In this document: one piece after another, positions 1-64,000 of the stretch | Position numbering within the stretch: position 1 is the first letter of the stretch | Layout: the number at the start of each line of letters is the position of its first letter | Assembly: GCA_963575745.1 (NCBI GenBank) | Contig: CAUYUJ010000001.1 | Coordinates: forward strand, 2,108,001-2,172,000 | Direction: 5' to 3' | DNA length: 64,000 nt | Origin: Prorocentrum cordatum | Taxonomy: Eukaryota | The notes under the pieces: generated by a model | What the model was told of the DNA's origin: nothing | The model's input: the letters and a program-made list of their open reading frames with translations, nothing else | Databases searched by the model: none | Program-made: the position numbers and the translations under genes

Positions 1-999
1 GGGTGAGGTGGGAACCACCTCCCGAAGGGGAAGGGGAGGGGTATAAGAACAAGGTCGCCAAGCCCCGTAAACTGGCTGACAGCGATGTAGGTAACGGCGA
101 TGTCGGTCGGTAGTGTGGGGGAACGCGTGGCTCGCGTTTTCCCACAATTCGTTGTGTCGTGTTCGCTCGATTCATTCGCATACTGGAAACGTAGGAAAGT
201 GTGGTTCGTGATTTCCTACAACTTGGTCCCCAGCATCACCGCCAAGCAGCATCGCCATCAGCTCGGCCTTGGAAGCCACCTGCGCCCCCAAGGGCTGGTG
301 GGATTATGATCGGTGCACAGCGAAGGGGCCTACCAGAACTCGCAACTCGCCGTATTCAAGCGGTGTTGACCCAGACATGCGACGTCCTGATTTTTTCAGG
401 ACGGGGTCCCTCTAAGTCCCGACCGGCTCCCCGGGACTGGTTTTTCAGTCTGCGTTGTTTTTTTGACGGTCCCGAGGCCCGGCGAGGGCCTCCTGAGGCC
501 GAAATTGGCAAAAAACTTGCCGTCCTGATTTTTTCACGACGCGATCATGTCTGGGGCCATATCCTCGGAGATCTGGGGAGCTATGGCCCCCCAGCCGGGT
601 GCGCACGCGAGCTCCGCCAGCAGCCGGCCGGGGAGGCTCTGGCCGCCGCGCCCCAGCAGGCGATGGGCTGCAACGGGAGCAGCCACGCCGAGGCTTCGCG
701 GCGCCTCCGCCCCGCAGCGTGACCGTCCCAGCGGCCCCGTCGGAGGAGGAGGAGGAGGAGGAGGAGGGGGAGGAGGAGGGAGGAGAGGGAGGAGGAGGAG
801 GAGGAGGAGGAGGAGGAGGAGAAGAAGGCGGAGGAGGAGGAGGGGGAGGATGAGTGCAAGACCCCAAGACCCATCAACGATGTTGCAATACACCCTCCCC
901 CAAGTTCTTCATAGGTCCCTCCAAGGATGATCTATTTTCACCGCGGGAAGTGCACCGTTGGAAGACAACCGCCTGAAAACGTCCCGGCACGCCAAAGCA

Positions 1000-1990
1000 C
1001 CACTTCTGAGACGTCAACGCCGCGAATCAACGTGATTGTTACGTGCTGGCGATCCTGAAACGCGTCAGACCACCAGTCCTGGGGCTTCAACGCCGCGGAT
1101 CAACTTGACTGTCGCGCCCCGACAATCGCAATTCGTGCCCAAACACCGTTTCTGGGACATCAGCCATAATAATATTTGAACGTGCTGTAAGCTGTTAAGA
1201 AGAATGTGTGTAGTGCTGAGGCGAGAGCCACATTTTGGAAACGAGCCGCCCTCCATCCGTGAAGCTCGTGCGACATTTGTTTGACGAATGTGAGCGGTGT
1301 CAAGGGGAGAGACAAATTTTGAAAACGACCCGCCCTCCATGCGTGAAGCTCTTGTGAGCTTTTGAATCGAATGTGCGCGACGCTAAGGCGAGAACCACAC
1401 TTTGAAAACCACCCGCCCTCCATCTGCGAGGAGGAGGAGTGGGATGTGGAGGAGGAGCGGGGCAGGAAGAGTAGGAGGAGGAGGAGGGCCAGTGCAAACC
1501 CAAGACCCACTTGGAATGCACCATCAATCCAAGCTCCATCTTCATAGGCCACTACAACGGCTCGTTTCCACTAAGGGATTTGTCCCGTAGGGGGACAATC
1601 GTGCGAAAATCCTGGAGCGTGCCAAAACACCGTTCAACGCCACGAGTGAACCTGATTGGCACGTCTTGGCGATCATGAGTCGTGCCAGAACACCATTCTT
1701 AGGACATCAACACTGCAGATCAGCGAAACGATTGCGCCCTGACAATCCAGAATCGTTCCAGAACGTTGTTTCTGGTACGTTATCCATGAGAATATGTCAA
1801 ACTCCTGCGACTTGTTAAAACGAATGTGCGCAGCGCGAAGGCGAGAGCCACGTTTCGAAGACGAGCCGCTCTCAATCCGTGGAATTCTTGCAAATGTTTA
1901 AAACGAATGTGCGCGGCTCTAAGGCGAGAGCCACATTTTGGAAGCGACCCGCCCTCCATCTGTGAAGCTGCTGCAACTTCTGAGCTGCAG
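1000..1990. repeat. Degenerate tandem/dispersed repeat (~85-90 bp unit, CGAATGTGCGC..AAGGCGAGAGCCACATTTTGGAA..CCGCCCTCCATC)
   Basis: Unit recurs at ~1200, 1285, 1368, 1820 and 1903; boundaries approximate. Confidence 0.7.
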
Positions 1991-2640
1991 GATCACGACT
2001 GGTGAGGAAGTCTCAAGCGACGCTGGCGGAGGCGGAGGCGGAGGCGGCGGCGGAGGAGGAGGAGGAGGAGGAGGGCGAAACGCCCGGTCCGCCCTTTCGA
2101 CCGGCATCGGGGTGCGACAGGGAGGAGTTATTCTTAAGGGAAAAGCATGCAGGGAGAAGGGGCGCTGGCAGCGATGGGCATGCAGGAAGAACAGGGCGCC
2201 AGCAGCGCCGGGCGCGCCGCCTGCTCTCGGTGGCGCGCCCCTCCCGCTCGGAAGCCCCGATCTCCGGCGACACGATGTTTCAAGCCAGCAGCTTCTCCTC
2301 GGTCAGGAGGGGGCGGGGAGGAGGGGGAGGAGGAGGAGGAGGAGGAGGAGGAGGAGGAGGAGGAGGAGGAGGAGGAGGAGGAGGAGGAGGAGGAGGAGGA
2401 AGAAACCAGTGATCGGGCCCCAGGACCACCAAACCTGGATCTGGGGCGAAAGACTGGCCCCATGGAGTGGGTCGGGACCGCTGGTGCCGCACGTGGATAA
2501 ATCAGATCGGCGGGCGTCCGGGGCCTCCGCTGGGGTCGGCTGCGGCGTGCCTCGGAAGCCGACAGGCCAGCGCCTCGATCCTGATGGCTGCGCGCGGCAG
2601 CGGTTTGCATCCTGATGCTTTTGGCGTTCGGGTCGACGTT

Positions 2641-2817
2641 TCGAGTAGGTGATCGACTACAGAATAGATTTACCCCAAAGTTGATACCCCCGCAGAATCT
2701 AGGACACATGCTTAGAATGTCACGCAGATCTACAAACATTCTGCGCGTTTCTTCTAAAACATCGGCGGGAGAATCAATCTGGGAGAGAATTCATTATGTA
2801 GTCGATCCCCGATTCGA
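2641..2817. mobile_element. MITE with TCGA...TCGA termini and 5-bp TSD
   Basis: Subterminal IR GATCGACTACA/TGTAGTCGATC; ACGTT on both sides (2636-2640, 2818-2822). Confidence 0.75.
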
Positions 2818-3044
2818 ACGTTGGCCATTCCCCAGGATCCCGCGCAAGCCCTGTCCAGTCCTGGGCGGGCCACCTGCGGATTCCAGAGGCTCGTCTCGGC
2901 TCCCCCCTGCTCCTCTGGGGTTGGATGGCAGCCGCGCCTCTTCTGCGGCTGTCCTCCTCGAGTCCGCACGTTGCTCGGAGGGCGTTCGCTGGGGCCACGG
3001 GAGGGTTGTTTCCGGGAGGTCCCTCCCCTCGAGGAGGAAACAGC

Positions 3045-3515
3045 GACAGATCGGCGATAGGCCCCCCCATAGTGAATCTGCACCTTCCTGTGCAAGTTGG
3101 GGCTATCGGGCCCTTCTCAGCGATCAATGGATGTTTGGGGGTCGATGCATCCTCCCCTATGCCTATCCTCCCCTATCGTTGCCCCTGAGAAGAGCCAGGG
3201 GATAGAGGAACAAAACACGTCATGAACATCAACTGTTGGTACTCCGCGCGGATTTCTTGGATCTGCGGTCCGCGACTGCTTTCTTGGAATCCAAGACAAG
3301 AAACCCGCGCGGAGCGCCAAGAGCTTATGTTCATGCCGTCTTTTGTTCCTCTATATTTTGGCTCCTCTCGGGGGCAACGATAGGGGGGGAAAGGCATGGG
3401 GGGGATGCATCGACCCCCAATCGCCCAGTGATCGCCGAGTGGGGCACGATGGCCCCGCCCCAACTTGCACAGGAAAGTGCGGATTCACTATGGGGGGCCT
3501 ATCGCCGATCTATCG
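3045..3515. repeat. ~470-bp imperfect palindrome (foldback); core related to the GH92 intron elements
   Basis: Arms GATCGGCGATAGGCCCCCCCATAGTGAATC... / ...GATTCACTATGGGGGGCCTATCGCCGATC. Core CATGAACAT..CCGCGCGGATTTCTTGGATC resembles ~37599-37640 and ~44190-44210. Confidence 0.8.
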
Positions 3516-5164
3516 GCGATGCGTCGCCGATTCCAGGCCGAAGCACCATCCCCAGATGCCAGTCCCCCCCTATCGTGGCTTCAAGGGCTCCCCCGAGGGC
3601 GCGAAGTTATTCGCGCTTCGCGCTTCGCGGTCCTCGTTTCTCCTCCCCCTCCTCCTCGTCCTCCTCTTCTTTCCCTTGGGGGGCGGCGCGAGAGCGCGAA
3701 GTTATTCGCGCTTCGCGCTTCGCGCAGCGCGAAGCGCGAACTTAGGAGCCCTTGGTCCCCCCCTATCGTGGCTTCTCATTCTCGGAGGCCGAGTGGCACC
3801 GCAGGGTCTTGGACAGGGACCACGTGGCAGAGGGCTCCCCCCCCCCAGACCTCGCAGAGAGCTCGACGGCGGAGAGAGCGGGCACCGCGCGACGCAGTGG
3901 AGGACCTGGACCTTGGGCCTCGAAGGACCAGGAGGACTTGGCATCGCTCGGACGGGTGCGCTCTTCCCTCGGCGAGGACCATCGAGGAGCATCCTGGACC
4001 ACCGAGCGGAGAAACAGAAACACGCGCGAAGTCGAACAATGCACGGGGAGTGGACGTCCGAGCGATGGCGAGAGGAGGACCCGCGAGCCTGGGCCATGGA
4101 CAGGGGCCCTCCTCTCGGACAGCCCGAGGCATCGTCCAACCTCTCCCCATCACCGGCGGGCCAGGGCATCCTCGGCGCTGCCGGCCTGCCCCACCGAGGC
4201 GGGGATGGGCGCCGCGAAGCCCGACGGGGACGGCGCCTATCCCCACCTATGGGGGGTAGGTCGGGCAGCGGGGCCAAGGCTTTTGATGGACGGTTGGCGA
4301 CGGACTCGGACCAGCGGACTGCTCTTCCCTCTGCCATTGCTACGACGGCCACTGTGGAACTTGTGCAACGTGCACCCGTGTTCATGGAGTGCCCGTACAC
4401 AGATAGTAGTTTGCAAGGATCTACGTTTGATGTGTGCACAGCTGGGGCGTCAAGTCAGAATACGGACATGCATAACACAACGGTGGTGCCATGGACTTTC
4501 GAAAGTTCTGGAACAGCTTAATTAGGGCCATCAAATATTGACCGAGACTGTGCCCAACGTTCTGTGATGGCAAGATGTGTTATCGTATGCGTTCGCTGCA
4601 CAGGGAGTGACGATTAGCGGCAGCCTGGAACCTGTATCATCTGCCAAATTGGTTGGTACCTCTAAGCGCGGCATGGCGCAGCAGGGGAATGGGCGTAAAG
4701 CAACACAAGCAACAACAGCAGCAGCAGCAAGGATACAAGCACTGAGAAACAGCGGGCCCAGGACGTTCCAAGCGAGAATGGGGACGAGTCCGACGATGAC
4801 GAGAAGCCCACCCAGTGGGCGTATAGCTCGGTGGCCGGTGGGATCATTGCCGCAATTCTGTTGCATGCGTGCCGTCGCAGGCACTTGTCCGAGGAGTGCC
4901 CCGGCGAGAGCGCGACCCGCCCCTTGCACCAAGACGCTGACGCCGAGAAGTGCCCCCCCCCCCGCCCGCCGCCCGCAGGCCCCGGCACAGCCGCACGCCC
5001 CCGCGCAGCAGAAGCCTGCGAGGCGCGACCCCGCCGCCACGGCCCGCCGCGCTGCCGCGGGCCGCGCTCCTCGGGAAACGGCGCGGCGCGCTGCTCTCGC
5101 ATGCCCCCGGGCTCGCCCGCGCCCCTCCTCGGCCACGCGTGAGAGCTCGGAGGAGGGAGAGGTA

Positions 5165-5352
5165 CGGTAGGTTTGCGTCGTGTCGACCAGCGGCGACCCC
5201 AGCGCGGGCGTTCAAGGTTGAACGCCGTCGGCGACCCAGAATCGATCGATGTTGAACGATCGGACGTTGCGGCAGCGGCCGATCGTTCAAGGTTGAACGA
5301 TCCCTGCGGTGTCAAAAACCAATGCTGGGGTCTGCACGACACGAACCTGCCG
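5165..5352. mobile_element. 188-bp Tc1/mariner-type MITE, copy 1
   Basis: Imperfect ~24-bp TIR (CGGTAGGTTTGCGTCGTG / CACGACACGAACCTGCCG), TA on both sides; same-length copies at 28146 and 40029. Confidence 0.85.
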
Positions 5353-5678
5353 TACCGATGCCGCTACCCTTGCCTCGTTTTCGCCTCGGTGGGCCTCTTG
5401 GAAGGCTCTCGTCGCCACGGCCGCGTCCGCCTCGGCATGCTGGTCAGAGCGCAGCTTGGGAGAGGTCTCGGGGAGTAGCGGCATCGGTCCCTATTGGCTT
5501 CCCCGTCTCTCGGCTACACGACGTGAGAGTGGCCTTCCGATGGCGACGTGCGTTTGTCAATCAGGAAGTTGGTTCTTCGATTGCGACCTTTGGGGCTGGT
5601 CATCGGGCCGCGGAGCCACCAAACATGAATCTGCGGCGAAAATTCAAATGAACCCCAGGGACGGCGTCGAGGCTTCTG

Positions 5679-5884
5679 TCGGGGGAGCGTAAGACCCGGG
5701 TTTGCCGGGACTCGGGTTCGCCATCGTTTTTTGACGACCGCGACTCGGATTTTGACGAGGAGGAGTTTCGTGGGATGTCTGCAGCGGGAGGCCTCGTCAA
5801 AATGCAGGCTCGGCCTCGTCATTTTTTTGACGACCTCGTCGGGGATTTCCGAGTCCCCCGTACCCGGGTCTTACGTCTCCCCGA
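5679..5884. mobile_element. MITE with TCGG...CCGA termini
   Basis: TIR TCGGGGGAGCGTAAGACCCGGG / CCCGGGTCTTACGTCTCCCCGA; flanks TTCTG/TTCTT. Confidence 0.75.
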
Positions 5885-7878
5885 TTCTTGGGCCGCGCAG
5901 GGAACGAATCACACCGTCAGATGCCTGGAAGCGCGGTGAGAGTGGCCCCTCGCTGGAGTGACCTTTGGTGCGGGCCGCCGGCTGGGGCACCCCGATCGCC
6001 GAGTGCGGCGCGAAGGCGGTGGCTGGCCCCTCCTGCCCCCCTCCTCCTCCTCCCCCTCCTCCTCCTCCTCCTCCTCCTCCTCCTCCTCCTCCTCCTTCTC
6101 CACCTCCCCCTCTCCCGCGGAGGAGGAGGAGGAGGAGGAGGAGGAGGGGAGACCGCGCACCACGGGTCACTTTTGCCCAGGGTCACTCCTGCGTGACGCC
6201 CGCTCTCGGAGGAGGACACCGTGCCGCTGCCCATCCCTCGTCGCCTCGGCTGCGTTCGCCCCGTGGCCCTGGGCGCCAAACTCTCTGCGACCCCCGACAC
6301 GATCGACGCCGAGTCGATTCGGAGTCGACTCGGACCCCGACTCGACTCCGATGCGATCCCGTGTCGCATCCCACAAGTGTCGCTGCCCGTCGCTGCAGAG
6401 CGCGACCTGGCGGTTCTCGGTTCTTTCCTTCTCCTGTCGCTCTTCAGGCGTGGGTCGCCAAGGCCGCCAGCAGACCCGGGGGCGCAAACGCCTCTCCGAA
6501 CCCCGTGGCGCCTCGGTCGGTCGGCCGCAGCAGCGCGCGGCGGGTCGGTGGAGCGGGCGGAGGGGGGCGGGGCGTTTCTCGGCGGCGAACGGCATATTCG
6601 AACAAGATGCATAGAACGAGGAGGGCAAGGGGGTGGGATCGGAGGAGATGGCGTGGAAGGAGGAGGAGGAGAAGGAGAAGGAAAAGAAGGAGGACGAGGA
6701 GGAGGAGCAGGAGCAGGAGCAGGAGGATGGGAATCTGAGAGAGCACTGGCGGCACCAGGAGGAAGAGCCACCGAGAGAGAAAGACGGCGACGATGCCGAA
6801 CGAGGCTTGAGCGACGACATCCCCCTTGTGCGCTTGGCCTTGTCAGGAGTGCAACGTCAGAGATGACTTGCACGTTTCCGTTCGCGTGCTCCCCAGGATC
6901 GCGGCCGCCGTCGCCGTTGAGGGCGTTGCGCCTGGCGGGGCTCCCGCGCGTCGCTGCTGAGCGCGGCGGAGGCGTGGTCGCTTCCTTCGGCCTGGCCGAC
7001 TTCGCGGCGTAGTCGCGCCCAGCGCCGTGCCTCGCGGCACTCGTCTTCGCGCTCTTGTTGGCCGCGCCGTGGCTCTGGGGAGGTGGGCGGGCCATGGCCT
7101 CTGGTTTGGGCATGTTGCTTCCGCGCGCGGCGCGGCGTGAGGAACGCGCCCGAGCTTTTATCCCTTCTCACTTGTGTCGGTTGTCTCGACGCATGTCCTC
7201 TGCTGGTGCCTCCTGCCGCTTCTTGCGATTCCTTTGCCTTCGCTTCGTCCGCGCCCGCTGCCGCCGCGCCGCCCCCTTTGCGCCCCACCTCGCTCCGCGT
7301 GGGCCCTGAGGGCGGGGGCAATTGGGGGATTGGGGAGCGTTTGGCCAGAGAGCTGGATTCGGATTCAAGAGGCCCGAAGGAGGTTCGGCATGGCAGACAA
7401 AATCAAACAATAATGGGTGCGCGTTCGGGCTTTCATTCCCAACCATCCTGTGGTGTTGGGGCCTCGGTTTGAAAGGACAGCGCCTCGCGTCCCACCTCTC
7501 CTCCTCTCCTCCTCCTCCTCCTCCTCCTCCTCCTCCCCCCTCCTCCTCCTCCTCCTACTCTTTTCTCCTCCTCCCTCCTCCTCCTCCTCCTCCTCCTCCT
7601 CCTCCTCCTCCTCCTCCAGCTTCGGATCGTGAGGAGGAGGAGCCCCCCTGGGTGCCTGCATTGCAAGCGGGGGCGCCCCCCCCCCCCATCGCGCGCTGGG
7701 ACCAGCGCCCACGGCGCTGCCGCGGGAGGCGGAGGCGCACCACAGGGCGCACTCGCGCCGCGCGGAGGACCGCGCCCTCCTCCGCGCCTGGCCAGGCAGA
7801 TCATCGCCCGAGCTGCAGGAGCGCCTGTGGCGCGCGGCGCGGCGGCTCCAGGAGCACCACGGCTCGTCGCCAGGCAGG

Positions 7879-8349
7879 ATGGCGCCTGGGCCGCCCGAGG
7901 TGCGCGTGCTGCGGGGCCCCAAGATGCCGTTCTGGGGCTTCTCGTGCGGCAAGGACAACCATTGGGCATCGCGCGTCACGTGTTCATGCGGGAGGTCGGC
8001 ACCGCGGCGCGTGGTCGATGCTGCCAAGCTGGCGGATCAGGACCGTCGTGCCGAAGGGGGAGCCCGTCCTCCTGCACGAGCAGGTGCTGCCGGCTCAGGA
8101 AAGCTGCTGCGGAAGCCGGCCCCGTGATCCAAGGACTATAACGGCGGGCTGGAGGAGCAGCTGCGGGCGCTCACGAATCAGATTGCCAGCCTCACGCAGC
8201 GCCTTTCGACGACGGCTCCTGGTGGCCCAGCGGCAGGAGGCGGCGGCAGCATCAGGAAGGAGCACGGTGATGGCGACACGAACGCGTTCCACCAGAAGAC
8301 GGCGCTGCAGGAGAATATCAACTACCATGAGAAGGCCCTCAAGGAGTGC
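7879..8349 (+). pseudogene. Decayed ORF with RanBP2-like Zn-finger remnant, probably ORF1 of a second non-LTR element; truncated by the gap
   Basis: PFWGFSCGKDNHWASRVTCSCG followed by charged low-complexity sequence; frameshifted. Confidence 0.4.
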
Positions 8350-8449
8350 NNNNNNNNNNNNNNNNNNNNNNNNNNNNNNNNNNNNNNNNNNNNNNNNNNN
8401 NNNNNNNNNNNNNNNNNNNNNNNNNNNNNNNNNNNNNNNNNNNNNNNNN
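8350..8449. other. Assembly gap (100 N)
   Basis: Run of N. Confidence 1.
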
Positions 8450-8667
8450 GGAGGAGGAGGAGGAGGAGGAAGAGGAGGAGGAGGAGGGGGAGGGGTGTGT
8501 GAGTGAGTCCATCACTAAGTGATAAGTCTAAACTGATGACAAAGCGGTGGCGGCGGCGGCGGCGGCGGCGGGGGGCCTGGCCTTGTGGAAGTCGCGGCAG
8601 GCGTCCGCGCTCACGCGCTCGACGCTCCACCTCCTCCTCACGGCCTCCCCGCACGCGGCACACCACC

Positions 8668-11600
8668 TCACACCAGGCCTCGTTGGGCCTTTTCCCGCTT
8701 GGACAACACCTTGGGCCACTTGTTGAGCCCGATGTTTCTTAAATATTCTTTACGGTTGGCAGTAATCTTATCAGGCTGGCACGGCTTCCCTAAATTGGCT
8801 CGGCGTTTCGATACGTAGAACCCGCAGCATATACAAAACCAAACTCCTAATGTAGTATGGTACCGCATCTGGTGCGAGGAATCTACCCACCCCCCAGCCA
8901 TATGAAGACGAGCCCCCTTTGTGAGAGATTTATACACGCCCCCTAAAGACTTTAATTCACAGCACTCGCTCTGGCGCCAGGTCAGGATCTCACTGTCGGC
9001 TGCCGTGCTATGGCAGCGCAAGCATTTTTCCCCGCAATCTGACAGCTGGTGCTGAGCGCTGAAAAAGGACAGCTGCTTTGCACTCGGGGGAGGCAGGTGT
9101 CTTGGCTCACCATCTTTTTTCTTCCTCGGACGCTCAGGGCATATCTCTTTTTCCTTGGCCAGTGCATCAAGGGTGGCCCGCAACATACGATGTCGAATGA
9201 AAAAGGCCTTTTTTCCACCACAGCAATCTTGGCACGGACCTCCGCGGGCACACGCACTGCTTCCGCTGCTATCTCGGCTACCTTATCTGCTGCTGCGTTG
9301 CCAACGATCAGCCATTCTGGGAACTTTTTTTCATACACTGCAGTGCCGTCCAAGTGTGAATTCACAAACAATACAGAAATCTGGGACTCGCAGCGGCTTG
9401 TTAACTCGATATGCTCATTGATCTTACTCCAAAGGTCAGCATCTGGCCCGTCTGGGCTCCTCCACTTTCTGTCGTACCAGCCTGTGACAACCGAAAAATT
9501 GTCTGCTATGTACAGCAACTCTCCTGATGTGACCTCGAGCGCCTTCAGGAAAGCTCTCAACTCGCCACGGGCAACAGTTTGTCTTGGCCCAACTAGGCCT
9601 CCGTGGATGGTTCCAAGAAGCTGCAGCTCGGGTTCATTACGATTGGGGTATCGGGCAACTGCAAGACCTACTCCAACTCGGCGGAGCTTGGTGCTTTTGC
9701 TGTCTTCTCCTCCGCTCGCGTCACCGAACACGACTGCTGGCACCTGGCGATTTCCTACTGCAACGACTCCAGTCAGATCAGCCTCCAGATCACCTCCTAC
9801 ACTCCACTCCTCAACTTGTGCTGGTGGGGGGGGCAGAGGTCCAAGGGGCGGGTATGATTCCTCGCAACCAGAAGCACTCCGCTGACTCCCACTGGGAGTA
9901 CGCTTCACTTACATATTCATCCGATAAGGCATATACTTTGTTTTCTTTGTTTTGTTCGCATCCCCATATTCTATGAAACGGTGTTTCCACAGCTTGACCA
10001 CAGCGAGGGCATTTATTACATATTTGAACATTCTTGGCCCACTGGGCCCTGCGTGCTCTTGGCCACGTTCCTCCAGTCGCTATTGATACCATCAATTCTG
10101 AAAGTCTATGTCCATTTGGAATATCACGCAATTGTTTAACGAGCTGGGTATAAGACTCCATGTCCGCTCCGTTTTCTAAACCACTTCCACAAAAATGTCC
10201 ACTAGCCTTTTTCCAATACATGTTTTGGCGATCCTCCGTGAATTCCGATAGAATGTATTCAGCTGTGTTTACTCCCGTCCACTTGGTGAATGCTTCTTTT
10301 GGGAAATTCCACTCGGCCACTTCCCCATGGATTGTCTGAGGCCGCTCCCATGACTCGGCATTTGTGGGGGTCCACCCCGTGTCGAGCAGGTACGAAATAA
10401 CTGCTGTCATCGGCCCCCTTATATTCCTCGAGCGAAGGTTTGCTGGCATATCCGAAAACTTTTTGACTTGAGCGCCCCAAACCTGTCTGATCGCTGGTTG
10501 GAGGTGCTTCCCCTCATGGGCCCACATACGGAACCACAACTGCAAACAATCCGTTGGCATCTTTACTCCAGGGTCAGCACCAGGGCATTTCAGAGCGAGT
10601 AAGCTGGCTAAGCAGCGACCCGGTGTGGGCGCCGCGCTGATAGCTCCCAATCTTTGCCTGAAAACCTGAAGATTCTTGCCGAATGCCCCGTGCAGCTGGT
10701 GGCCATATGAGCCTGCTGCATACGCGCCCTGTCTTTCCAACCTTTGCATCACTTTATACTTTCTTGAAGCATGCGCGAACTTCTTTATTTTTTGATGCAT
10801 TAAGTTGGCTTTGCCCATTCTTTGTGTTCTTACATTCCTTGCCAAACGTTTTCCACCTCCCAAGTCTGTGCCTAAGTACGCCATCTGCGACTGTGCCACC
10901 ATTGGGAAACCTGCTTGCCTAACCTTTTTTGCGATGTACCTGGCGTCTTCAAGCTTTGTACACAACACTGCACTCTTGCATGCAATCGTCAGTTTCTGCT
11001 TTTGGAGGCCTTGGCACGTTGCTATTAAAACATCTGTTAGTTCTTTGCGTATCATTTTTCTCGACCCCTTTGTACTCTGACTCAAGTCATCAATCCAGAT
11101 CCGATGGGAAAAGTTTGGATGTGCACACGTGATTGTTTGAAGTACAAAATACACAAGGGCCCTCGCGAACCTCGTACCTGACCTCAGCCCTTGGATTATT
11201 GAAAGAGTTGGCATGATGGGTGTAGCAACCGACCCTGACTGCCTCAGAAGAGGCGGGGCTGTACATTGAAGCAATTCTAAGTACAAGACTCGAGGAGGAT
11301 ACCCGAGCTTAAGTGCACAATAGATCAACTTGTCCCATACGATTGTGTCGTAAAATCCTTTTATATCTGTGAGTCCATTCCCAATATTCACTTCTAAGTG
11401 GCCTGCCAGTTCTTCGTCCAGCACTCTCACGAAAGCCTCTCTTAAGGCTGCATGTCCCTCTACTGCCGCGTCCCACTCTGGTGATGTGGCTCTTGACCAC
11501 TCTGACACTAACGGGTCGCGTGCTTGAGACCAGATGCGACATGTCATGGCCATGAGCCCAATGACTCTGTCGCCGTCTCCTCGATGTTTGGGCTGCATAT

Positions 11601-13815
11601 GTCCGATCACCAGTTGCGTCTGACACGGCCATGTCAATGTGTGCTCTATCAACTCATACAATTCACTCAGACTTTGCAGGGCTGTGTCAGGCTGCCTTTC
11701 CACATCTGTCGGTGATAGCCTGTCCACCCCTTGTCCAATATTCGGCCTCATTTTTTTTGTTGCTCTTCTGATTTCATCTGGCTCCAATGGCAAAAGGGGG
11801 TCCGCTTGGGCTTCCTGACGCGCATGTGCAAACGCTGCATCTAGCTCTTCCAGGCTTTCCAACTTTGGACTCCACAACTTTTCCCACTTTGGTAACTTTG
11901 CATCCAGGATAACTTTCGGCGACGTGTGCATTTCTCCTTTCTCATCCTGAAACTCCTGCTTGACCAGTGGCGCATCCTTTATTGAACGATGTAGGGCTCC
12001 CAAGGCTTGAGGCGATTCCACCCACTCTTTGAACTTTTCCAGTGATTTGAACAACGCTCTGCCTTGAGATCTTTTTGCCACTTTGGTAACCAATTTTACA
12101 ATCTTTGTTAACGTGCCGTCACTTTGCTCATCAATCGTTCTTCTGATTCGCTGGATGCTGCTGAACGTTGGCTCCAGTCGTGTAAGAACCTCCGACGCTT
12201 TTTGAGGTGCACTGTTAACCAATTCTTTACATGCTGCCAAATACATTTCTGTCTGTTGCTTCCCATTTTGCCTTTCTCGGTGTCGGCCCAAATTCTCAAG
12301 AATTGTCGCCATCCGAGTCCACCAATTTGCTACTTCATCATATAGGGGTTGAGTGCCACCCATCTGCGATTGCTGAACTGTCCCTGTATGGAAACTGGCC
12401 GAACTCGTCCGAGATGGGCCAGGCGGTAACTGACATGCGTGATGTGTGCAGATACTTTCCTCCAGCGTTGCGATCCATGTCGCATACGCGCTCGAAACTG
12501 CACTCAAATGGCTAGAGCCAAAACGGTTACAGAGAGAGTCCAGGAAGTGGGGAGAGGGGGGGCAACTGCTGGCATGGATATAGCCAACCCGCGACCTGCT
12601 CTCCCTCCAGGTGACCTCGGGGATCCAGAACGTGGGGCTCTCTCCTTGGGGCTCGTCGTGGCTGTTTAAACGAGGCGGCGGAGCAAAGCACACACAACTG
12701 GGATCCGAGGGGGCCGTGTCCTGTGAGAGCCAATCGCGCTCAGGCCACTCCTCGAGATTATCTTCAACCTCGAATTCAAAATGACCATCTTCCTCACCCT
12801 CGGCAGGAGCACTTCTTAGTTGCTCAGCTGGAGGGCTCGGGTCTAAAGCATCGTGAAACATCTCTTTATAAGCTTCTATACGCTTCTCCCTAGCAAGCGA
12901 TTGTTTAATTTTGCGAGCATTCCTAGCAAGAGACGATTTGGATCCCTCCGTGGCCTCTTTGGTCGGACGGGGCTCCTGGGGCAACCTACCTGGCAGCTTT
13001 AACACGCGGGTCTCAAGACTAGTTCCCTCAGACAGGATCTCAACCGAGAGGCCGATATGGGGCTTCCAGGGCACACTGACCACAGGAGCTATGCTCTTAA
13101 TGAGGGGTCGGGCGGAGACCGAGCAGACGATATAGTCAAGATGCGAGCCGTTTTTCCCTGGCGAGCACGTCACCTCAACGGGCGCCTGCACAACTGCTCC
13201 TCCCACAGCATCAAGAAAACCTGATTTCATCAAAGTCTGAGGTGATACGTTGAAGTCACCCGCGACCGCCCACGGCACTTTCAACGAAGTGAGCAGGGCA
13301 CCCAAATGATGATATCTCGCGATGTTTTTTCCTGTCATCCCTATCGATGGATGACCATAGAACATGATTAGCGCCATTGCAATTCCCTGGAACTGAAAGA
13401 GTGTAGGACAGAAGCCGTCCCAACAAGCCTGACCTTTGGCCTGACTTGACTTCATACACTCTGGTCCCAGCAACGGCTTGATTTGTAAATGACCTTTTGA
13501 TAAGATCCACTCTCCCCATTCATTCGACTTAGCTGCTCTGGCAGCCGAAACATGCTTGTGAGTCTGTCTCGCTTTGTTGGCTAGCAATCTCAACTTCTGT
13601 TTACGAGCACGAATGTCCCATTTTTTTATTTGAGCGGCAGCCACATGTGTTTCAACAAACCCAATGTATTCGTAGCTATCAAGCTTTGTCTCCACATATC
13701 TCCAGCACTTGTCCCCCATTGCCGTGATATTCGCAAAGAAAAAATTGCTCACCCCATTGTTAGTACTTGTGCTAACTCCTGCCTCCGAGTTGCCCATCTC
13801 AGAGGCTCCTTTCAC
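8668..13815 (-). CDS. LINE ORF2: AP endonuclease, reverse transcriptase, RNase H, Cys-rich tail; frameshifts near 9850 and 9190
   Basis: APE: GFVETH, AGDFN, HLDY, WKPH. RT: GVDRL, DRVIGL, DIKGFYD, IIQG, WIDD, YLG. Zn motif CPRCG..ETPFHRIWGC. RNase H (8982-9908 frame): FGDASGG, QTVARGELRA, ADN, VNSH, GNAAAD. Tail: CLRC..WFCICCG..KPC. Confidence 0.9.
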
Positions 13816-13827
13816 GTCGGAACCTAG

Positions 13828-14906
13828 TCACGAGCCCTCTCCAGGGCCCTTGCCTTTGCCCATCGCCTCTGTGTTCTTGCCGCCCTTCCCCTTGGCCTGA
13901 TACGCTGCCTTGATAGCCTCGAACTTGGCCTTGGAGATCTGCTCAACTGTTTGGCGAATCTGTTCTTCTTTTTTTCGCGTCGGGCTGACCATCTGGCGAA
14001 CTGGCTGCGCTCCCCGTCGTCGCCGCCTCGGCCGCTCCTGGAGCGGCGGGCTGGCTCATGGGGGCGTCTTCTGCCACGTCGCCTGCTGCCGCACCCTGCT
14101 CGGTCTTCCTCTTCTTAGCTAATCGAGAGACCTGTGCCTTTCGTACTTCTGCTGCTGCCGTCAACCATTGCTCCACTTCAGAATTCTTTTCTGTGAGATG
14201 CCGTGTAGTTGCTTCCAAGTCAGCCAACAATGTTTGCATTTTCTCCTTTTCCTCAGCTTCATATTCACCAGACTCCATATCAGAAAATAGATCCTCATCC
14301 CAAGTAATTGTCATATTCGGGCTCATGTCATTTTTCTTTTCATCTGGCTTGGCCTCTGGCTTCGTCGGGGTAACACCTTCCAACTTTGCGAGAAGCTCCG
14401 TTGCCTGCTGTTTTGCCATGGCCGTTTTTGCAACCAACTCTGCTGCTTCATGTTCCTTTTTGCTGGGCTACTTCCAACGACCTTTGTAGTTTCAGCACGT
14501 TCGTCACACACTGGCCATGCCGATAATCTGCATCTTTCCAAGCTCCAACCGCTTTGCGTACCGCCTCCGCCGCAGATGCTGACGATGTCTCTTCTTTTTT
14601 AGATTATGTTTCCTTGGCCTCGTCGAGCACCTGCAGCTGAACCTTTAGCGCCAGCCTCAGGTTGTGGTCGGTGGTGTTGCCGTGGATCTGCTTCAGCGCG
14701 TCCCGATCGTTCACCTTCGCATTGCGGTTGTCGCCCTGATTCTCATTGCCGTTTTCTCCATCATCTTTGCTCTTGTACAAGCGCACTTTTTTGTAACATC
14801 CAGGGCAGTGAAATCCTTTTGCATCAAGAACTGTGTTCCACTCCACGCGCTTGCAAGAAAAACATTTGGACCATCCCTTCTTTTGAGAATCAGTGAGGTA
14901 CGTCAT
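13828..14906 (-). pseudogene. LINE ORF1 (N-terminal C4 Zn finger, coiled coil, KG-rich tail), interrupted
   Basis: WSKCFSC..FHCPGC at 14906-14800; coiled-coil-like ORF 14437-13943; KGKGGK..KGKGPGEGS* ends just before ORF2. Confidence 0.65.
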
Positions 14907-15029
14907 TCTCTCTCGCTTTTGTCACTCTCAATCAGCTGCACAACGTGACCTCTGAGAGTGTGCCCCAAGCACCTACGAGCAGGTACGAGAGACGGACCCG
15001 TGCTGTGCCTCGCGCGGGGGCGAGGGCTG

Positions 15030-15046
15030 CTCGAGCCCAAGTGGCT
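15030..15046 (-). other. Degenerate spliced-leader relic at the LINE 5' end
   Basis: AGCCACTTGGGCTCGAG vs SL AGCCATTTTGGCTCAAG (14/17). Confidence 0.55.
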
Positions 15047-16597
15047 TGAGGGAGGAGGGGGAGGGGGAGGGGGAGGGGGAGGGAGGAGGAGGAGGAGGAG
15101 GAGGAGGAGGAGGAGGAGGAGGAGGAGGAGGAATAGGAGGAGGAGGAGGAGTAGGAGGAGGAAGAGGAGGAGGAGGAGGAGGAGGAGGAGGAGGAGGTCC
15201 TCCCCCTCCTCCACCCTCCTCCCGTGAAGACGGCTGCACTCTCGATGCCGTCTGAGGGGGGCAGCCGCCCTCGCCGTCGCGCCCAGAGTCCCGCAGCGGT
15301 CTACGCACTGCTTTCCAAGAGGGGAGACGACACACAGACACAATTAACCGTCGACTCCCCAGAGAATATTGGAGAATATGGGAAGTGGGGGGAAGACTAA
15401 AAACCGAGAGAGGGTATGGGAAGATATGGGGAATCCTGTTGTTTGTGTCTATTTATTTGTGTGTCCCAGGGCCCCTTCAGTTTTATTCGTTGTCTCCTCA
15501 ACCCTCCTCCCTCCCCAACGCCAGTGCCGCGTTCTGGTTGGAGCCGCCTCCTCTCCTCTTATCGCCCGCTCCCTAAGACCCTTCCTGATGCCAGGCCGGC
15601 GAAGTTGATGGCGCGTCGTCCTCTGCGAGCCCGGCGAAGACGCACAGGGCAAAGACGAGGCCAGGACCTTGGGGCAGGGTCCAGTTCGGTCCGATCAATG
15701 TGATTCAACATCGATTTCGGCCGGTCCGGTTTGTGTTCGACTTTGGTATCCCGACTGTCCGATGCGTCCCGATGTTTGCACGGCGTTGTTGTGCATCTTG
15801 GCACGGCCGATTCGGTTCGATGCCGATTCCGTGCCGATGCGGCCCGAGTCGATGCGTGTTCCCATCCGATCCGATTTAGCGATTCGATGTTGACCGTTCC
15901 TGCCAGGGTCCGCGGGTGATCGTTCACGGTCGCGGGTTCCCACGAACCCACGTGCATGCGGTTGTGCAGCGCCCCTCGTGCTGCAGTCTGATTGTTCATC
16001 GCTGCCACGAGCAGTATAACACTGTTGCTGCTTCTTCTGAGATCCCCAACGAGCGGCTCGCGAAGCCAAATCGCCATCGACCGATCGAAATGAGATCGAT
16101 CGAAATTCGATCCCTCGACTGAATTTCAATCGCAGAGTTCGTGCTCCTCCCGATCGAAGTCCGATCCCAGATACGGGGCCGGCCCTCTGCGCAGCCTGCA
16201 CTGCCATGCCGTTGAGGTCACCACCCGTGGGAGCGGCGCCAAGACAGCTTGGCATGGCGAGGGGGCCGGTCCGCGAGGGCTGGCCCGCTTGATGTTCAGA
16301 GCTGGCCTCGCGAGCATCTTGGTCTCGGTGCTTCGGGCCGCTGTGCCGGCCAGCCCGTCCAACAGCGCATCCCATCGCGAGTTGCCGTGAGGAGGACGTG
16401 AAGGATCATCTGAGATACAATCTGCGGACGGACTGTATGCACCGTGACGCGTTTGCTGCTCCCGGGGCGTCGTCGATGATCGACCCAGGAGTGGTATGGT
16501 GCATACTTTTTCTCTGCCAACTTGTGTTGTGTCCTTGTTTTGAAGAGACAGCGCCCCGCGTCCATCTCTCCTCTCCTTCCTCCTCCCCCTCCTCCCT

Positions 16598-16599
16598 CC

Positions 16600-16677
<78 letters not shown>

Positions 16678-16679
16678 CA

Positions 16680-16714
<35 letters not shown>

Positions 16715-16750
16715 ACCATTACGGCCGTCAGCATCACCATCATCGTCACC
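16598..16750. repeat. (CAT)n/(CAG)n/(CATCGT)n microsatellite
   Basis: Direct reading. Confidence 0.95.
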
Positions 16751-16769
16751 TTGCCCCCGCCCATTCCTG

Positions 16770-19230
16770 CACGCCCTCACACGGTTCGTGGCCCCATAGG
16801 GAGCTCCACCGAAGGCCCCAGTTGCAGGGTGCGCATGCAGTTCCACCTTCATTTCGGCGCACCCCTCACACGGTTCGATGCCCCATAGGGGGCTCCACCG
16901 AAAGCCCCAGTGACAGGGTTCGCATGCGGTTCCACCCTCATCTCGGCGCACCCATCACACGCTTTCTGACCCCATAGGGAGCTCCACCGAATGCTTCAGT
17001 GGCAGGGTGCGCACCCCTCACACAGTTCCTGGCCCCATAGTGAGCTCCATCGAAGGCCCCAGTGGCAGGGTTTGCATACAGTTCCACCTTCATTTTGGCG
17101 CACCTCTCACACGGTTCGTGGCCCCATTGGGAGCTCCACAGAAGGCCACAGCGGCAGGGTTCGCATGCAGTTACACCTTCATGTCGGTGCCCCTCTCACA
17201 CGGCTCGTGGCCCTGTAGGGAGCTCCACCGAAGGCCTCATTGGCAAGAACCGTTCTGGACCAGGTTCGCCGTGCCGCAGGGCTGCCGCGCCGCACCGAAG
17301 CCGGGTTTGCTCACGCCGGAGGCCTGCCGCCGGGCCGAGGAAGCTGCGCGCGGCGCACTCCTCGCGTCCCACGCGGCCTCGGGCCTGGCCGCGGGAGGCC
17401 CCCCCGAGGGGGTGCGCCTTCTCCGCGCGGCCGAGGGCCTCCTGCGCGCTGCGGTGGCCGCGATGCGCGGCCCCCCTGCGGCGCCTGCCACGCCCGCCCT
17501 TGGCGCTGCGTCTCGGAGGCGGCGGCGGCGGCGGCGCGGACGTGGCAAGCGTGCCGTTGGTGCAGCGGGCTCCGCCGTCGTGGGGGCGGTGGCCCAGAGC
17601 ACGATTGCGGAGGCTGGAGGTGCAGGTGGCTTCGTGGCGACGGCTGTGCTGGCAGTTGGCGACGGCCGCGGGACGGTGGGGCAGCGTGCCCGCCCTCTCC
17701 TTGGGCCTGCTGCCTGCTGCCGACTTTTCTGATGCTGATGGCCTTCCTCCTGCTGATGTTCGTGAGGATCCGATAGAGCTGGCGGACGACAGCTGGGCCG
17801 ACCTCGCACTTCCCCGTCGCGACGGCGGTGCTGGGAGGGCGGCGGCTGGCGGCTCGGCCCATCCAGGGCCAGGGCGATCCGAGTCGGAGCGCGAGCAGCT
17901 CCTGCTGCTTTCGATGGCGTTGCTGCGGAGTTCCTCGGACTTCGACCGTGGCCAAGAGGCGGAGCTGCTCGAGGAGCTCAAGCGCAAGCTGGCCGCAAGG
18001 CTCTGATGCCCGCGGTGCGCGCGTGTAGCGGCCTGTTTAGCAGCTGCGCGCCTCTCGCCGAGCGCCTCCTTGAGGGCGCCTGGGAGTGGCTTCATTGGAC
18101 TCCCCTCGTTTAGGCGGGGGGCACGGCCAGGAGGGTGCCTTGCGTGGGCGCCCCTGGTGGCGTTGCAGACCTGGCTCCTTCCTTTTGCTCGGCCGCGCCC
18201 GCCCTCGCAGGTGGGTTCCCCAGGAGGGGGCTGCTTCTGGGGCCGCCTCAGATGTCTTTACAGCTACAGGCCACATTGGCAGGGTTCGCGTGCAGTTCCA
18301 CCATCATTTCGGCGCACCCATCACACGCTTCCTGACCCCGTAAGGAGCTCCACCGAGTGCTTCAGTGGCAGGGCTCGCGTGCAGTTCCACCCCCATGTCG
18401 ATGCCCCTCTCACACGGCTCGTGGCCCCGCAGGGAGCTCCGTCGAAGGCCCCAGTGAGAGGGTTCGCACGCAGTTCCACCCTCACCTCGGCGCACCTCTC
18501 ATACCGTCCGTGGCCCCATAGGGAGCTCCACCGAATGCTTCAGTGGCAGGGTTCGCATGCAGTTCCACCCTCATTGCGGCGCCCCCCTCGCACGGCTCGT
18601 GGCCCCCATAGGGAGCTCCACCGAAGGCCCCAGTGGCGGGCCTCTCGTGCACTTCCACCCGGATTTCGGCGCACCCCTCACACGGTTCGTGGCCTCATAG
18701 GGAGCTCCACCGAAGGCCTCAGTGGCAGGGTTCTCGTGCAGTTCCACCTTCATTTCGGCGCACCATTCACACGGTTAGGGAGTTCCACCGAAGGTACCAG
18801 TGGCAAGGTTCGCATGCAGTTCCACCGTGATGCCGGCGCACCCCTCACATTGTTCGTGGCCCCATAGGGAGCTCCACCGAAGGCCCCTGTGACAGGGTTC
18901 GCATGCGGCTCCACCCCCGTTGCCACCCCCATCTCGGCACACTCTCACACGTTTCGTGGCCCTAAAGGGAGCTCCGCCGAAGGCCCCAGTGGCAGGGTTC
19001 GCATGCTGTTCCACCCCCAATTTCGGAACACCCCTCGCACGTGGCGTGGCCTAATATGGAGCTCCGCCGAAGGCCCCCGTGGCGGTGTCCGCGTGCGGTT
19101 CCACCCCCATTACCACCCCCATTTCGGCACACCCCTCACACGGTTCGCCCCAGTTGCAGGGTCATGCAGTTCCACTGTCATCTCGGCGCATCCCTCAAAC
19201 GCGTCGTGACCCCATGGGGAGTTCCACCGA
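16770..19230 (+). repeat. ~88-bp minisatellite (CACGGTTCGTGGCCCCATAGGGAGCTCCACCGAAGGCCCCAGTGGCAGGG...) interrupted by a 1-kb insertion
   Basis: Many tandem units; related inverted arrays at 35150-36260 and 57550-57780. Confidence 0.9.
17246..18267 (+). mobile_element. Short non-autonomous retroposon-like insertion with 14-bp TSD
   Basis: AGGCCTCATTGGCA (17232-17245) / AGGCCACATTGGCA (18268-18281) flank unique sequence inside the minisatellite; Ala/Arg-rich ORF remnant; no TIR seen. Confidence 0.7.
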
Positions 19231-19584
19231 GGACGATACTCACAACTGCGACACCCACATCTGCATGTGGCTGGGTCCTTCGCCAGGCGAATGTCGACCC
19301 TCAGTCCCGAAAAGCTATGTACCGTACGGCGTTGTAGGGGGGCGGTGAAGGGATTCCAAACATGGCACGGTGCATGCGCGCTTTTCTCGTAGAGAGGAGA
19401 AACAACCGACAAACCACAGGAGATGTCAGCCCAAGCAGTCCACCAAAATTGATGACGCTTCGCGAGTCCCCACCAGCCCTTTCAGGAGCCCTGCCCATGA
19501 GAGCTGACGGGAAAAGGGACGAAGAGACACATATAGTGAAACAGCGCGGGCAACCAGGGTGAACAAGAGAGATCTCCGGGAACA

Positions 19585-20396
19585 ATGGGGTGGCCTTGGA
19601 GGGCCTCTTCGGGCTATCCCCAGGGTTCGGAGCTATTTTGGGGCATCTTTGGGACCTCTTGGGCTCTTGGGTCTCTTTGGAAGGTCTTTGGGGGTCCTCT
19701 TGGGGCTCTTTTGGGGCGCCTTGGAGCCCTCATGGGGCCCTCTTGGGGCTCTCTTGGGGCTATCTTGGGGCCCTCCTTGGGAGCTATGGAGCGCCTCCTT
19801 CGGAATTCTTGGAGGCCATCGATCAAAGGAGGGGATCTTCGATTCCCCCCCCCTGGGGCCATCGAAATAGCCTCTTGGGGCGCTTGTGGGGCCCTCTTTG
19901 GGCGATCTTGGGCGCACTTGGGGCAGTCTTGGGGGCCTCTTGGGCCCTTCTTGGAGCTCTCTTGGGCCGTATTGAGGCCATCTTGGGGCCTCAAAGCGCA
20001 TCGGAAGCGAAAGGGCGAGAAGGCACAAATCATTGATTATCCTTTTTGGGGTTTTTGAAGGATATTGGCTTCTCGGGGAGGTCCTGACGGGTCGCCAGAA
20101 GCACCTGGAACCGTTTTGTCGCCCTCTTGGGGCCTCTTGGAGGCATGTTGTTAGCTATCTTGAGCCATGCTGGGTTATCTTGAGCGATCTTGAAGGCTAT
20201 CTTGGGCTCTTTGAGGTTCTCTTGGAGCCACCTTGGGCGAAAAAGGACCTTCTGACACCTCGCGAAATCCCCGTCCAGGTCCAGGGGAGGGGGTAGGGGG
20301 AGGGGTAAATCTTTCCCCGGAGGGGAGGAAAAGGTTTCTGGAAGAGGAAGGGAAGACATCGTGAGACCACCTTCGCCCAGAGGGCTGGTGGGATTG
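19585..20396 (+). repeat. Dispersed (CTCTTGGGG)-rich repeat family
   Basis: Related copies at ~26290-26650, 28980-29250 and 50200-50335; the end motif AGGGCTGGTGGGATT also occurs at ~291. Confidence 0.7.
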
Positions 20397-22507
20397 CCAG
20401 CATGGGGGCTCTCTGTGAGCCTGTCCTGGAGCCTTTCGGTGTTCCTGGGCCCTGCTGGCAGCCAGTCAGTACATCTTCGGCTAGTGCTGGAGGCAATCGG
20501 CTGAGCAGCACAGGGACGCATTGGGATGCCATTCGGGGCCTTGTTTCGCCCATCTTAGGCGTTCGGCCGTCTCCAGGACATCTGGATGCTTCAGAGGCTC
20601 TTCGGAACCGAAATGGTCACAAAGCGACGCCAGTTGATCAAATACTACAGAACATGAATGCCATCTTTCGGGCAGGGCGTAACGCATGCTACTCCCCGTG
20701 CGCCCCGCCCTCAGCCCCAACCCCGCAATGCAAACGCCCCAGAGCCGGTCACAGGCATCCTGTAGCGTTCGCAGACCTACCTTGGCGCTCTTGAGCACTC
20801 GCGCAGGCAGGGTGTGGAATGCTGGTGTGCGCACGTCATTCCGCTCGCTGACCGTCGTGATATTCTTGGGGTCCGGCACATTTTTGCGATCAGCGTCCTG
20901 CTCGCATGCATCATGTGGTTCTGCAAGGGTCAGATACTTTGATATGCTGTCACACCGCAGCGAACGTGACCGTCAACCCCCGACGCCCCCCCCCCCCCCC
21001 GCAGGGAAACATGCGCTACCCCCAAATTTGAAAGCGGTATCTAGAAGCCTCTTGTGACACCTGTGACGGCATCATTGGGGTCCCCGTGGAATGCTACATG
21101 GCTATCTTCTGCAAGCTCGGACGCTCGGAGCTCTTGACGTTCAGGCAGGTCGCCTGGCGGGGGACAGCTCACTCTTTCTCCGAAGGGGATGAGGAATTGT
21201 TTTGGGACGGCTGGCATCCAAAAGCGACCGTGTGGAAGGCCCGAGTGTTTCAAGTTAAGCTTCAAAATCCAGACATATATAGAGAGAGAGAGAGAGGAAA
21301 CAAAAAAAGAGAGAGATTTCTGTTGGGTGCGTTTCCGTCGGCAATGTCAGGGGGGGAAAGGAGTCAACCAGGATAAGGTAGGGTGGCTGGAAGAGTCAGC
21401 ATGGCGCAAGCGCCCCTCCCTGTCTCTCGCATGCTGGCACCTGGGAGGAGCGTTACCTTCGGCAGCACCCAGACCTACGAGTTTCAGGTGAAGGTATCCC
21501 GGTCAGTTAGCTTCTGAGCGCGAAGTGCTCTCACATGTTTCAGCCCCATTATGGATTTGAGTGTTCGCCTGTGCTATAGAAGACTGGAGTGCCATCGTTA
21601 CATTGAGCACTGACGGCTTGTCCGAATGACTCATATGACTAGTGGTATGGAAGGGTGGTTCAGGCTGGTTGGGTCTGCAGCGGCAGAAAAATAGAGGTAC
21701 GCATTGCCTCCTTTGGGAACTCTCGATCTACTTTGCAATCCAGTCCTCCCCCCTTGCGCAAGCTCGCCACTCCTCGCAGTAACCTGCGAGATGCGCACTT
21801 GTCCTTCGAACAGTCGATTCCCTTCTCCCCTCCCCTCTGCACCCTCCCCCCCTGGATGGGGGACGAGTGAGGAGCAGGGGTTCGACGGGTGGCCGCAACA
21901 AGAGCACCCAATCGAATAACACCAATACCAGCGCAAACTTCCGAAGGTCCGCGCGGATACCTTGGATCGGCGAGGGACCCTTCCTTGCGACACCTCCAGG
22001 ACCGGCCCTGACGCGCCCTGCGCGCAGCACCGACCTAACCCTCCCTCCCTCCCTCCCTCCCTCCCTCCCTCCTCCTCCTCCTCCTCCTCCTCCTCCTCCT
22101 CTTCCTCCTCCTCCCCTTCCCCCCCCTCCCCCTCCCCCTCCCCCTCCCCCTCCCCCTCCTCCTCCTCCTCCTCCTCCTCCTCCTCCTCCTCCTCCTCCTA
22201 AGATCAGGGAAGTCCGGGCTTTCGGCTCGGTTCGCTCTGGGGCCGCCCCGGTGCTGGCTCGCTCCGGCCTGGTTTTTCGAAGTGCAGCCGGGGCGCGGAG
22301 GAAGGAACCCTTTCCGTGGGGGAGGGGCTCCGTGTTCCGGAATTGTTCCTGAATTGTTGGGTGAGCCCCCTCCTCCCTCCCCGAAACTCCTGGGCCCTTT
22401 TTTTCGGTCCTTCGGCCCCCGCCCCTCCCCTTTCGAGGCCCTTGAGGCCTTTGCTCCCCTGGCGGGGGCCTGTGTCGGGGGGTGATCCCCCCCCCCACGC
22501 GCTTGCC

Positions 22508-22702
22508 TCGGGTCGGGCGAAAGGGGGGGATAGCAAAGGGGGGGTTTGAGAATCAGCTCACGTAGCTGATTTTCCCGGCGCCTCCCGGCGCCGGAGGCGG
22601 CTACGTATCGAGGAGTGGGCCCCTCGGTGAGGCCGAAACCAGCTGCATGCAGCAAATTTCGTAACCCGCCCTTTCCCAAACCCCCCCTTTCGCCCGACCC
22701 GA
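22508..22702. mobile_element. MITE with TCGG...CCGA termini and 5-bp TSD
   Basis: TIR TCGGGTCGGGCGAAAGGGGGG / CCCCCCTTTCGCCCGACCCGA; TTGCC on both sides. Confidence 0.85.
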
Positions 22703-23519
22703 TTGCCGTAGGTTGTCCTTAGGTTTTCGATGTGAAATCGAACTTTAGCTTATGGAAAGTAGGAGCCTCGTTTCTTATTTAGGGTTCCTTAGGTCAACGC
22801 CCCGACTGTGCAGCGGTTCCGGTTCACCCAGGTCGGTTTGGAAGCACGAACGGTCGACGAAATGTAGCAGCCGAAACAACGCCCCCGATAATACAAGGCT
22901 CCCGGGTGTTTCCGTTATCTCTTTTTTGTCTCAACCTCCTGTTCTTTCGTCGACGTCATTCGTTCATCCTCAGCGTCCGAAGCAACGTTCATACCGGTGC
23001 GTATTGAAGTGTTCCCGTATATCCGTTTGTGTATACATGTATACAGTACACAGAGCTTGCACACCAGGTGCACGACCAGATAATTTCCGATTCCCGTTTC
23101 AGAGCGTTCGGAACGACCAGGAATGATCGATTCTTGCAGTAATTGTGTAATCATCCGAGCGCGTGGTCTTTTTTTGCTCGTGATATTGGCATGGGACTCC
23201 CGTGCAGGGCCCTCGCGGGCTACTTCAAAGCCATTCCGTCTCTTTCTCCTTTCCTTCCTTTGTCTTCCTCCTCTTCGTCCTCCTCCTCTGGAGAAGCAAA
23301 ACTCCTCCTGCTCCACCTCATTTTTTCTTCGCGCGATGTTTCTTCGTGCTCCTCCTGCTCCCCCTCGTCTTCGTGAGACTCCAGCTGGGGGCTGGAACAC
23401 TTGAAAAACCAGGGGGGAAACCCAAAATACCAAAGAAGTCCAAGACAGAAGTTTGAAAAGAAATAGAGAGAGAGGGATAGAGAGAGAGAGTGCCCACAGC
23501 TCATCCGAATCGCTTCGCG

Positions 23520-24300
23520 GTGCTTTCCGAAGGATTATTTTTGTGAGGCTTTCCCAGGGGAACGGTTTGCGGTTATTTCCAAAGGATTCTTGTTATGAGG
23601 TTTTCCCATAAAATCTTGCAGTGAGGTTTTCTAACAGGATCCTTCCTTTGTGGCGGTTTCCAAAGGGTTCTTGTTGTGAGGCCTTCCCATCGAATCCTTC
23701 TGCGGTTCTTGTCCAAAGGAGTCTTGCTGTGAGGCAGAAAGGCGGAGCGTAGAAGGGGAGGAGGGCAGAGCGGAGAAGGAGGAGAAGTAGGAGTCTTGAC
23801 CATCAATTCCGTCTGCGGAATGTTTTCTGGGGGGCGGGGTGCCCCACGGCCCCTTCTGTGGGCCGTGAGGTATCCCCGCCCCCCTAAAAAACATTCAGCA
23901 GACGCTCGCGTTCGGAGATTCTGGCGTCAGGCCTCACAATCCCCAAACAGTGGAAAGCACCACAAAGGGATCATAGGGTAAAGCCTCACAAAAGGGATCT
24001 GCTTGAAAGCACCGCAAGGGGATTCAATCGGACGGCCTCACAACAGGAATCCGTTGGAAAACGCCGCGAAGGTATTCGATTGGAAGGCCTCGCAGCAGGA
24101 ATCCGTCAGAAAGTACCGCAAAAGGATTTGATTGGAAAGCCTCACAAAAGAGATCTGTTGGAAAGCACCACAAAGGGATTATGTTGGAAGGCCTCACAAC
24201 AGGAATCTTTGGGAAAGCACAACGAAATGATCCGATGGAAAAGCGTCACACTAGGAATCCTTTTGTGGGTGGCTCACAAAAAGATTCCTCATGAAGGCAT
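23520..24300. repeat. Inverted minisatellite arms (TTGTGAGGCTTTCC / GGAAAGCCTCACAA) with an internal 95-bp hairpin at 23810-23904
   Basis: Arms are reverse complements; hairpin CGTCTGCGGAATGTTTT / AAAACATTCAGCAGACG. Confidence 0.75.
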
Positions 24301-25181
24301 CGGAAAACCAAGAACACCTCAGGAACACAGAAACAAAACAAAGAACTCAAAGGCATAATCCAGCAACAAAAACGAAGGTCAAATAAAGCAAACAAAACAA
24401 TAACGATTACACTATTTAGTCTACCCTTTCTCCTCCTCCTTCTTCTCCTCGTCCTCCTCCTCCTTCTCTTCCTCCTCCTCCTCCTCCCCCTCATCATCCT
24501 CATCCCCGGCCGCGTCTTACGCTCGTCACATCTTCCTCCTCCCCCCCCCGCCCTTCACCCCTCACCCCTTCCTCCTTCCTCCTCCTCCTCCTTCTCCTCC
24601 TCCTTCTCCTCCTCCCCCTCCCTCCCCCTCGCTTCCTTGCCCTGCTCCATGGAAGGGGCTCCGCGGCAAGCTCAAAGTTCAGTTCGTTGACGAACGTGCC
24701 GGTAGCGTGCCTGTAGCAAGGTGTCTTGTCGTATGTGAGGCGTTCCAGAAAGGGCCTCGCCTTGGAGGATTGCCGGAGTTGCCACCTCTTCCTCGGCGGG
24801 GGGCGGCGGAAGTACAGCAAGGGCGGCTCCGTCGGCAGAAGCCGGCGACGGTTCGGCGGAGGGCGGCGGAAGTCAAGCGTGCGCCCCCCAAGAAATGTCG
24901 TTTTGTTGGATGCGGTGTTTCCGGAATCGGCCGTGCACCTGCTGTGTCTCACGGCTGCTCCTCGGCCCTTCGCCCTCGCTGCGCCGCTCGAGGCCTCAGT
25001 GCCCCCCCCCCCGGGGCGGGCGGCGACTGCTCGGCCAGGCCCGGGCGGGGCGGCCACTGCGGCCGCAAGGCTGCGCCCGCGGCGGGCTGGCCTCCCCGGG
25101 CCCCGGCGGGGGTAGGTTTGCAGAGTGACTGCAGAGGGGGAGGAAGAGGTGTCGATACCGCTGCCTTGGCCTCGCTTTTCA

Positions 25182-25352
25182 CCACCCACCAAACCACCCC
25201 AACCCAACCCGAAGGCCCAAATTTATCCTCGATTTCCAGTGGGGGGGGGTCGGGGAACACTGAAAAAACACATGGAATCCGTCCCCCCCCCCAACCCGAA
25301 ATTCGACTCAAATTCGGGTCTTCGGGTTGGGTTGGGGTGGTCTGGTAGGTAG
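25182..25352. mobile_element. MITE with ~33-bp TIR, TCA on both sides
   Basis: CCACCCACCAAACCACCCCAACCCAACCCGAAG / CTTCGGGTTGGGTTGGGGTGGTCTGGTAGGTAG; copies at 37733-37893 and partial at 28516. Confidence 0.8.
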
Positions 25353-26879
25353 TCAGCCTTCGCCCTCACTGCCGGGGCCTCCTGGGAGGCGCTCGTCGCC
25401 ACGGCCGGAGTGGCCTCGGAGTGCTGGTCAGAACGCGCCCCGGGAGAGGTCCAGGGAGTCCAGGGCGTGGCGGTGTTGGTGTCTTGTGTTTTCCCCTGAT
25501 TCCGTTGCCCGATTGCCAGGAACACCCAGGCGCCGTGGGCACGCAGTTCCCACTCTTTCCTGGCCGCTGTTGCGCCTGTCGGCTATCTAATTCGCACCCG
25601 GTCTTGCCTAGCCGCTATTGCACTTGGTCTTTGTTGGTCGCGTTCGCATTCGTGGCGCATACAGTGTCATTGAATTCGTTGCTGCCTTGCACCTTACGGC
25701 TTCAGCCAGCAGCGCTGGACGGTAGATCGCAGGGGGGCATGGCATGACGATCCGCTAGTCCGTCGTGGACGCCTTGCCCATGTCACCATAGCGGTGTGCA
25801 GGGTGCAAGTTGGATTTTTGTCACGCTTCTCGTATCCCCACTGGCACATCCAGAAACGATGCCCGGGCGAGTTGCCTTGATCAGGGAAGCGCAGGAGCAT
25901 GCAGTGGAATAAAGAAGTTGGGCAGCCGTGATCTCTAGAAGGAGGAGGAGGAGGAGGGCGGAAGCGGAGGATGAGAAGGGTGAGCAGGGAGGAAGATGTG
26001 GAGGAAGAGCCAGAGGAGGAGAAGGAGAAGGAGGAGGAGCAGGAGCAGGATAATCAGAGCAATCAGAAGGAGCAGGAACTTGATGGAACACATTCCGACT
26101 CAACTTTGCTTGAATGTGGAGGAGGTGGAGGAGAAGTAGGACGGGGAATGGGAGGAGGACGAGGAGGAGGAGGAGGAGGAGGAGGTGGCAGGTGGGAGGA
26201 GGAGAAAAAGAAAGAGGAGGAGAAGGATGGGTTAGGAACAAGGCTACGACGACGACAGAAGTCAAGCATCAAGGTCCTCGCTGAACTTTCGGTCTCGGAG
26301 CTTTTTGGTGGCCTCTTCGAGCCATCGTGGGGTCCTCTCGAAGCCATTTTGGGAACCTTGGGAGTCTTCTTGGGCTATTGGGGCCCTCCTGGCGGCCATG
26401 GGGCTTTCTGGGGGCTTTCTGGCCACCATGGAGGACTTTCATCACAAAGGGGGGGCCCTCATTTAGCCCCCCTCCCTCCCCCCCGTCGGAGTCGGAAAAA
26501 AAACATCGCTTGGAGCTCTCGTTGGGCGCTCTTGGGCACTCCTGGGGCCGTCTTGGAGTCCCTGTGGGGCATCTTTGGGGCTCTCTTGGGCGACATTGTG
26601 GCCGCCCTGAGGCTTCAGAAGCCCATCGCAAGCGAAAATGCGAGAATCACCTAATTCATGTACAAAAAGGTTAACCAGCGCGCACCCCAAACAGTGAGGT
26701 ATTACACTGTGGAGGTGGCAGCAATGCTGCGCAAACTACGAGGTGTAAGCTATGCGGTGTAAGCTGAAGGTGAGAGCCGTTGAGGTTGAAGCTATGCGGT
26801 GTAAGTTTTGTGCACGCTATGCGGTGTAAGCTATGTGGTGTACGCTATATTGTGTACGCTATGTTATGTAAGCTATATC

Positions 26880-27869
26880 GGAGGTTGGGGGGTGAGATCG
26901 CAGTGGAACGGAGATCCTCAACTGGGAAATCGTTTCGTTTCGTTCGTGTCGTGAGTGCGGGCGAGGCGAAACTGCGTGGGCGCGCGAGAGGAACGAACCC
27001 GCCGTTGCTAGGGCGAAGTCAAGACAAATGTTGCTCCCCCGTGCGTCCGTCCGTCCGTCCGTCCGGCGGTGGTCCTAGCGGTGTCCCGCGGTGTCCCGTG
27101 GTGTCCCGTGGTGTCCCGTGATGTCCGCCGTTGCCAGGGCGAAGTCAAGACACATGTTTCGCTCCCGTCCGTCCGTCCGGCGGTGGCTCGCGGTGTCCCG
27201 CGGTGTCTCGTGGTGTCCCGTGGTGTCCCGTTGTGTCCCGTTGAGTGAGATCGATACTGAGATCGATACTGAGATCGGTACTGAGATCGATGTGGTGCCC
27301 CGAGGTGTCCCGTGGTGTCCCAAAAAATGAGATCGATAGTGAGATCGACAACTGTCCCGTGATGTCCCGTGGTGTCCCGTGGTGTCCCGTTGAGTGAGAT
27401 CGGTATTGAGATCGATATTGAGATCGATATTGAGATCGATGTGGTACCCCGGGATGTCTCGTGGTGCCCCGAAAAGTGAGATCGATAGTGAGAACGATAG
27501 TGAGATCGACAGTTGTCCCGTGGTGTCCCGTGGTGTCCCGTTGAGTGAGATCGATAGTGAGATCGATAGTGGGATCGATGTGGTGTCCCCAAGTGTCCCG
27601 TGGTGTCCTACGGTGTCCTGTTGAGTGAGGTCGATAGTGAGATCGATAGTGAGACCGATAGTGAGATCGAGAGGTGTCCCGCGGTGTCCCGCGGTGTCCC
27701 CTTGGTGTCCCGTGGTGTCCTATGGTGTCCCGTTGAGTGAGATCGACAGCGAGATCGACAAGTGTCCCGTGATGTCCCGTGGTGTCCCGTGGTGTCCCGT
27801 TGAGTGAGATCGATAGTGAGATCGATTGAGTCAGATGTTGGTTCCCCCCCTCTCCCCCCCGCAACCTCC
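26880..27869. mobile_element. TIR-bounded element filled with (GGTGTCCCGT)n/(GAGATCGATAGT)n satellite
   Basis: GGAGGTTGGGGGGTGAGA / TCTCCCCCCCGCAACCTCC; interrupts a (CTATGCGGTGTAAG)n tract that resumes at ~27905. Confidence 0.6.
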
Positions 27870-28145
27870 TTATCACTCGAAGGGTGGTCGTATAGGCAAT
27901 GGAAACTATGTCGTGTAAGCCCCGTTAGTAAGTCATGCGGTGTAAGATCCGCACACGTGGCGACCAGGAGGCGGCACGGGCGGTACAGTCGGGGCGCTGA
28001 ACAAGGAACCCTTTTCGTTGGGGAGGGGCTCCGTGTTCCTTCATTGTTTCGCAGCTTGCCTTGGGTGGTCCTCAGGTCTTCGATGGGGAATCGAAGTTCA
28101 ACTCATGGGAAAAAAGGGACCTCGTTCCTCCTTTAGGGTTCCTTA

Positions 28146-28333
28146 CAGTAGGTTTGCGTCGTGTCGACCAGCGGCGACCCCAGCGCGGGCGTTCCAGGTT
28201 GAACGCCGCCGGCGACCCAGAATCGATCGAGGTTGAACGATCGGACGTTGCGGCAGCGGCCGATCGTTCAAGGTTGAACGATCCCTGCGGTGTCAAAAAC
28301 CAACGCTGGGGTCGGCACGACACGAACCTGCCG
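28146..28333. mobile_element. 188-bp Tc1/mariner-type MITE, copy 2
   Basis: Near-identical to 5165-5352; TA on both sides. Confidence 0.85.
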
Positions 28334-30469
28334 TAGGCCAACTCCCCGACTGTAACGTGGCGCAGACTCGGCGGACACACACAGCGCACGGGGCGCCCGC
28401 GAGCGCCCACGCGGCGTCACGGGCGGCAACGTGGCGCAACCTCGGCGGAGCCACCCCACCAACGGGGCGCCCACGAGCGCCCCAGGGGCGGCGCGGGGCG
28501 GCAACGTGGAACTCACCACCCACCAAACCGCCCCAACCCAACCCGAAGGCTCAGATTTACCCTCGATTTCTAGTGGGGGGGGGTCCGGGAACATCGGAAA
28601 AACACATATGGAGCCCATATCCCCCCCAAGGGGCGGCGCGGGGCGGCAAGGCTCGGTCATCCCAGGGGCGGCGGGGCAGAGGGGGCGGTTATCCCGAGAC
28701 CTGGCCGATTGGATCACGACAGGTCGTGATATCCCGACCCGATTGGATCACGACAGGTCGTGATATCACGACAGGTCGGCCCCTGGTGATCACGATCCCG
28801 AGGGGGCGGTTATCCCGATGACACGACCAGGGGCCCGCGGGGATTGGCGCCCGCGGGATGAGCGCGAGGCTCGGTGGGCCCGTGAACGGAAGCAGTACCC
28901 CCTAGGTGCACGCATCGTTTGGGGCGCAAAGGGCTTCTGAGACGTGTCTGTCCCCCGGGGGCCTCCCGCGGAGGCTCCGTGCCCACCTTGGCTCCAGCCT
29001 GGCCCGAAGCCTCCCAAGGATGCCCTGAGAGGCCAACACCTTTTTTGAGTCGAATCGGTTGTTCCACGTGTTTTGGCTTTGGGCGAAGGGGGGGCCAATC
29101 ATAGCCCCCCCCCGTCGGAGGCCGAAGCATGGTTTCCTGGGGCGCTCCTGGGGTGCTGTTCGGAGGGCCGCCTTGGAGCCACCCTGGGGCCCCTCCTGGA
29201 GGCACTCCCGAACCATGCTGAAGCTTTCTTGAGCCGTCTTGGGCCATCTTGGCGCTGCTACGCGTCGCCCCCGCTCCCCCACCTTGTCCAAGCCCAGGGA
29301 GGGGGGGTCAGGCTCCGAATGGGAGTGCCAGAGGCTGTCTCGCTCACTTTCGCCCGCCATGCCACCATGCCAAGCAGTACCAGAGACTCAGCCCAGCCAG
29401 AGGTCGCCATCGGACGGATGGACAGCCAAACGCCAATGCGGCGCTTGCACCCGCAACAAGCTCGCACTGGTCTTGTGGAGTGGGGCAGCGGGACAGCGCG
29501 CAGCGGTCAAGTCACACCCTAGAAAACCCCATCAGTGGGTTTCCCTGGAGTTCTGGCAGAAGCCATGCCCGCCTTCCCTGGCTCACCCGCCGAAGTCGGC
29601 CCAGAACCGTGAACCTGGGGTCCCGGCCGCCCGCCGAGATCGACCCTGAACCCGGAACCCTCGAACCCGGCCGCTTGCGACATCGCCTTTGACGGGGGAA
29701 CCGGGGAACCCGGCCGCCGATCGAAATCGGCCCGAATTGTTCGCGTATTCTTTCAGCTTCCGCCAAGGCCCCTTGCTCGGACCCCTTCAGTGCAGCCGCT
29801 GATTCGGGCGTATATGCTTACCCCTCCGCCATCCGTATCCAAAGTCAACGCGAAATGCTCTCGAGAATTCCGCTCACGATCCAGATGTTGCAGCTACGTG
29901 CGTTCCATCGTGCTTTTTGACAGGGATGGTGGGGAGTGCCCTCGCGGTTCCTGATTGACTGCCGGTCGATTGGGAAAAGGGTTTAATAATATTGAAGCGG
30001 TGATGAACAATAAACCCCTCCCGAAGGCGGGGAAGCAGGGAATTGGAAGACCGAACTCACTAATATACCTGCTCCCAAATTGTTGGTGGGATGCTGGGCG
30101 CTGAGCACGGGGCCGATTTCCTCCCAGATGTCGAGGGTTCGCGATGGAGGTGGTGCGCCGTTGTTGTCGCACGCCAAGCTGTGCTTTTGCATTCGCCCAG
30201 CTTTGCGTGCCTCTTTCTGATCCTCCCAGGTGCGCTTTCCATCATGAACTCCCGCTCTCAGGGTGGCACAGGGCCTCGGACACGCGATCCATCTTGTCCA
30301 TGGCCCAATTTCTCCCTTAGGCCCACGGGGAACAAGTGGCACGCGCGCCTTGGCTCTTGCACCAAAGGAGCTGGGAGGGACAGGAGGCTTTCGCTCCCTT
30401 CCTCCAGGAGTTCCTTCCGTGGCCGTGGGGAGGGGAGGACGAACGACGAACGAACGAACGACGACGACG

Positions 30470-32535
30470 AAAATAAAGAGGTCCGAGCTCTAGAACACAG
30501 CTGTGCAAGATAATAAAAGCTTCGGCGGCCCAGGGGGGCTGCCCTGGGAGGCCCGTGGGCAGGAGGGGTCCAGGGCCCAGGGAAGCAGGGGCAGGCCAGC
30601 GGGTGATTCTGGGAGGCTCGGCAGGAGGAGCAGGAGGAGCAGGAGGAGGGAGGGAGAAGGGTACCCGAATGAAGGGAGACCTCCATACGGAATATGCCTG
30701 GGTCGAAATTGATTTCGAGCACGAGCTGGATAGTCCACCGACTCCAGCAAAGTGGCCCAAGATGCGTTCACGACGGATCTAGGTGGCAACAACGCCCGAG
30801 GTGGCTAGGGAGGAGGACGAACCACGAACGAACGAAGCACGAAAATAAAGGCTTCGGCGGCCCAGGGGGGCTGTCCTGGGAGTCCCGGGGGAGAGGGGGG
30901 TCCAGGGCCCAAGGAAGCAGGGACAGGCCAGCGGGTGATCCTGGGAGGCCCGGGGGAGGGGGGGGGTCCAGGGCCCGAGGTCGCCAGGGAGGACGACGAA
31001 CCACGAACGAACGAACCACGAAAATAAAGGCTTCGGCGGCCCAGGGGGGCTGTCCTGGGAGGCCCGTGGGCAGGGGGGGTCCAGGGCCCAGGGAAGCAGG
31101 GGCAGGGCCCAGGGGGGGCTGCCCTGGGAGGCCCGTGGCAGGCCAGCGAGTGATCCTGGGAGGCCCGGGGGAGGGGGGGGTCCAGGGCCCGAGAGGGCCA
31201 GGGAGGACGACGAACCACGAACGAACGAACTTCGAAAATAGCTTCGGCGGCCCAGGGGGCTGCCCTGCTCCTGGGAGGCTCGGGGGGAGGCTCGGGGCAG
31301 GGGGATCCTGGGAGGCTCGGGGGAGGGGGGGGTCCAGGGACGACGAACCACGAACGAACCACGAAAATAAAGGCTTCGGCGGCCCAGGGGGGCTGCCCTG
31401 GGAGGCCCGGGGAGGGGGGTCCAGGGCCCAAGGGAAGCAGGGACAGGCCAGCGGGTGATCCTGGGAGGCCCGGGGGAGGGGGGGGTCCAGGGCCCGAGGT
31501 CGCCAGGGAGGACGACGAACCACGAACGAACGAACCACGAAAATAAAGGCTTCGGCGGCCCAGGGGGGCTGTCCTGGGAGGCCCGTGGGCAGGGGGGGTC
31601 CAGGGCCCAGGGAAGCAGGGGCAGGGCCCAGGGGGGGCTGCCCTGGGAGGCCCGTGGCAGGCCAGCGAGTGATCCTGGGAGGCCCGGGGGAGGGGGGGGT
31701 CCAGGGCCCGAGAGGGCCAGGGAGGACGACGAACCACGAACGAACGAACTTCGAAAATAGCTTCGGCGGCCCAGGGGGGCTGCCCTGGGAGGCTCGGGGG
31801 AAGGAGGGGTCGGGAGGCTCGGGGGGAGGCTCGGGGCAGGGGGATCCTGGGAGGCTCGGGGGAGGGGGGGGGTCCAGGGACGACGAACCACGAACGAACC
31901 ACGAAAATAAATGCTTCGGCGGCCCAGAGTGGGCACCACGAAAATAAAGGCTTCGGCGGCCCAGGGGGGCTGCCCTGAGAGGCCCTGGGAGGCTCGGGGG
32001 AGCTGCCCTGGGAGGCTCAGCGGCCCAGGGGGGCTGCCCTGGGAGGCTCGGGGGGGCTGCCCTGGGAAGCTCGGGGGGAGGCTCGGGGCAGGGGGATCCT
32101 GGGAGGCTCGGGGGAGGGGGAGGTCCAGGGACGACGAACCACGAACGAACCACGAAAATAAGGCTTCGGCGGCCCAGGGGGGCTGCCCTGGGAGGCTCGG
32201 GGGGAGGCTCGGGGCAGGGGGATCCTGGGAGGCTCGGACGAGGAGGGGGTCCAGGGACGACGAACCACAAACGAACCACGAAAATACAGGCTTCGGCGGC
32301 CCAGGGGGGCTGCCCTGGGAGGCTCGGGGGGAGGCTCGGGGCAGGGGGATCCTGGGAGGCTCGGGGGAGGGGGGGGGATCCAGGGACGACGAACCACGAA
32401 CGAACCACGAAAATAAAGGCTTCGGCGGCCCAGGGGGGCCTGGGAGGCTCGGGGGAGGGGGGGGTCCAGGGACGACGAACCACGAACGAACCACGAAAAT
32501 AAAGAGGTCCGAGCTCTAGAGCACAGCTGTGCAAG
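30470..32535 (+). repeat. Complex GC-rich tandem array (GAACCACGAAAATAAAGGCTTCGGCGGCCCAGGGGGGCTGCCCTGGGAGGC...)
   Basis: Many units with higher-order duplication; bounded by the direct repeat GAAAATAAAGAGGTCCGAGCTCTAGA(A/G)CACAGCTGTGCAAGA. Confidence 0.9.
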
Positions 32536-34048
32536 AGAATAAAGCTTTCAGGGCTGAGGGGGCGTATCTGATGGATATGCCCGCCAGCCGTTTACCGAGC
32601 GGCCCAGAAAGCTTCAAGCCTTTCCTGCGGCAGGATACGCAGTCGCACGACGCTTTGGCGTGTTTGCCGAAATCGTTTTCTCAAGTAGGCCGGAAGAACG
32701 GGGCCAGAAGCTTTGAGCTAGCGTGTCGCACGGCTGGTTTGGGCCCACCACGCTCCGGCGCCACACGCTAACCACTTCCCAGTCCCCAGTCATCAACGTC
32801 TCAAGCTCTTCCCCACCTCCCGCCACGCGGAGCGGAGCGACACGCTACCCGCTCGCAAGGCAGAGCGTGTCGCCGAGGCCACCGCCGCGACACGCTAAGC
32901 AACGGTTCCTGACCTTATGGGCGTGAATGGTGTTTTGGGTTGCCTTGCCCTGGAGCAGAATTCATCTGGAGCCTGTCGCTGCAGAGCCAAGTCTAATGTC
33001 GTTGAGTGCCAAGTCTCCTCCTGCACCACCAAGCGTGAAGGCAGGAGATAATGCGACCTGCCACAGGGCAAGACCTAAGGCAGGGGCAACGTGAGGGGGG
33101 GCATAGGCTCAGGGGGGCATGCATTCGCCCACTGATTGCCGATATGGGTCCGATTGCCCACCTCGCCCAGGTTCGTGCGGTTTCGCTAGCGAGGGCTTAC
33201 CGCCGATGTGTCGGCGATGTATCGACAATTCGAGGTCGATGTTCCCCCCCCCCCTACTGAGTCAGTTCCCCCCCCCTCTCGTTCCCCTTAGTAGAGACCG
33301 TAAATATGAACCACCCATGTGGGTCTATGCGCCTGACACGCCTGGCGGAAAAGGGCACGGCCCCATTGCTGCCACACTGCAGGCGGGGGGGCTATGATGA
33401 GGAAGAGTGCGGATAGTGAACTTGCAGCAGGAAGACAGGGACAGGCGAGTACTATAGCACGAGAGTACGACATAAATTCTTCGGACATAGCAGATGTTCG
33501 GGAGATTGCGTATATACCGCCGCATTTATTTGGATGATCGGTGTCGCAGTGGCCTTGGATCTAGCTCTTCCTGTGCGGTGTCCCCCGACCCGCCGCGGTT
33601 TTGCCTATTGCTGCATTCTCTTTGGATTTGGATGCCTTCGACTTTCACGCACCATGGGCGTTGCTGTCGTGCCAGCTGCACTCCGTCCGACCGCGGCGAT
33701 CACCACCGCACGCCGTCCTTGCACCGTTCCGGTGGCTCGGCCCTTCCGCCTGAGCGTCGGGCGGACTTGCCCGCACGTGCGCACACGTCGCGCAGCAGTC
33801 TGAGGCGCACGGGTCAGGGACGCGTGCGACGAACCCATTGTTGATCAGTACGATGTGGTCACTGTTTGAGGCGCCCATTGTCGCCCAACCACGTGTCGAC
33901 TACAATGCCCAGGCATTGCATGCGGTAGTCCTGGCGACGAGGGCGCGCACGCGCACACCATTCAAAGACGCCCGTGAGCGAGCGAAGCGGTCTGGTGATG
34001 TGCGCTAGAAGGGCGCCAGAAGGTGTCATTATTTGAAAGAGCGTGTTC

Positions 34049-35130
34049 TACCGCTGCTGGCGGAAAACCGAGGGGGGGGGGTCACAGGGGGTTCCCAACC
34101 CGTCCCCCCCATCCCCCCCTCGAAAGCGGGGGGGGGTCACTACCGGTTCGAACCCTCTCCCCCCCTCCAGTCCATCATGAAAAGGGGAGGGTGTCACTAC
34201 CGGTTCGAATCCCCCCCCCGCCGCCGGCAAACGATTCCCGCTCTTCGGGACAGTTGGACAGTGGTGGGGATACTGGGACAGTGGTGGTGACGGTGGTGGG
34301 GACAGTGGTGTGGGGACAGTGGGACAGTGGGGCGGACAGTGGGACAGTGGTGGGGACGGCGGTGGTGGGGACAGTGGTGAGGGGACAGCGGGACAGTTGT
34401 GGATACAGTGGGGACAGTGGGACAGTGGTGGGCACGGTAGTGGTGGAACCAGTGGTGAAGGCGGTGGTGAGGACGGTGGTGGGACAGTAGTACAGTGGGG
34501 AGAGTGGTGGGGACAGTGGGGGCAGTGGGACAGCACAGTGGGACAGCACAGTAGGACAGCGGCGGGGACAGTGGGACAGTGGCGGGAACAGTGGGGACAG
34601 TGGGACAGTGGTGGGGACAGTGGGGACAACGGAGAGAGTGGGACCGTGGTGGGACAATGGCGGGGAGAGTGGGGACAGTGAGACACTGGTGGGGACAGCG
34701 GGACAGTGGTGTGGGACAGTGATGTGGGGACAGTGGGGAGAGTGGGGACAGTGGTGTGGGGACAGCGGGACAGTGGCGGGGACAGTGGGGGACAGTGGGA
34801 CAGTGCTGGGGACAGTGGTGGTGGGGACAGTGGTAAGGGCGGTGGCGAGGGCGGTGGTGTGACAAGGAGACAGAGGTACAGTGGGGATAGTGGTGGGGAC
34901 AGTGGGGGCAGTGGTGGGAACAGCGGGACAGCTCAGTGGGACGGCGGCGGGGACAGTGGGACAGTGGGGACAGTGGGACACTTGTGGGGACCGTGGGGAA
35001 GTGGTGAGAGTGGGACCGTGGTGGGAACAGTGGTGGGCACAGTTGGGACACTTCGACAGTGGCGGGGGCACTGGTGGGGACAGTAGGGACGGTGGTGGGA
35101 ACAGTGGGAACAGTGGTGGTGTGGACAGCG
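34049..35130 (+). repeat. Element head (TACCGCTGCTGGCGGAAAACC..GTCACTACCGGTTCGAA) plus (GGGACAGTG)n satellite
   Basis: Same organisation at 48911-49820. Confidence 0.85.
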
Positions 35131-35149
35131 GTGCTGGGAGCATCGCCTT

Positions 35150-36260
35150 CGGGGGAGCGCCTTGTGGGGTCACTACGCGCGTGAAGGGTGAGCCGGAATG
35201 GGGCGGGGCCGCCATTGAGGCCTTCATTGGAGCTCCTTATGGGGCCACGTAGCGTGTGAGGGGTTTGCCGACATGTGTTGCGGGGGCGCATGCGGGCCGC
35301 GCCTCGGGGACCTTCGGTGGAGCTCCCTCTTATGGGGCCACGAAGCGTGTGAGCGGTGTACAAACATGGGTGGCAGGGACGCATACAGGCTGAGCAACTG
35401 GGGCCTTCGGCGGAGCTCCATGCGGGACCACGAAACGTGTGAGGAGTATGTCAAAATTTGTGGTGGGGACGCATGCGGGCTGCGCCGCTGGCACCTTCGG
35501 CGGACCTCCCTGTGGAGCCACGAAGCGTGTGAGGGGTGTGCCAAAATGGGTGGCGGGGACGCATGCGGGCTGCGCCACTTGGACCTTCGGTGGAGCTCTT
35601 ATGGGGCCACGAAGCGTGTGATGGGTGTGCCGAAATGGGTGGCGGGGACGCATGCGGGCTGCGCCGCTGGGACCTTGAGTAGAGCTCTTACGGGGCCACG
35701 AAACGTTTGATGGGTGTGCCGAAATTCGCGGCGGGGACGCATGCGGACTGCGCCACTGGGACCTTCGGTGGAGCTCTTCTGGGGCCACGAAACGGGTGAG
35801 GGGTTTGCAAAAAAGGATGGCGGAGACATTGTGGCTGCGCCGCTCCCCATGGGGCGACGAAGCGTGCGAGGGGTGTGCAGAAATTGATGGCGGGGACGCA
35901 TGCGGGCTGCGCCAGTGGGGCCTTCGGTGGAGCTCCATATGGGGCCACGAAACGTGTGAGGGATGTGCCCACATGGGCGGCAGGGGCGCATGCGGGCTGC
36001 GCCACTGGGGCCTTCGGCGGAGTTCCTTACAGGCGGTGGGTGCATCAGAATGGAAGGCGGGGGCGCATGCGGGCCGCGCCACTGGGACCTTCGGTGGAGC
36101 TCTTCTGGGGCCACGAAACGCGTGAGGGGCGTGCCGAAATGAGTGGCGGGGACGCACGCGGGCTGCGCCATTGGGACCTTCGGTGGAGCTCCTATGAAGC
36201 CGCGAAGCGTGTGAAGGGTGTACCGAAATGGGCGGCGGGGACGCATGCGGGCCGCGCGGC
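35150..36260 (-). repeat. ~88-bp minisatellite, inverted relative of 16770-19230
   Basis: CCTTCGGTGGAGCTC..TATGGGGCCACGAA units. Confidence 0.85.
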
Positions 36261-36374
36261 GGGGTTGAACGAAACGTGTGGGTGGGCGTACCAAAGGTCA
36301 AATTTCGGACTCGGTCCTGTCGTTTCCCCTTCAGACAGATTCGATTCAGTAGAAGGGGCATACATCTGTCTGCG

Positions 36375-36426
36375 TGGTGGCTGGCATCCGAAGTGGCCAG
36401 CCCAGATTACCGTAACAGCATGATTG
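36375..36426 (+). pseudogene. 52-bp diverged copy of an internal GH92 segment (GGWxPKWASPxYRNSMI)
   Basis: Matches 43582-43634 with substitutions and a 1-nt deletion. Confidence 0.85.
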
Positions 36427-36442
36427 ACAATCTTGTGGGCGT

Positions 36443-36463
36443 TCCGTAGCCATTTTGGCCAAG
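36443..36463 (+). other. Dinoflagellate spliced-leader relic upstream of GH92
   Basis: TCCGTAGCCATTTTGGC-CAAG: SL with one deletion, 44 nt before ATG 36508. Confidence 0.92.
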
Positions 36464-36507
36464 GGGCCAGGCGCCGCCGCGGTCGACCGTGACGGCCAGG
36501 CCCTCTT

Positions 36508-37581
36508 ATGCCATGGCTCCATGCAGGGGCGCCCTCTCTTTGGCCTCAGCTATTCGGAGCGTGGCTTCTTCGGGGCTGCCCACATGAAGCCGTGGCGTTC
36601 CCGGTGACCGAACCCGTGGATTGGGTCAACGTGTTGTCGGGCGCGGCGGGCGGCGAGCGCATCGGGCAGCACCACAGTGGGGGGAGCACGCTGCCGCTCG
36701 CTGCGCTGCCGTGGGGCTTCAACCACTGGGCGCCCCAGTCGAACAGCGACAAGACGAGCTGGTGGTTCGACGCCGACTCCGACACCTTCCGAGGCATCCG
36801 CTGCACGCACCAGCCGTCGCCTTGGATAGGTGACTACGGCTGGTTCCTCCTGCGGCCCTTCCAGGGCTCCCCGAAGGACGAGTGGGTGGGCTTCACCTCG
36901 TACCGCGCGGCAGGGGCGTTGCAGCCGCACTCGATCGACATCACCGCCGGGCCCTACGGGGTGCGCACCGAGCTGGTGCCCACGCAGCACGGCGCCGCTC
37001 TGCGGGTGACATTCCCGGACGTCGTGCCGGCGGACAAGCGGCGCGTCTGCGTGCTGGTGCCGCGCGGGCTCGCGAGGGACGAGGACGAAGCGCGCGCCGC
37101 CGAGGCTTCCGACAGGCCCACCGGCTCCTGCAGCGCGCAGTTTGGCGAGATCAGTTTGGTCTCGCGCAAGTTCGCACAAGGCGTGCCCCTGGGCTCCGAC
37201 TTTGCGCTCTACGCCTGGCTCGAGGCGGAGGGGCTGAACGCGGAGGAGCGGGAGGAGACGGACTGGTGCTTCGAGCGGGATGTACGCTACGTCAAAAAAG
37301 ACGGAGCGCTCACCATGAGGGGGCACCCGAAGAAGAAGGCGGGCAGCGCCCAGAAGTGCCAGGAGAGGTGTTTTCTCGCCCTGGGGTGCGAGAAGTTCTC
37401 TTATCTGGACGACGGGAGCTGCTACCTGCTCAACGAGCCGATGGTCCTGCAGAGGGCTGAGGGCGCCGTCTCCGGACCCGCCGACTGCGACGGGCAGGTG
37501 CAGCCGGTGGGCAGCCGGGAGTGCTGCTTCCTCGCCGGGGAGCGGACGCAGGTGGAGGTGCGGATCGGCACCTCGCTCATC
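36508..37581 (+). CDS. GH92 alpha-1,2-mannosidase, exon 1 (N-terminal domain with inserted PAN/Apple domain at 37264-37488)
   Basis: GSTLP..PWGFNHWAPQ, GIRCTHQPSPWIGDYG, ..RIGTSLI; the 3' boundary is inferred from protein continuity. Confidence 0.88.
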
Positions 37582-37732
37582 TCGAAGAACAAAGGGGCAT
37601 GAACATAATTGCTCGGAGTTCCGCGCGGATTTCTCGGATCTGGGCCCCGCCGCCTGGGCCCCTTGGCCACGCCTCCGGCGCCGCCCCTGGCGCGCTCCAC
37701 GCGCCAGGGAGGGGGTTCAGCCCGATGAATCA

Positions 37733-37893
37733 CCACCCACCAAACCACCCCAAGCCAACCCGAAGGCTCAGATTTACTCTCGATTTCCAGTGGGGGGGGT
37801 GTCGGGAAACATCGAAAAAACACATGTGGTACCCTTACCCCCCCAACCCGAAATTCGGGTCTTCGGGTTGGGTTGGGGTGGTCTGGTGGGTAG
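37733..37893. mobile_element. TCA-flanked MITE nested in GH92 intron 1
   Basis: Same family as 25182-25352. Confidence 0.8.
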
Positions 37894-38034
37894 TCAATGA
37901 AGAAATTCGCGTGGAGCTCCGAGAGTTTATTTCCCCCCCAGGCCTAATGGGGCTCCAGTTTTCGCCCCACCCACGTCTTCTTCTCCCGTCCCGTCCCGTC
38001 ACTTCCCCTTCTCCCGCTCCTCGTCCTTCTCGCG

Positions 38035-38050
38035 CGCACACGCATACACA

Positions 38051-38126
<76 letters not shown>

Positions 38127-38245
38127 TCATACACTTGCACACACACACACACACACACACATTATAGCCGTGCACACACAACACCAACGCACCATACACC
38201 CCAGACGTATGCATCAGGGCGCACACACATCACACACACACAAAC
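38035..38245. repeat. (CA)n microsatellite, followed by a ~90-bp tandem repeat to ~38640
   Basis: Direct reading. Confidence 0.85.
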
Positions 38246-38649
38246 AGAATACACTCATGCTTCGGGTCGGTCGTCCAAGGCATAGCAGGCATGGCACTGG
38301 CACTTTCGCGACACCAGAGGGGGTGCGCAGGGGGTGGTCCCTCACTACGGTCTCTATACGCGCCAATCTCTCAGGGGCCTAGCAAGCGTGCGATTCACGA
38401 CGCCCGAAGGGGGTACGTATAGGGTGGACCCTCCCCTCGATCTCTACACGTCCCAATAGCGCATGGCCAAGCAGGCGTGGCACTTTTTCGACAGTGGAGG
38501 GTGTGCAGCGTGTGGTTCTTCACCGCGGTCTCTACACGCGCCAATGTCGCAGGGCCAAGCAGGCGTGGCACGTTCTCGACACCAGACGGGGGTGCGCCGG
38601 GCGTGGTCCCTCACCGCGGTCTCTATTCGCGCCAGGCGGAGGTCGACGC

Positions 38650-41530
38650 AGGCCCTGACCTTCCTCGATGCGTCAACGAGTTCGATTCCATCGCCATTGA
38701 GCTGGTTAGTCACGAGGATCGCGTCTGGCACCAGGGGCATTTTCACGACCCCGATCGTCTTCCGGGAAAATCCGAGGACCCCGCGCGAGGTGTCAAGTGA
38801 CGATCACCTTGGCTTCCCAGGTGGGCAGGGCTCCGCGCGCCCCCCCTCGGGAACGGGGCCCAGCCGGGGCCGAGCGCGCCCGGGCCCGGTCGGCGCGAGA
38901 ACGGGCGCGAAGCTCGCCCGGGAGGTTGCGGCGGGACCAGATTCAGCGAGCCAGCGCGGCCATGGCACCTTCGACTCTTCGGAAGTGCGCGCCTGGGCAG
39001 TGGGTCTTGATGGGGGGCGAGTTATCGCGGGCCTCCTCCCGACGGGGCTCTGCGGGGGTTCGAGCGGGCGCTCGGCGTGGCCCCAGACTGGCGGCCCCCC
39101 GCGAGCGCGGCGCCGCGCGGGCGCCCGCGCGCCCGCGCCAGTGGAAGCGTTTTTCGGCCCAGGCGCGGCCCGCCAGTTCAGAGAAGATTCCAAGCGGCAG
39201 GGGCCGCAGCGGCGGGCGTCGTCTCGGAGGGCCTCTGCGGTCGACGCGGGGAGGGCGCCCGGGCCCAGCCTCTCCAGGCCGACGCGATTGGCATAGGCCC
39301 TAGGCCTTCTGGGCCAGCTCCGGAGGCCGAGGTCATTCCCCCCATGGGGCCCGCGTCTCATGTCGAGCCCCCGGCACCAGTCAGTCCGGGATCCGCTCGT
39401 CCCCTTTCGATTGCCGAAGAAGATGGCGTGTTCCTCCTCCTCCTCCTCCTCCTCCTCCTCCTCCTCCTCCTCCTCCTCCTCCTCCTCGTTTTGTTTTCCT
39501 CCTCCTCCTCCTCCTCCTCCTCCTCCTCCTCCTCCTCCTCTTCCACCTGGTCAGGGGTCAGGGGTCGAGGTCTGAGTCCGAGTCCTCGGCCGCCGGCAGT
39601 CTGGCGTTGCCCTATCCGACCGATTCCGCGTTTCACGATTGGCGGGTCTGCAGTCGCAAGACCCTGGTTCAGCCAGACGACGTGCCAGCGATTGCCCGAT
39701 GAAGTCGGGAAGGGTTGCGCTCGGCCCCCGGGCGCGAGCGATGTCGGGCGGGCCCGAGTCGGAGCCGAAAAGACCGCGCCCGGGGGGGGGGGGCCGGAGA
39801 TTCTTTTCACCGAGCCCCGCTCGCTCGGCGCGACCCTGCGGAAGGTGGCCGATATCGAGACCGGCGGACCTCGCCAGCCCGGAGCGCCCCGGGGGAGGCC
39901 CCCGCAGCTGCGCGGCGACCGCCGAGGGGGGGCGCAGTCCGAGCGACCGCCAGCCCCAGGCGCGCCGCTCTGGGCGACGGTGGATTCGGAGGGCGGCCTC
40001 CAGGCCGTCGCCGCGGGCAGCATCCCCACGGTAGGTTCGTGTCGTGTCGACCGGCGGCGACCCCGCCAGCGGCGTTCAACTTTGAACGCCGGCGGCGGCC
40101 CAGAATCGATCGATGTTGAACGATTGGACGTTGCGGAAACGGCCGATCGTTCAAGGTTGAACGATCCCCGCGGTGTCAAAAACCAACGCTGGGGTCGGCA
40201 CGACACGAACCTGCCGCAGGCGCTTCGCGGGCGAAGAAGGCCCCGGAGGCTCGGCCTCATCAGCGCCCAGCTCACGCAGCTCGGACTCGCGCGCCATCCG
40301 GCGCGGCTCGGACGCGACGGGCAGGCCGTCTCCAGAGGGGCGGGCCAAGTCCGACGCGCGGAAGCACCCCTAGTTCCAAAGCTGCGAAGGCGATTTCCCC
40401 CAAGGAGGCGGCGGCCGCGCGGTGGGCGGCGCCGGGGCGCATCATGAGCTCCAGGTGGTTCGCCGGTGGACACGGAGGGGACTTTCAAGTCTCCCGCCGC
40501 GCTGTCGCGGCGGCGCGTCCACGGTCGCCAGGGCCCGGGCACCGACCCCCCAGACCAGTCACGACGTTTTTCCCGGCGGCGATGAATTCACAAATGAGAT
40601 GCGACATCGCGGACGTCGGGAACGCGCCCCGTCAAAGTGGCAGGTCTGACCGGGGCATCTGCGCAATGCCCCCGGGCCCCCGCCCCCCGCGGGCAGTCTC
40701 ACCCAGCCTCTCGCGAACGCGCATGGCCTGCACGACGCGCCCTTCGCTGGGGAGGCGCACCGTCGCCGGGGAGCTGGTCGAGTCGGGGCCGTGTCGGCAT
40801 GTTCGGCATGGCCCTCGCGAGCAGAGCATCAGCGCGATCGCGCGGGAAGTCGACGACTTCTTTATGACGCCCAGAAGGGCAGCCGAGCGGAAGCGACTCG
40901 GGGAGAGTCTCGAGAGCGGGCTTCAGTTCGACATGGCCGAGATTGCCGCGAGGGGCTGGTGGGCTACGCGGGAAGGGCGTCGACACATTGTCGACCGAAG
41001 GTTCTTGTGGACATGGCGAGGTACAACTTAGAAGAGGCCGCCCCCCATGAGCATGATCCCCGGCAACTTTCTCGGCGGGGAGGAGATCCGCGCCCCGCGC
41101 CACCCTCGTCTACCGCCCGAACTGGGGAGGTCGCAGGCGTCGCCCAGAAGCGCGTGGAGTGGCTCGCATGCTGGCGCGCCCCGACTGGCGGCCCCCACCG
41201 CTCGGGGCGTGATGCGCGCGAGCGAGAGCTCGCCGGGCATCCGCTGGCGATCGCTTCTCGGGGGCTTGCGGCCTGGGCTTTGCACCGCGAGCGCGCGGCT
41301 CTCGCGACATATCCCGACGCCGGCGGCGCGGGGGCCGCTGCCGGGGTGCGCGGCGACGACGCCCTCCTGGCCGACCCCGCCCAAGGGGCGCGCGCGATCC
41401 CCGCCCCTCGCGCGGATCGGGTTCGAAAGCGCCCAGTGAACGCTCCGGTGAGCGGATGGCGCAGTTGCAGGCGCAAGAGAGGGGCCCATTTGCATTTCGG
41501 CCAGAGAAGCGCTCTCGCTTTCCGCGTCGG
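38650..41530 (+). mobile_element. Heavily decayed Ty1/copia-like pol relic inside GH92 intron 1
   Basis: Motifs in copia order across frames: RIMSSRW, DIADVGNAPRQ (~DV..AFLQ), NAHGLHDAP (~VYGL.DAP), REVDDF, TYPDAG, GWRSCRRKR (RNase H). No LTRs seen; boundaries approximate. Confidence 0.65.
40029..40216. mobile_element. 188-bp MITE, copy 3 (flanked CA/CA)
   Basis: Same length and sequence family as copies 1 and 2. Confidence 0.85.
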
Positions 41531-43192
41531 TGTCTGAGGTAGACTGTGCGCCTCATTGTGTCGTGACGTGGTTGTCCATGATGTTTCCAGACTGCTCGCG
41601 GGCTTCCAGCTTCTCGGTGCTGAGATCGCAGCGCACTCTGGATAGTGGCAGGGCCACTCGGTTGCAGTTCGTCGATGCCAGATCTTCGCACGATACTGCG
41701 ATGAAGGAAGGGGGCGCTTCTTCTCAAGATAAACGCACTGCACTAGAGTTAGCCATCGTGTCCGAGGGCCTCGCGAATGCCACAGGGTAGTGCGATGGCC
41801 CCCCCGCTCCAAGATGCCAGCGGGCCGGCCTGCTAATGGCGCATTGGCAAGTCGAACGCGGCGCTGTCCCAGATCTCGGCGCCCGGCAGGCTGGCGCTGG
41901 CGGAGGGGCCCGCAGAGGCGCAGGCCCGCCGCCAAACGTCCGAACGAAAACGGTCGATTTCACGCGGCGTCCCATAGGACGCTGGAAGCAGAGGAGTCTC
42001 GATGATTGGGGTCTCGAGTCGACGAGGCCAGCAGGATGCCTCGGCCTCTGCTCGCGTGCTCGCTCTCGTTAGTTCCCACATGTTGTTGTCTTGTTTATTT
42101 CTTTATGTGTTGTTACTCTCTCTCTCTCTCTCTCTGTCACTCTCTCCCTCTCTCTCTCTCTCTTTCTCTTCGTTTTTTTGCTCTCTCTCTCTCTCCTCCC
42201 TCATCTGGTCGTCGACTCGACTGGGCCAGAGCTGCCGAAACTACCAGACAGTTTGACGAACGTTCACATCGATATCGCTTCGGGCGCCCGATGTCCAATA
42301 CAGGCCTGGCGCGAATATAGTTTTTCCCGAAGCAGTGCATGCAGCATTAGAGGTTCTTACTTCGGCTAACCATCTCGGGGCCGCCGCCGCAAAATCGCCG
42401 CCGCGCCGCCCGTCGCCGCCTGTCGCCGTCGCCGCCCATCGCCGCCACCCCCGCCCGTCGCCGCCCGTCGCCGCCCGCGCCGCCCGTCGCCGCCTGTCGC
42501 CGTCGCCGCATCGCATCCAGTGCGCCGCATAGATTGCGTATCAATAGGGTGGTACTAGTACGAGTACTAGTAATCGCAGTCGCTGGCTACCACAAGTAGA
42601 GCAGTTCTGGCACGCACGTTACCTTAGTGGACTCTGGGCGCCATGGTTCAAGTCCGATATATATATATATATATATATATATATTACTGTCGGCCCCGCT
42701 GCCACAACTAGTCCCTGAACGCAAGGAGTGGCAGGCTGGCATACTGGCATTTCGTCGACACCACAAGTGGTGTGCACAGGGGTGGGCGCTACATCCGTCG
42801 CAGGCTCGCAAAGCGTTGCCTGCGTGGCACTTTCTCGACATCGCGGATGGTCCGCAGGGCGCGGTTGCCGTGGCCGTCGCACTCTCGCAACCAGTGGGCT
42901 TCATGTCGAAGAGCTGCGTACCGCCGCGCAGGAATGAATATGACAAGGGCGGAATGGGAGGGAACCAACATTGAAAAGGGAAGAGGGGAGCATTGAGGAT
43001 GTTTACGCACTGCTGCGCTGCACACGTTGAGACATTGCGTAGGTGTCGCCAAGATGCACCACACTATGTTTGAACGTTCGGGAAAGCGGGATACGACACA
43101 GGTCATGCACACACACACACACACGACATAAGATGAGCATGTGGGGCTCCTCGGTAACGACACGTTTATGCATGCATTATTCTTCGACCATT

Positions 43193-43839
43193 TCGTCAAC
43201 CCAGAGCTTCGCCGCGTTCATGCAGGAGGTGCACGGGCGGCCGTTCGAGGCCCTGGCGGCCGTGGCGAGGGACACCTGGAACTCTCAGCTGGCGCAGGTG
43301 GAGGTCGCTGACGCGGGGCCGAACGCCGCCTCGACGTCGCGGCGGCTCCGGATATTCTACACCTGCCTCTACCGAGCGCTGCTCTTCCCTCGCCGCCTGG
43401 ACGAGCAGACGGCGGAGGGCGTGTTCCACTGGAGCCCCTACGACGGGAGGGTCCACGACGGCATCGGGGTGACAGACAACGGTTTCTGGGACACGTTTCG
43501 GACGGTGTACCCGTTGCTGGCTTTGGCCTACCCCAGGCAGCTTGGCGAGCTCGTGCAGGGGTGGTTAAACGCCTACAAGTATGGCGGCTGGCTTCCGAAG
43601 TGGGCCAGCCCAGGCTACCGCAACAGTATGATTGGTACCTTTGCCGACGTTGTTGTGTCGGACGCGATACTCAAGCACATACCCGGTTTCGACACAGCCT
43701 TGGCGTGGGAGGCGATCCGGAAGGATTGCTACCAGTCAAGCGACCCGAACGACACTGCCAGGGGGAAGCATGGCCTTTCCTACTACGACAGTCTAGGTTT
43801 TGTCCCCGCGGACGTTGGTATCGCCGAGTCCTGCTCCAG
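43193..43839 (+). CDS. GH92 exon 2
   Basis: FYTCLYRALLFP, DNGFWDTFRTVYPLL, GGWLPKWASPG..MIG, ESCSR; ends at a GA donor; 5' boundary uncertain (43193 or 43205). Confidence 0.9.
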
Positions 43840-43966
43840 GATTTCGGAGGGGGACAACGGTACAGATCCACCTCGTTCCCCTCCCTCCCCTCCCCCAGAA
43901 AGGAGGAAGGCATTCTGAGGAGGGAGGGGGAAAGGAGGTGGATCTTTATACACGTTCGATGTCCAG

Positions 43967-44141
43967 GACTTTGGACTTTGCCTTTGCCGACGCCGCCTCG
44001 GCGGCAGCGGCGGACCAACTGGCGCACCCAGAGGATGCCCAGAGGCTGCGCGAGAGGAGCGCGCGCGCGCTGAAGGCGCTCTTCCGCGCGACAGGCGGCC
44101 TCATGGGACCCCTCGGCAAGGACGGCAATTTCTCGACCCAG
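43967..44141 (+). CDS. GH92 exon 3
   Basis: (R)TLDFAFAD...GLMGP..DGNF; flanked by GA-AG introns 43840-43966 and 44142-44309. Confidence 0.85.
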
Positions 44142-44309
44142 GAAGTCGGGGAACAGACAGCTGCACAAACATATAAACTTTCGCAGCCCCGCGCGCGGAT
44201 TTCTCGGATCGACACCGTGACCACCGTGGCGGCGCGCCGATCCCAGACACCCGCGCGGACCTCCCACAGCCGTTGTCTATATGTTTATGTAACTCCTGCT
44301 TCTTCGAAG

Positions 44310-45056
44310 GAGGGCAACACGTGGGGCAACTGCTTCATCGAGGGGTCTGCGTGGCATCACTCCTTCCCGCCGTTCAACCTGCCAGCGCTGCTCGAGCTGC
44401 ACGGTGGGCGAGGAGCACTGATGGCTCGACTGCGGGACCTGCTGTCGACGCCCGCCACCTTTCAGGTCGGGTCCTACAAGACCACGATACACGAAATGCG
44501 CGAGATGCGCATGCTCGGCATGGGGCAGTACGCGCACAACAACCAGCCGGTGCACCACGTGCTGTACCTCTTCTCCATGCTCGGCGACCATAACTCAACT
44601 GCGCAGCTCGTGCGGCAGGTGCTCTCCCGCGCGTACTCGACGAGCGGCTTCGTCGGCGACGAGGACAACGGTGAGATGGGCGCCTGGTTTGTCCTGAGTG
44701 CCCTCGGACTGTACGCGCCCGCAGTGGGAACCACCGACGAGTACGTCCTGGGCGCCGTGCCGCTGTTTCCAAAGACCGTCCTGCACAGCCTGGGCATCAC
44801 CATCGAGGCCCCGTCCGCCTCCCAGGAGGCGCCCGCCGTCGCCGAGGTCCTCTGGAGGTCGTCGCCTCTCACGGGGGCGTCGGGGGCATCGGTGCGCTAC
44901 CGATCCTTGCGGGCTGGTGGAACTATGCGCTGGGTATCTCCCGGCGATGCCAGGATCGGCCGCGCCGTCTCCAGGATGCGCGGCACGCTCGGCGAGGCAA
45001 TGAAGAGGGTGAGCCCTGGGATTGGTGAGAAGTCGCTGCCCCAGCGCGCCGACAGC
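44310..45056 (+). CDS. GH92 exon 4 (catalytic motifs)
   Basis: FIEGSAW, IHEMREM, QYAHNNQP, GDEDNGEMGAWFVLSALGLY; 3' boundary 45056, or 45008 if the GT donor is used. Confidence 0.9.
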
Positions 45057-45058
45057 AT

Positions 45059-45338
45059 TCGAGGAGGATGGAATTGCATACGTACACAGAAACTTTCGGA
45101 GTTCTGCGCGGCTTTCTCGGGTCGGCGCCGGCCCCCCCTCCCTGGCGCGCTCTGCGCGCCAGGGAGGGGGCCCCGCGCGAATCCGAGAAATCCGCGCGGC
45201 GTTTCGAAAGTCCACAACTATGCAGTTTCCTCTCCCGCCGATCGGCGGCGAGCCCAGGGGGGGAAGCTCCTCCTTCTCCTCCTCCTCCTCCTCCTCCTCC
45301 ACCTCCTCCTCCTCCTCCTCCTCCTCCTCCTCCTCCTC

Positions 45339-45369
<31 letters not shown>

Positions 45370-45780
45370 TCATACTCCTCATCCTCATCCTCGTCCTTCT
45401 TCTCCTCCTCTTCCTCCGGCAGAGGGGGTGGGCCTTCTCAGAAGGATCAGAAGGCCTCCGGCTTTCTGAGAAGCTATCGCGTCCCTCTCTGCAGACACGG
45501 GTGGCTTCCCAGAAGGCGCGATGGCTCCCGATAGGCCTCGCCACTTTCTGAGAAGGCCTGCCCCCTCCAAGATCCTTGTCGTTTGGCTTTCGGCTCGTAA
45601 CTTTTTGTTTCCTGCGGCCGTTCGAGAAGATCGTGGGCACCCCCAGAGCGTTCTCGGCGAGGCGCAGCCGCTGTAACGCATCCCGAGGCTGGAACACCAC
45701 CTAGAACGAACGAAAACAGCCCGAAGACCTATCGAACCCGAAGCCACTACATTTTCCCCCTGGTCTCGCCGCCGATCCGA
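45059..45780. mobile_element. TCGA...CCGA element forming GH92 intron 4, with nested MITE 45242-45775
   Basis: Direct repeat AGCAT at 45054-45058 and 45780-45784; nested TIR TCGGCGGCGAGCCCAGGGG / CCCCTGGTCTCGCCGCCGA flanked GCCGA/TCCGA. Confidence 0.8.
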
Positions 45781-45782
45781 GC

Positions 45783-45929
45783 ATGCCGCAGCCCGCCTCC
45801 TGGCAGCTGCCGGGTGCGGCGGCCGCCTGGCTCCCCTGGGCGCTCGGCGTGCTGCTCGCGGCGGGCACAGCGCACCGCTGCTGCACGGCGTGCGCGTGCT
45901 GCCCTGGCGCCGCAGACAAGGCCGAGTGA
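45783..45929 (+). CDS. GH92 exon 5: TM anchor and Cys-rich tail
   Basis: MPQPASWQLPGAAAAWLPWALGVLLAAGTAHRCCTACACCPGAADKAE*; in frame once the element plus one TSD copy is removed. Confidence 0.72.
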   Translation: MPQPASWQLPGAAAAWLPWALGVLLAAGTAHRCCTACACCPGAADKAE

Positions 45930-46034
45930 CACCTTGCCGCGGTGGGCGGCCGCGCCTTGTCGGCGACGAGAAACCAGTCGACCAGTCGATGCTGTCCCAA
46001 TCCATGCAGATCTCCGACGATGTGTGTCCTTCGA

Positions 46035-46056
46035 TCCGTAGCCACTTTGGCTCAAG
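46035..46056 (+). other. Dinoflagellate spliced-leader relic upstream of the EAL gene
   Basis: TCCGTAGCCACTTTGGCTCAAG (21/22), 26 nt before ATG 46083. Confidence 0.95.
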
Positions 46057-46082
46057 CCCCTGCCTGGCGTCTGGGGTGCAGG

Positions 46083-47357
46083 ATGTCTTTACTAAATCAG
46101 CAGCAGATGTTCGAGCTTGTGGCCGCTAGCTATCCAGACGTGTTGACCAGGAGTGTGTATCGACCTATGCAGCTGCCAAAGCCCCTCTTCGCAATGCCCC
46201 TGCAGGATAAGCAGGAGCTGTTCGTAGAGGCGCTCCAGGGGATGTTGCGAGATGCGAACAGAGGGAAGCCTCTTGTGGAGGTCGCGTACGATAATAACCA
46301 GTCAAGACTGTTTTCGTTCGGGCTGCAGCCAGTATGGGAGGCGCGCGAGAACAAGGAGCAGTCGAGGCTTGTCGGCCTGGAGAGCCTCCTGGCGCTGCAC
46401 ACCGGCACCTGGGGCGTCGGCCTCGTGGTGGACGTGCTCGAGAACCTGCTCGACTCCGACGTGGAGCTCTACCTGCAGTTCAAGGGCCTCGAGATCAAGG
46501 CGGCCGTGAGCGCCCTGGAGGTCTTCCCGAACCTGCCGTCCATCAGCGTGAACCTGCGGCCCTCGGAGTGGCTCCTGCTGGAGGTCCAGAGCCTGGTGAT
46601 CGACGCGACCCACTGCGCGCCGGGCCGGATCATCTTCGAGGTGACCGAGTACACGCAGGACGCCCACTTCTCCAGGTTCTTCGGGGAGCAGGGCCCGCTG
46701 CCGCATCGCCTGAAGGAGACGCTGCTGCCGGTGCTGCGCCGCATGAAGGAGGCGGGCGTGACGCTGCTCGCGGACGACCTGCTGCCTGCCAGCGTGTATC
46801 GCTTCGACTGCGAGGCGTCGCACAGGAATGGCCATCGCCTCGCGGACCACCACGCAACCGAGAGCAGCACAATGTTGTCGGCAGACTGGTCCGATGCGTT
46901 CGATGGCGTAAAGTTTGGCCTCGAGTGGATCGTCCACGCAATGAGCCTAGGAAAGCACAGTGGCGCGGACTATGCCGCAGTGCCCCTGTATGCCAAACAC
47001 GTAAAGGATAGTTCTACTTACGTCGCAGCAGTGACCGATAGCCCAGTCCCAGAAGAGGAAGTGGATAAGCGTGCTGCTCTTCGTGACCTTCAGGCGGCGG
47101 CAAAGGTGGAGTTGCAGGCTGTTCTGAAAGATGTCCAGGAACGTGCGTTCAAGCACTTGCCTGTTTTCGAGGCGACACTGCCACCCGCTGCGATCGTCGA
47201 ATGGGGCCTGGAGGGTGCCGCGAAGGAGCAGGGAGGCGTGTTTTTCGAGGCTCGATTTCCCCCCGCGTGGTTCTACGGCTCGGTACCTTCTTTCCCAGAA
47301 GCGCGGTTCCCAATGGTGTCCCGCTACAAAGTGCACGCATCATACCTTGAACAATAA
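46083..47357 (+). CDS. Intronless EAL-domain (c-di-GMP phosphodiesterase-like) protein, 424 aa
   Basis: LQPVW..VGLESLL, ISVNL, RIIFEVTE, LRRMKEAGVTLLADDL, FDGVKF, VFEA, EQGG appear in EAL order. Confidence 0.8.
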   Translation: MSLLNQQQMFELVAASYPDVLTRSVYRPMQLPKPLFAMPLQDKQELFVEALQGMLRDANRGKPLVEVAYDNNQSRLFSFGLQPVWEARENKEQSRLVGLESLLALHTGTWGVGLVVDVLENLLDSDVELYLQFKGLEIKAAVSALEVFPNLPSISVNLRPSEWLLLEVQSLVIDATHCAPGRIIFEVTEYTQDAHFSRFFGEQGPLPHRLKETLLPVLRRMKEAGVTLLADDLLPASVYRFDCEASHRNGHRLADHHATESSTMLSADWSDAFDGVKFGLEWIVHAMSLGKHSGADYAAVPLYAKHVKDSSTYVAAVTDSPVPEEEVDKRAALRDLQAAAKVELQAVLKDVQERAFKHLPVFEATLPPAAIVEWGLEGAAKEQGGVFFEARFPPAWFYGSVPSFPEARFPMVSRYKVHASYLEQ

Positions 47358-48910
47358 TTGTGAATCCCGTGTGGCAGGTGGTAGTTTATGCAAGCGTCGT
47401 TTGACGATTGCGTTTGGCTGTTGGCTCCCTTCTCATTGAACGCAGAGTGATCGAGTCCGGAGGAGCAGCATTCCTCCCAGCCTCTTCCTCTGAAACACAG
47501 GTACGTGTGGCCTCACAGCACCCAGCGTCAGTGTACCGACTGCCCAGGGTGCATCAGGTCGCTTGTGCTCGCAGCCTCGCTGTATGAGTGGTGATTCTGT
47601 CCAACCCGCCCGTTGTTCTTTGTCTGTAGTGCTCCACCATGTGGTATGCGATGGGCCGACGGCCCATACTGTGTTCTCTGAGCATGGTCAGTTCGGCACC
47701 GGCATGCTCCCACGTGAGAGCAGCTCGCCCGCGCAGGATGTTTCATCTGTTCTCGAAGCCGAGTGGAGAGAATCAGAGGAGCAAAAAGTAACGAGCCACC
47801 CCGAAATTGTGGATAAGAGTCAGGGGACACATGCGGGGTGGGTCGCGGGGTGTGTCGCGGGTGGGTCGCGGGTGGGTCGCCGGAGAGGACGATGACGACG
47901 AAAATATACAATTGTTTTGTTTCGAGCGATACATACCGAAAGTTCCTGCATCTGTTATCGAGTCTGGTACTGTTTGTTACTGTGGCCAGCCTGAGCTCGG
48001 CGCGCATGTGGATCAAACGCGATTACTCGGTTGGAGCTGGATACTAGTTTAGCACGTTCGATTATGTTCTATTCATACATGGCGTATTCCTGTGGCCAGG
48101 CTTTCGTCGGTTCGCATGTTGCGTTTGATAGGGCGCCGCTAATCGGTCGCTGCTGTGTTCTACTGTCATGAATTGTAATGGATGTTCACTGATAGTTTCT
48201 TCTCTTACACTCTAGTATGTTATGTTCTGTTCTGGATGGGCCGGCGTTACGTCGTGACGCCTGTCATGATTGATGCGTCTTCCAATCGGTCGGTTTTGGG
48301 CCTCTTCGTTACCGTGGTCAGCCTGACCTCGGCGAGCATGTCGCGCTTGATAGAACGTCGTGAATCGGTCGCTGGTGTTTCCTTTTTCCGTTATATTTAG
48401 CCATGTTCGATTCTGGACTATCCTCATGTATTGGGTTATTGTATGGTATGGTGTGTTGCCTTACGTGTTGTATACAATATATTGTCCTTCCGTGTCCTGT
48501 TACTTCCAATTTTATTGTATGACATTTCATTCGGCGGTATTATGCGGCCTTGTGGCTTCTGGTATGTCGCGTGACAGTATGTGATATTCGTGTGTGTTCG
48601 GGCACAGCATCTGCATTGTGTAACCATACTGTTCAATGCGATCTGGACATCACACTCAAACTTGCGTTATTACTGTCTCTTCTATGCTATGGTTTCGACT
48701 GTCTGGATTCACGCAGTGGCGAAGCGTCCCGGCGTGCCTATAGGCCTACCAAACAATGTTCTAATAACCGTTTGTGGTATCCACGAAAGGTTCTTAGAAC
48801 ATTTCTGGCTGGGACGGCCTTGTTTCAACACATCGGGCTTATGTTCTAAGAACAGTGTTTTTGTTTTTGGGGCATTTCTGGGTTCTAAGAACATTGGAAA
48901 GAGCGTGTTT

Positions 48911-49820
48911 TACCGCTGCTGGCGGAAAACCGGGGGGGGTCACTACCGGTTCGAACCCCTCCCCCCCCCCTCCGGCAAACGGGGGGGGGTCACTACCGGT
49001 TCGAATCCCTCTCCCCCCCCCCCGTCCATCATGAAAAGGAGAGGGGGTCACCCCCTGTTTGAACCCCCCCCCCTCCGCCCTCGAAAACCGGGGGGGGTCA
49101 CTACCGGTTCGACCCCCCCCCCCTCCTCGAAAACCGGGGAGGGGTGCGGACAGTGGTGGGGACGGTGGTGGTGGGGACAGTGGTGAGGGGACAGCGGGAC
49201 AGTGGTGGGGACAGTGGGACAGTGGTGGGGACAATGGTGAGGACAATGGTGGGAACAGTGGTGGGGACGGTGGTGGTGGGGACAGTGGTGTGGGGACAGT
49301 GGGGACAGTGGTGGAAACAGTGGGACAGTGGAGGGTGCAGTGGTGGTGGGGACAATGGTGACGGCGGTGGCGAGGACGGCGGTGGGACAATGGGACAGAG
49401 GTACAGTGGGGACAGTGTGGGGAGAGTGGGGACAGTGGTGGGAACAGTGGGACAGCTCAGTGGGACAGCGGAGGAGTCAGTGGGACAGTGGGGACACTGG
49501 GGATAGTCGGGCAGTGGTTGGGGCCGTGGAGAAAGTGGGGAGAGTGGAACCGTGGTGGGAACAGTGGCGGGGACAGTGGGGACAGTGCGACAGTGGTGGG
49601 GGCACTGGTGCGGACAGTAGGGACGGTGGTGGAACCAGCGGGGGCAGTGGTGGTGAGGACAGTGGCGCTGGGAACATTAGTGGGGGATGTGGTGCGGACG
49701 GTGGTAGGGATCGGGAGTGGTTTGCTGGCGGTGAGGGGGGGGGAGGGGTTCGAACCGGTAGTGACCCCCCCTCTGGTTTTCAGGAGGGGTTCGAACCGTA
49801 GTGACCCCCCCCCCGGCTTT
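48911..49820 (+). repeat. Second (GGGACAGTG)n satellite element with inverted GTCACTACCGGTTCGAA arms
   Basis: Homologous to 34049-35130; TTCGAACCGGTAGTGAC at ~49750. Confidence 0.85.
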
Positions 49821-50397
49821 CGAGGGGGAGGGGGGGGGGGAGGGGAGGGGGGAGGTTTGCCGGGGAGGGAGGGGGGGGGGGGGAGGGGGGGAGGGGGGGG
49901 TTCCAGCAGGGAGGGGGGGGGGGATTTTCGGGGGGGGGGAACCCCGGGCTCCGGATGAGGGGGCGGAATTTTCCACAGTAAAGCGGCGGTGGATCACGTT
50001 CTCTCAATGCGTGGCGTGGTAGGACTATGGGAACGAAGGGACGGTCGGTCCCTGCTCTGTGGATGGAACGCAGGAAGTGGGAGAGGGAGGAGCGGGGCCG
50101 AACAACGTTAGGCTCTAGTTTTTTCGGGGACGCCCTCGGGTGGTCTCGGATGTGACCCCAGAGGCTACAGTGGGTGTGGGAGGCTTCGCTTATGTATTGT
50201 AGTGGCCTCCGGCCAGTGCCGCCGATCCGGGGGGCTTTTTGGAGGCGTCCTGGAGGCCTCTTGGGGGCGCGCTGGAGGAAGTGTTTTAATCGCGCGGGGT
50301 CTTTTGGAGGCCTCCTTGGGGCTTCTCGGGCCATGCTCGGATGCGGCCCCAGAAGCTACAGTGGGTGTGGGAGGCTCCGCTCATGTATTTTGTCTCC

Positions 50398-50761
50398 TGC
50401 CCCAAACCGCCCCCCGCGCCATTCCTGCCCGCAGTGCCCCGCGATAGCTGCGCTGCCAGCCTGCCCGGGTTGCTCGGACGCGCCTGCGCCGACCCCGCCC
50501 GAGCGGGTGGGAAGCGGCGCGTTCGACGCGGCGAACCTGAGCACCTGGCTGCTGGTCGCCAGCCTGCTGGTTTTGGCTGGGCTCGTCTGCCTGGGCTCGA
50601 CCTGCCTCGCGGTGTGGGGCACCGGGCGCGCCGCGAGGCGTGCCGCTCCAACCGCGCGGCCTGCCGGTGGTCTGGCGCTGGACGACCAGGACGCCGACGT
50701 GGGACAAGTGGCGCAGGAGCAGCTAACCTTGCTCAGGCAGCGGCGGACAAGAGGGGTGTAA
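50398..50761 (+). CDS. Small Cys-rich, single-TM ORF remnant directly upstream of the DIRS gag-like ORF
   Basis: SCPQCP..PACPGC, hydrophobic WLLVASLLVLAGLVCLGSTCLAVW, basic tail; stop followed by G-ATG; 5' end disrupted by a repeat. Confidence 0.45.
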
Positions 50762-50762
50762 G

Positions 50763-53700
50763 ATGGACGTTGTTCCCCCAGTTCAGAGCATGGGCATCGG
50801 AGCAGGCGACTCTGGTGATGTTCTGTAACTAGAACGTTCCAGGGCAGCCGATCTACCACGAGCGGCCCATCCTCATCGAGCCGGGGGGTGGTTTCACCGT
50901 CAGCGTGCGCTCACCAGATGAAGATGAGTACGATTGGGTGCAGGGCACGGATATCGTGTGGTTCGGGCTGGTGGATCGTGGAGCCTCTGGTGGTGAGCCC
51001 CCTCCTGGTCCCGGCGGCCCAGCCCTTCAGGTCCATCGGTTCTCGGGGGCGGCAAAAGAGAGGGGGGTGACGACTAGGGGGGGTGGATATGATGGCGGGG
51101 GCCATGCTATTTCCCCAGATTTCATGGCGCCTCTTCTTGTTTCATGACGTCCCTGGCCCCCCCGCGGGGCCGCGCACATGCCGCCGGTCGCGATTTGCAC
51201 CCCCCCCTCTTGGACACCCCCCTCTTTGCCGCCCCCGAGGTTCAGGAACCTGCCGATCCCGTGGCGCGACCAGGGCCCGAGCTGATGTACGGCGTGGATT
51301 GCTTGTGCCGGCGGACGGTGAACACCCCAACTTGGGCGGGCGCGCTTTCGGCGCGGCGGGCCAAGCGTCCTCGTGCCCAGCGGCGCCCCCGCGCCCGGAG
51401 TCGCCGCAGGCGCGGCAGCTTTGGCTGCCACGCTGGGCCCAGCCCTTGGGGCCACGCCGGGTGGCGCGACTGCCGGCGCGGCCGCCGCAGCCCCTGCGGC
51501 CCCAGCAGCCGCCCCTAGCGCAGCCGCTGCTGGTGTGGCCGCTGCGCTGGCTCCCGCGCCCCCCGCCGTCGGCGCGGGCGGGGTGCTGGTGCTCGCGGGC
51601 GTGGCGCCTGGGCCCGGCCTGCGGCTGCCATGGTGGCCTGTTTCCCGGCCGTCGACATCCGCGTCCGAACGATGCGTCGGGCGCCCGTTTCCGTGAGTTC
51701 CGCTTCGCGGTCGAAGGCGTGGTCGAGACTTTGCTGAACGGCTTTCCCATCCGACGGCCACGGACGACGGCGTGGCTCTGCAGGTCCATGGTGGCGAACG
51801 GACAGACACCGCTCGGACATCATGCGAGCTGGAAGGCCGCTGCGAAGTTGCAAGTGAACGGCGGTGGAGTGGATCAACACGTGATGTGCTGCCAGATGTT
51901 GGAGAGCATGGCCACATATGACACTGCGAGCCTCCTGGACATCGCGGCGGTGGAGATCATGTCAAGGTCCGCCCAGTTGTCGGAAGAGCGGCATCGCGAT
52001 CGGATGCCGGGCATCTCAGGCGGAGGCAGCGACACTATGCAGGTCGCTTTCTTACACATGGGCCTCCGACACGCGCGGGGCATCGTCGCCGTCTGCCCGG
52101 CCCAGCAGAGCTGGGCGCCCAATGGGAAGAAGTCTCGGTGACGAAGGAGAGGGGGGAGGCGCGCGAGGAGCGCCCGAACGCCAAAGGCGGCGGCGGCGGC
52201 GGCGACAGGAATAACCTGAAGAAGCACGGCAAGGACGATGGCTGAGACCACGCGGGCGGCGGAGTCAAGCCGGCCGCCCGCCCATTTTTCGGAGGCCTCG
52301 GGGCCCGGCTCGCTCTCCGCGAAGCCGGGCCCAAAGTTTTCACGCACCTTTCTCTCCCCCCCCCGGCCTCTCGCCGCCGCTCGCCGAGGCCGGCGGCGGA
52401 GGCGGGTCGGTCCATCCTCCGCGGGCCTCCCTGCTCCTGGCCAGGCCTCCTCGGTCCATCTCAGAGCCCCGAATCATCAGGGGTAACTCGGGTCAGGGAT
52501 AACTCGGGTTCGTTTTTCGGGAAAGCCCGAGTTACCCCGGGCCCGAGTTACCCCGGATAACTCGGGCGTCCAGAGCCCCGAATCATCAGGGGTAACTCGG
52601 GTCAGGGATAACTCGGGTTCCTTTTTCGGGAATCCAAGCCCGAGTTACCCCGGGCCCGAGTTACCCCGGATAACTCGGGCGTCCAACCATCCTCCTCGGG
52701 CTCATCCTCCCAGGGCCCCCCCTGTCGGTGCTTGGCCAGTCTGCCCGCGGGGAGCTCGATCGGCATATGTCCCCTTTCATTTTTTCCCCGCGATTGGCGA
52801 GGCAGCAGCAGAGGGTTTTGCACCCGCGTCCGCGCGCGGAACGTCGGCGGCATCGCGCCCAGCATTCCTGCGATTGGGCCAATGACGGGATCGCTTGTCT
52901 GAGCATGATGTCTGGGGGGGGGCCCTCAGGGTGACCAGGTCGCGCGCTCTAATGCCGGACAGACCGACGCGTCGCGACACATCCGCCACTGTTAGATTGA
53001 TATTTCTGCCCCGCCGTCCGGCTCGGCACCTGGCGCGGGATCCCCGCGCGAGATCCCCGCGGCCTCTGGACTCTACGACGACGAGGCGGGGTCCACCAGG
53101 GGGCCGCGCAATCGGAGCTTGCTCGCTCTCCCCGAACAGGTAGTCGCTGCGAGTGCGACGAATGTGCTGCCCTACGGCGATCGGACCGGTCGCGCGTTTA
53201 CCAGATGAAATTGCTCAGGGTCGCGAACAGGGCCACCTCCTTCCATCAGGACTTGGGCCCGAGGGGGCCCTTCATCGACCCCTTCCTGAAGAGTAATCCC
53301 ACTGCCTACTCCGACTCCCTAACCTTGCTCTTCCGATCGAGGGATGCTCGAATAGGCCCTCGCCCCCGAAGAAACCCACGCCGTCGGCGTGTTTTTCGTG
53401 GCCAAGGGGGGCGGGGGCATTCGGGTCATCATCGATACTCGCGCGCGCAACTCATTATTCGTTCAAGAGCCTTCTCTCGACTCGCTTGCCCACTGCCTCT
53501 TCCGTCGGCAAGGTCGAGGCTGACAGATCGGCATGCGCGGCCTAGGGTGACACTGCTGCAGCGTTCTAGAGGATGGGCTTGCCACATCTGCAAGTTGACA
53601 CTTGGGGTTGAAGTTCATGGATGGGCAGCGCCTCCAGTCTAACGCACTCATCGCTCCCAGGCCGCGCGCGCCCCCCATGGGCTGGTCTCGGTCTCTCCTC

Positions 53701-56700
53701 CTAGGTCTGAGCGTCGTCCGTCGCGCCTTCGCATCTGCACATGCCCCCGCGCCCCTGGCGGTGCTGGGCGGTTCGCCGGCCGCGGCGGTCAAAGGGGGGG
53801 AGGTGGCGGCGGCTGGGAACGCGGGCAGTGTTCTTTCGAATGGGCGGAATAGATCGACCACTTATTAACGTCTTGGGGAAATCCAGGTGGCTCTGGAGAG
53901 CAAGAGTCTTCCGCTACACGAGGTGGAGGCCCGCGCCCGCGACGCAACTCTTCTCGGCCTCCACGTGTCTGGGGGGGGGGGGGGCGGTTTTCAATCGACT
54001 GCGTTCCGTTGACGGCGCCGTTGCGGCGGCCGCCTGCTCGGAGCTTTCTTGGGCGCGTTGCCTGGACCAGGCTCGTCGGGCGGGGGGCCTGCAGCGCCCT
54101 GCAGCGCTGCCGCGCTCTTGCGACGAGGAACGGCCCCGGTGTCTCGGAGCTTCGGCTTGCGGCGCGTTGAGACCCCTGGACAGTCAGGTGTCTCTGCCAC
54201 GTTTTAAGTTGTTCTGGCCGGCGACGCGGCACCCCGCCGCGCTCGCTACAGACGCCTCGCCTCTTAGACTGGGCGCGCGCACCGGACATGCTGACCCGCG
54301 CGAGGTCGGCGCCATTGGCGCGGATCCGAGCGATGGCGGTTCAAATTCGAGCAGTGCATCTACGCCAGGGACCGCGCCCTCTCCGACCCAGTTCAAACCT
54401 CCAGTCCCATCTATCCACGTTGCGCGCCCCGGCTCCAACGCGGGAGTAACTGCCGGGGCACCTCCGACTCCTGCGGCGGCCGCTAAGACGACGGCGGCGG
54501 CCCCGCGCGCCGCTCCCACCCCGACGGCAACGGCGTCTTTATCGGGCAGGTCGACGACGCGGCGGGGGGCGGGGGCGACGGCAAAGGCGAGGTCCGGTGC
54601 GGGGGGGTGGGCGGCTCCAACGGCGGAGCGATTGATGCCGCAGGCGCGGGGGCAATTATCCTTTCTGTTGGCGGGGGGGGGGCAGACGACGCCCACGTGC
54701 CCATCGAGGACTTGAGTGCCCCTTTCGACGAGATTAGCAGAGATTTTACTAGCGGAAAGAATGGGAAACGCGCTATCGCTTGTAGAGTAAGGCGTCGATC
54801 GAACATTCTCGAGCTCGAAGGGGGCGCCCTGGCCCCGGGGCACTGGCGCGCCCTTCGATCTGGCCCCGCGAGGGGCACGAGATGTCTGGCCGCGGTCGAC
54901 GACCTGCCGCTGCATCTGGCATCTGTCAAGGGCCGCGCGCGCTCCTCCTACCTACTCCGCCCTCTCCGACGCATCGCTGCCGCGTCTCTCGCCGCGGGAA
55001 CGCGCCGCCATCGGCAGAGGAAAATCCAGCTGACAATTGCCCCGGGGGCCAGCGCGGGTTCTCTGCGTGCCGCTCTCGGCTCGAGGTTCACCGCGTGGTT
55101 TCGACCCCGACGCCGCGCCTTCGACCTCGGCCACCTCCCGGGCTCTCGGACGGGCAAGTCCACGACGACGGTCTCGCGCCAACGACAGCTCAGCGCGAAG
55201 GCCGGTGAGCTCGAGAAGGAGCGCGCGTCCCGGGCTTCGGAGGCCGCCGCGAAGGTCGACGGCGTCTCCGCCTTCCCGTGGGCGAGCGCGCTGGAGAAGA
55301 TGGCCGCGAAGCCGGGAACCGCGCTGCCGCGCCAGGGGGCCCCGCGCCTCTTCCTCGCCAATTACCACCTGGCGCGCGCGAACTGGAAAGGCGCGGCAGA
55401 GTTGGACGCGGCGACAGTGCATTACTTCAATTCCACGTACATAAGCGGGCACGGGGCCGACGAGGCGAGCTGCCTGCTGGCGGCCCTGGGCCGCGCGCTC
55501 CCCGAGTTGCACAAGTCGACGCGAGCCCTCCCGCCGCGGGCCGCCAGGTGCGCGGTCAGCTGGAGCAGGCGGGTGCCTGCCCAGTCAGGGCCCCCCTTGT
55601 CGCGCCTCGCCGCGCCGGCGGTCTCGGGGGCCATGATCATGCCGAGGCTCCCTCGGATGGCCATCCTGGCGGCGGTCTCGCATGCTCGTCGTCTGCGGCC
55701 AAGTGAGGCGATGGCGCTCCTCGGCAAGAGCATCGCGGCGGCCGTTCCGACGGCTGGCGCGGGCCGCGCCAAGGCTGGCCCCGCGCCGCCCGGCGTTCCC
55801 AGGGCGACGGGGGCGCTCGGCGACGCTGTCGCGATCGACGAGCAGCGGTCGCGGGGGCCCTCCTCGGCCCGATGCAGGCGAGCCATCCCGACGGGGCCCC
55901 GGGGGGGTTCAGCGACGAGCTCTACAAGGAGGCGTTCAGCAGGGCTGCCGAGGGCCCGGGACCGGGCCCGTTCGACCCACGCCCCCACCAGCACCAGCAA
56001 GGGGGGCGCCTCAGAGGACCCGGCCACCCACGGGCGGACGCCAGAGCAGGTCACGCGACGCGGGAGGTGGACGACAATGACCTCGCTGAAGAGGCGCGGG
56101 AAGGAGACCGAGCCGCTGCGAGTGATCAACCAAATCTGCCCGTCCGCATTCAGCTTCAGCAGCCTCGCGCCCCGGAGCTTTGCGGAGGCCATCAAGAACG
56201 GGGTCGGCCTTCTGAGGCCCAAGCGCCCATCATCCTAGAGTCCAGCGTGAAGCGGGCCGCAGTAGAGCTTCTGACTCGCCTAGCGCCCCAAGCCCCGGCG
56301 TTGGCCCGCAGGCAAGTCACAGTCGCCAGGCAAGGCGCCATCTTCAGCGCCTTCTCGCGAAGGTTCAGTAGAGAGGGACTGCCTGCCGCGGGGCGATTTT
56401 CTTTGAGCTCTCCGCGCGGGAAGGAGGCATCGGCAAATCGATGAAGTCTCAGGGGCTCGCCGCCCGCAGGCGCCGATGCAAGGTCGGATTCGCGGAGGGG
56501 TGCAGGGGCCAGTTGGTCGCGGGTTCCGCGCGCTGCCCGGTTCATCGCCAGACGACCCGCCATCCGGGGCCCCGCGCGCATCCTTGGGCCCCCGGGGCTT
56601 TTCATCCCCCGGCACGATAAGCAGAACAGCGGGATCGACACTTACCTCTTCTCGATTCAGATCATGCGCTCTGCTGTTCGACATAACACTCCAGCGGCCC

Positions 56701-57090
56701 CGGGTAATCCAGGGGCATCTCTACTGCGTCGGGCGCCACACCTGTTCAGACTACTATGAGACGGCTCCCGCGCCGCACGCGCGCGCGACATGTGCCAGTT
56801 CGGCGCCAGGCGGGAGAAGCGCACCCGCGCTGCCTCATGGAACGCCGGCACATGCACAGATGTGGAGTGCGTGCCCCGAACCTCGTAGAAAGATATGCTC
56901 GAAGTTGCATGAACAACTCGAGGATTTTTCAGGCGCCCCCCGGGCCCATATCTGACTCGCAGCGTTATTGCAGCTGCTGTGAGTTGGCTCAAGTAGAAAG
57001 CGCGCCCGCCCGCCCGCCTCTCGGCCGGCCGGCCCCCAGCCTAGTAATTCGTGGGCAACTCGAAGCTTAACGGACGCCCTACCACGCTCA
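50763..57090 (+). mobile_element. Decayed DIRS-like tyrosine-recombinase retrotransposon (gag-like, RT, RNase H, YR)
   Basis: gag-like: IYHER..SPDEDEY, PRTTAWLC, ATYD..AVEIMSR. RT: VGVFFVAK..IRVIID.R, PMGWS. RNase H: LATDAS, NILELE, ENPAD. YR: LRPSEA, GGAS, RRGRW..SLKR. Many frameshifts; ends approximate. Confidence 0.8.
52462..52685. repeat. Tandemly duplicated ~110-bp unit built of TAACTCGGG/CCCGAGTTA inverted motifs, inserted in the DIRS element
   Basis: CAGAGCCCCGAATCATCAGGGGTAACTCGGG occurs twice. Confidence 0.85.
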
Positions 57091-57170
57091 AATCGCAATG
57101 GCAGGGAGGGAAACATCACCTACATCACTTCCGCCGAAAGTAAACTTGAGCAAGAGGCTCCAACCAGAAG

Positions 57171-57527
57171 GTGGCGAGGATGAAGGAGTATAACACGAAT
57201 CTGATAACACCTTGCCTAACAGCATGGTCAAAGATAAGCCCAGATCAACAAACAAGTGGAACAGATGGGTTACCAGCCGAAAGTTCAGTCTTCGATAGAA
57301 AGTGTTTTTTTCCAGATGGGGGAACGATGTTCCTTCCATCTATGGATGATGTACGCCCCGAAAAAACATTACAGCATGAGATGAGCGTGGATGTTCTTGA
57401 ACACGACTCCGTCGACGATGTCGGGAAATCGAGCCAACGTCGCCCCCGCCGAATATCCTGGAATTTCTCGTATGTCGACGAACCTCGTCCTGGTACTCCG
57501 AGACCGAGGAGCAAGGTCACCATTTGA
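57171..57527 (+). pseudogene. Possible gene fragment or terminal exon of unknown function
   Basis: 118-codon non-repetitive ORF with ordinary composition; no motif recognised. Confidence 0.25.
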
Positions 57528-58547
57528 CAAAGCCGCGACGAACACATGCTCGCGGTCGCATTGGGACCTTCGGTGGAGCTCCCCGTGGGGCCACGAAGCG
57601 CTGTATTGGGTGGGTGAATCGCAGGGAGGAAGGGCTGTGCTGGGTGGTGGTTGACGCATGCGGGCGGTCCGTGGAACGCAGGGAGGAAAGGCTGTGTTGG
57701 GTGGTGGTTGCGCCATGCGGGCGGTCCCACTGGGGACCTTCGGTGGAGCTCCCTGTGGGGCCACGAAGCGCTGTACGGGGGGGTTAAAAACAGGAAGGAA
57801 AGAGGAGAGGGGGAGGAGGGAGGGGACGAGGAGGAGGGAGGACCGCGGGGACCGTCTCTTCAAAACGAGGACCCAACACCACAGGATGGTTGGGAAAAAG
57901 CAAATCAGGTGAGCGCCCGCACACGCAAAACCTGCGTGGGCACAGAAAGTTCTATTAGTCAGTCAAATGTTCGCTTAGGTTCGAAGCTTCGCATATGCAC
58001 CGCATCCTTGTTCACCCTGCTCACTCCTTGTCTCCTTCGGGATGCTAGGGTAAGAAACGTGCGTGACTGCAGAACGTTTGTAGCCACACACAATTCCTAC
58101 CCTAGACAGTAGTTATCTCCCTAACGCGTGTATCTCGCTTGACACAAGGATTCAGCCAGGCCGGCGCACACACAAAATTGGCGCGACTACAAGAAAGAAT
58201 CGGATGTCACCCAACCCCTTCCATTCTCCCCTTCAGCCACACCCCCGCGATCTCCCGAGGCTAGTTCGCCCCCACTTCGGCCGACGCTCTCTAGAAGCAC
58301 AGCCCCGCCTCTTCAACCAAAGACCCTTCGCGAGGCCACGCGGGCACAGAGATGCGAGCCCCGGGCCGCTAGATACAAACGACTGGGGAGAAGTAAAGCG
58401 AACAACATGGCAGTCATCACGATGAGGCACATTAGAGCACAGGAACAATTTTTCCCCACATCCAAAGTGGGGTTCTTGTTTTCTCTGCACACGCCGCGCA
58501 GGATCTCACACCCCCCCTTTCCTCTCTCTCTCTCTCTCTCTCTCACT

Positions 58548-58892
58548 CACCATCATCGCCATCATCATCACCATCAACCACCATCATCGTCATCACACGC
58601 ACACACTCATCATCATTACCATCATCATCACCATCAACCACCATCGCCGTCATCACTAGTCATCATCATCATCCTCATCATCATCATCGTCACCATCATC
58701 ACCACTCGATCACCCACTCACTCACTCAATTACTCATTCATCCTCAGTAGGCTTCGGAGGCAGTGGTCCTCCGACGGTAGGACCGCCGCCACTCTCAACA
58801 TCATCGTCACCATCTCCATCATAATCTCTCGATCACCCACTCAGTGGCCATCATTATCATCATCATCCTCATCATCATCATCATCCTCATCC

Positions 58893-58932
<40 letters not shown>

Positions 58933-58949
58933 GATCTTCATCCTCATCC

Positions 58950-59010
<61 letters not shown>

Positions 59011-59060
59011 TACTCATTCATTCTTCACACACTCATCATCATCATTCGCTCACTCATCAT
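58548..59060. repeat. (CAT)n microsatellite region
   Basis: Direct reading. Confidence 0.95.
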
Positions 59061-59067
59061 TTCGTCA

Positions 59068-59625
59068 TCAGGCGGGAGCCTCTGAGTGAATTGCGAGGAA
59101 GTCTCAGGCGGGAGCCCCCTCCCTATGGGGCCCGCAGATCATGTTACTAATCCGAGCGGGTCATCGGAACCCTGTAACCGTCGTCACTTTTGGGCCTCTG
59201 AGGCTTGAATATGCAGGACGTATCAGGCGGGAGCCTCGTCTGTGAGTGAATTGCGAGGAAGTCTCAGACGGGAGCCCCCTCCCTATGGGGCGCCGGAATC
59301 CGAATGTCAATCAACTGTTCAACTTTTGGGCTCTTGAGGCCTGAATATGGAGGAGGTATCAGGCGGGAGCCTCGTCTCTGAGTGAATTGTGAGGAAGTCT
59401 CAGGCGGGAGCCCCCTCCCTATGGGGCCCGCAGATCATGTTACTAATCCGAGCGGGCCATCGGAACCCTGTAACTGTCGTCATGTTTGGGCTTCTGAGGC
59501 TTGAATATGCAGGAAGTATCAGGCGGGAGCCTCGTCTGTGAGTGAATTGCGAGGAAGTCTCAGGCGGGAGCCCCCTCCCTATGGGGCCCGCAGATCATGT
59601 TACTAATCCGAGCGGGTCATCCGAG
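59068..59625 (+). repeat. ~150-bp tandem repeat (GAGTGAATTGCGAGGAAGTCTCAGGCGGGAGCCCCCTCCCTATGGGG), ~4 units
   Basis: Direct reading. Confidence 0.9.
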
Positions 59626-59796
59626 CGTGCAGAGGGCGAGAGGAGAGGGTGTCCGCCAGGGGGAGGAGGAAAGAGCAAAGGGTAAGCTAAACAGATTCTC
59701 ATGTGGGGTCCTACCGTCGGAGTAATGTGCGCTGCAGACATACGTATTTAACAATTGCAGTCGTCAGCCCCCGTACCAACCCCAGTCAGCTCGTCG

Positions 59797-60895
59797 GAGT
59801 GAGGGGGCCGAACGGTCATTCATTGTCCCCTGGGTGCGTGGCTGAATAAGGAATTCGCGGTGAGAAGTATGTGTGTTGCGTTGTTGTTGTTGGTGTTGTG
59901 GTTGTTGTTGTTGTTGTTGTTGTTGTTGGTGTTGTTGTTGGTGTGGTTGTTGTTGCCTTTGTCTTTGTTGTTGTTGTTGGTAGTGGTGTTGTTGTTGGTG
60001 TCGTTGTTGTTTGTTGTCGTCGGCCCACCCACCCGCGACCCACCCGCGACCCACCAGCGACCCAACCCGCGACCCACCCCGCGACCCATCCGCGACCCAT
60101 CCCGCGACCCACCCCGCGACCCATCCGCGTCCCATCCGCGACCCATCCGCGACCCACTCCGCGACCCACCCGCGACCCACTCCGCGACCCACCCTCAAGG
60201 AAGGAAAAACCACCCGGACCCGACACTTGACGTTTACTAAAACGGCCCTGGGCGTTGACTAAAGAGCTTTGCCCTGTTCGGCTCAGTGTTTGTGTGCGTT
60301 TACTAAACGGCTTCGCTTGTCGGGGTGATTATTATGGGGTGGATGTTCTGCCCTCTACACCCGCGACCCAAGAGCGACCCATCTGCGACCCACCCGCGAC
60401 CCATTTGCGACCCACCCGCGACCTACCCACATTGGTTTAACGAAAAAACTCTGCGCCTGCGGCGGGCTCGTTGCATAATTTGTGAAACTTTACGCATCAC
60501 CCCGCAGATACGGATAAGAGTGAGGGGGCGGTGGGGACGTCGGCAGTTTGCGAGGCTCTGGAGAAGCCCGCCGCAGGCGCCTAATTTCTACAAGTTGCGC
60601 AGTAAGCCCGCCGCAGGCGCAAATTTTCTCATTACAGCAATGTGGGTAGGTTGCGGGCGGGTCGCGGGGTGGGTCGTGGGTGGGTGGCGAGTGGGTCGCG
60701 GATGGGTCGCAAAATGGGTCGCGGATGGGTCGCAAAATGGGTCGCGGAATGGGTCGCGGGTGGGTCGCGGGGTGGGTTGTGGGTGGGTCGCGGGTGGGTC
60801 GCGGGGTGGGTCGCGGGTGGGTCGCGTGGCGGGTCGCGGGTGGGACGACGCCAATCAACAATCACAAACAAACAAACAAACAAACAACAAACACC

Positions 60896-60934
<39 letters not shown>

Positions 60935-61005
60935 CGATAATCCGCATCGTGGAATCCCACTTCAGCCACGCAACCATGGACAATGAATGACCAGTCGCCC
61001 CCCTT
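59797..61005. mobile_element. Foldback element with long TIR and mirrored satellites
   Basis: GGTCATTCATTGTCC..TGCGTGGCTGAA-(TTG)n-(CGCGACCCA)n ... (TGGGTCGCG)n-(CAA)n-TTCAGCCACGCA..GGACAATGAATGACC; further arms at 63270-63705 and 63875-64000. Confidence 0.75.
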
Positions 61006-61269
61006 GCTCTGACATGTACATGCATATGTGTATATATGTATATATACGTTGTATGAATGTATATATGTATGCATGCAGACAGAGATGTATGTACGTATGT
61101 AGGTATGTATGCATGTGTATGTATGTATGGTTTTATGTATGTCTATGTATATGTATAAAGTGCCTAGCCGTGTAGCGCACTGCGGGGCGCCAAGCTTCCA
61201 CAGAGCAAGTTTGAACCTTCAGCCTTCAGCCCCAGCTTGAAGCTTCAGCCTGAAGTTGAACTTGAGCTC

Positions 61270-62790
61270 AATCTGGTATGGGGGATCCAGGGAAGCAGCG
61301 CCAACCACTACGACCACCGAAAAACAATGTCGTTTGCATTGTAGTTTTGTTGTTGCGTTGCCGTTCGTTTGCAGTGCAGTCTTGTTTGTTTGCATTGCAA
61401 TGTGTTTTGCATCTGGTCTGGCTGGTCTGGCTGGTCTGGTTTGAGCGTAGTGCTGAAACTGTAGCTTAGGATGCCGGATAGAGTGGTTTAGGTGAGGTCC
61501 CGAGAGGCAGCGCCAACCATTACGACCACCGAAGCACAGCTTTGTTTGCCTTGCAGTGAGTTCATCCTTACTGTTTGTGTTGCGTTGCAGCTTTTGCTGC
61601 ATCTGGTCTGGCTGGTCTGGTTGGTCTGGTGTGAGCTTACTGCTCAAGGTGTAGCTTATGATTCGGGCGAGAGTGGTTTATGGGAGGTCCAGGGAGGCAG
61701 CGCCAACCACTACGACGACCACCGAACAACAATTGTTTTGTGCATTGCACTCGTGTTTGTCTTTCAGCTGGTTTTGTGTTGCAGATTGGTTTGCGTATGG
61801 GCTGGCTGGTCTGGTTGGTCTGGCTTGCGATCCGTCCTGAAGCCTTAGCGTAGGGTTCGGGCGATAACGGTTTAGTGGAGTTCCAAAGCGGCCACCGAAA
61901 CACAGTTTTGTTTTGTATGTCAGTGTTTGCTGCATTGCAGTGTGTGTTGCATCTGCTCTGGCTGGTCCGGTTGGTCTGGTTTGAGCTTCGTGTTGACGCC
62001 TTGGTTTTGCAGTGTTCTTAGCACTGCAGTTGTTTTTGCATCTGGTCTGACTGGTCTGATTAGTCTGGTTTGAGCTGCGTGCTCAAGCCTTAGCTTAGGA
62101 TTCGGGCGAGAGTGGTTTAGGGGAGGTCCAGGGAGGCCACCGAAACCAGTTGTTGTTGCATGCCAGCTTTTGTTGTAGTGCAGTTTGTTTTGCATCTGGT
62201 CAGGCTGGCTGGTCGGTCTGGTTTGAGCTTTGTGCTGAAGCCTTGGTTCTTCAGTTTGGTTTGCACTGCTGTTTGTTTTGCATCTGGTCTGGCTGGTCTG
62301 GTTGGTCGGGTTCGAGTTTCACCCTGAAGCCGTAGCTTAGGATTCGGGCGAGAGTGGTTTAGGGGAGGTCCAGTGATGCCACTGTCAATCAATTGTTTTT
62401 GCTGTGCAGTTGTTTTGCATTGCAGGTTGTTTTGCCTCTGGTCTGGCTTGTCTGGTTGGTCTGGTTTGAGCTTCGTGCCTTAAGCCTTAGTTTAGATTTC
62501 AAGCGAGAGTGGCTTGATGGGGGATCCAGGGAGGCAGCGCCTACCACTACGACCACCGCAAAACAGTTGTTGTTTGCATTGCAGGTTGTTTGTTTTGCAG
62601 TTTGTCTTGCATTGCAGCTGTTCTGTGTTGCACTTCATTTTGCATCTGGCCTGGCTGGTCTGGTTGGTTTGGTTTGAGCTCAGTGCTAAAGCTTTAGCTT
62701 GGGATTCGGGCGAGAGTGGTTTAGGGGAGCCAGGGAGGCAGCGCCAACAACTACGACCTCCGAATCACAGCTTTTGTATTTTTGCATTGC
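61270..62790 (+). repeat. Degenerate ~190-bp tandem repeat (CATCTGGTCTGGCTGGTCTGGTTTGAGC..GATTCGGGCGAGAGTGGTTTAGGG..CACCGAA)
   Basis: About 7-8 units. Confidence 0.85.
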
Positions 62791-64000
62791 AGTAATTTTG
62801 CTTTGCAAGAGGAAGATGGTGATGAGGAGGAGGAGGAGGAGGAGGAGCGGGAGGAAGATGGCGACGAGGTGGAGAAAGAGGAACAGCAGGAAAAGCCAGG
62901 GGAGGACGACGACAAGGCGCGCGAGAACTAACGCGAAGAGGGGGACTAGCAGGATGACGTTGAGCAGGAGGAGGGGGAGGAGGAGGAGGACGAGCACCGT
63001 TTCTGACGGTTCCAGGGCCCGGCGACTGGTCTGGAGGGGTCGACATCCAGCAAAAACGCCGTCGTTGCTGTCAGCCTCGCCCTCGCCATCGACCCCCTCG
63101 TCGTCGTCAACGTCGCCGGGGCTGGGACCGAGAACGCTGCTGCGTCAAGTCCAGCTGCGGCGGAAAGGGAGGTGGGAAGGAAGGTAACATCAGAACCCAT
63201 ATCAGTTCATATGCCGTAAAGCAAAGTAAGGCGCTGGGGCATAAGAACTTTTCGCCTCGAGCGGCTTAGAATACGTAGCACCCCGCAGTTGCGGATAAGA
63301 GTGAGGGGACGGCGGGGATGTCTGCAGTCTGCGAGGCTCTGAAGAAGTCAACCGCAGGCGCAACATTTGCAAGCTATACAACGAGCCCGTCGCAGGCGCC
63401 GATTTTTTGTTAAAACAAGTTAGGTGGGTCGCGGGTGGGTCGACGGTGGGTCGCGGGTGGGTGGCAGGCCAGGTCGCGGGTGGGTCGCGGGTTGGTCGCG
63501 AGCGGGTCGCGGGGTGGGTCGCGGGTGGGTCGCGGGGTGCGTCGCGGGCCGGGTCGCGGGCCGGGTCGTTGAGGGGACGACGACAACAAACAATAATAAC
63601 AACAACAGCAACAACAACGCAACAAGCAGAATCCTCACCACGGATCCGCGCTTAAGCTACGCACCCAGGGACAATCAATGACCGTTTGGCCCTCTTACTC
63701 TGATATTTATATATACACGATTTTATATGTGCATATACACATATATATATGTATATATATACAGATATACGTAGCACCCGCATTTGCGGCTAAGAGTGAG
63801 GGGGCGGTGGGGACGTCGGCATTCTGCGAGACTCTGGAGAAGCCCGGCACAGGCGACAACATTTCACAAATCATCAGAGTGAGGGGGCCGAACGGTCATT
63901 CATTGTCCCTGGGTGCGTGGCTGAAGTGGGGATCCGTGGCGAGGATTATGTTTGTTGCGTTGTTGCGTTGTTGTTTGTTTGTTGTCGTCGTCCCACCCGC

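Follow-up and report, generated by a model that had tools for sequence, protein, structure and literature searches.

Four hairpin-ended interruptions removed from the transcripts of a DinoSL-tagged GH92 gene in the dinoflagellate Prorocentrum cordatum

Introns made by transposons are currently the favoured account of how intron gain occurs in bursts; the most intron-rich case, to our knowledge, is that of the dinoflagellates. The comparisons drawn below rest on passages of the cited works. In Amoebophrya, introns carry inverted repeats near their ends and direct repeats of 3-5 nt over their boundaries, a predicted hairpin joins the exon ends without consensus dinucleotides, and the elements, which are MITE-like, lack a transposase gene (Farhat et al. 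2021, PMC7789003). The introns of the GH92 gene described here are like these non-canonical introner elements in their inverted and direct repeats, their hairpin and their MITE-like design, and by analogy introns 1 and 4, without G[TCA]..AG, appear to resemble them. The Amoebophrya introns, however, are short, averaging 120-240 nt, and occur throughout a parasite genome that is compact and apparently lacks U1 (PMC7789003), whereas here a single locus is concerned, in a GC-rich and repeat-rich genome, with one intron of 5.6 kb and with canonical-type GA..AG introns of the same element class in the same gene. Euglenid nonconventional introns likewise have variable non-canonical borders and a secondary structure that brings the ends together (PMC12501133); the present introns share both features with them, in an unrelated lineage.

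In the Introner classes 13-14 of Polarella/Symbiodinium, an AGGH target duplication supplies both splice sites (Roy et al. 2020 preprint). Introns 2 and 3 of the GH92 gene are similar in that a duplicated AGGA can supply both sites, and in their GA donor, which is typical of young introns (Roy et al. 2020). This AGGA-duplication pattern is thus already known, and the locus joins a known kind of introns. The Polarella/Symbiodinium classes have a fixed duplication length and borders that are always G[TCA]..AG (Roy et al. 2020), whereas here the repeat length is variable and two members lack such borders. Dinoflagellate introns have also been described with 2-9 bp repeated at the two borders, of which the mRNA retains a single copy (Mendez et al. 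2015, PMC5032977). This pattern holds for introns 2 and 3, AGG included; in the passages concerned the repeat always has AGG/GG, which the repeats of introns 1 (CAT) and 4 (A) do not.

In Prorocentrum cordatum itself, whose genome has 59.7% GC and long introns, introner elements account for 2.4% of introns, under a definition that asks for an inverted repeat of 8-20 nt and a direct repeat of 3-5 nt close to the ends of the intron (Dougan et al. 2023, PMC10666404). The GH92-gene introns fall within an operational definition of this type. The gene models of that survey were limited to GT/GC/GA donors, a restriction under which introns such as 1 and 4 would have escaped modelling, and its passages do not describe an element family, an RNA junction or a retrogene context (PMC10666404). 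New here are the RNA contigs that skip all four interruptions, and two introns (1 and 4) without a canonical register.

The GH92 gene and its DinoSL relic

The window, that is, the whole stretch of 64,000 nt analysed (contig CAUYUJ010000001.1, positions 2,108,001 to 2,172,000, forward strand), contains the following gene features.

36375..36426, + strand: GH92-like fragment, frameshifted, 45/53 nt identical, 1 indel, to exon 2 (43581-43634)
36443..36464, + strand: DinoSL relic, full length including the first base, one T deleted
36508..37577, + strand: exon 1, ATG and GH92 N-terminal domain (Pfam); contigs X7 record 12, X1 record 1, X19 record 7
43189..43839, + strand: exon 2, GH92 catalytic domain, profile positions 6-193 (Pfam); RNA contigs
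43967..44141, + strand: exon 3, Pfam GH92; RNA contigs
44310..45056, + strand: exon 4, GH92 profile positions 269-459 (Pfam); RNA contigs
45780..45929, + strand: exon 5, hydrophobic C-terminal segment, Cys-rich tail and stop codon; RNA contigs
46035..46056, + strand: second DinoSL relic, full length, a match to the DinoSL pattern (at 46036) preceding the ORF at 46083-47357

The first relic reads CCGTAGCCATTTTGGCCAAGG at 36444-36464, with a T before it, and its three mismatches to DinoSL in ungapped comparison amount to one deleted T. Measured against the definition of Song et al. 2017 (a DinoSL relic of at least 9 nt, at most 500 bp upstream of an ORF), the locus has a 21-nt match with one deletion, ending 44 nt before the GH92 ATG. 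The DinoSL pattern has two matches in the window and none in 100 shuffles, which upholds the first-pass annotation in placing a near full-length SL relic ahead of this ATG. Furthermore, an RNA contig extends without mismatch to 36449, so that the relic is transcribed, and its own deletion variant is present in the RNA contigs. The ORF behind the second relic (424 aa) is uninterrupted. The relic of the GH92 gene implies that at least the 5' end of the gene passed through an mRNA-to-DNA copy. As in described DinoSL retrogenes, fewer than 100 nt separate the relic from the ORF downstream of it, and the next gene also carries a relic (PMC5585692, PMC6050394); differences from these are that a parent gene and a poly(A) remnant were not identified here, and that a fragment of the same GH92 family directly precedes the relic. 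This fragment, which is traceable at the protein level over approximately 36355-36443 and abuts the relic, aligns to exon 2 with a local score of 69 (shuffles: mean 18.8, maximum 27). Of 46 tblastn matches of the model and 14 homologues to the window, none with E<=0.01 falls beyond the gene, which leaves the fragment as the sole additional GH92 piece in the window.

Pfam GH92N and GH92 were recognised on the exon pieces, with profile positions that continue across exons 2-4. PF17678 scores 71.1 bits and PF07971 155.1 (exon 2) and 128.2 (exon 4), all above the gathering scores, and the 58-aa exon 3 reaches 23.2 bits, slightly below the cut-off of 24.6; exon 1 also has a weak PAN/Apple-like Pfam match. 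The motif EG..W.HSFP occurs in 15/15 aligned sequences and GDEDNGEM in 14/15, the protein of the locus included in both counts. We take these to be conserved GH92 active-site motifs with a catalytic role. When aligned with the 14 homologues, junctions 1-3 are gap-free within the conserved motifs GTS|LIS, ACS|RTLDF and ..|..TWG, and junction 4 lies in a variable region ahead of the C-terminal tail, a region in which the aligned homologues have tails too. A protein search with exon 2 gave 788 matches; among the 120 listed, the best is 66% identical and none is identical to the GH92 product, so that the junctions cannot be checked independently against public proteins. Collectively, the gene appears to be a functional and expressed dinoflagellate GH92 (alpha-mannosidase-type) gene, with an enzyme activity predicted from its motifs.

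RNA joints across the four interruptions

Transcript contigs were taken from three public data sets (X1, X7, X19), with a raw-read run (X23) in addition. The introns that they delimit are as follows.

37578..43188, + strand: intron 1, 5611 nt; X7 joint, registers CA..AC, AT..CC, TC..CA, CT..AT
43840..43966, + strand: intron 2, 127 nt; joint in X1, X7, X19
44142..44309, + strand: intron 3, 168 nt; joint in X1, X7, X19
45057..45779, + strand: intron 4, 723 nt; joint in X1, X7, registers AT..CG or TT..GA

Contigs of all three data sets match the exons without mismatch, and one X7 contig of 2869 nt, spanning 36468-45965 with 0 mismatches, contains all four joints. Joints 2 and 3 are repeated by contigs of X1 and X19, and joint 4 (45056>45780) by X1, which places it in two runs. 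Joint 1 (37577>43189) is found in one contig of one run, X7; the exon-1 contigs of X1 and X19 end at 37580, the position as far as which the 3' end of exon 1 is ambiguous. X23, with a depth of about 1, is too shallow and yields no joint rows. Sequence of the element family and the nested repeats is covered hundreds to thousands deep in RNA, as compared with about 10 for the exons. All four interruptions, which had been proposed as introns to be verified in RNA, are thus absent from transcript contigs, and a conserved ORF results from their removal. The 929-aa stop-free ORF proposed earlier was reproduced in silico, but the mRNA codes for 930 aa, since the splicing of intron 4 is shifted by 3 nt relative to the register first assigned to it: the intron measures 723 rather than 726 nt, and an additional AGC (Ser) is kept. 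At junction 1 the mRNA has ATT instead of ATC, a silent difference.

A different source for these transcripts would be a further copy that has the same exons but no elements; the copy in the window would then be a pseudogene hit by MITEs, and the joints would be empty sites. Junction 1 does have the look of an empty site with a 3-bp CAT duplication. Against this, the exons are 100% identical over 2869 nt although intron 1 has gathered kilobases of nested repeats, junction 4 differs from the AGCAT empty site, and the ORF and its motifs are intact. In addition, one X1 contig joins 35 nt of the unspliced intron-1 end to the spliced exons 2-5, so that the window locus itself is transcribed. Such a second copy is consequently considered highly unlikely, and the joints are treated below as products of removal from RNA.

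Foldback elements and intron borders

Each intron contains an element with inverted repeats (four of four), and intron 4 contains a second, nested one.

37582..43187, + strand: element 1, family member with perfect 8-nt ends TCGAAGAA/TTCTTCGA
43844..43959, + strand: element 2, 116-nt hairpin, TCGG...TCGA, core motif absent
44146..44307, + strand: element 3, family member with core and inverted core copy, TCGG...TTCTTCGA
45059..45239, + strand: outer family element of intron 4, core in both arms, last 3 nt at 45778-45780
45240..45777, + strand: nested second element of intron 4, 22-nt terminal inverted repeats 95% complementary, (CTC)n tract

Element 1 is expanded by nested hairpins (37732-37894 and 40029-40216), satellites and microsatellites. 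From element 1 to element 4, the starts read TCGA/TCGG/TCGG/TCGA and the ends TCGA/TCGA/TCGA/CCGA, in agreement with the TCGR...YCGA termini of the first-pass annotation; a random intron would have such termini no more than 10 nt from its two junctions with a probability of 0.012, and four introns would with one of about 2e-8. RNA folding gives z-scores of -4.0, -2.4 and -7.8 for introns 2, 3 and 4, and the hairpin arms are merely 76-85% complementary. The introns have inverted repeats of the kind that Farhat and Dougan define (8-20 nt, at most about 30 nt from either intron end). TCGAAGAA/TTCTTCGA pair over 8/8 bases in intron 1, at a distance of 4-5 nt from its ends; the arms of introns 2 and 3 begin 17-21 nt in; and the nested element splits the outer arms of intron 4, the ends of which nevertheless pair in the fold. 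A Pfam search of 15 long ORFs, three of them within intron 1, recognised no family and no transposase.

A single multi-copy foldback family, characterised by TCGAAGAA ends and a CCGCGCGGATTTCTYGGATC core, includes elements 1, 3 and 4. With up to 3 mismatches allowed, the core motif CCGCGCGGATTTCTCGGAT is matched seven times where 0.03 matches are expected, and five family copies in the window align, namely these three elements and two others. A metagenome scan for the core gave nine matches, of which three are family members (two with a TCGAAGAA-type end, the third without a recognisable end) and six are unrelated and were set aside. Co-variation of the outer arms between copies was considered and dropped; the metagenome copies show the family consensus, so that differences in the outer arms are ordinary decay. 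Element 2 shares with elements 1, 3 and 4 its termini and hairpin design alone, with no detectable sequence similarity. The original notion of one class therefore stands for three elements through their conserved module, but element 2 is not demonstrably of the family. In the window and the metagenome, family copies are shown as introns within the GH92 gene only.

The flanking direct repeats have the sequences first assigned to them, but their match, spacing and overlap are imperfect. In intron 1, TCATC/CCATT agree at 3/5 positions; around element 2 the agreement is 8/9, with TG as a 2-nt spacer between the right TCCAGGACT copy and the element; AGGAAG/AGGAGG of element 3 agree at 5/6; and AGCAT/AGCAT of element 4 agree at 5/5, the right copy overlapping the last A of the element. 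Direct repeats over the exon/intron boundaries, as in the definition of Farhat 2021 and Dougan 2023 (3-5 nt), are found in all four introns, and a target-site duplication of fixed length abutting the terminal inverted repeats (in the sense of Roy or Gozashti) is not. Such varying repeat length and offset is not what one transposase would leave.

Junction ambiguity amounts to 3, 7, 4 and 1 nt in introns 1-4. Among the possible registers, GA..AG occurs in 1/8 for intron 2, within a repeated TCCAGGA, and in 1/5 for intron 3, within a repeated AGGA. The earlier proposal that a duplicated AGG provides both the GA donor and the AG acceptor of these introns is thereby borne out, AGGA giving the sole GA..AG register. 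Introns 1 and 4, for which neither element nor duplication supplies G[TCA]..AG borders (0/4 and 0/2 registers), are spliced without a canonical register, which had been missed, and in intron 4 the RNA is cut out of the AGCAT register. The cut sites of these two introns lie no more than a few bases from the base of the terminal stem. A fixed spacing between TCGR/YCGA and the cut was rejected, no distance being suitable for all four introns: placing the 5' cut 2 nt ahead of TCGR works for 4/4, but would give 3' distances of +3, +9, +4 and -1. A bulge-helix-bulge reading was likewise rejected because the flanks of intron 1 are unpaired, as was the Euglena code (N3-CDG ... CH'G-N5-6|R), with which 0/19 possible registers agree.

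Reverse transcriptase jumping is a known source of false non-canonical introns. Joints 1 and 4 could accordingly be jumps across a stable hairpin at short direct repeats, and their position at the stem base, with 3 and 1 shared bases, is of the kind expected. Nevertheless, the skipped form is the sole or dominant one in independent studies, intron 1 has a depth of 0 in its interior (most bins, all four runs), a 5.6-kb jump at about 100% efficiency is implausible, and the downstream exons are conserved even though, without removal, translation would meet a stop codon after seven codons of the intron. We regard such an artefact as extremely unlikely and retain the reading of true removal for joints 1 and 4.

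Order of events and meaning for dinoflagellate introns

Taken together, the locus is probably an expressed GH92 gene with a DinoSL relic that received four foldback (MITE-like) insertions, each removed from the pre-mRNA. Non-autonomous elements, three of them members of one family (termini TCGAAGAA...TTCTTCGA, with CCGCGCGGATTTCTYGGATC inside both arms), would have struck the coding sequence four times, presumably later than the retroposition. Each insertion, together with about one copy of the short flanking duplication, would be cut out, so that the protein remains unharmed. At two insertions, the duplicated AGGA would become the GA donor and AG|G acceptor for the dinoflagellate spliceosome. 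At the others, the paired element ends may bring the junctions together, as proposed for Amoebophrya, and the splicing machinery or an unknown activity may then join them without consensus dinucleotides.

The order of these events is less certain. Some or all introns could be older than the SL relic, the gene never having been intronless, either through a retrocopy of an SL-capped, incompletely spliced pre-mRNA or through cDNA conversion of the 5' end only. In the passages concerned, SL-relic genes are nearly as intron-rich as others (3.74 vs 4.17 and 16.74 vs 17.1 introns; Song et al. 2017, PMC5585692), and some SL-relic retrogenes keep parental introns (PMC5585692; Song 2018, PMC6050394), on which the 2018 review agrees (PMC6050394). 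Within the locus, decay and nesting are most advanced in intron 1. The paralogue model P0037 (54% identical) is missing 15 conserved residues, the gap ending about 2 aa from junction 1, as if a non-consensus intron had been modelled with forced G[TCA]..AG; to judge from sequence, it could mark an intron at site 1. On the other hand, each of the four introns is an element insertion with repeats on its flanks and was therefore gained at some point, the SL-relic gene next to the locus has an uninterrupted ORF, and four of four hairpin-element introns is far above the 2.4% reported for one free-living dinoflagellate (Dougan et al.), if that baseline applies. Older introns are consequently possible but unlikely, and the later arrival of the insertions is preferred. 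The claim that the gene was born intronless and gained all four introns de novo remains plausible, though unproven in view of the SL-relic intron counts and the paralogue model. The further description of intron gain as "caught in the act" is unsupported, because the elements are decayed, with imperfectly complementary arms, and carry nested insertions in introns 1 and 4.

The GH92 locus is a compact, RNA-backed example with a dated start (the SL relic), four element-derived introns and later nested insertions, and it combines two ways of defining splice sites in one element class. Only tentatively can it be suggested that core, free-living dinoflagellates, like the parasite Amoebophrya, remove hairpin-ended elements from pre-mRNA without a GT/GC/GA..AG consensus, even over 5.6 kb, with the paired ends defining the cut. 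In that event, a foldback MITE landing in coding sequence would be tolerated at once, present gene models, limited to G[TCA]..AG, would miss or mis-model such introns genome-wide, and the gene would display a consensus-dependent and a consensus-free mode next to each other in one element family. If such removal were general among free-living dinoflagellates, annotation restricted to G[TCA]..AG would be systematically wrong at such sites, and intron recognition would become testable in a culturable alga, with the GH92 gene as a reporter.

Transcripts of the GH92 gene

The window is GC-rich (~0.5-0.7 per 2 kb) and contains two matches to the dinoflagellate spliced leader (SL), at 36444 and 46036, both on the + strand and each a short way 5' of an open reading frame; 100 shuffles yielded none. 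The first match marks the gene considered here.

36443-36464, + strand: first SL relic, T+CCGTAGCCATTTTGGC-CAAG, followed by an ATG at 36508, 44 nt past the relic end

On its 3' side, five ORF pieces match the N-terminal and catalytic Pfam domains of GH92, with profile positions that are continuous from piece to piece (6-193, 204-259, 269-459; Pfam). A PAN/Apple-like match in exon 1 is weak (20.3 bits vs a cut-off of 21.4), and the PAN family also occurs in the precomputed domains of some dinoflagellate homologues.

Among the public RNA runs listed, 20 contain part of the window, the best of them ~0.3 of its sampled words, a share equal to the exon share of the window. Four runs were compared with the window. 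A single 2869-nt contig of data set X7 spans 36468-45965 with 0 mismatches and carries four exon-exon joints, several of which recur in the data sets X1 and X19. The X19 library was made from poly(A) RNA.

Exon-exon joints in transcript contigs
Joint 1: 37577 to 43189, skips 5611 nt; X7
Joint 2: 43834 to 43962, skips 127 nt; X7, X1 and X19
Joint 3: 44139 to 44308, skips 168 nt; X7, X1 and X19
Joint 4: 45056 to 45780, skips 723 nt; X7 and X1

The spliced transcripts that the first-pass annotation had called for are thus present across all four junctions in X7, X1 and X19 repeating part of them as tabulated; the raw-read run X23, at a depth of ~1, yielded no joint. Intron 1 has a depth of 0 in most bins of all runs. 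In X1 and X19, the contigs that cover exon 1 end at 37580, the very position at which a spliced path would part from an unspliced one. In one X1 contig the final 35 nt of intron 1 (...TTCTTCGAC) are joined to spliced exons 2-5, which confirms the 3' end of this intron and indicates that this very locus is transcribed. Transcript contigs also take in the relic, complete with its T deletion, as far as 36449.

It is unlikely that the mRNA stems from an identical copy free of elements: the exons are 100% identical although intron 1 next to them is heavily decayed, the X1 contig connects unspliced intron 1 with spliced exons, and joint 4 is out of register with the AGCAT repeat. It is likewise unlikely that the joints are reverse-transcriptase jumps, as independent studies mostly show the skipped form and conservation continues in the exons further downstream.

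The 929-aa stop-free protein proposed earlier, obtained by removing each element plus one repeat, was reproduced in silico. According to the RNA the coding sequence specifies 930 aa, intron 4 being 723 rather than 726 nt long and an extra AGC (Ser) being retained. For an alignment of the protein predicted from the RNA, 14 homologues were picked from the 120 matches listed. Junctions 1-3 lie gap-free in conserved motifs (GTS/LIS, ACS/RTLDF and ../..TWG, slash at the junction), and junction 4 falls in a variable stretch ahead of the C-terminal tail region. The motifs EG..W.HSFP (15/15 aligned sequences) and GDEDNGEM (14/15) are preserved; we take these to be the catalytic motifs of the GH92 protein.

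Hairpin elements and splice borders

Inverted repeats are present in all four interruptions, and the elements delimited by the first-pass annotation begin with TCGR and end with YCGA. Random introns of matching lengths drawn from the window have both ends of this kind, TCGR at the 5' junction and YCGA at the 3' junction, each no more than 10 nt away, with P = 0.012, or ~2e-8 for the four introns. All registers allowed by junction ambiguity, 19 in total, were enumerated.

Elements, inverted repeats and border registers
Intron 1: element 37582-43187, TCGA...TCGA; perfect 8-nt ends TCGAAGAA/TTCTTCGA heading a longer imperfect stem; registers CA..AC, AT..CC, TC..CA, CT..AT
Intron 2: element 43844-43959, TCGG...TCGA; 32-nt arms, 78% complementary; GA..AG in 1 of 8 registers
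Intron 3: element 44146-44307, TCGG...TCGA; two 20-nt arm pairs, 80% and 85% complementary; GA..AG in 1 of 5 registers
Intron 4: element 45059-45780, TCGA...CCGA; outer element with 46-nt arms, 76% complementary, and a 22-nt central palindrome, 91%; registers AT..CG, TT..GA

In RNA folding, z is -4.0 for intron 2, -2.4 for intron 3 and -7.8 for intron 4. Intron 4 is composite: a second element (45240-45777; 22-nt terminal repeats, 95% complementary) lies within the outer one and stops 3 nt short of its right end. Intron 1 is a family member expanded to 5.6 kb by hairpins at 37732-37894 and 40029-40216, an 88-bp satellite and four microsatellites; its three long ORFs match no Pfam family. The nested hairpin at 37732-37894 is a separate repeat with 44-nt arms (84% complementary) and partial copies at ~25179-25209 and 28513-28543. 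It is neighboured by a palindrome, CCCTGGCGCG...CGCGCCAGGG, and the RNA-contig depth of both reaches tens of thousands.

The GA..AG registers of introns 2 and 3 lie within the duplicated ...AGGA, with AG/G as acceptor. For introns 1 and 4, none of the enumerated registers has G[TCA]..AG borders. No fixed spacing rule for a stem-guided cut was found, and the nonconventional code of Euglena does not fit the registers.

In the most likely mechanism, foldback, non-autonomous elements entered the coding sequence, and each is lost from the pre-mRNA together with about one copy of its flanking repeat. Where the duplicated target contains AGGA, ordinary dinoflagellate GA..AG/G splicing is available; where it does not, removal still takes place, 0-4 nt from the base of the terminal stem. 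We infer that this latter step is guided by the stem.

Membership of the element family

The core CCGCGCGGATTTCTCGGAT has 7 matches at <=3 mismatches in the window (0.03 expected), one in the left arm of element 1, one in each arm of element 3 and of element 4, and the others at ~3244 and ~21949. Five aligned copies in the window have the conserved module ...AAACTTTCGGAG.TCCGCGCGGATTTCTYGGATCGGCGCC in common. The copy at ~3196-3350 is nested in a larger palindrome (~3084-3500), a case of one element within another, and its ends are ATAGAGGAAC...GTTCCTCTAT rather than TCGR...YCGA. In public metagenome contigs the core was found at 9 loci, of which three (L003, L004 and L008) are clear relatives and six were rejected as unrelated matches. 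The TCGAAGAA...ACATAAACATAAAC arm is visible in 2 of the 3 relatives, and L004 is a complete copy of ~230 nt ending in TTCTTCGA and flanked by TACCC on either side. In L004 the left TACCC stands 2 nt off the element, an offset irregularity like that at intron 2.

Where intron 1 consists of family and nested-repeat sequence, RNA depth amounts to hundreds to thousands, vs ~10 for exons, which shows that transcribed sequence is rich in this family. The earlier assignment of all four elements to one class holds for three of them, which share the core and the aligned module. It does not hold for element 2, which has no BLAST similarity to the other elements at E<1e-3 and resembles them in termini and hairpin design only.

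Retroposition, timing and relation to known introners

Sequences surrounding the gene
34073-35119 and 48930-49300: two satellites, each on both sides of the two-retrogene block; one with a 55-bp unit in which runs of G and C enclose TCACTACCGGTTCGAACCCC, and one made up of GGGACAGTGG-type repeats
35210-36257: 89-90 bp tandem repeat, ~11 copies, directly 5' of the GH92 fragment
36355-36464: frameshifted GH92 fragment, 85% identical, abutting the full-length SL relic at its first base
45930-47357: next gene, beginning 65 nt past the GH92 transcript end, with a full-length SL relic (1 mismatch) of its own; the ORF, 424 aa, is uninterrupted and matches no Pfam family
9814-13827, - strand: 1338-aa open frame without Pfam family

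The upstream fragment corresponds to exon 2 residues around GGW.PKWASPGYRNSMI. Together with the relic it would fit template switching, in which a reverse transcriptase came to the 5' end of one mRNA and continued on a second GH92 RNA; the retrocopy would then be chimeric and truncated at its 5' end. Alternatively, the retrocopy was inserted into an older paralogue. Between the GH92 gene and the next gene there is no poly(A) remnant, and the two could represent one multi-template cDNA.

In a less likely reading, the introns predate the SL relic. According to Song et al. (PMC5585692, PMC6050394), SL-relic genes have nearly the intron number of other genes, some retain parental introns, and the conclusion is that retroposition can come before splicing. 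Furthermore, 15 conserved residues are absent from the model of a 54% identical paralogue, P0037, assigned by its source to Prorocentrum cordatum. The gap ends ~2 aa from junction 1, and the absent residues form the ...VRIGTSFIS block of the alignment, beside the intron 1 position. As a hint, this gap may reflect a non-consensus intron mis-modelled by a pipeline that accepts only G[TCA]..AG.

The observation of an SL relic, a GH92 gene and four hairpin interruptions is confirmed and extended by RNA. Its interpretation as intron gain by one element class is supported in part: the four joints are present in RNA, but element 2 does not join the family. Arms that are 76-85% complementary, nested insertions and an upstream fragment of 85% identity point to events that are not recent, and "caught in the act" is not an apt description.

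Introns 2 and 3 share the duplicated-AGGA splice-site pattern of Polarella introner classes 13-14 (Roy et al. preprint) and resemble the dinoflagellate "identically repeated intron boundary" (PMC5032977). Introns 1 and 4 match the non-canonical introner elements of Amoebophrya, which have hairpins and direct repeats and whose exon ends are proposed to be joined by the stem (PMC7789003). By inverted and direct repeats, introner elements make up 2.4% of Prorocentrum cordatum introns, a figure derived from gene models with GT/GC/GA donors only (PMC10666404). Core dinoflagellates are described as having GT/GC/GA donors and near-universal AG acceptors, other borders being reported for Amoebophrya only (2024 review; 2025 Amphidinium genome paper). 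In the literature passages searched, which included Roy et al. as a preprint, we met neither a free-living dinoflagellate reported to have consensus-free hairpin introns nor the use of an SL relic as a timer of introner insertions. The GH92 locus is a well-documented case of a known kind, the introner-type introns of dinoflagellates. The one unexpected feature of the locus is its two non-consensus borders, which merit genome-wide follow-up.

Follow-up and report, generated by a model that had tools for sequence, protein, structure and literature searches.

A MITE-ended intron without canonical splice dinucleotides in a dinoflagellate GH92 gene is probably an Amoebophrya-type introner

Can a 5.6-kb intron leave a dinoflagellate transcript with its reading frame intact when no register of its joint offers an accepted splice dinucleotide? 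Intron 1 of a dinoflagellate gene of glycoside hydrolase family 92 (GH92, alpha-mannosidase-like) raises this question. The gene occupies positions 36508-45929 on the forward strand of the 64,000-nucleotide stretch of DNA that was analyzed (hereafter, the window) and consists of five exons and four introns (Table 1). Its spliced coding sequence of 2,793 nt (67.6% GC) is in frame and stays open across all four joints down to the stop at 45927. Membership in GH92 was assigned from Pfam domain matches only, with both the N-terminal domain (PF17678, exon 1, E 1.8e-19) and the catalytic domain (PF07971, E 9e-46 and 1.8e-46 on consecutive exons) detected; exon 1 also contains a weak PAN/Apple insert whose PAN_1 match (E 5e-4) is under its Pfam cut-off. 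The closest named proteins are from P. cordatum (59% over 851 positions) and then from Symbiodiniaceae, while a PDB sequence search with the 1338-aa ORF gave no match. The window is otherwise gene-poor, rich in repeats and 61% GC: a Pfam scan of 98 further ORFs of 170 aa or longer gave no match at E <= 1e-4.

Table 1. Coordinates of the features of the GH92 locus, counted from the first letter of the window.
Feature	Position	Strand	Details and basis
Relic DinoSL	36443-36463	+	45 nt upstream of GH92 ATG; 22-nt DinoSL minus one base
GH92 exon 1	36508-37577 (end may slide to 37580)	+	ATG to joint; contig cover 36454-37577
Intron 1	37578-43188 (equivalent registers up to 37581-43191)	+	5,611 nt; transcript contigs
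Direct repeat CAT	37578-37580 (5' copy), 43189-43191 (3' copy)	+	One copy kept in transcript
MITE family A left arm	37582-37725	+	TIR TCGAAGAACAA at 37582-37592; 20-nt core at 37621-37640, 0 mismatches; alignment
Repeat family B	37730-37897	+	Interrupts MITE in intron 1; copies at 25179-25355 and 28513-28629; RNA-run depth 100-420
Repeat family C	40028-40221	+	Nested in intron 1; copies at 5164-5352 and 28145-28338, ~90% identical
MITE family A right arm	43140-43187	+	Outer ~45 nt kept; TIR TTATTCTTCGA at 43177-43187; alignment
GH92 exon 2	43189-43834	+	Catalytic domain start; PF07971, E 9e-46; contigs
Intron 2	43835-43961	+	127 nt; palindromic element; boundary repeat TCCAGGA, 7 nt; joint in all 4 runs
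GH92 exon 3	43962-44139	+	Pfam, transcript contigs
Intron 3	44140-44307	+	168 nt; complete family A hairpin MITE at 44146-44307 (162 nt); boundary repeat AGGA, 4 nt; joint in all 4 runs
GH92 exon 4	44308-45056	+	End 45053 in X14, 45056 in X1 and X2; Pfam, contigs
Intron 4	45057-45779	+	723 or 726 nt; family A MITE from 45059 to ~45256, then simple repeats
GH92 exon 5	45780-45929	+	Hydrophobic C-terminal stretch; stop TGA 45927-45929

Assembled transcript contigs from three studies join exon 1 to exon 2 at 37577->43189, with a slide of 0-3 bases over the CAT common to both sides. One contig bridges this joint in each of the runs X1, X2, and X14, with a shorter side of 193-255 letters; the X1 contig ends within exon 2, and those of X14 and X2 additionally lack introns 2-4 and match the window's exons with no differences across ~2 kb. 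The four registers of the joint read CA..AC, AT..CC, TC..CA, and CT..AT, and none of them has a GT, GC, or GA donor or an AG acceptor, in keeping with an earlier note on this DNA that had seen no AG acceptor in any register. The same note had placed the joint within CAT(C/T)TCG. Both versions of this motif are present (CATCTCG at 37578-37584 and CATTTCG at 43189-43195), but the contigs carry the T of 43193 and lack the C of 37581, so the cut lies in or beside CAT and outside the TCG half; the predicted junction read was accordingly found except for one base (T at 43193). U12-type AT-AC identity was rejected for intron 1 since the sole AT register ends in CC, as was the U2-type identity of dinoflagellates (GT, GC, or GA donor with AG acceptor), which fits no register of the observed joint.

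One point against reading the joint as a splice is that the three runs with bridging contigs are recorded as 'RNA?' or '?' and that the contig of X6, the sole run recorded as polyA RNA, starts at 43214, short of the intron 1 joint; the joints of introns 2 and 3 are present in X6 too. In all runs with strong matches to the gene, the share of sampled words is ~0.80, compared to a wholly exonic share of 0.795, which indicates that these runs contain spliced RNA, without genomic DNA. A 30-letter loose end before 36639 in X1, X2, and X14 had no match in the window with up to three mismatches allowed. Exon 1 has variants at 36903 and 37155 in X1 and X6, from which it follows that more than one allele or strain exists.

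The observed joint restores the usual GH92 spacing, as the earlier note had expected of a protein-restoring joint: of the 79 aligned homologs that reach 780 aa or more (MAFFT), 77 have the same spacing, the exceptions being P0041 and the poorly aligned P0100. P0041 is an annotated P. cordatum homolog, and the 12 residues missing from it are exactly those lost here if canonical splicing is forced. The gap at the same place in this P. cordatum model hints at an older intron at the position, which counts against an origin of intron 1 after retroposition.

Canonical splicing would offer another account, in which the main isoform uses accepted dinucleotides and the observed joint is minor or artefactual. 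GT, GC, and GA donors with AG acceptors make up the accepted dinoflagellate set (PMC11453091 and PMC10666404, both available in part), and two such alternatives are in frame. One, GT(37558-59)-AG(43203-04), does delete the 12 residues VRIGTSLISSTQ, as had been stated; the other, GC(37597)-AG(43204), adds one residue and had been missed by the earlier note. Neither joint, however, occurs in the contigs of the four runs, and all three bridging contigs use 37577->43189, leaving the proposed tolerance of a 12-aa loss without a single transcript. The GT-AG form would also remove a segment found in 77 of the 79 homologs. We therefore regard canonical splicing at intron 1 as very improbable.

On either side, intron 1 ends in one arm of a MITE able to form a hairpin, termed family A, whose element ends have the form TCGRRG...CYYCGA. 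The earlier description of these ends as inverted repeats holds: TCGAAGAACAA and TTATTCTTCGA form eight perfect pairs, one mismatch, and two further pairs, and a perfect inverted repeat of at least 8 nt was found between the two 30-mers in only 1.1% of 3000 random pairs from the window. The ends could form an imperfect helix (37581-37617 with 43150-43188; predicted duplex energy -23.0 kcal/mol), and this terminal helix would need to close over 5.6 kb. The duplex energy is better than that of mononucleotide shuffles, of which 6 of 500 are as low, but it is unremarkable for the GC-rich window, in which 17% of random pairs are equally stable. For this reason, the case for inverted ends is based on the exact 8-nt repeat and on MITE homology, and duplex energy is set aside.

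The homology extends well beyond intron 1. The 20-nt core of family A has seven matches in the window, compared to 0.01 expected, and nine arms can be aligned from introns 1, 3, and 4 and two further window copies, one of which lies at ~3205-3365, outside any recognized gene. With its TIRs, its small, noncoding elements, and its several copies scattered over the window, family A has the features of MITEs. Among nine metagenome loci, three contain related copies and the other six have the 20-mer alone in common, as do two loci in viral contigs. A possible TA flank is seen in the MITE copy near 3200 and in L004. The direct repeats at the intron boundaries are 3-7 nt long and lie 0-2 nt from the inverted-repeat ends (offsets 1/1, 2/2, and 2/0 nt), and this variation in both offset and length, a point against the introner reading, suggests that they may not be clean target-site duplications.

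Between its MITE arms, intron 1 holds nested repeats totaling 5.4 kb, along with microsatellites, and the right arm of the MITE is broken. MITEs had been noted in the intron before, and they are present together with other repeats, including families B and C (Table 1). A copia relic had also been proposed, but it is not supported: the 58 ORFs of 70 aa or longer in the intron all stay short of the Pfam cut-offs, with neither a reverse transcriptase nor an integrase among them, although shorter fragments might still harbor a relic in advanced decay. Such a repeat-rich region could in principle have led to misplacement of 5.6 kb into the gene during genome assembly. Two observations make this artefact barely credible: each end of the insert is an arm of the MITE family from which introns 3 and 4 are also formed, and several unique stretches of intron 1 are covered by RNA contigs of low depth.

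The remaining introns of the gene place intron 1 in context. The boundaries of introns 2 and 3 follow the AG|GA...AG|G pattern that is usual in dinoflagellates, with GA..AG registers at 43840-43966 (shift +5) and 44142-44309 (shift +2), respectively. Each folds as a single hairpin, intron 2 at -73.1 kcal/mol (z -4.0, 0 of 200 shuffles as good) and intron 3 at -66.3 kcal/mol (z -2.7, 4 of 200 shuffles as good), the latter with its stem base at the element ends and with family A core matches at 44191 (+) and 44239 (-). Intron 4 also has family A core matches, at 45104 (+) and 45180 (-), and its joints are 45053->45780 in X14 and 45056->45780 in X1 and X2, so that its cuts are 3 nt apart in different runs. 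Its boundary repeat is 5 (or 1) nt, and neither form has a register that combines a GT, GC, or GA donor with an AG acceptor. The TCGRRG motif starts 4 nt downstream of the 5' cut in introns 2 and 3; in intron 1 this spacing would correspond to a cut at register 0, and in intron 4 to one at register +1. New in this analysis are thus the family A MITE at the ends of intron 1, in intron 3, and in the 5' part of intron 4, the non-canonical nature of intron 4, and a relic spliced leader (DinoSL) upstream of the gene.

The relic DinoSL bears on how the introns arose. It includes an exact 16-mer at 36444-36459, with two matches in the window compared to 0.07 expected. Under the retrogene criterion for dinoflagellates (Slamovits and Keeling 2008; Song 2017), an exact match of at least 9 nt to the DinoSL sequence lies no more than 500 bp upstream of an ORF (PMC5585692, available in part), and the relic here is such a match. 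The gene is accordingly taken to be a retrogene, and its introns were then probably gained through MITE insertion after retroposition, although parental introns are kept in some retrogenes according to the available part of Song et al. 2017 (PMC5585692).

Taken together, these findings lead us to the reading, to which we give a probability of about 70%, that intron 1 is a MITE-derived introner of the Amoebophrya type that resides in a high-GC core dinoflagellate and is absent precisely from the mRNA. The splicing of a non-canonical, Amoebophrya-introner kind suggested by the earlier note is thus borne out by contigs with a non-GT-AG joint, and guidance by RNA structure, the other part of that suggestion, is inferred, pairing of the ends being possible. 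In the proposed sequence of events, a small palindromic transposon (TCGRRG...CYYCGA) would have entered coding sequence and later grown to 5.6 kb as further repeats nested within it, and absence of the whole insert plus one CAT copy from the mRNA restores the reading frame exactly. Removal may be carried out by a spliceosome whose dinucleotide requirements are relaxed and that reads features borne by the element, for which the conserved TCGRRG is a candidate. Pairing of the inverted ends may assist by bringing the cut sites to within 1-4 nt of one helix base.

A transcript without the insert could also come from a copy or allele that never received it, in which case the joint would be the pre-insertion sequence and the window copy would be misprocessed at intron 1. 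Genes of dinoflagellates often occur in many copies and have often been retroposed, and this one has a relic DinoSL; an insertion leaves a direct repeat flanking an inverted repeat, as is found here; the exon 1 variants in X1 and X6 show more than one allele or strain; and the contigs are compatible with a DNA copy that is identical but free of the insertion. However, introns 2-4 are missing as well from the bridging contigs of X14 and X2, and introns 2 and 3 have the standard AG|GA...AG|G boundary. The same contigs show no differences over ~2 kb, although the age of intron 1 has sufficed for it to acquire its nested repeats and a broken right arm. In addition, the spliced ORF of the window copy is intact to its stop, and direct repeats of 3, 4, and 5 nt set off from the element ends within one MITE family fit a fixed target-site duplication poorly. 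An empty-site origin of the contigs is therefore unlikely in our estimation.

Excision without the spliceosome is a further alternative, as proposed for the nonconventional introns of euglenids, in which ends are paired, boundaries carry repeats, and the excised RNA is circular. In the part of the euglenid work available to us (PMC11282704), non-canonical borders, inverted repeats a few nucleotides inside the ends, repeats resembling target-site duplications, and variable length are described, and intron 1 is alike in these respects; the 3-nt shift in the cut position of intron 4 would also suit such a mechanism. In contrast, the CAG/CTG pairing positions given in that source are missing from intron 1, and the DinoSL relics and protein relatives of this gene point to a dinoflagellate rather than a euglenid. 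Intron 3, which derives from the same MITE family, has ordinary GA-AG boundaries, and one machinery for all four introns is simpler. Amoebophrya, which has the same kind of intron, contains nearly all spliceosome proteins (Farhat et al.; PMC7789003, available in part). For these reasons, we consider non-spliceosomal excision improbable and retain the reading of a MITE-derived introner removed by a relaxed spliceosome.

Intron 1 resembles the Amoebophrya introner elements (Farhat et al. 2021) in several ways. As described in the accessible part of that paper (PMC7789003), those elements have RNA support for boundaries other than GT-AG, an inverted repeat that links their two ends (8-20 nt long and within ~30 nt of them), and a direct repeat of 3-5 nt across the boundary at variable offset (CAT in intron 1); they belong to repeated MITE-like families, which for intron 1 was judged within the 64-kb window; and their hairpin would join up the exon ends, as predicted pairing would for intron 1. 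The differences, set against the same part of the source, are that the inverted repeat starts with TTA (A25) or TAT (A120) in Amoebophrya and with TCG here, and that mean introner length is 120-240 nt there, whereas intron 1 has reached 5.6 kb through nested insertions. Family A also gives rise to ordinary GA-AG introns in the same gene, unlike Amoebophrya introners, and the host on present evidence is not Amoebophrya, with its nearest proteins in Prorocentrum and Symbiodiniaceae and a gene-poor, repeat-rich window of 61% GC.

Comparison with introns of core dinoflagellates gives a similarly mixed picture. IRIB introns, named for their identical repeated intron boundaries (Mendez et al. 2015, PMC5032977), carry an identical repeat of 2-11 bp at both ends that appears once in the mRNA, and intron 1 does the same with its 3-nt repeat. 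Introns 2 and 3 are classic examples, their repeats (7 and 4 nt, respectively) both containing AGG. The IRIB model, however, calls for AG|G at both sites, and the CAT repeat of intron 1 gives no AG in any register. Introners of Prorocentrum cordatum and those of Symbiodinium and Polarella (Dougan et al. 2023, PMC10666404; Gozashti et al. 2022, PMC9860276; Roy et al. 2023, as cited in reviews) are like intron 1 in their simple inverted and short direct repeats and, as here, are TIR/TSD elements that create introns in high-GC dinoflagellate genomes with long introns. These surveys used models restricted to GT/GC/GA-AG (PMC10666404, in its available part) or derived splice sites from the element plus its TSD, and the intron 1 boundary has neither. 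Among the papers covered by our literature search, none describes, for Prorocentrum or any other core dinoflagellate, introns that are supported by RNA and have no GT, GC, or GA donor paired with an AG acceptor.

These findings bear first on annotation. According to the available part of PMC10666404, gene-prediction pipelines for dinoflagellates allow GT, GC, and GA donors and AG acceptors alone, and an intron of this kind forces them into a wrong model; the closest named P. cordatum annotation, which is without the same 12 residues, bears on such errors. They also provide a compact and datable case of intron gain from transposons, in which a gene that was once probably intron-free now has four introns made of hairpin elements, three of them from one family. 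As one MITE family has yielded, in the same gene, both GA-AG introns and introns without recognizable dinucleotides, the contrast within family A makes it testable whether dinoflagellate splicing reads dinucleotides, element sequence, or the helix. A broader and more tentative possibility, which we think somewhat less likely than even, is that a single MITE family acts as a self-defining intron in a large-genome, high-GC core dinoflagellate (Prorocentrum-like), being inserted after retroposition and precisely removed with or without GT/GC/GA and AG flanks, with cuts set by element sequence and terminal hairpin. If so, splicing of the Amoebophrya type, independent of end dinucleotides, would be a general dinoflagellate capacity, and such introns would have been systematically missed or mis-modeled in published dinoflagellate annotations.

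Public sequencing runs were queried with the exon-rich stretch 43190-44950 of the glycoside hydrolase family 92 (GH92) gene, and 24 runs were listed. All or part of the stretch was present in 19 of these, with at least half of the sampled words found in 13. As these 13 runs returned 0.75-0.80 of the sampled words, a value close to the fraction of the stretch's 31-mers that lie wholly in exons (0.795), they carry spliced RNA rather than genomic DNA. Assembled contigs of four runs from four studies were placed on 35500-47500; X6 is polyA RNA on record, and the kind of run is not on record for X1, X2 and X14.

The join from 37577 to 43189, which skips 5,611 bases, is carried by a single contig in each of X1, X2 and X14, with 193-255 letters on the shorter side and three letters (CAT) that fit either side. 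An earlier note, made from the sequence alone, had proposed non-canonical splicing here as one option, a GT(37558)-AG(43204) splice as the other, and junction reads as the check; the contigs agree with the former. Neither the GT-AG joint nor a GC(37597)-AG(43204) joint, which is in frame and was not in the note, is present in contigs of any of the four runs. Past the joint, the contigs follow the window from 43189 and have the T of 43193, which locates the cut in or beside CAT; the note's joint within CAT(C/T)TCG thus holds for the CAT part and fails for the TCG half. Four registers are possible (CA..AC, AT..CC, TC..CA and CT..AT), none with an AG acceptor, as the note had claimed. The MITE element and one repeat copy are precisely absent from transcripts. 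Separately, high-depth contigs (30-106) join 39119-39121 to 40405 or 43994 with 5-20 other letters between; these are probably repeat or low-complexity matches originating elsewhere in the genome.

By alignment, the ends of intron 1 are the two arms of one palindromic MITE family, a hairpin element with ends TCGRRG...CYYCGA. The note's CAT motifs, GT, AG and inverted ends were all found (see table), and its mention of MITEs in the intron holds. The 20-nt core of the family has seven matches in the window, with 0.01 expected. Between the arms, unique sequence lies alongside the repeats listed, and no retrotransposon domain was found across 58 ORFs of at least 70 aa in the intron, leaving the note's "copia relic" unsupported. 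A potential helix between 37581-37617 and 43150-43188 (-23.0 kcal/mol) would put both cuts within 1-4 nt of its base; its energy is unexceptional in this GC-rich window, where 17% of random pairs are equally stable, and the exact 8-nt inverted repeat is rarer (1.1% of random pairs). Intron 1 combines non-canonical ends with MITE ancestry.

Features of the GH92 gene, its introns and its surroundings
Feature	Position	Strand	Details
GH92 gene	about 36.4-46.0 kb	+	Pfam domains on ORFs
First long ORF, GH92 N-terminal domain	36493-37599	+	PF17678, E 1.8e-19; PAN/Apple match weak
Catalytic domain	ORFs from 43190 onward		PF07971, E about 1e-46
GT; AG	37558; 43203-04	+	
Boundary motif CATCTCG	37578-84	+	
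Boundary motif CATTTCG	43189-95	+	
Inverted end, left	37582-92		TCGAAGAACAA
Inverted end, right	43177-87		TTATTCTTCGA
Left MITE arm	37582 to about 37725		matches the family along its whole length, 20-nt core included
Right MITE arm	about 43140-43187		only outer ~45 nt retained
Another repeat family	37730-37897		between arms
CA microsatellite			between arms of intron 1
~89-nt tandem array	38298-38653		between arms
Third repeat family	40028-40221		between arms
Intron 2, 127 nt	43835-43961		different palindromic element, similar TCGGAG...GTTCGA ends; z -4.0
Intron 3, 168 nt	44140-44307		complete family copy; one long hairpin, base = element ends
Intron 4, 5' 200 nt			another family copy
Further family copies	near 3205-3365 and 21949		
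Relic DinoSL	36443-63		45 nt upstream of GH92 ATG; exact 16-mer, one base missing overall
Second relic DinoSL	46035-56	+	1 mismatch in 22; 27 nt upstream of next gene's ATG
Next gene downstream	46083-47354	+	424-aa product; EAL-domain match weak, E 0.007, below cut-off

When the exons are joined at the contig joints, the frame is open across all four joints to a TGA stop at 45927-29, giving a CDS of 2,793 nt from the ATG at 36508. The models were aligned with 79 homologs of at least 780 aa, out of 120 matches listed. With the contig joint, every one of the 12 columns of VRIGTSLISSTQ is occupied and no residue is inserted, an arrangement shared by 77 of the 79 homologs; the GH92 spacing that the note had described is thus restored. 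In the same alignment, the GT-AG model loses those 12 residues and the GC-AG model gains one. Only two homologs differ: P0100, whose alignment is poor, and P0041, an annotated Prorocentrum cordatum protein without exactly this segment. P0041 is the closest of seven homologs compared full-length (59% over 851 positions) and has a second gap shortly after the intron 2 position. With this gap exactly at VRIGTSLISSTQ, its gene model probably suffers from the same kind of intron, and mis-splicing of the published model at non-canonical introns is probable. Within GH92 exon 1, other contigs of X1, X2 and X14 match the window only over about 36639-36709, with 255 unlike letters before 36639 (all three runs) and behind 36709 (X14). 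The 30-letter consensus preceding 36639 has no match anywhere in the window, and these contigs derive either from the transcript of a GH92 paralog or from an alternative exon at the 5' end.

The contigs of X14 and X2 also skip from 43834 to 43962, from 44139 to 44308, and from 45053 or 45056 to 45780, and the X6 contig, which begins at 43214, short of the first joint, contains the joints of introns 2 and 3. The boundary repeats of these two introns, 7 and 4 nt long, include AGG, and one register each reads GA..AG, then G, in line with the identical-repeated-intron-boundary pattern of core dinoflagellates (PMC5032977). For intron 1, with its CAT repeat, and both forms of intron 4, no register pairs a GT, GC or GA donor with an AG acceptor, so that two of the four introns are non-canonical even for dinoflagellates. 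In the GA register of introns 2 and 3, the 5' cut lies 4 nt upstream of the element's TCGRRG; judged by this sequence pattern, the same spacing would select the CA..AC register (register 0) for intron 1 and GC..GA for intron 4. The 5' cut of intron 4 differs by 3 nt between X14 (45053) and X1 and X2 (45056), adding or dropping one Ser codon; the cause is alternative splicing or else a difference between strains in an AGCAGC repeat.

The main rival explanation, that an identical insertion-free gene copy supplied the transcripts, is disfavoured. The X14 and X2 contigs show 0 differences from the window exons over about 2 kb, whereas the insertion is old and decayed; moreover, introns 2 and 3 show the standard splice pattern, and the boundary repeats do not behave as fixed target-site duplications. 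Excision of intron 1 would most likely be the work of a spliceosome that accepts whatever dinucleotides stand at the intron ends and may, by analogy with Amoebophrya, be cued by element sequence and the terminal helix, as Farhat et al. proposed for that organism (PMC7789003).

Intron 3 folds at -66.3 kcal/mol (z -2.7). Elsewhere, among loci with the 20-nt core, three of nine from metagenomes and neither of the two viral ones contain true relatives of the family in which both arms are present. The depth of RNA contigs reaches 100-420 over 37505-37905 and 27-65 over 45124-45524, compared with 5-16 over exons, and this high depth over the MITE and the 37730-37897 repeat family indicates that numerous other transcripts of these organisms contain the elements. 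A 786-nt metagenome contig (L008), with the right arm of the family, a terminal run of A and a stretch at 225-243 resembling the 22-nt dinoflagellate spliced leader (DinoSL), looks like a transcript of a dinoflagellate in which the element occupies an untranslated region.

DinoSL relics, an accepted mark of retroposed genes (PMC5585692), precede both the GH92 gene and the next gene, where RNA contigs begin at 46040-46045 and span the ORF with no joint. Because a gene rebuilt from processed mRNA should begin intronless, all four hairpin-element introns were probably gained by insertion after retroposition, with the caveats that some retrogenes keep parental introns (PMC5585692) and that the P0041 gap hints at an intron at the same position in a 59% identical relative. 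Close to these two retrogenes, a lower-GC stretch (49-52%) holds an uninterrupted 1338-aa ORF (9814-13827, minus strand) with sub-threshold Exo_endo_phos (aa 170-236, E 0.067) and RVT_1 (aa 754-986, E 0.0077) matches, in the order expected of a LINE ORF2; a PDB sequence search gave no match, and the ORF may be an intact non-LTR retrotransposon. At E <= 1e-4, Pfam matched none of the 98 ORFs of at least 170 aa outside the GH92 gene in the window.

The named relatives of the GH92 protein among the matches listed are all dinoflagellates (Effrenium, Durusdinium, Breviolum, Symbiodinium, Prorocentrum, Pyrodinium and Alexandrium). GC content is 61% in the window and 67.6% in the CDS, and 59.7% and 65.9% in the P. 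cordatum genome and its CDS (PMC10666404); the window fits a large, high-GC genome like that of P. cordatum and does not fit the compact Amoebophrya genomes. In every sequence feature, intron 1 fits the way in which Amoebophrya introner elements are operationally defined, and it departs from the core-dinoflagellate boundary-repeat model in lacking AG followed by G. Earlier work reported introner elements from P. cordatum, on gene models limited to GT/GC/GA donors and AG acceptors (PMC10666404). Leaving aside Roy et al. 2023 and the PMC10666404 supplements, our literature searches turned up no account of RNA-supported introns outside GT/GC/GA-AG in core dinoflagellates. The case of intron 1 has a moderate bearing on intron evolution and is of practical use for dinoflagellate annotation.

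Follow-up and report, generated by a model that had tools for sequence, protein, structure and literature searches.

The gene at the centre of this analysis lies on the forward strand of the window, by which we mean the whole 64-kb stretch of DNA that was analysed, and its coding sequence (46083-47357) runs from an ATG at 46083 to a stop codon at 47355-47357. It encodes 424 amino acids, has no internal stop codon and no intron, as the original prediction of an uninterrupted ORF had it, and is collinear with its homologues over 94-98% of its length. An in-frame ATG further upstream, at 46020, would give a protein of 445 amino acids; it was rejected as the start, being outside the RNA-seq contigs, which begin at 46041-46045, and 5' of the start common to the homologues, M-[AS]-L-L-N-Q. 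Upstream of the coding sequence, at 46035-46056 on the same strand, stands a relic of the dinoflagellate spliced leader (DinoSL), TCCGTAGCCACTTTGGCTCAAG, and the distance from relic to start codon is 27 nt. The relic agrees with the 22-nt DinoSL pattern at 21 of 22 positions, with a single mismatch, exactly as had been predicted. In a scan of the window allowing up to three mismatches, with the chance level taken from 100 shuffles, two DinoSL matches were found where 0.00 were expected. The second, at 36443-36464, is an SL lacking one base. A GH92 gene is the same-strand neighbour, and it too is preceded by an SL-like relic.

By this relic, the EAL-fold gene is recognised as a retroposed copy of a mature mRNA. 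An SL relic upstream of the coding sequence is used as diagnostic for dinoflagellate retrogenes in PMC6050394 and PMC12014239, and PMC5585692 puts retrogenes at ~23% of Symbiodinium genes. By itself, the relic is a common tag and nothing special. Compared with other DinoSL-tagged dinoflagellate retrogenes, the gene carries the same 22-nt relic just 5' of an intronless coding sequence and shows nothing unusual, having a single relic and not a stack of several. The 424 codons form one ORF, and the RNA contigs are collinear with it, with no joint inside 46041-47777. A poly-A remnant was sought 3' of the gene; the sequence after the contig ends at 47776-47777 reads AGCAAAAAG and contains no clear A tract. 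A tblastn search with the protein found no second copy in the 64-kb window. Separately, an SL-like string (TCCGT...TTTTGTGGCTCAAG) precedes distant homologues in L023 and L024; it is too decayed to be more than a hint.

The stretch covered by RNA-seq contigs, 46041-47777 on the forward strand, is the transcription unit, made up of a 5' UTR, the coding sequence and a 3' UTR of ~420 nt. Contigs of four runs cover this stretch, each piece with 0-3 differences. Contigs from X9, a polyA RNA-seq run, cover 46041-46400 with 0 differences and 46412-47776 with 1; those from X10 cover 46045-46400 with 0 and 46412-47718 with 1, and those from X1 cover 46041-46400 with 0 and 46392-47777 with 3. The spacer at 45761-46021 has no contig in X9, X10 or X13, and depth over the downstream flank at 47936-48100 is 0 in all four RNA runs (X1, X9, X10 and X13). 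The stretch, or part of it, is present in 19 of the 24 listed RNA runs (8 studies; three on record as polyA RNA-seq). Within the relic, the AG at 46040-46041 on the forward strand may be the trans-splice acceptor in use today: contigs start at 46041 in X9 and X1 and at 46045 in X10. These starts are a hint at trans-splicing there, the true 5' end being beyond the reach of the contigs. One X1 contig has an 11-letter loose end at 46047, starting CTCAAG and without a match to the window downstream. It may derive from the end of a live SL carried by a paralogue's mRNA, but as it comes from a single contig and lacks that match, it was set aside. Across 46401-46411, no RNA contig among those shown carries the window's own letters: positions 46405 and 46407 are C and T in all contigs, which would give Ala-Ser instead of Gly108-Thr109, the form seen as the HTASW variant in homologues P0005 and P0006. 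The contigs with C and T probably represent paralogues or alleles.

Full-length homologues of the 424-aa protein are 57-70% identical to it, and differences are most frequent at third codon positions (0.38-0.44), followed by first (0.21-0.30) and second (0.17-0.24) positions; the ORF is therefore not a chance one. Prorocentrum cordatum and an MMETSP transcript are named as sources of homologues, and one homologue, P0008, bears the automatic JGI name 'EAL domain-containing protein (putative c-di-GMP-specific phosphodiesterase class I)'. The family counts 12 representatives among 1.84 billion proteins, with lengths of 136-465 aa; none of the 12 is bacterial and none is a longer, fused relative. 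A profile search for distant or bridging relatives returned 15 matches, all already in the family, with no bacterial protein and no new member. As far as these searches go, the family appears small and eukaryote-only, and the protein is stand-alone and probably cytosolic, a location suggested by the absence of a hydrophobic N-terminus.

Given that EAL domains are overwhelmingly bacterial and that the gene is intronless, one might suspect bacterial contamination of the assembly, or else a dead and unused retrocopy. We consider this extremely improbable: the DinoSL relic lies directly 5', the same-strand GH92 flank has an SL-like relic of its own, the polyA RNA-seq contigs are limited to the gene, none of the 12 matches among 1.84 billion representatives is bacterial, and the ORF is intact, with full-length homologues whose divergence follows the codon-position order given above. 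The claim that this is a transcribed gene encoded by the host, and not contamination, is thus upheld by the SL relic, by a GC3 of 0.77, by the restriction of RNA-seq contigs to 46041-47777 and by the P. cordatum and MMETSP homologues.

Its relationship to EAL domains is harder to see in the sequence. Against Pfam EAL (PF00563), the 424-aa protein scores 16.1 bits (E 0.0073) over residues 77-232 and profile positions 13-153 of 236, below the gathering threshold of 31.3 bits. With matches allowed up to an E of 1, 5 of the 12 close members have EAL as their best Pfam match, at an E of 4.6e-4 or above, as does 1 of the 6 distant members (E 0.041); the two scores listed, 16.1 and 13.7 bits, both fall short of 31.3. 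Ordinary domain scans miss the family because its score lies below the Pfam cut-off. An NCBIfam scan of the protein gave nothing meaningful. A sequence search of the PDB and profile searches with 12 and 18 sequences returned no EAL chain at E up to 10; the matches obtained there, to MS2 coat protein, Cre recombinase and enkurin, were dismissed as chance-level. Profile-profile comparison, however, does reach significance. Alignment by hhalign of the 18-sequence family (alignment A2, comprising 12 close and 6 distant members) with 17 EAL domains of E. coli K-12 gave Prob 95.1 and P 3.3e-8 over 124 columns, residues 80-233, whereas one reversed and five shuffled control templates gave P 0.21-0.74. 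The significant part is the N-terminal half through the DD pair only; the C-terminal half, alone or as two pieces, is not significant against EAL (P 0.05-0.7), nor is hhalign against the single PdeL sequence (P 0.23), though the register there is correct. Furthermore, the top three clusters by language-model features, with scores of 0.93-0.94, are of bacterial EAL type, two by name and one with Pfam EAL on 45% of its members.

Structure prediction points the same way. An AlphaFold2 model for which the 18 family sequences were the only input reached a pLDDT of 90.7 and a pTM of 0.89; it replaced a first, poor model from the 12 close sequences (pLDDT 55), which still ranked EAL first, with 6 of 6 matches at E <= 0.001. 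Foldseek with the 18-sequence model gave a best E of 1.2e-7, and all entries listed down to rank 49 are EAL entries. When the model was compared by VIA-align with 48,161 PDB representatives, ranks 1-24 were all EAL or EAL-like (Z 18.9-13.3, rmsd 2.8-3.9 A, 204-243 residues aligned), and the first other TIM barrel followed at rank 25 with a Z of 8.9, more than 4 Z units below the last EAL-like entry. Only 204-243 residues superpose on EAL domains, within model residues 7-402 (mostly about 31-402), so the insertions that had been predicted are real. One could still read the protein as a generic TIM barrel whose likeness to EAL reflects convergence or an artefact of the predicted model, since sequence similarity is below the Pfam threshold, the model is a predicted one and the PDB used to train AlphaFold includes EAL domains. 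This is very unlikely in our view: the P of 3.3e-8 from the profile-profile comparison does not depend on the model and its controls are clean, the motifs follow the order found in EAL and fall on matching strands, the Z gap from 13.3 to 8.9 is wide, and even the pLDDT-55 model placed EAL first. The conclusion from the model that the protein has an EAL fold, a modified (beta/alpha)8 TIM barrel, below the Pfam level in sequence, holds. The original description as an EAL-domain gene is accordingly right at the level of fold (hhalign P 3.3e-8, Z up to 18.9) and wrong at the level of Pfam. Assigning the family to the EAL fold is not entirely without precedent, as one JGI name already says EAL domain.

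We next consider the active site, for which the hhalign register and the strands of the model provide the putative equivalences; all coordinates are on the forward strand. In the N-terminal half, E100-S-L-L-A104 (46380-46394), whose Glu stands in LESL, is the counterpart of ExLxR, with Glu kept in all 15 sequences that span the site and Arg replaced by Ala, again in all 15. The counterpart of the metal-binding Asn is N157 of SVN (46551-46553), conserved in 17/17 and placed at the end of barrel strand 3 (153-158 in the model). E186-V-T-E189, in FEVTE (46638-46649), corresponds to ExTE with its metal-binding Glu (E186 in 18/18, E189 in 17/18), and D231-D232 (46773-46778; each 18/18) to the DD pair of DDFGTG. 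The positions of E100, N157, E186, E189, D231 and D232 all fall within the significant part of the hhalign alignment. In the C-terminal half, K277 of VKF (46911-46913), invariant in 18/18 and on the sixth model strand (275-278), probably corresponds to the catalytic Lys of KxD; where that motif has Asp, 16/18 members have G or S (Gly in the 424-aa protein) and 2/18 have D. K308-D309 is an alternative KxD counterpart that the non-significant C-terminal alignment allows equally. E363 of FEAT (47169-47171; E in 16/17), just after the seventh strand (361-362), probably matches the general-base Glu of EGVE (RocR E352), by a low-confidence hhalign pairing. Likewise, Q383 of EQGG (47229-47231; Q in 17/17), on strand 381-383 and within one residue of the EAL Gln in the low-confidence hhalign tail, probably matches the Gln of QG(Y/F). 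Because the C-terminal half has no significant similarity, the equivalences of K277, E363 and Q383 rest on predicted strand order and invariance and not on residue-level superposition. All the motifs named in the original prediction (E of ESL, N of SVN, EVTE, DD, K, E and Q) are thus present, and the putative catalytic and metal-binding counterparts are near-invariant down to about 30% identity, the C-terminal three equivalences being likely.

The elements that in EAL enzymes hold the substrate have, on the other hand, been rebuilt. After D231-D232 comes LLPA, at the place of DDFGTG as had been noted, and residues 233-272 (46779-46898) carry LLPA instead of the loop 6 motif FG(T/A)GYSS, followed by a family-specific insertion of ~35 residues that appears as a gap in the hhalign comparison with EAL; P235 (18/18), Y239 and T259 are invariant within this stretch. 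The loop reads D-L-L-P-A-S-V-Y before the insertion, and no G-x-G-Y-S-S was seen in it. A second family-specific insertion, apparent from the alignment and the model, spans residues 288-355 (46944-47147) and includes a long helix at 326-354. Of the YQP substrate motif, Q is kept in 11/15 and P in 9/15 sequences, distant members having H/A or Q/G. The two defining marks of EAL enzymes active on c-di-GMP, namely the Arg of ExLxR (here A104, as anticipated) and the loop 6 motif DFG(T/A)GYSS, are therefore absent. The same features bear on whether the protein could be a canonical c-di-GMP-specific EAL phosphodiesterase (PDE-A), converting c-di-GMP to pGpG, as the title of the original prediction and one JGI name imply. 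The EAL fold, the conserved set of metal-binding and catalytic residues and the source name of homologue P0008 would all suit such an enzyme; PMC12943098, however, calls loop 6 DFG(T/A)GYSS essential for EAL activity and YQP important for substrate, and here the former is LLP plus an insertion, the latter is kept in part and the ExLxR Arg is lacking throughout. In addition, no c-di-GMP source is known for the organism, and full-text searching found no literature on dinoflagellate-encoded EAL or c-di-GMP enzymes. We thus hold a canonical PDE-A to be unlikely.

The degenerate EAL receptors YdiV, FimX and LapD typically lack the metal-binding and catalytic residues. A non-catalytic EAL-fold protein of that kind, serving as a receptor for a ligand or as a regulator that binds proteins, would account for the loss of loop 6 and of the ExLxR Arg, the large insertions could make new binding surfaces, and the structural matches do include YdiV (Z 14.2), STM1697 (Z 13.3), LapD and FimX. 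Near-invariance of the putative metal and catalytic positions to about 30% identity would, however, be unexpected if catalysis had been abandoned, and the best structural matches are the active enzymes PdeL, PdeA and RocR (Z 17.7-18.9), although the differences in Z are small; we see this as an improbable reading, on a par with PDE-A.

The reading we prefer, and to which we give somewhat more than even credence, is that of a transcribed, intronless nuclear retrogene encoding a diverged, EAL-fold, metal-dependent phosphodiesterase; the gene with its transcription, the EAL fold and the conserved residues are established here, and catalysis, metal dependence and any particular substrate are what we infer. 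As the full set of EAL metal-binding and catalytic residues is kept, the most likely mode of action is that of EAL enzymes. Divalent metal ions would be held by E100, N157, E186, D231, D232 and E363 and would activate a water molecule, with K277 assisting, for cleavage of a phosphodiester bond. The elements that in bacterial EAL enzymes bind c-di-GMP and shut the active site have been rebuilt, with no ExLxR Arg, a new loop 6 and two large insertions. With the substrate side so changed, c-di-GMP itself, a different (di)nucleotide, cyclic or linear, or a phosphodiester of another kind may be the substrate.

In bacteria, EAL domains are a hallmark of signalling by c-di-GMP, and dinoflagellates live with dense bacterial partners. 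Cyclic di- and oligonucleotides are microbial messengers 'only occasionally introduced in eukaryotes', in the words of PMC13375341, where the Dictyostelium case is cited. The dinoflagellate branch of the EAL fold described here, conserved and expressed, may be competent on cyclic dinucleotides and so either run or quench signals of the c-di-GMP type, or the fold may have gained a new nucleotide substrate; we regard this proposal as tentative and rather doubtful. If it is true, a major eukaryotic algal group would run or quench c-di-GMP-type signals, whether endogenous or from attached or ingested bacteria; alternatively, the rebuilt loop 6 and the insertions would have given the EAL fold a new nucleotide substrate. 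The family offers a testable entry both to the question of whether dinoflagellates sense or destroy cyclic dinucleotides and to what the EAL fold is capable of after its substrate loops have been rebuilt.

Comparison with known EAL systems brings out what is shared and what is not. First of all, with the bacterial EAL phosphodiesterases PdeL/YahA of E. coli (7pk5, 4lj3), PdeA (4hjf, 3u2e) and RocR of P. aeruginosa (3sy8), the model superposes at Z 17.0-18.9 and rmsd 2.8-3.5 A over 238-243 residues, and the order and strand placement of Glu (ExL), Asn, ExTE, DD, Lys, Glu and Gln are common to both. Like the catalytic part of PdeL, the protein consists of one EAL domain, unaccompanied by a GGDEF domain. 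Identity to bacterial EAL domains is about 13-20% (15-20% in structural alignments), too low for a tree with bacterial EALs, on which the proposed horizontal acquisition would turn, to carry information. Unlike those enzymes, the dinoflagellate protein has no ExLxR Arg and no DFG(T/A)GYSS, and 16 of 18 members have no KxD Asp; it carries about 120 extra residues in insertions as well as a 75-residue N-terminal lead, and it is eukaryotic, without a sensor or DNA-binding domain. Second, the stand-alone EAL proteins of Firmicutes (Listeria 3kzp and 4q6j) and the Vibrio cholerae 'standalone versatile EAL protein' (6ifq) are likewise single-domain, and Listeria 3kzp gives the highest target-normalised TM-score, 0.75 (Foldseek), with a Z of 18.1 (VIA-align). 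These proteins, on the other hand, are bacterial, are caught by ordinary sequence profiles and do not have the two insertions. Finally, the degenerate EAL-like proteins YdiV (3tlq) and STM1697 (5hxg) and the EAL domains of LapD and FimX share the EAL fold and the loss of some canonical motifs (Z 13.3-17.0), and they act by binding c-di-GMP or proteins. The dinoflagellate family differs from them in that the putative metal-binding and catalytic residues are kept and it is the substrate-side elements that have changed instead.

The gene at 46083-47357 (+) is an uninterrupted open reading frame of 424 codons, from the ATG at 46083 to a stop at 47355-47357, and the coordinates and residue list of the original prediction are borne out. 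Starting instead from an in-frame ATG at 46020 would lengthen the protein by 21 residues, reading through the spliced-leader (SL) relic. Since this ATG precedes all RNA contigs and the homologues' common start, M-[AS]-L-L-N-Q, we place the start at 46083.

Ordinary sequence tools are equivocal on EAL membership. EAL is the best Pfam match, at 16.1 bits (E 0.0073, cut-off 31.3); when E values up to 1 are admitted, five of the 12 close and one of the six distant family members match, the best with E 4.6e-4, the two scores given (16.1 and 13.7 bits) both falling under the cut-off, and PDB sequence and profile searches returned no EAL chains. When the 18-sequence family alignment was compared by hhalign with 17 aligned EAL domains of E. 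coli K-12, on the other hand, family residues 80-233 matched with Prob 95.1 and P 3.3e-8, against P 0.21-0.74 for one reversed and five column-shuffled control templates. This register aligns LQP with QP, E100 with the EAL Glu, N157 with the Asn, E186-x-T-E189 with ExTE and D231-D232 with DD. AlphaFold2 gave a poor model from the 12 close sequences (pLDDT 55) and, from all 18 without templates, a model of pLDDT 90.7 and pTM 0.89. Foldseek against the PDB found EAL entries only, down to rank 49 among the matches listed (best E 1.2e-7). In VIA-align against 48,161 representatives, ranks 1-24 all went to EAL or EAL-like entries (Z 18.9-13.3, rmsd 2.8-3.9 Å), with 204-243 residues aligned, which for most of these entries span model residues 31-402. 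The first non-EAL fold, old-yellow-enzyme-type barrels, appears at Z 8.9, and an unrelated TIM barrel is very improbable. Language-model features, whose nearest clusters are bacterial EAL-type (0.93-0.94), offer a lead only. The predicted EAL domain thus fails as a Pfam assignment and stands as a fold, of which profile-profile comparison and predicted structure make us highly confident: a predicted stand-alone EAL-fold domain behind a 75-residue N-terminal lead.

The catalytic counterparts named in the original prediction are kept, as counted over the aligned sequences covering each site: E100 (15/15), N157 (17/17), E186, D231, D232 and K277 (18/18 each), Q383 (17/17) and E363 (16/17, the exception being P0021, a homologue with a garbled C-terminus); E189 is present in 17 of 18. 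The predicted departures are equally real. Ala replaces the Arg of ExLxR in 15/15; DDFGTG is replaced, DD being followed by L/M/A/V, L/M/K and an invariant P (18/18) instead of F-G-T/A-G; and insertions total ~120 residues, mainly at 233-272 and 288-355. The Asp position of KxD holds Gly or Ser in 16/18. The C-terminal half alone shows no significant sequence similarity to EAL (P 0.05-0.7), and a relaxed alignment equates E363 with the EGVE Glu and the KID motif with K308-D309, not K277. We infer that K277, E363 and Q383 are the EAL counterparts, preferring K277 for its place on strand six of eight in the model, which fits the expected order, and for its invariance, K308 being found in only 16/18. 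One account (PMC12943098) defines active EAL enzymes by ExL, the metal ligands, the catalytic Glu (RocR E352) and loop 6, DFG(T/A)GYSS, and terms loop 6 essential. A canonical c-di-GMP phosphodiesterase, which the retained catalytic set would suit and the replaced loop 6 would not, is unlikely.

Eleven close relatives share 57-70% identity, eight of which (P0002-P0009) span 94-98% of the protein; several are Prorocentrum cordatum records, and most others lie on 1.3-2 kb contigs. An exhaustive HMMER search of 1.84 billion cluster representatives brought up no more than 12 proteins at E <= 0.001, each a member of the EAL-fold family, down to 27-37% identity, one being an MMETSP transcript and none bacterial; a profile search added no new member. 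Neither search gave a bacterial protein near enough for a tree; a putative horizontal acquisition is plausible given where EAL domains occur. Differences from three homologous contigs at codon positions 1, 2 and 3 (0.21-0.30, 0.17-0.24 and 0.38-0.44; GC3 0.77) are those of a constrained coding sequence. A distant relative, P0022 (465 aa), matches family residues 1-193 (hhalign Prob 98.3) up to its residue 427, behind an N-terminal extension of 230 residues that matches nothing in Pfam. It stops ~40 residues past ExTE: either the record is truncated or the family has a shortened form.

The predicted SL relic lies at 46035-46056 (+), TCCGTAGCCACTTTGGCTCAAG, 27 nt before the ATG, and matches 21 of the 22 positions of the dinoflagellate SL. 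With up to three mismatches this pattern occurs twice in the window, against 0.00 expected (100 dinucleotide-preserving shuffles). The second match, at 36443-36464 (+), TCCGTAGCCATTTTGGC-CAAGG, is the SL minus one base, 29 nt before the ORF of a GH92 glycosidase. The relic shows retroposition inside the dinoflagellate; such relics are described as diagnostic tags of retrogenes (PMC6050394, PMC12014239), and retroposition is a common fate, retrogenes making up ~23% of the genes in two Symbiodinium genomes (PMC5585692). Distant homologues in L023 and L024 carry a decayed SL-like string ~110 nt upstream of their ATG, a hint only.

The GH92 region, upstream on the same strand at 36493-45947 (+), begins with the N-terminal domain (E 1.8e-19; the ORF also has a weak PAN match), the catalytic domain following 7 kb beyond at 43797-45548 (+; E 1.8e-46). 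If this is one gene, it appears SL-tagged yet composed of several exons. A 2876-nt contig of run X1, only guessed as RNA, ends at 45947 and joins 45056 straight to 45780; the omitted 45057-45779 (723 nt, with a 50-copy CTC repeat at 45267-45417) lacks GT..AG ends and could reflect either an atypical intron or a DNA length variant. Just 3' of the EAL-fold gene lie G-rich tandem arrays (47836-47880, 48923-49923), which produce long spurious W/G/Q-rich ORFs. Among their elements are four copies of GGGTGGGTCGC, 4.4 copies of a 50-nt unit, numerous GTGGGGACAGT-type units and a G-rich run of 77 nt (period 1, 73% matches). The longest open frame in the window, at 9811-13827 (-), extends for 1338 codons between stops and matches nothing in Pfam at E <= 0.001.

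All or part of the gene stretch is present in 19 of 24 listed sequencing runs, with at least half its words in 17; the runs containing it span eight studies and include three recorded as polyA RNA-seq. Contigs of four runs were placed on 45500-48100. Those of the polyA runs X9 (46041-46400 at 0 differences, 46412-47776 at 1) and X10 (46045-46400 at 0, 46412-47718 at 1) and of X1 (46041-46400 at 0, 46392-47777 at 3) follow the gene, and X13 covers it in parts. Depth is zero over 45761-46021 in X9, X10 and X13 and over 47936-48100 in all four, and this restriction to one unit speaks against library contamination by stray DNA and for the host transcription originally proposed. Contig 5' ends lie just past AG 46040-46041, within the relic, which would fit trans-splicing there, contigs being unable to prove a 5' end. 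The window's letters at 46405 and 46407 occur in no contig among the rows shown. Over 46335-46493, encoding the family's most conserved stretch, LVGLESLLALH...DVLE, the depth of short RNA contigs carrying 3-8 differences rises to as much as ~1000 (16-52 for the gene's own contigs), probably from several expressed paralogues or alleles sharing this segment. A contaminant or dead copy is scarcely credible and was rejected: expression is confined to one unit, the codons are constrained, the family has members in Prorocentrum cordatum, and the same-strand GH92 neighbour lies behind an SL-like relic.

What is new is an EAL-fold family, eukaryote-only and deeply diverged, in which the catalytic core is conserved and the substrate side remodelled. 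One homologue had been named automatically 'EAL domain-containing protein'; the literature searched yielded no paper on dinoflagellate-encoded EAL or c-di-GMP enzymes, and papers beyond it may exist. The family may bear on the fields of c-di-GMP and of algal-bacterial interaction. From sequence and model, we somewhat favour an active hydrolase, which by an EAL-type mechanism would be a metal-dependent phosphodiesterase whose substrate may or may not be c-di-GMP. A non-catalytic receptor or regulator, which the altered substrate side might suggest, is improbable: degenerate EAL receptors typically show the reverse pattern of conservation, whereas the dinoflagellate family keeps the metal and catalytic set and has rebuilt the substrate-side elements.
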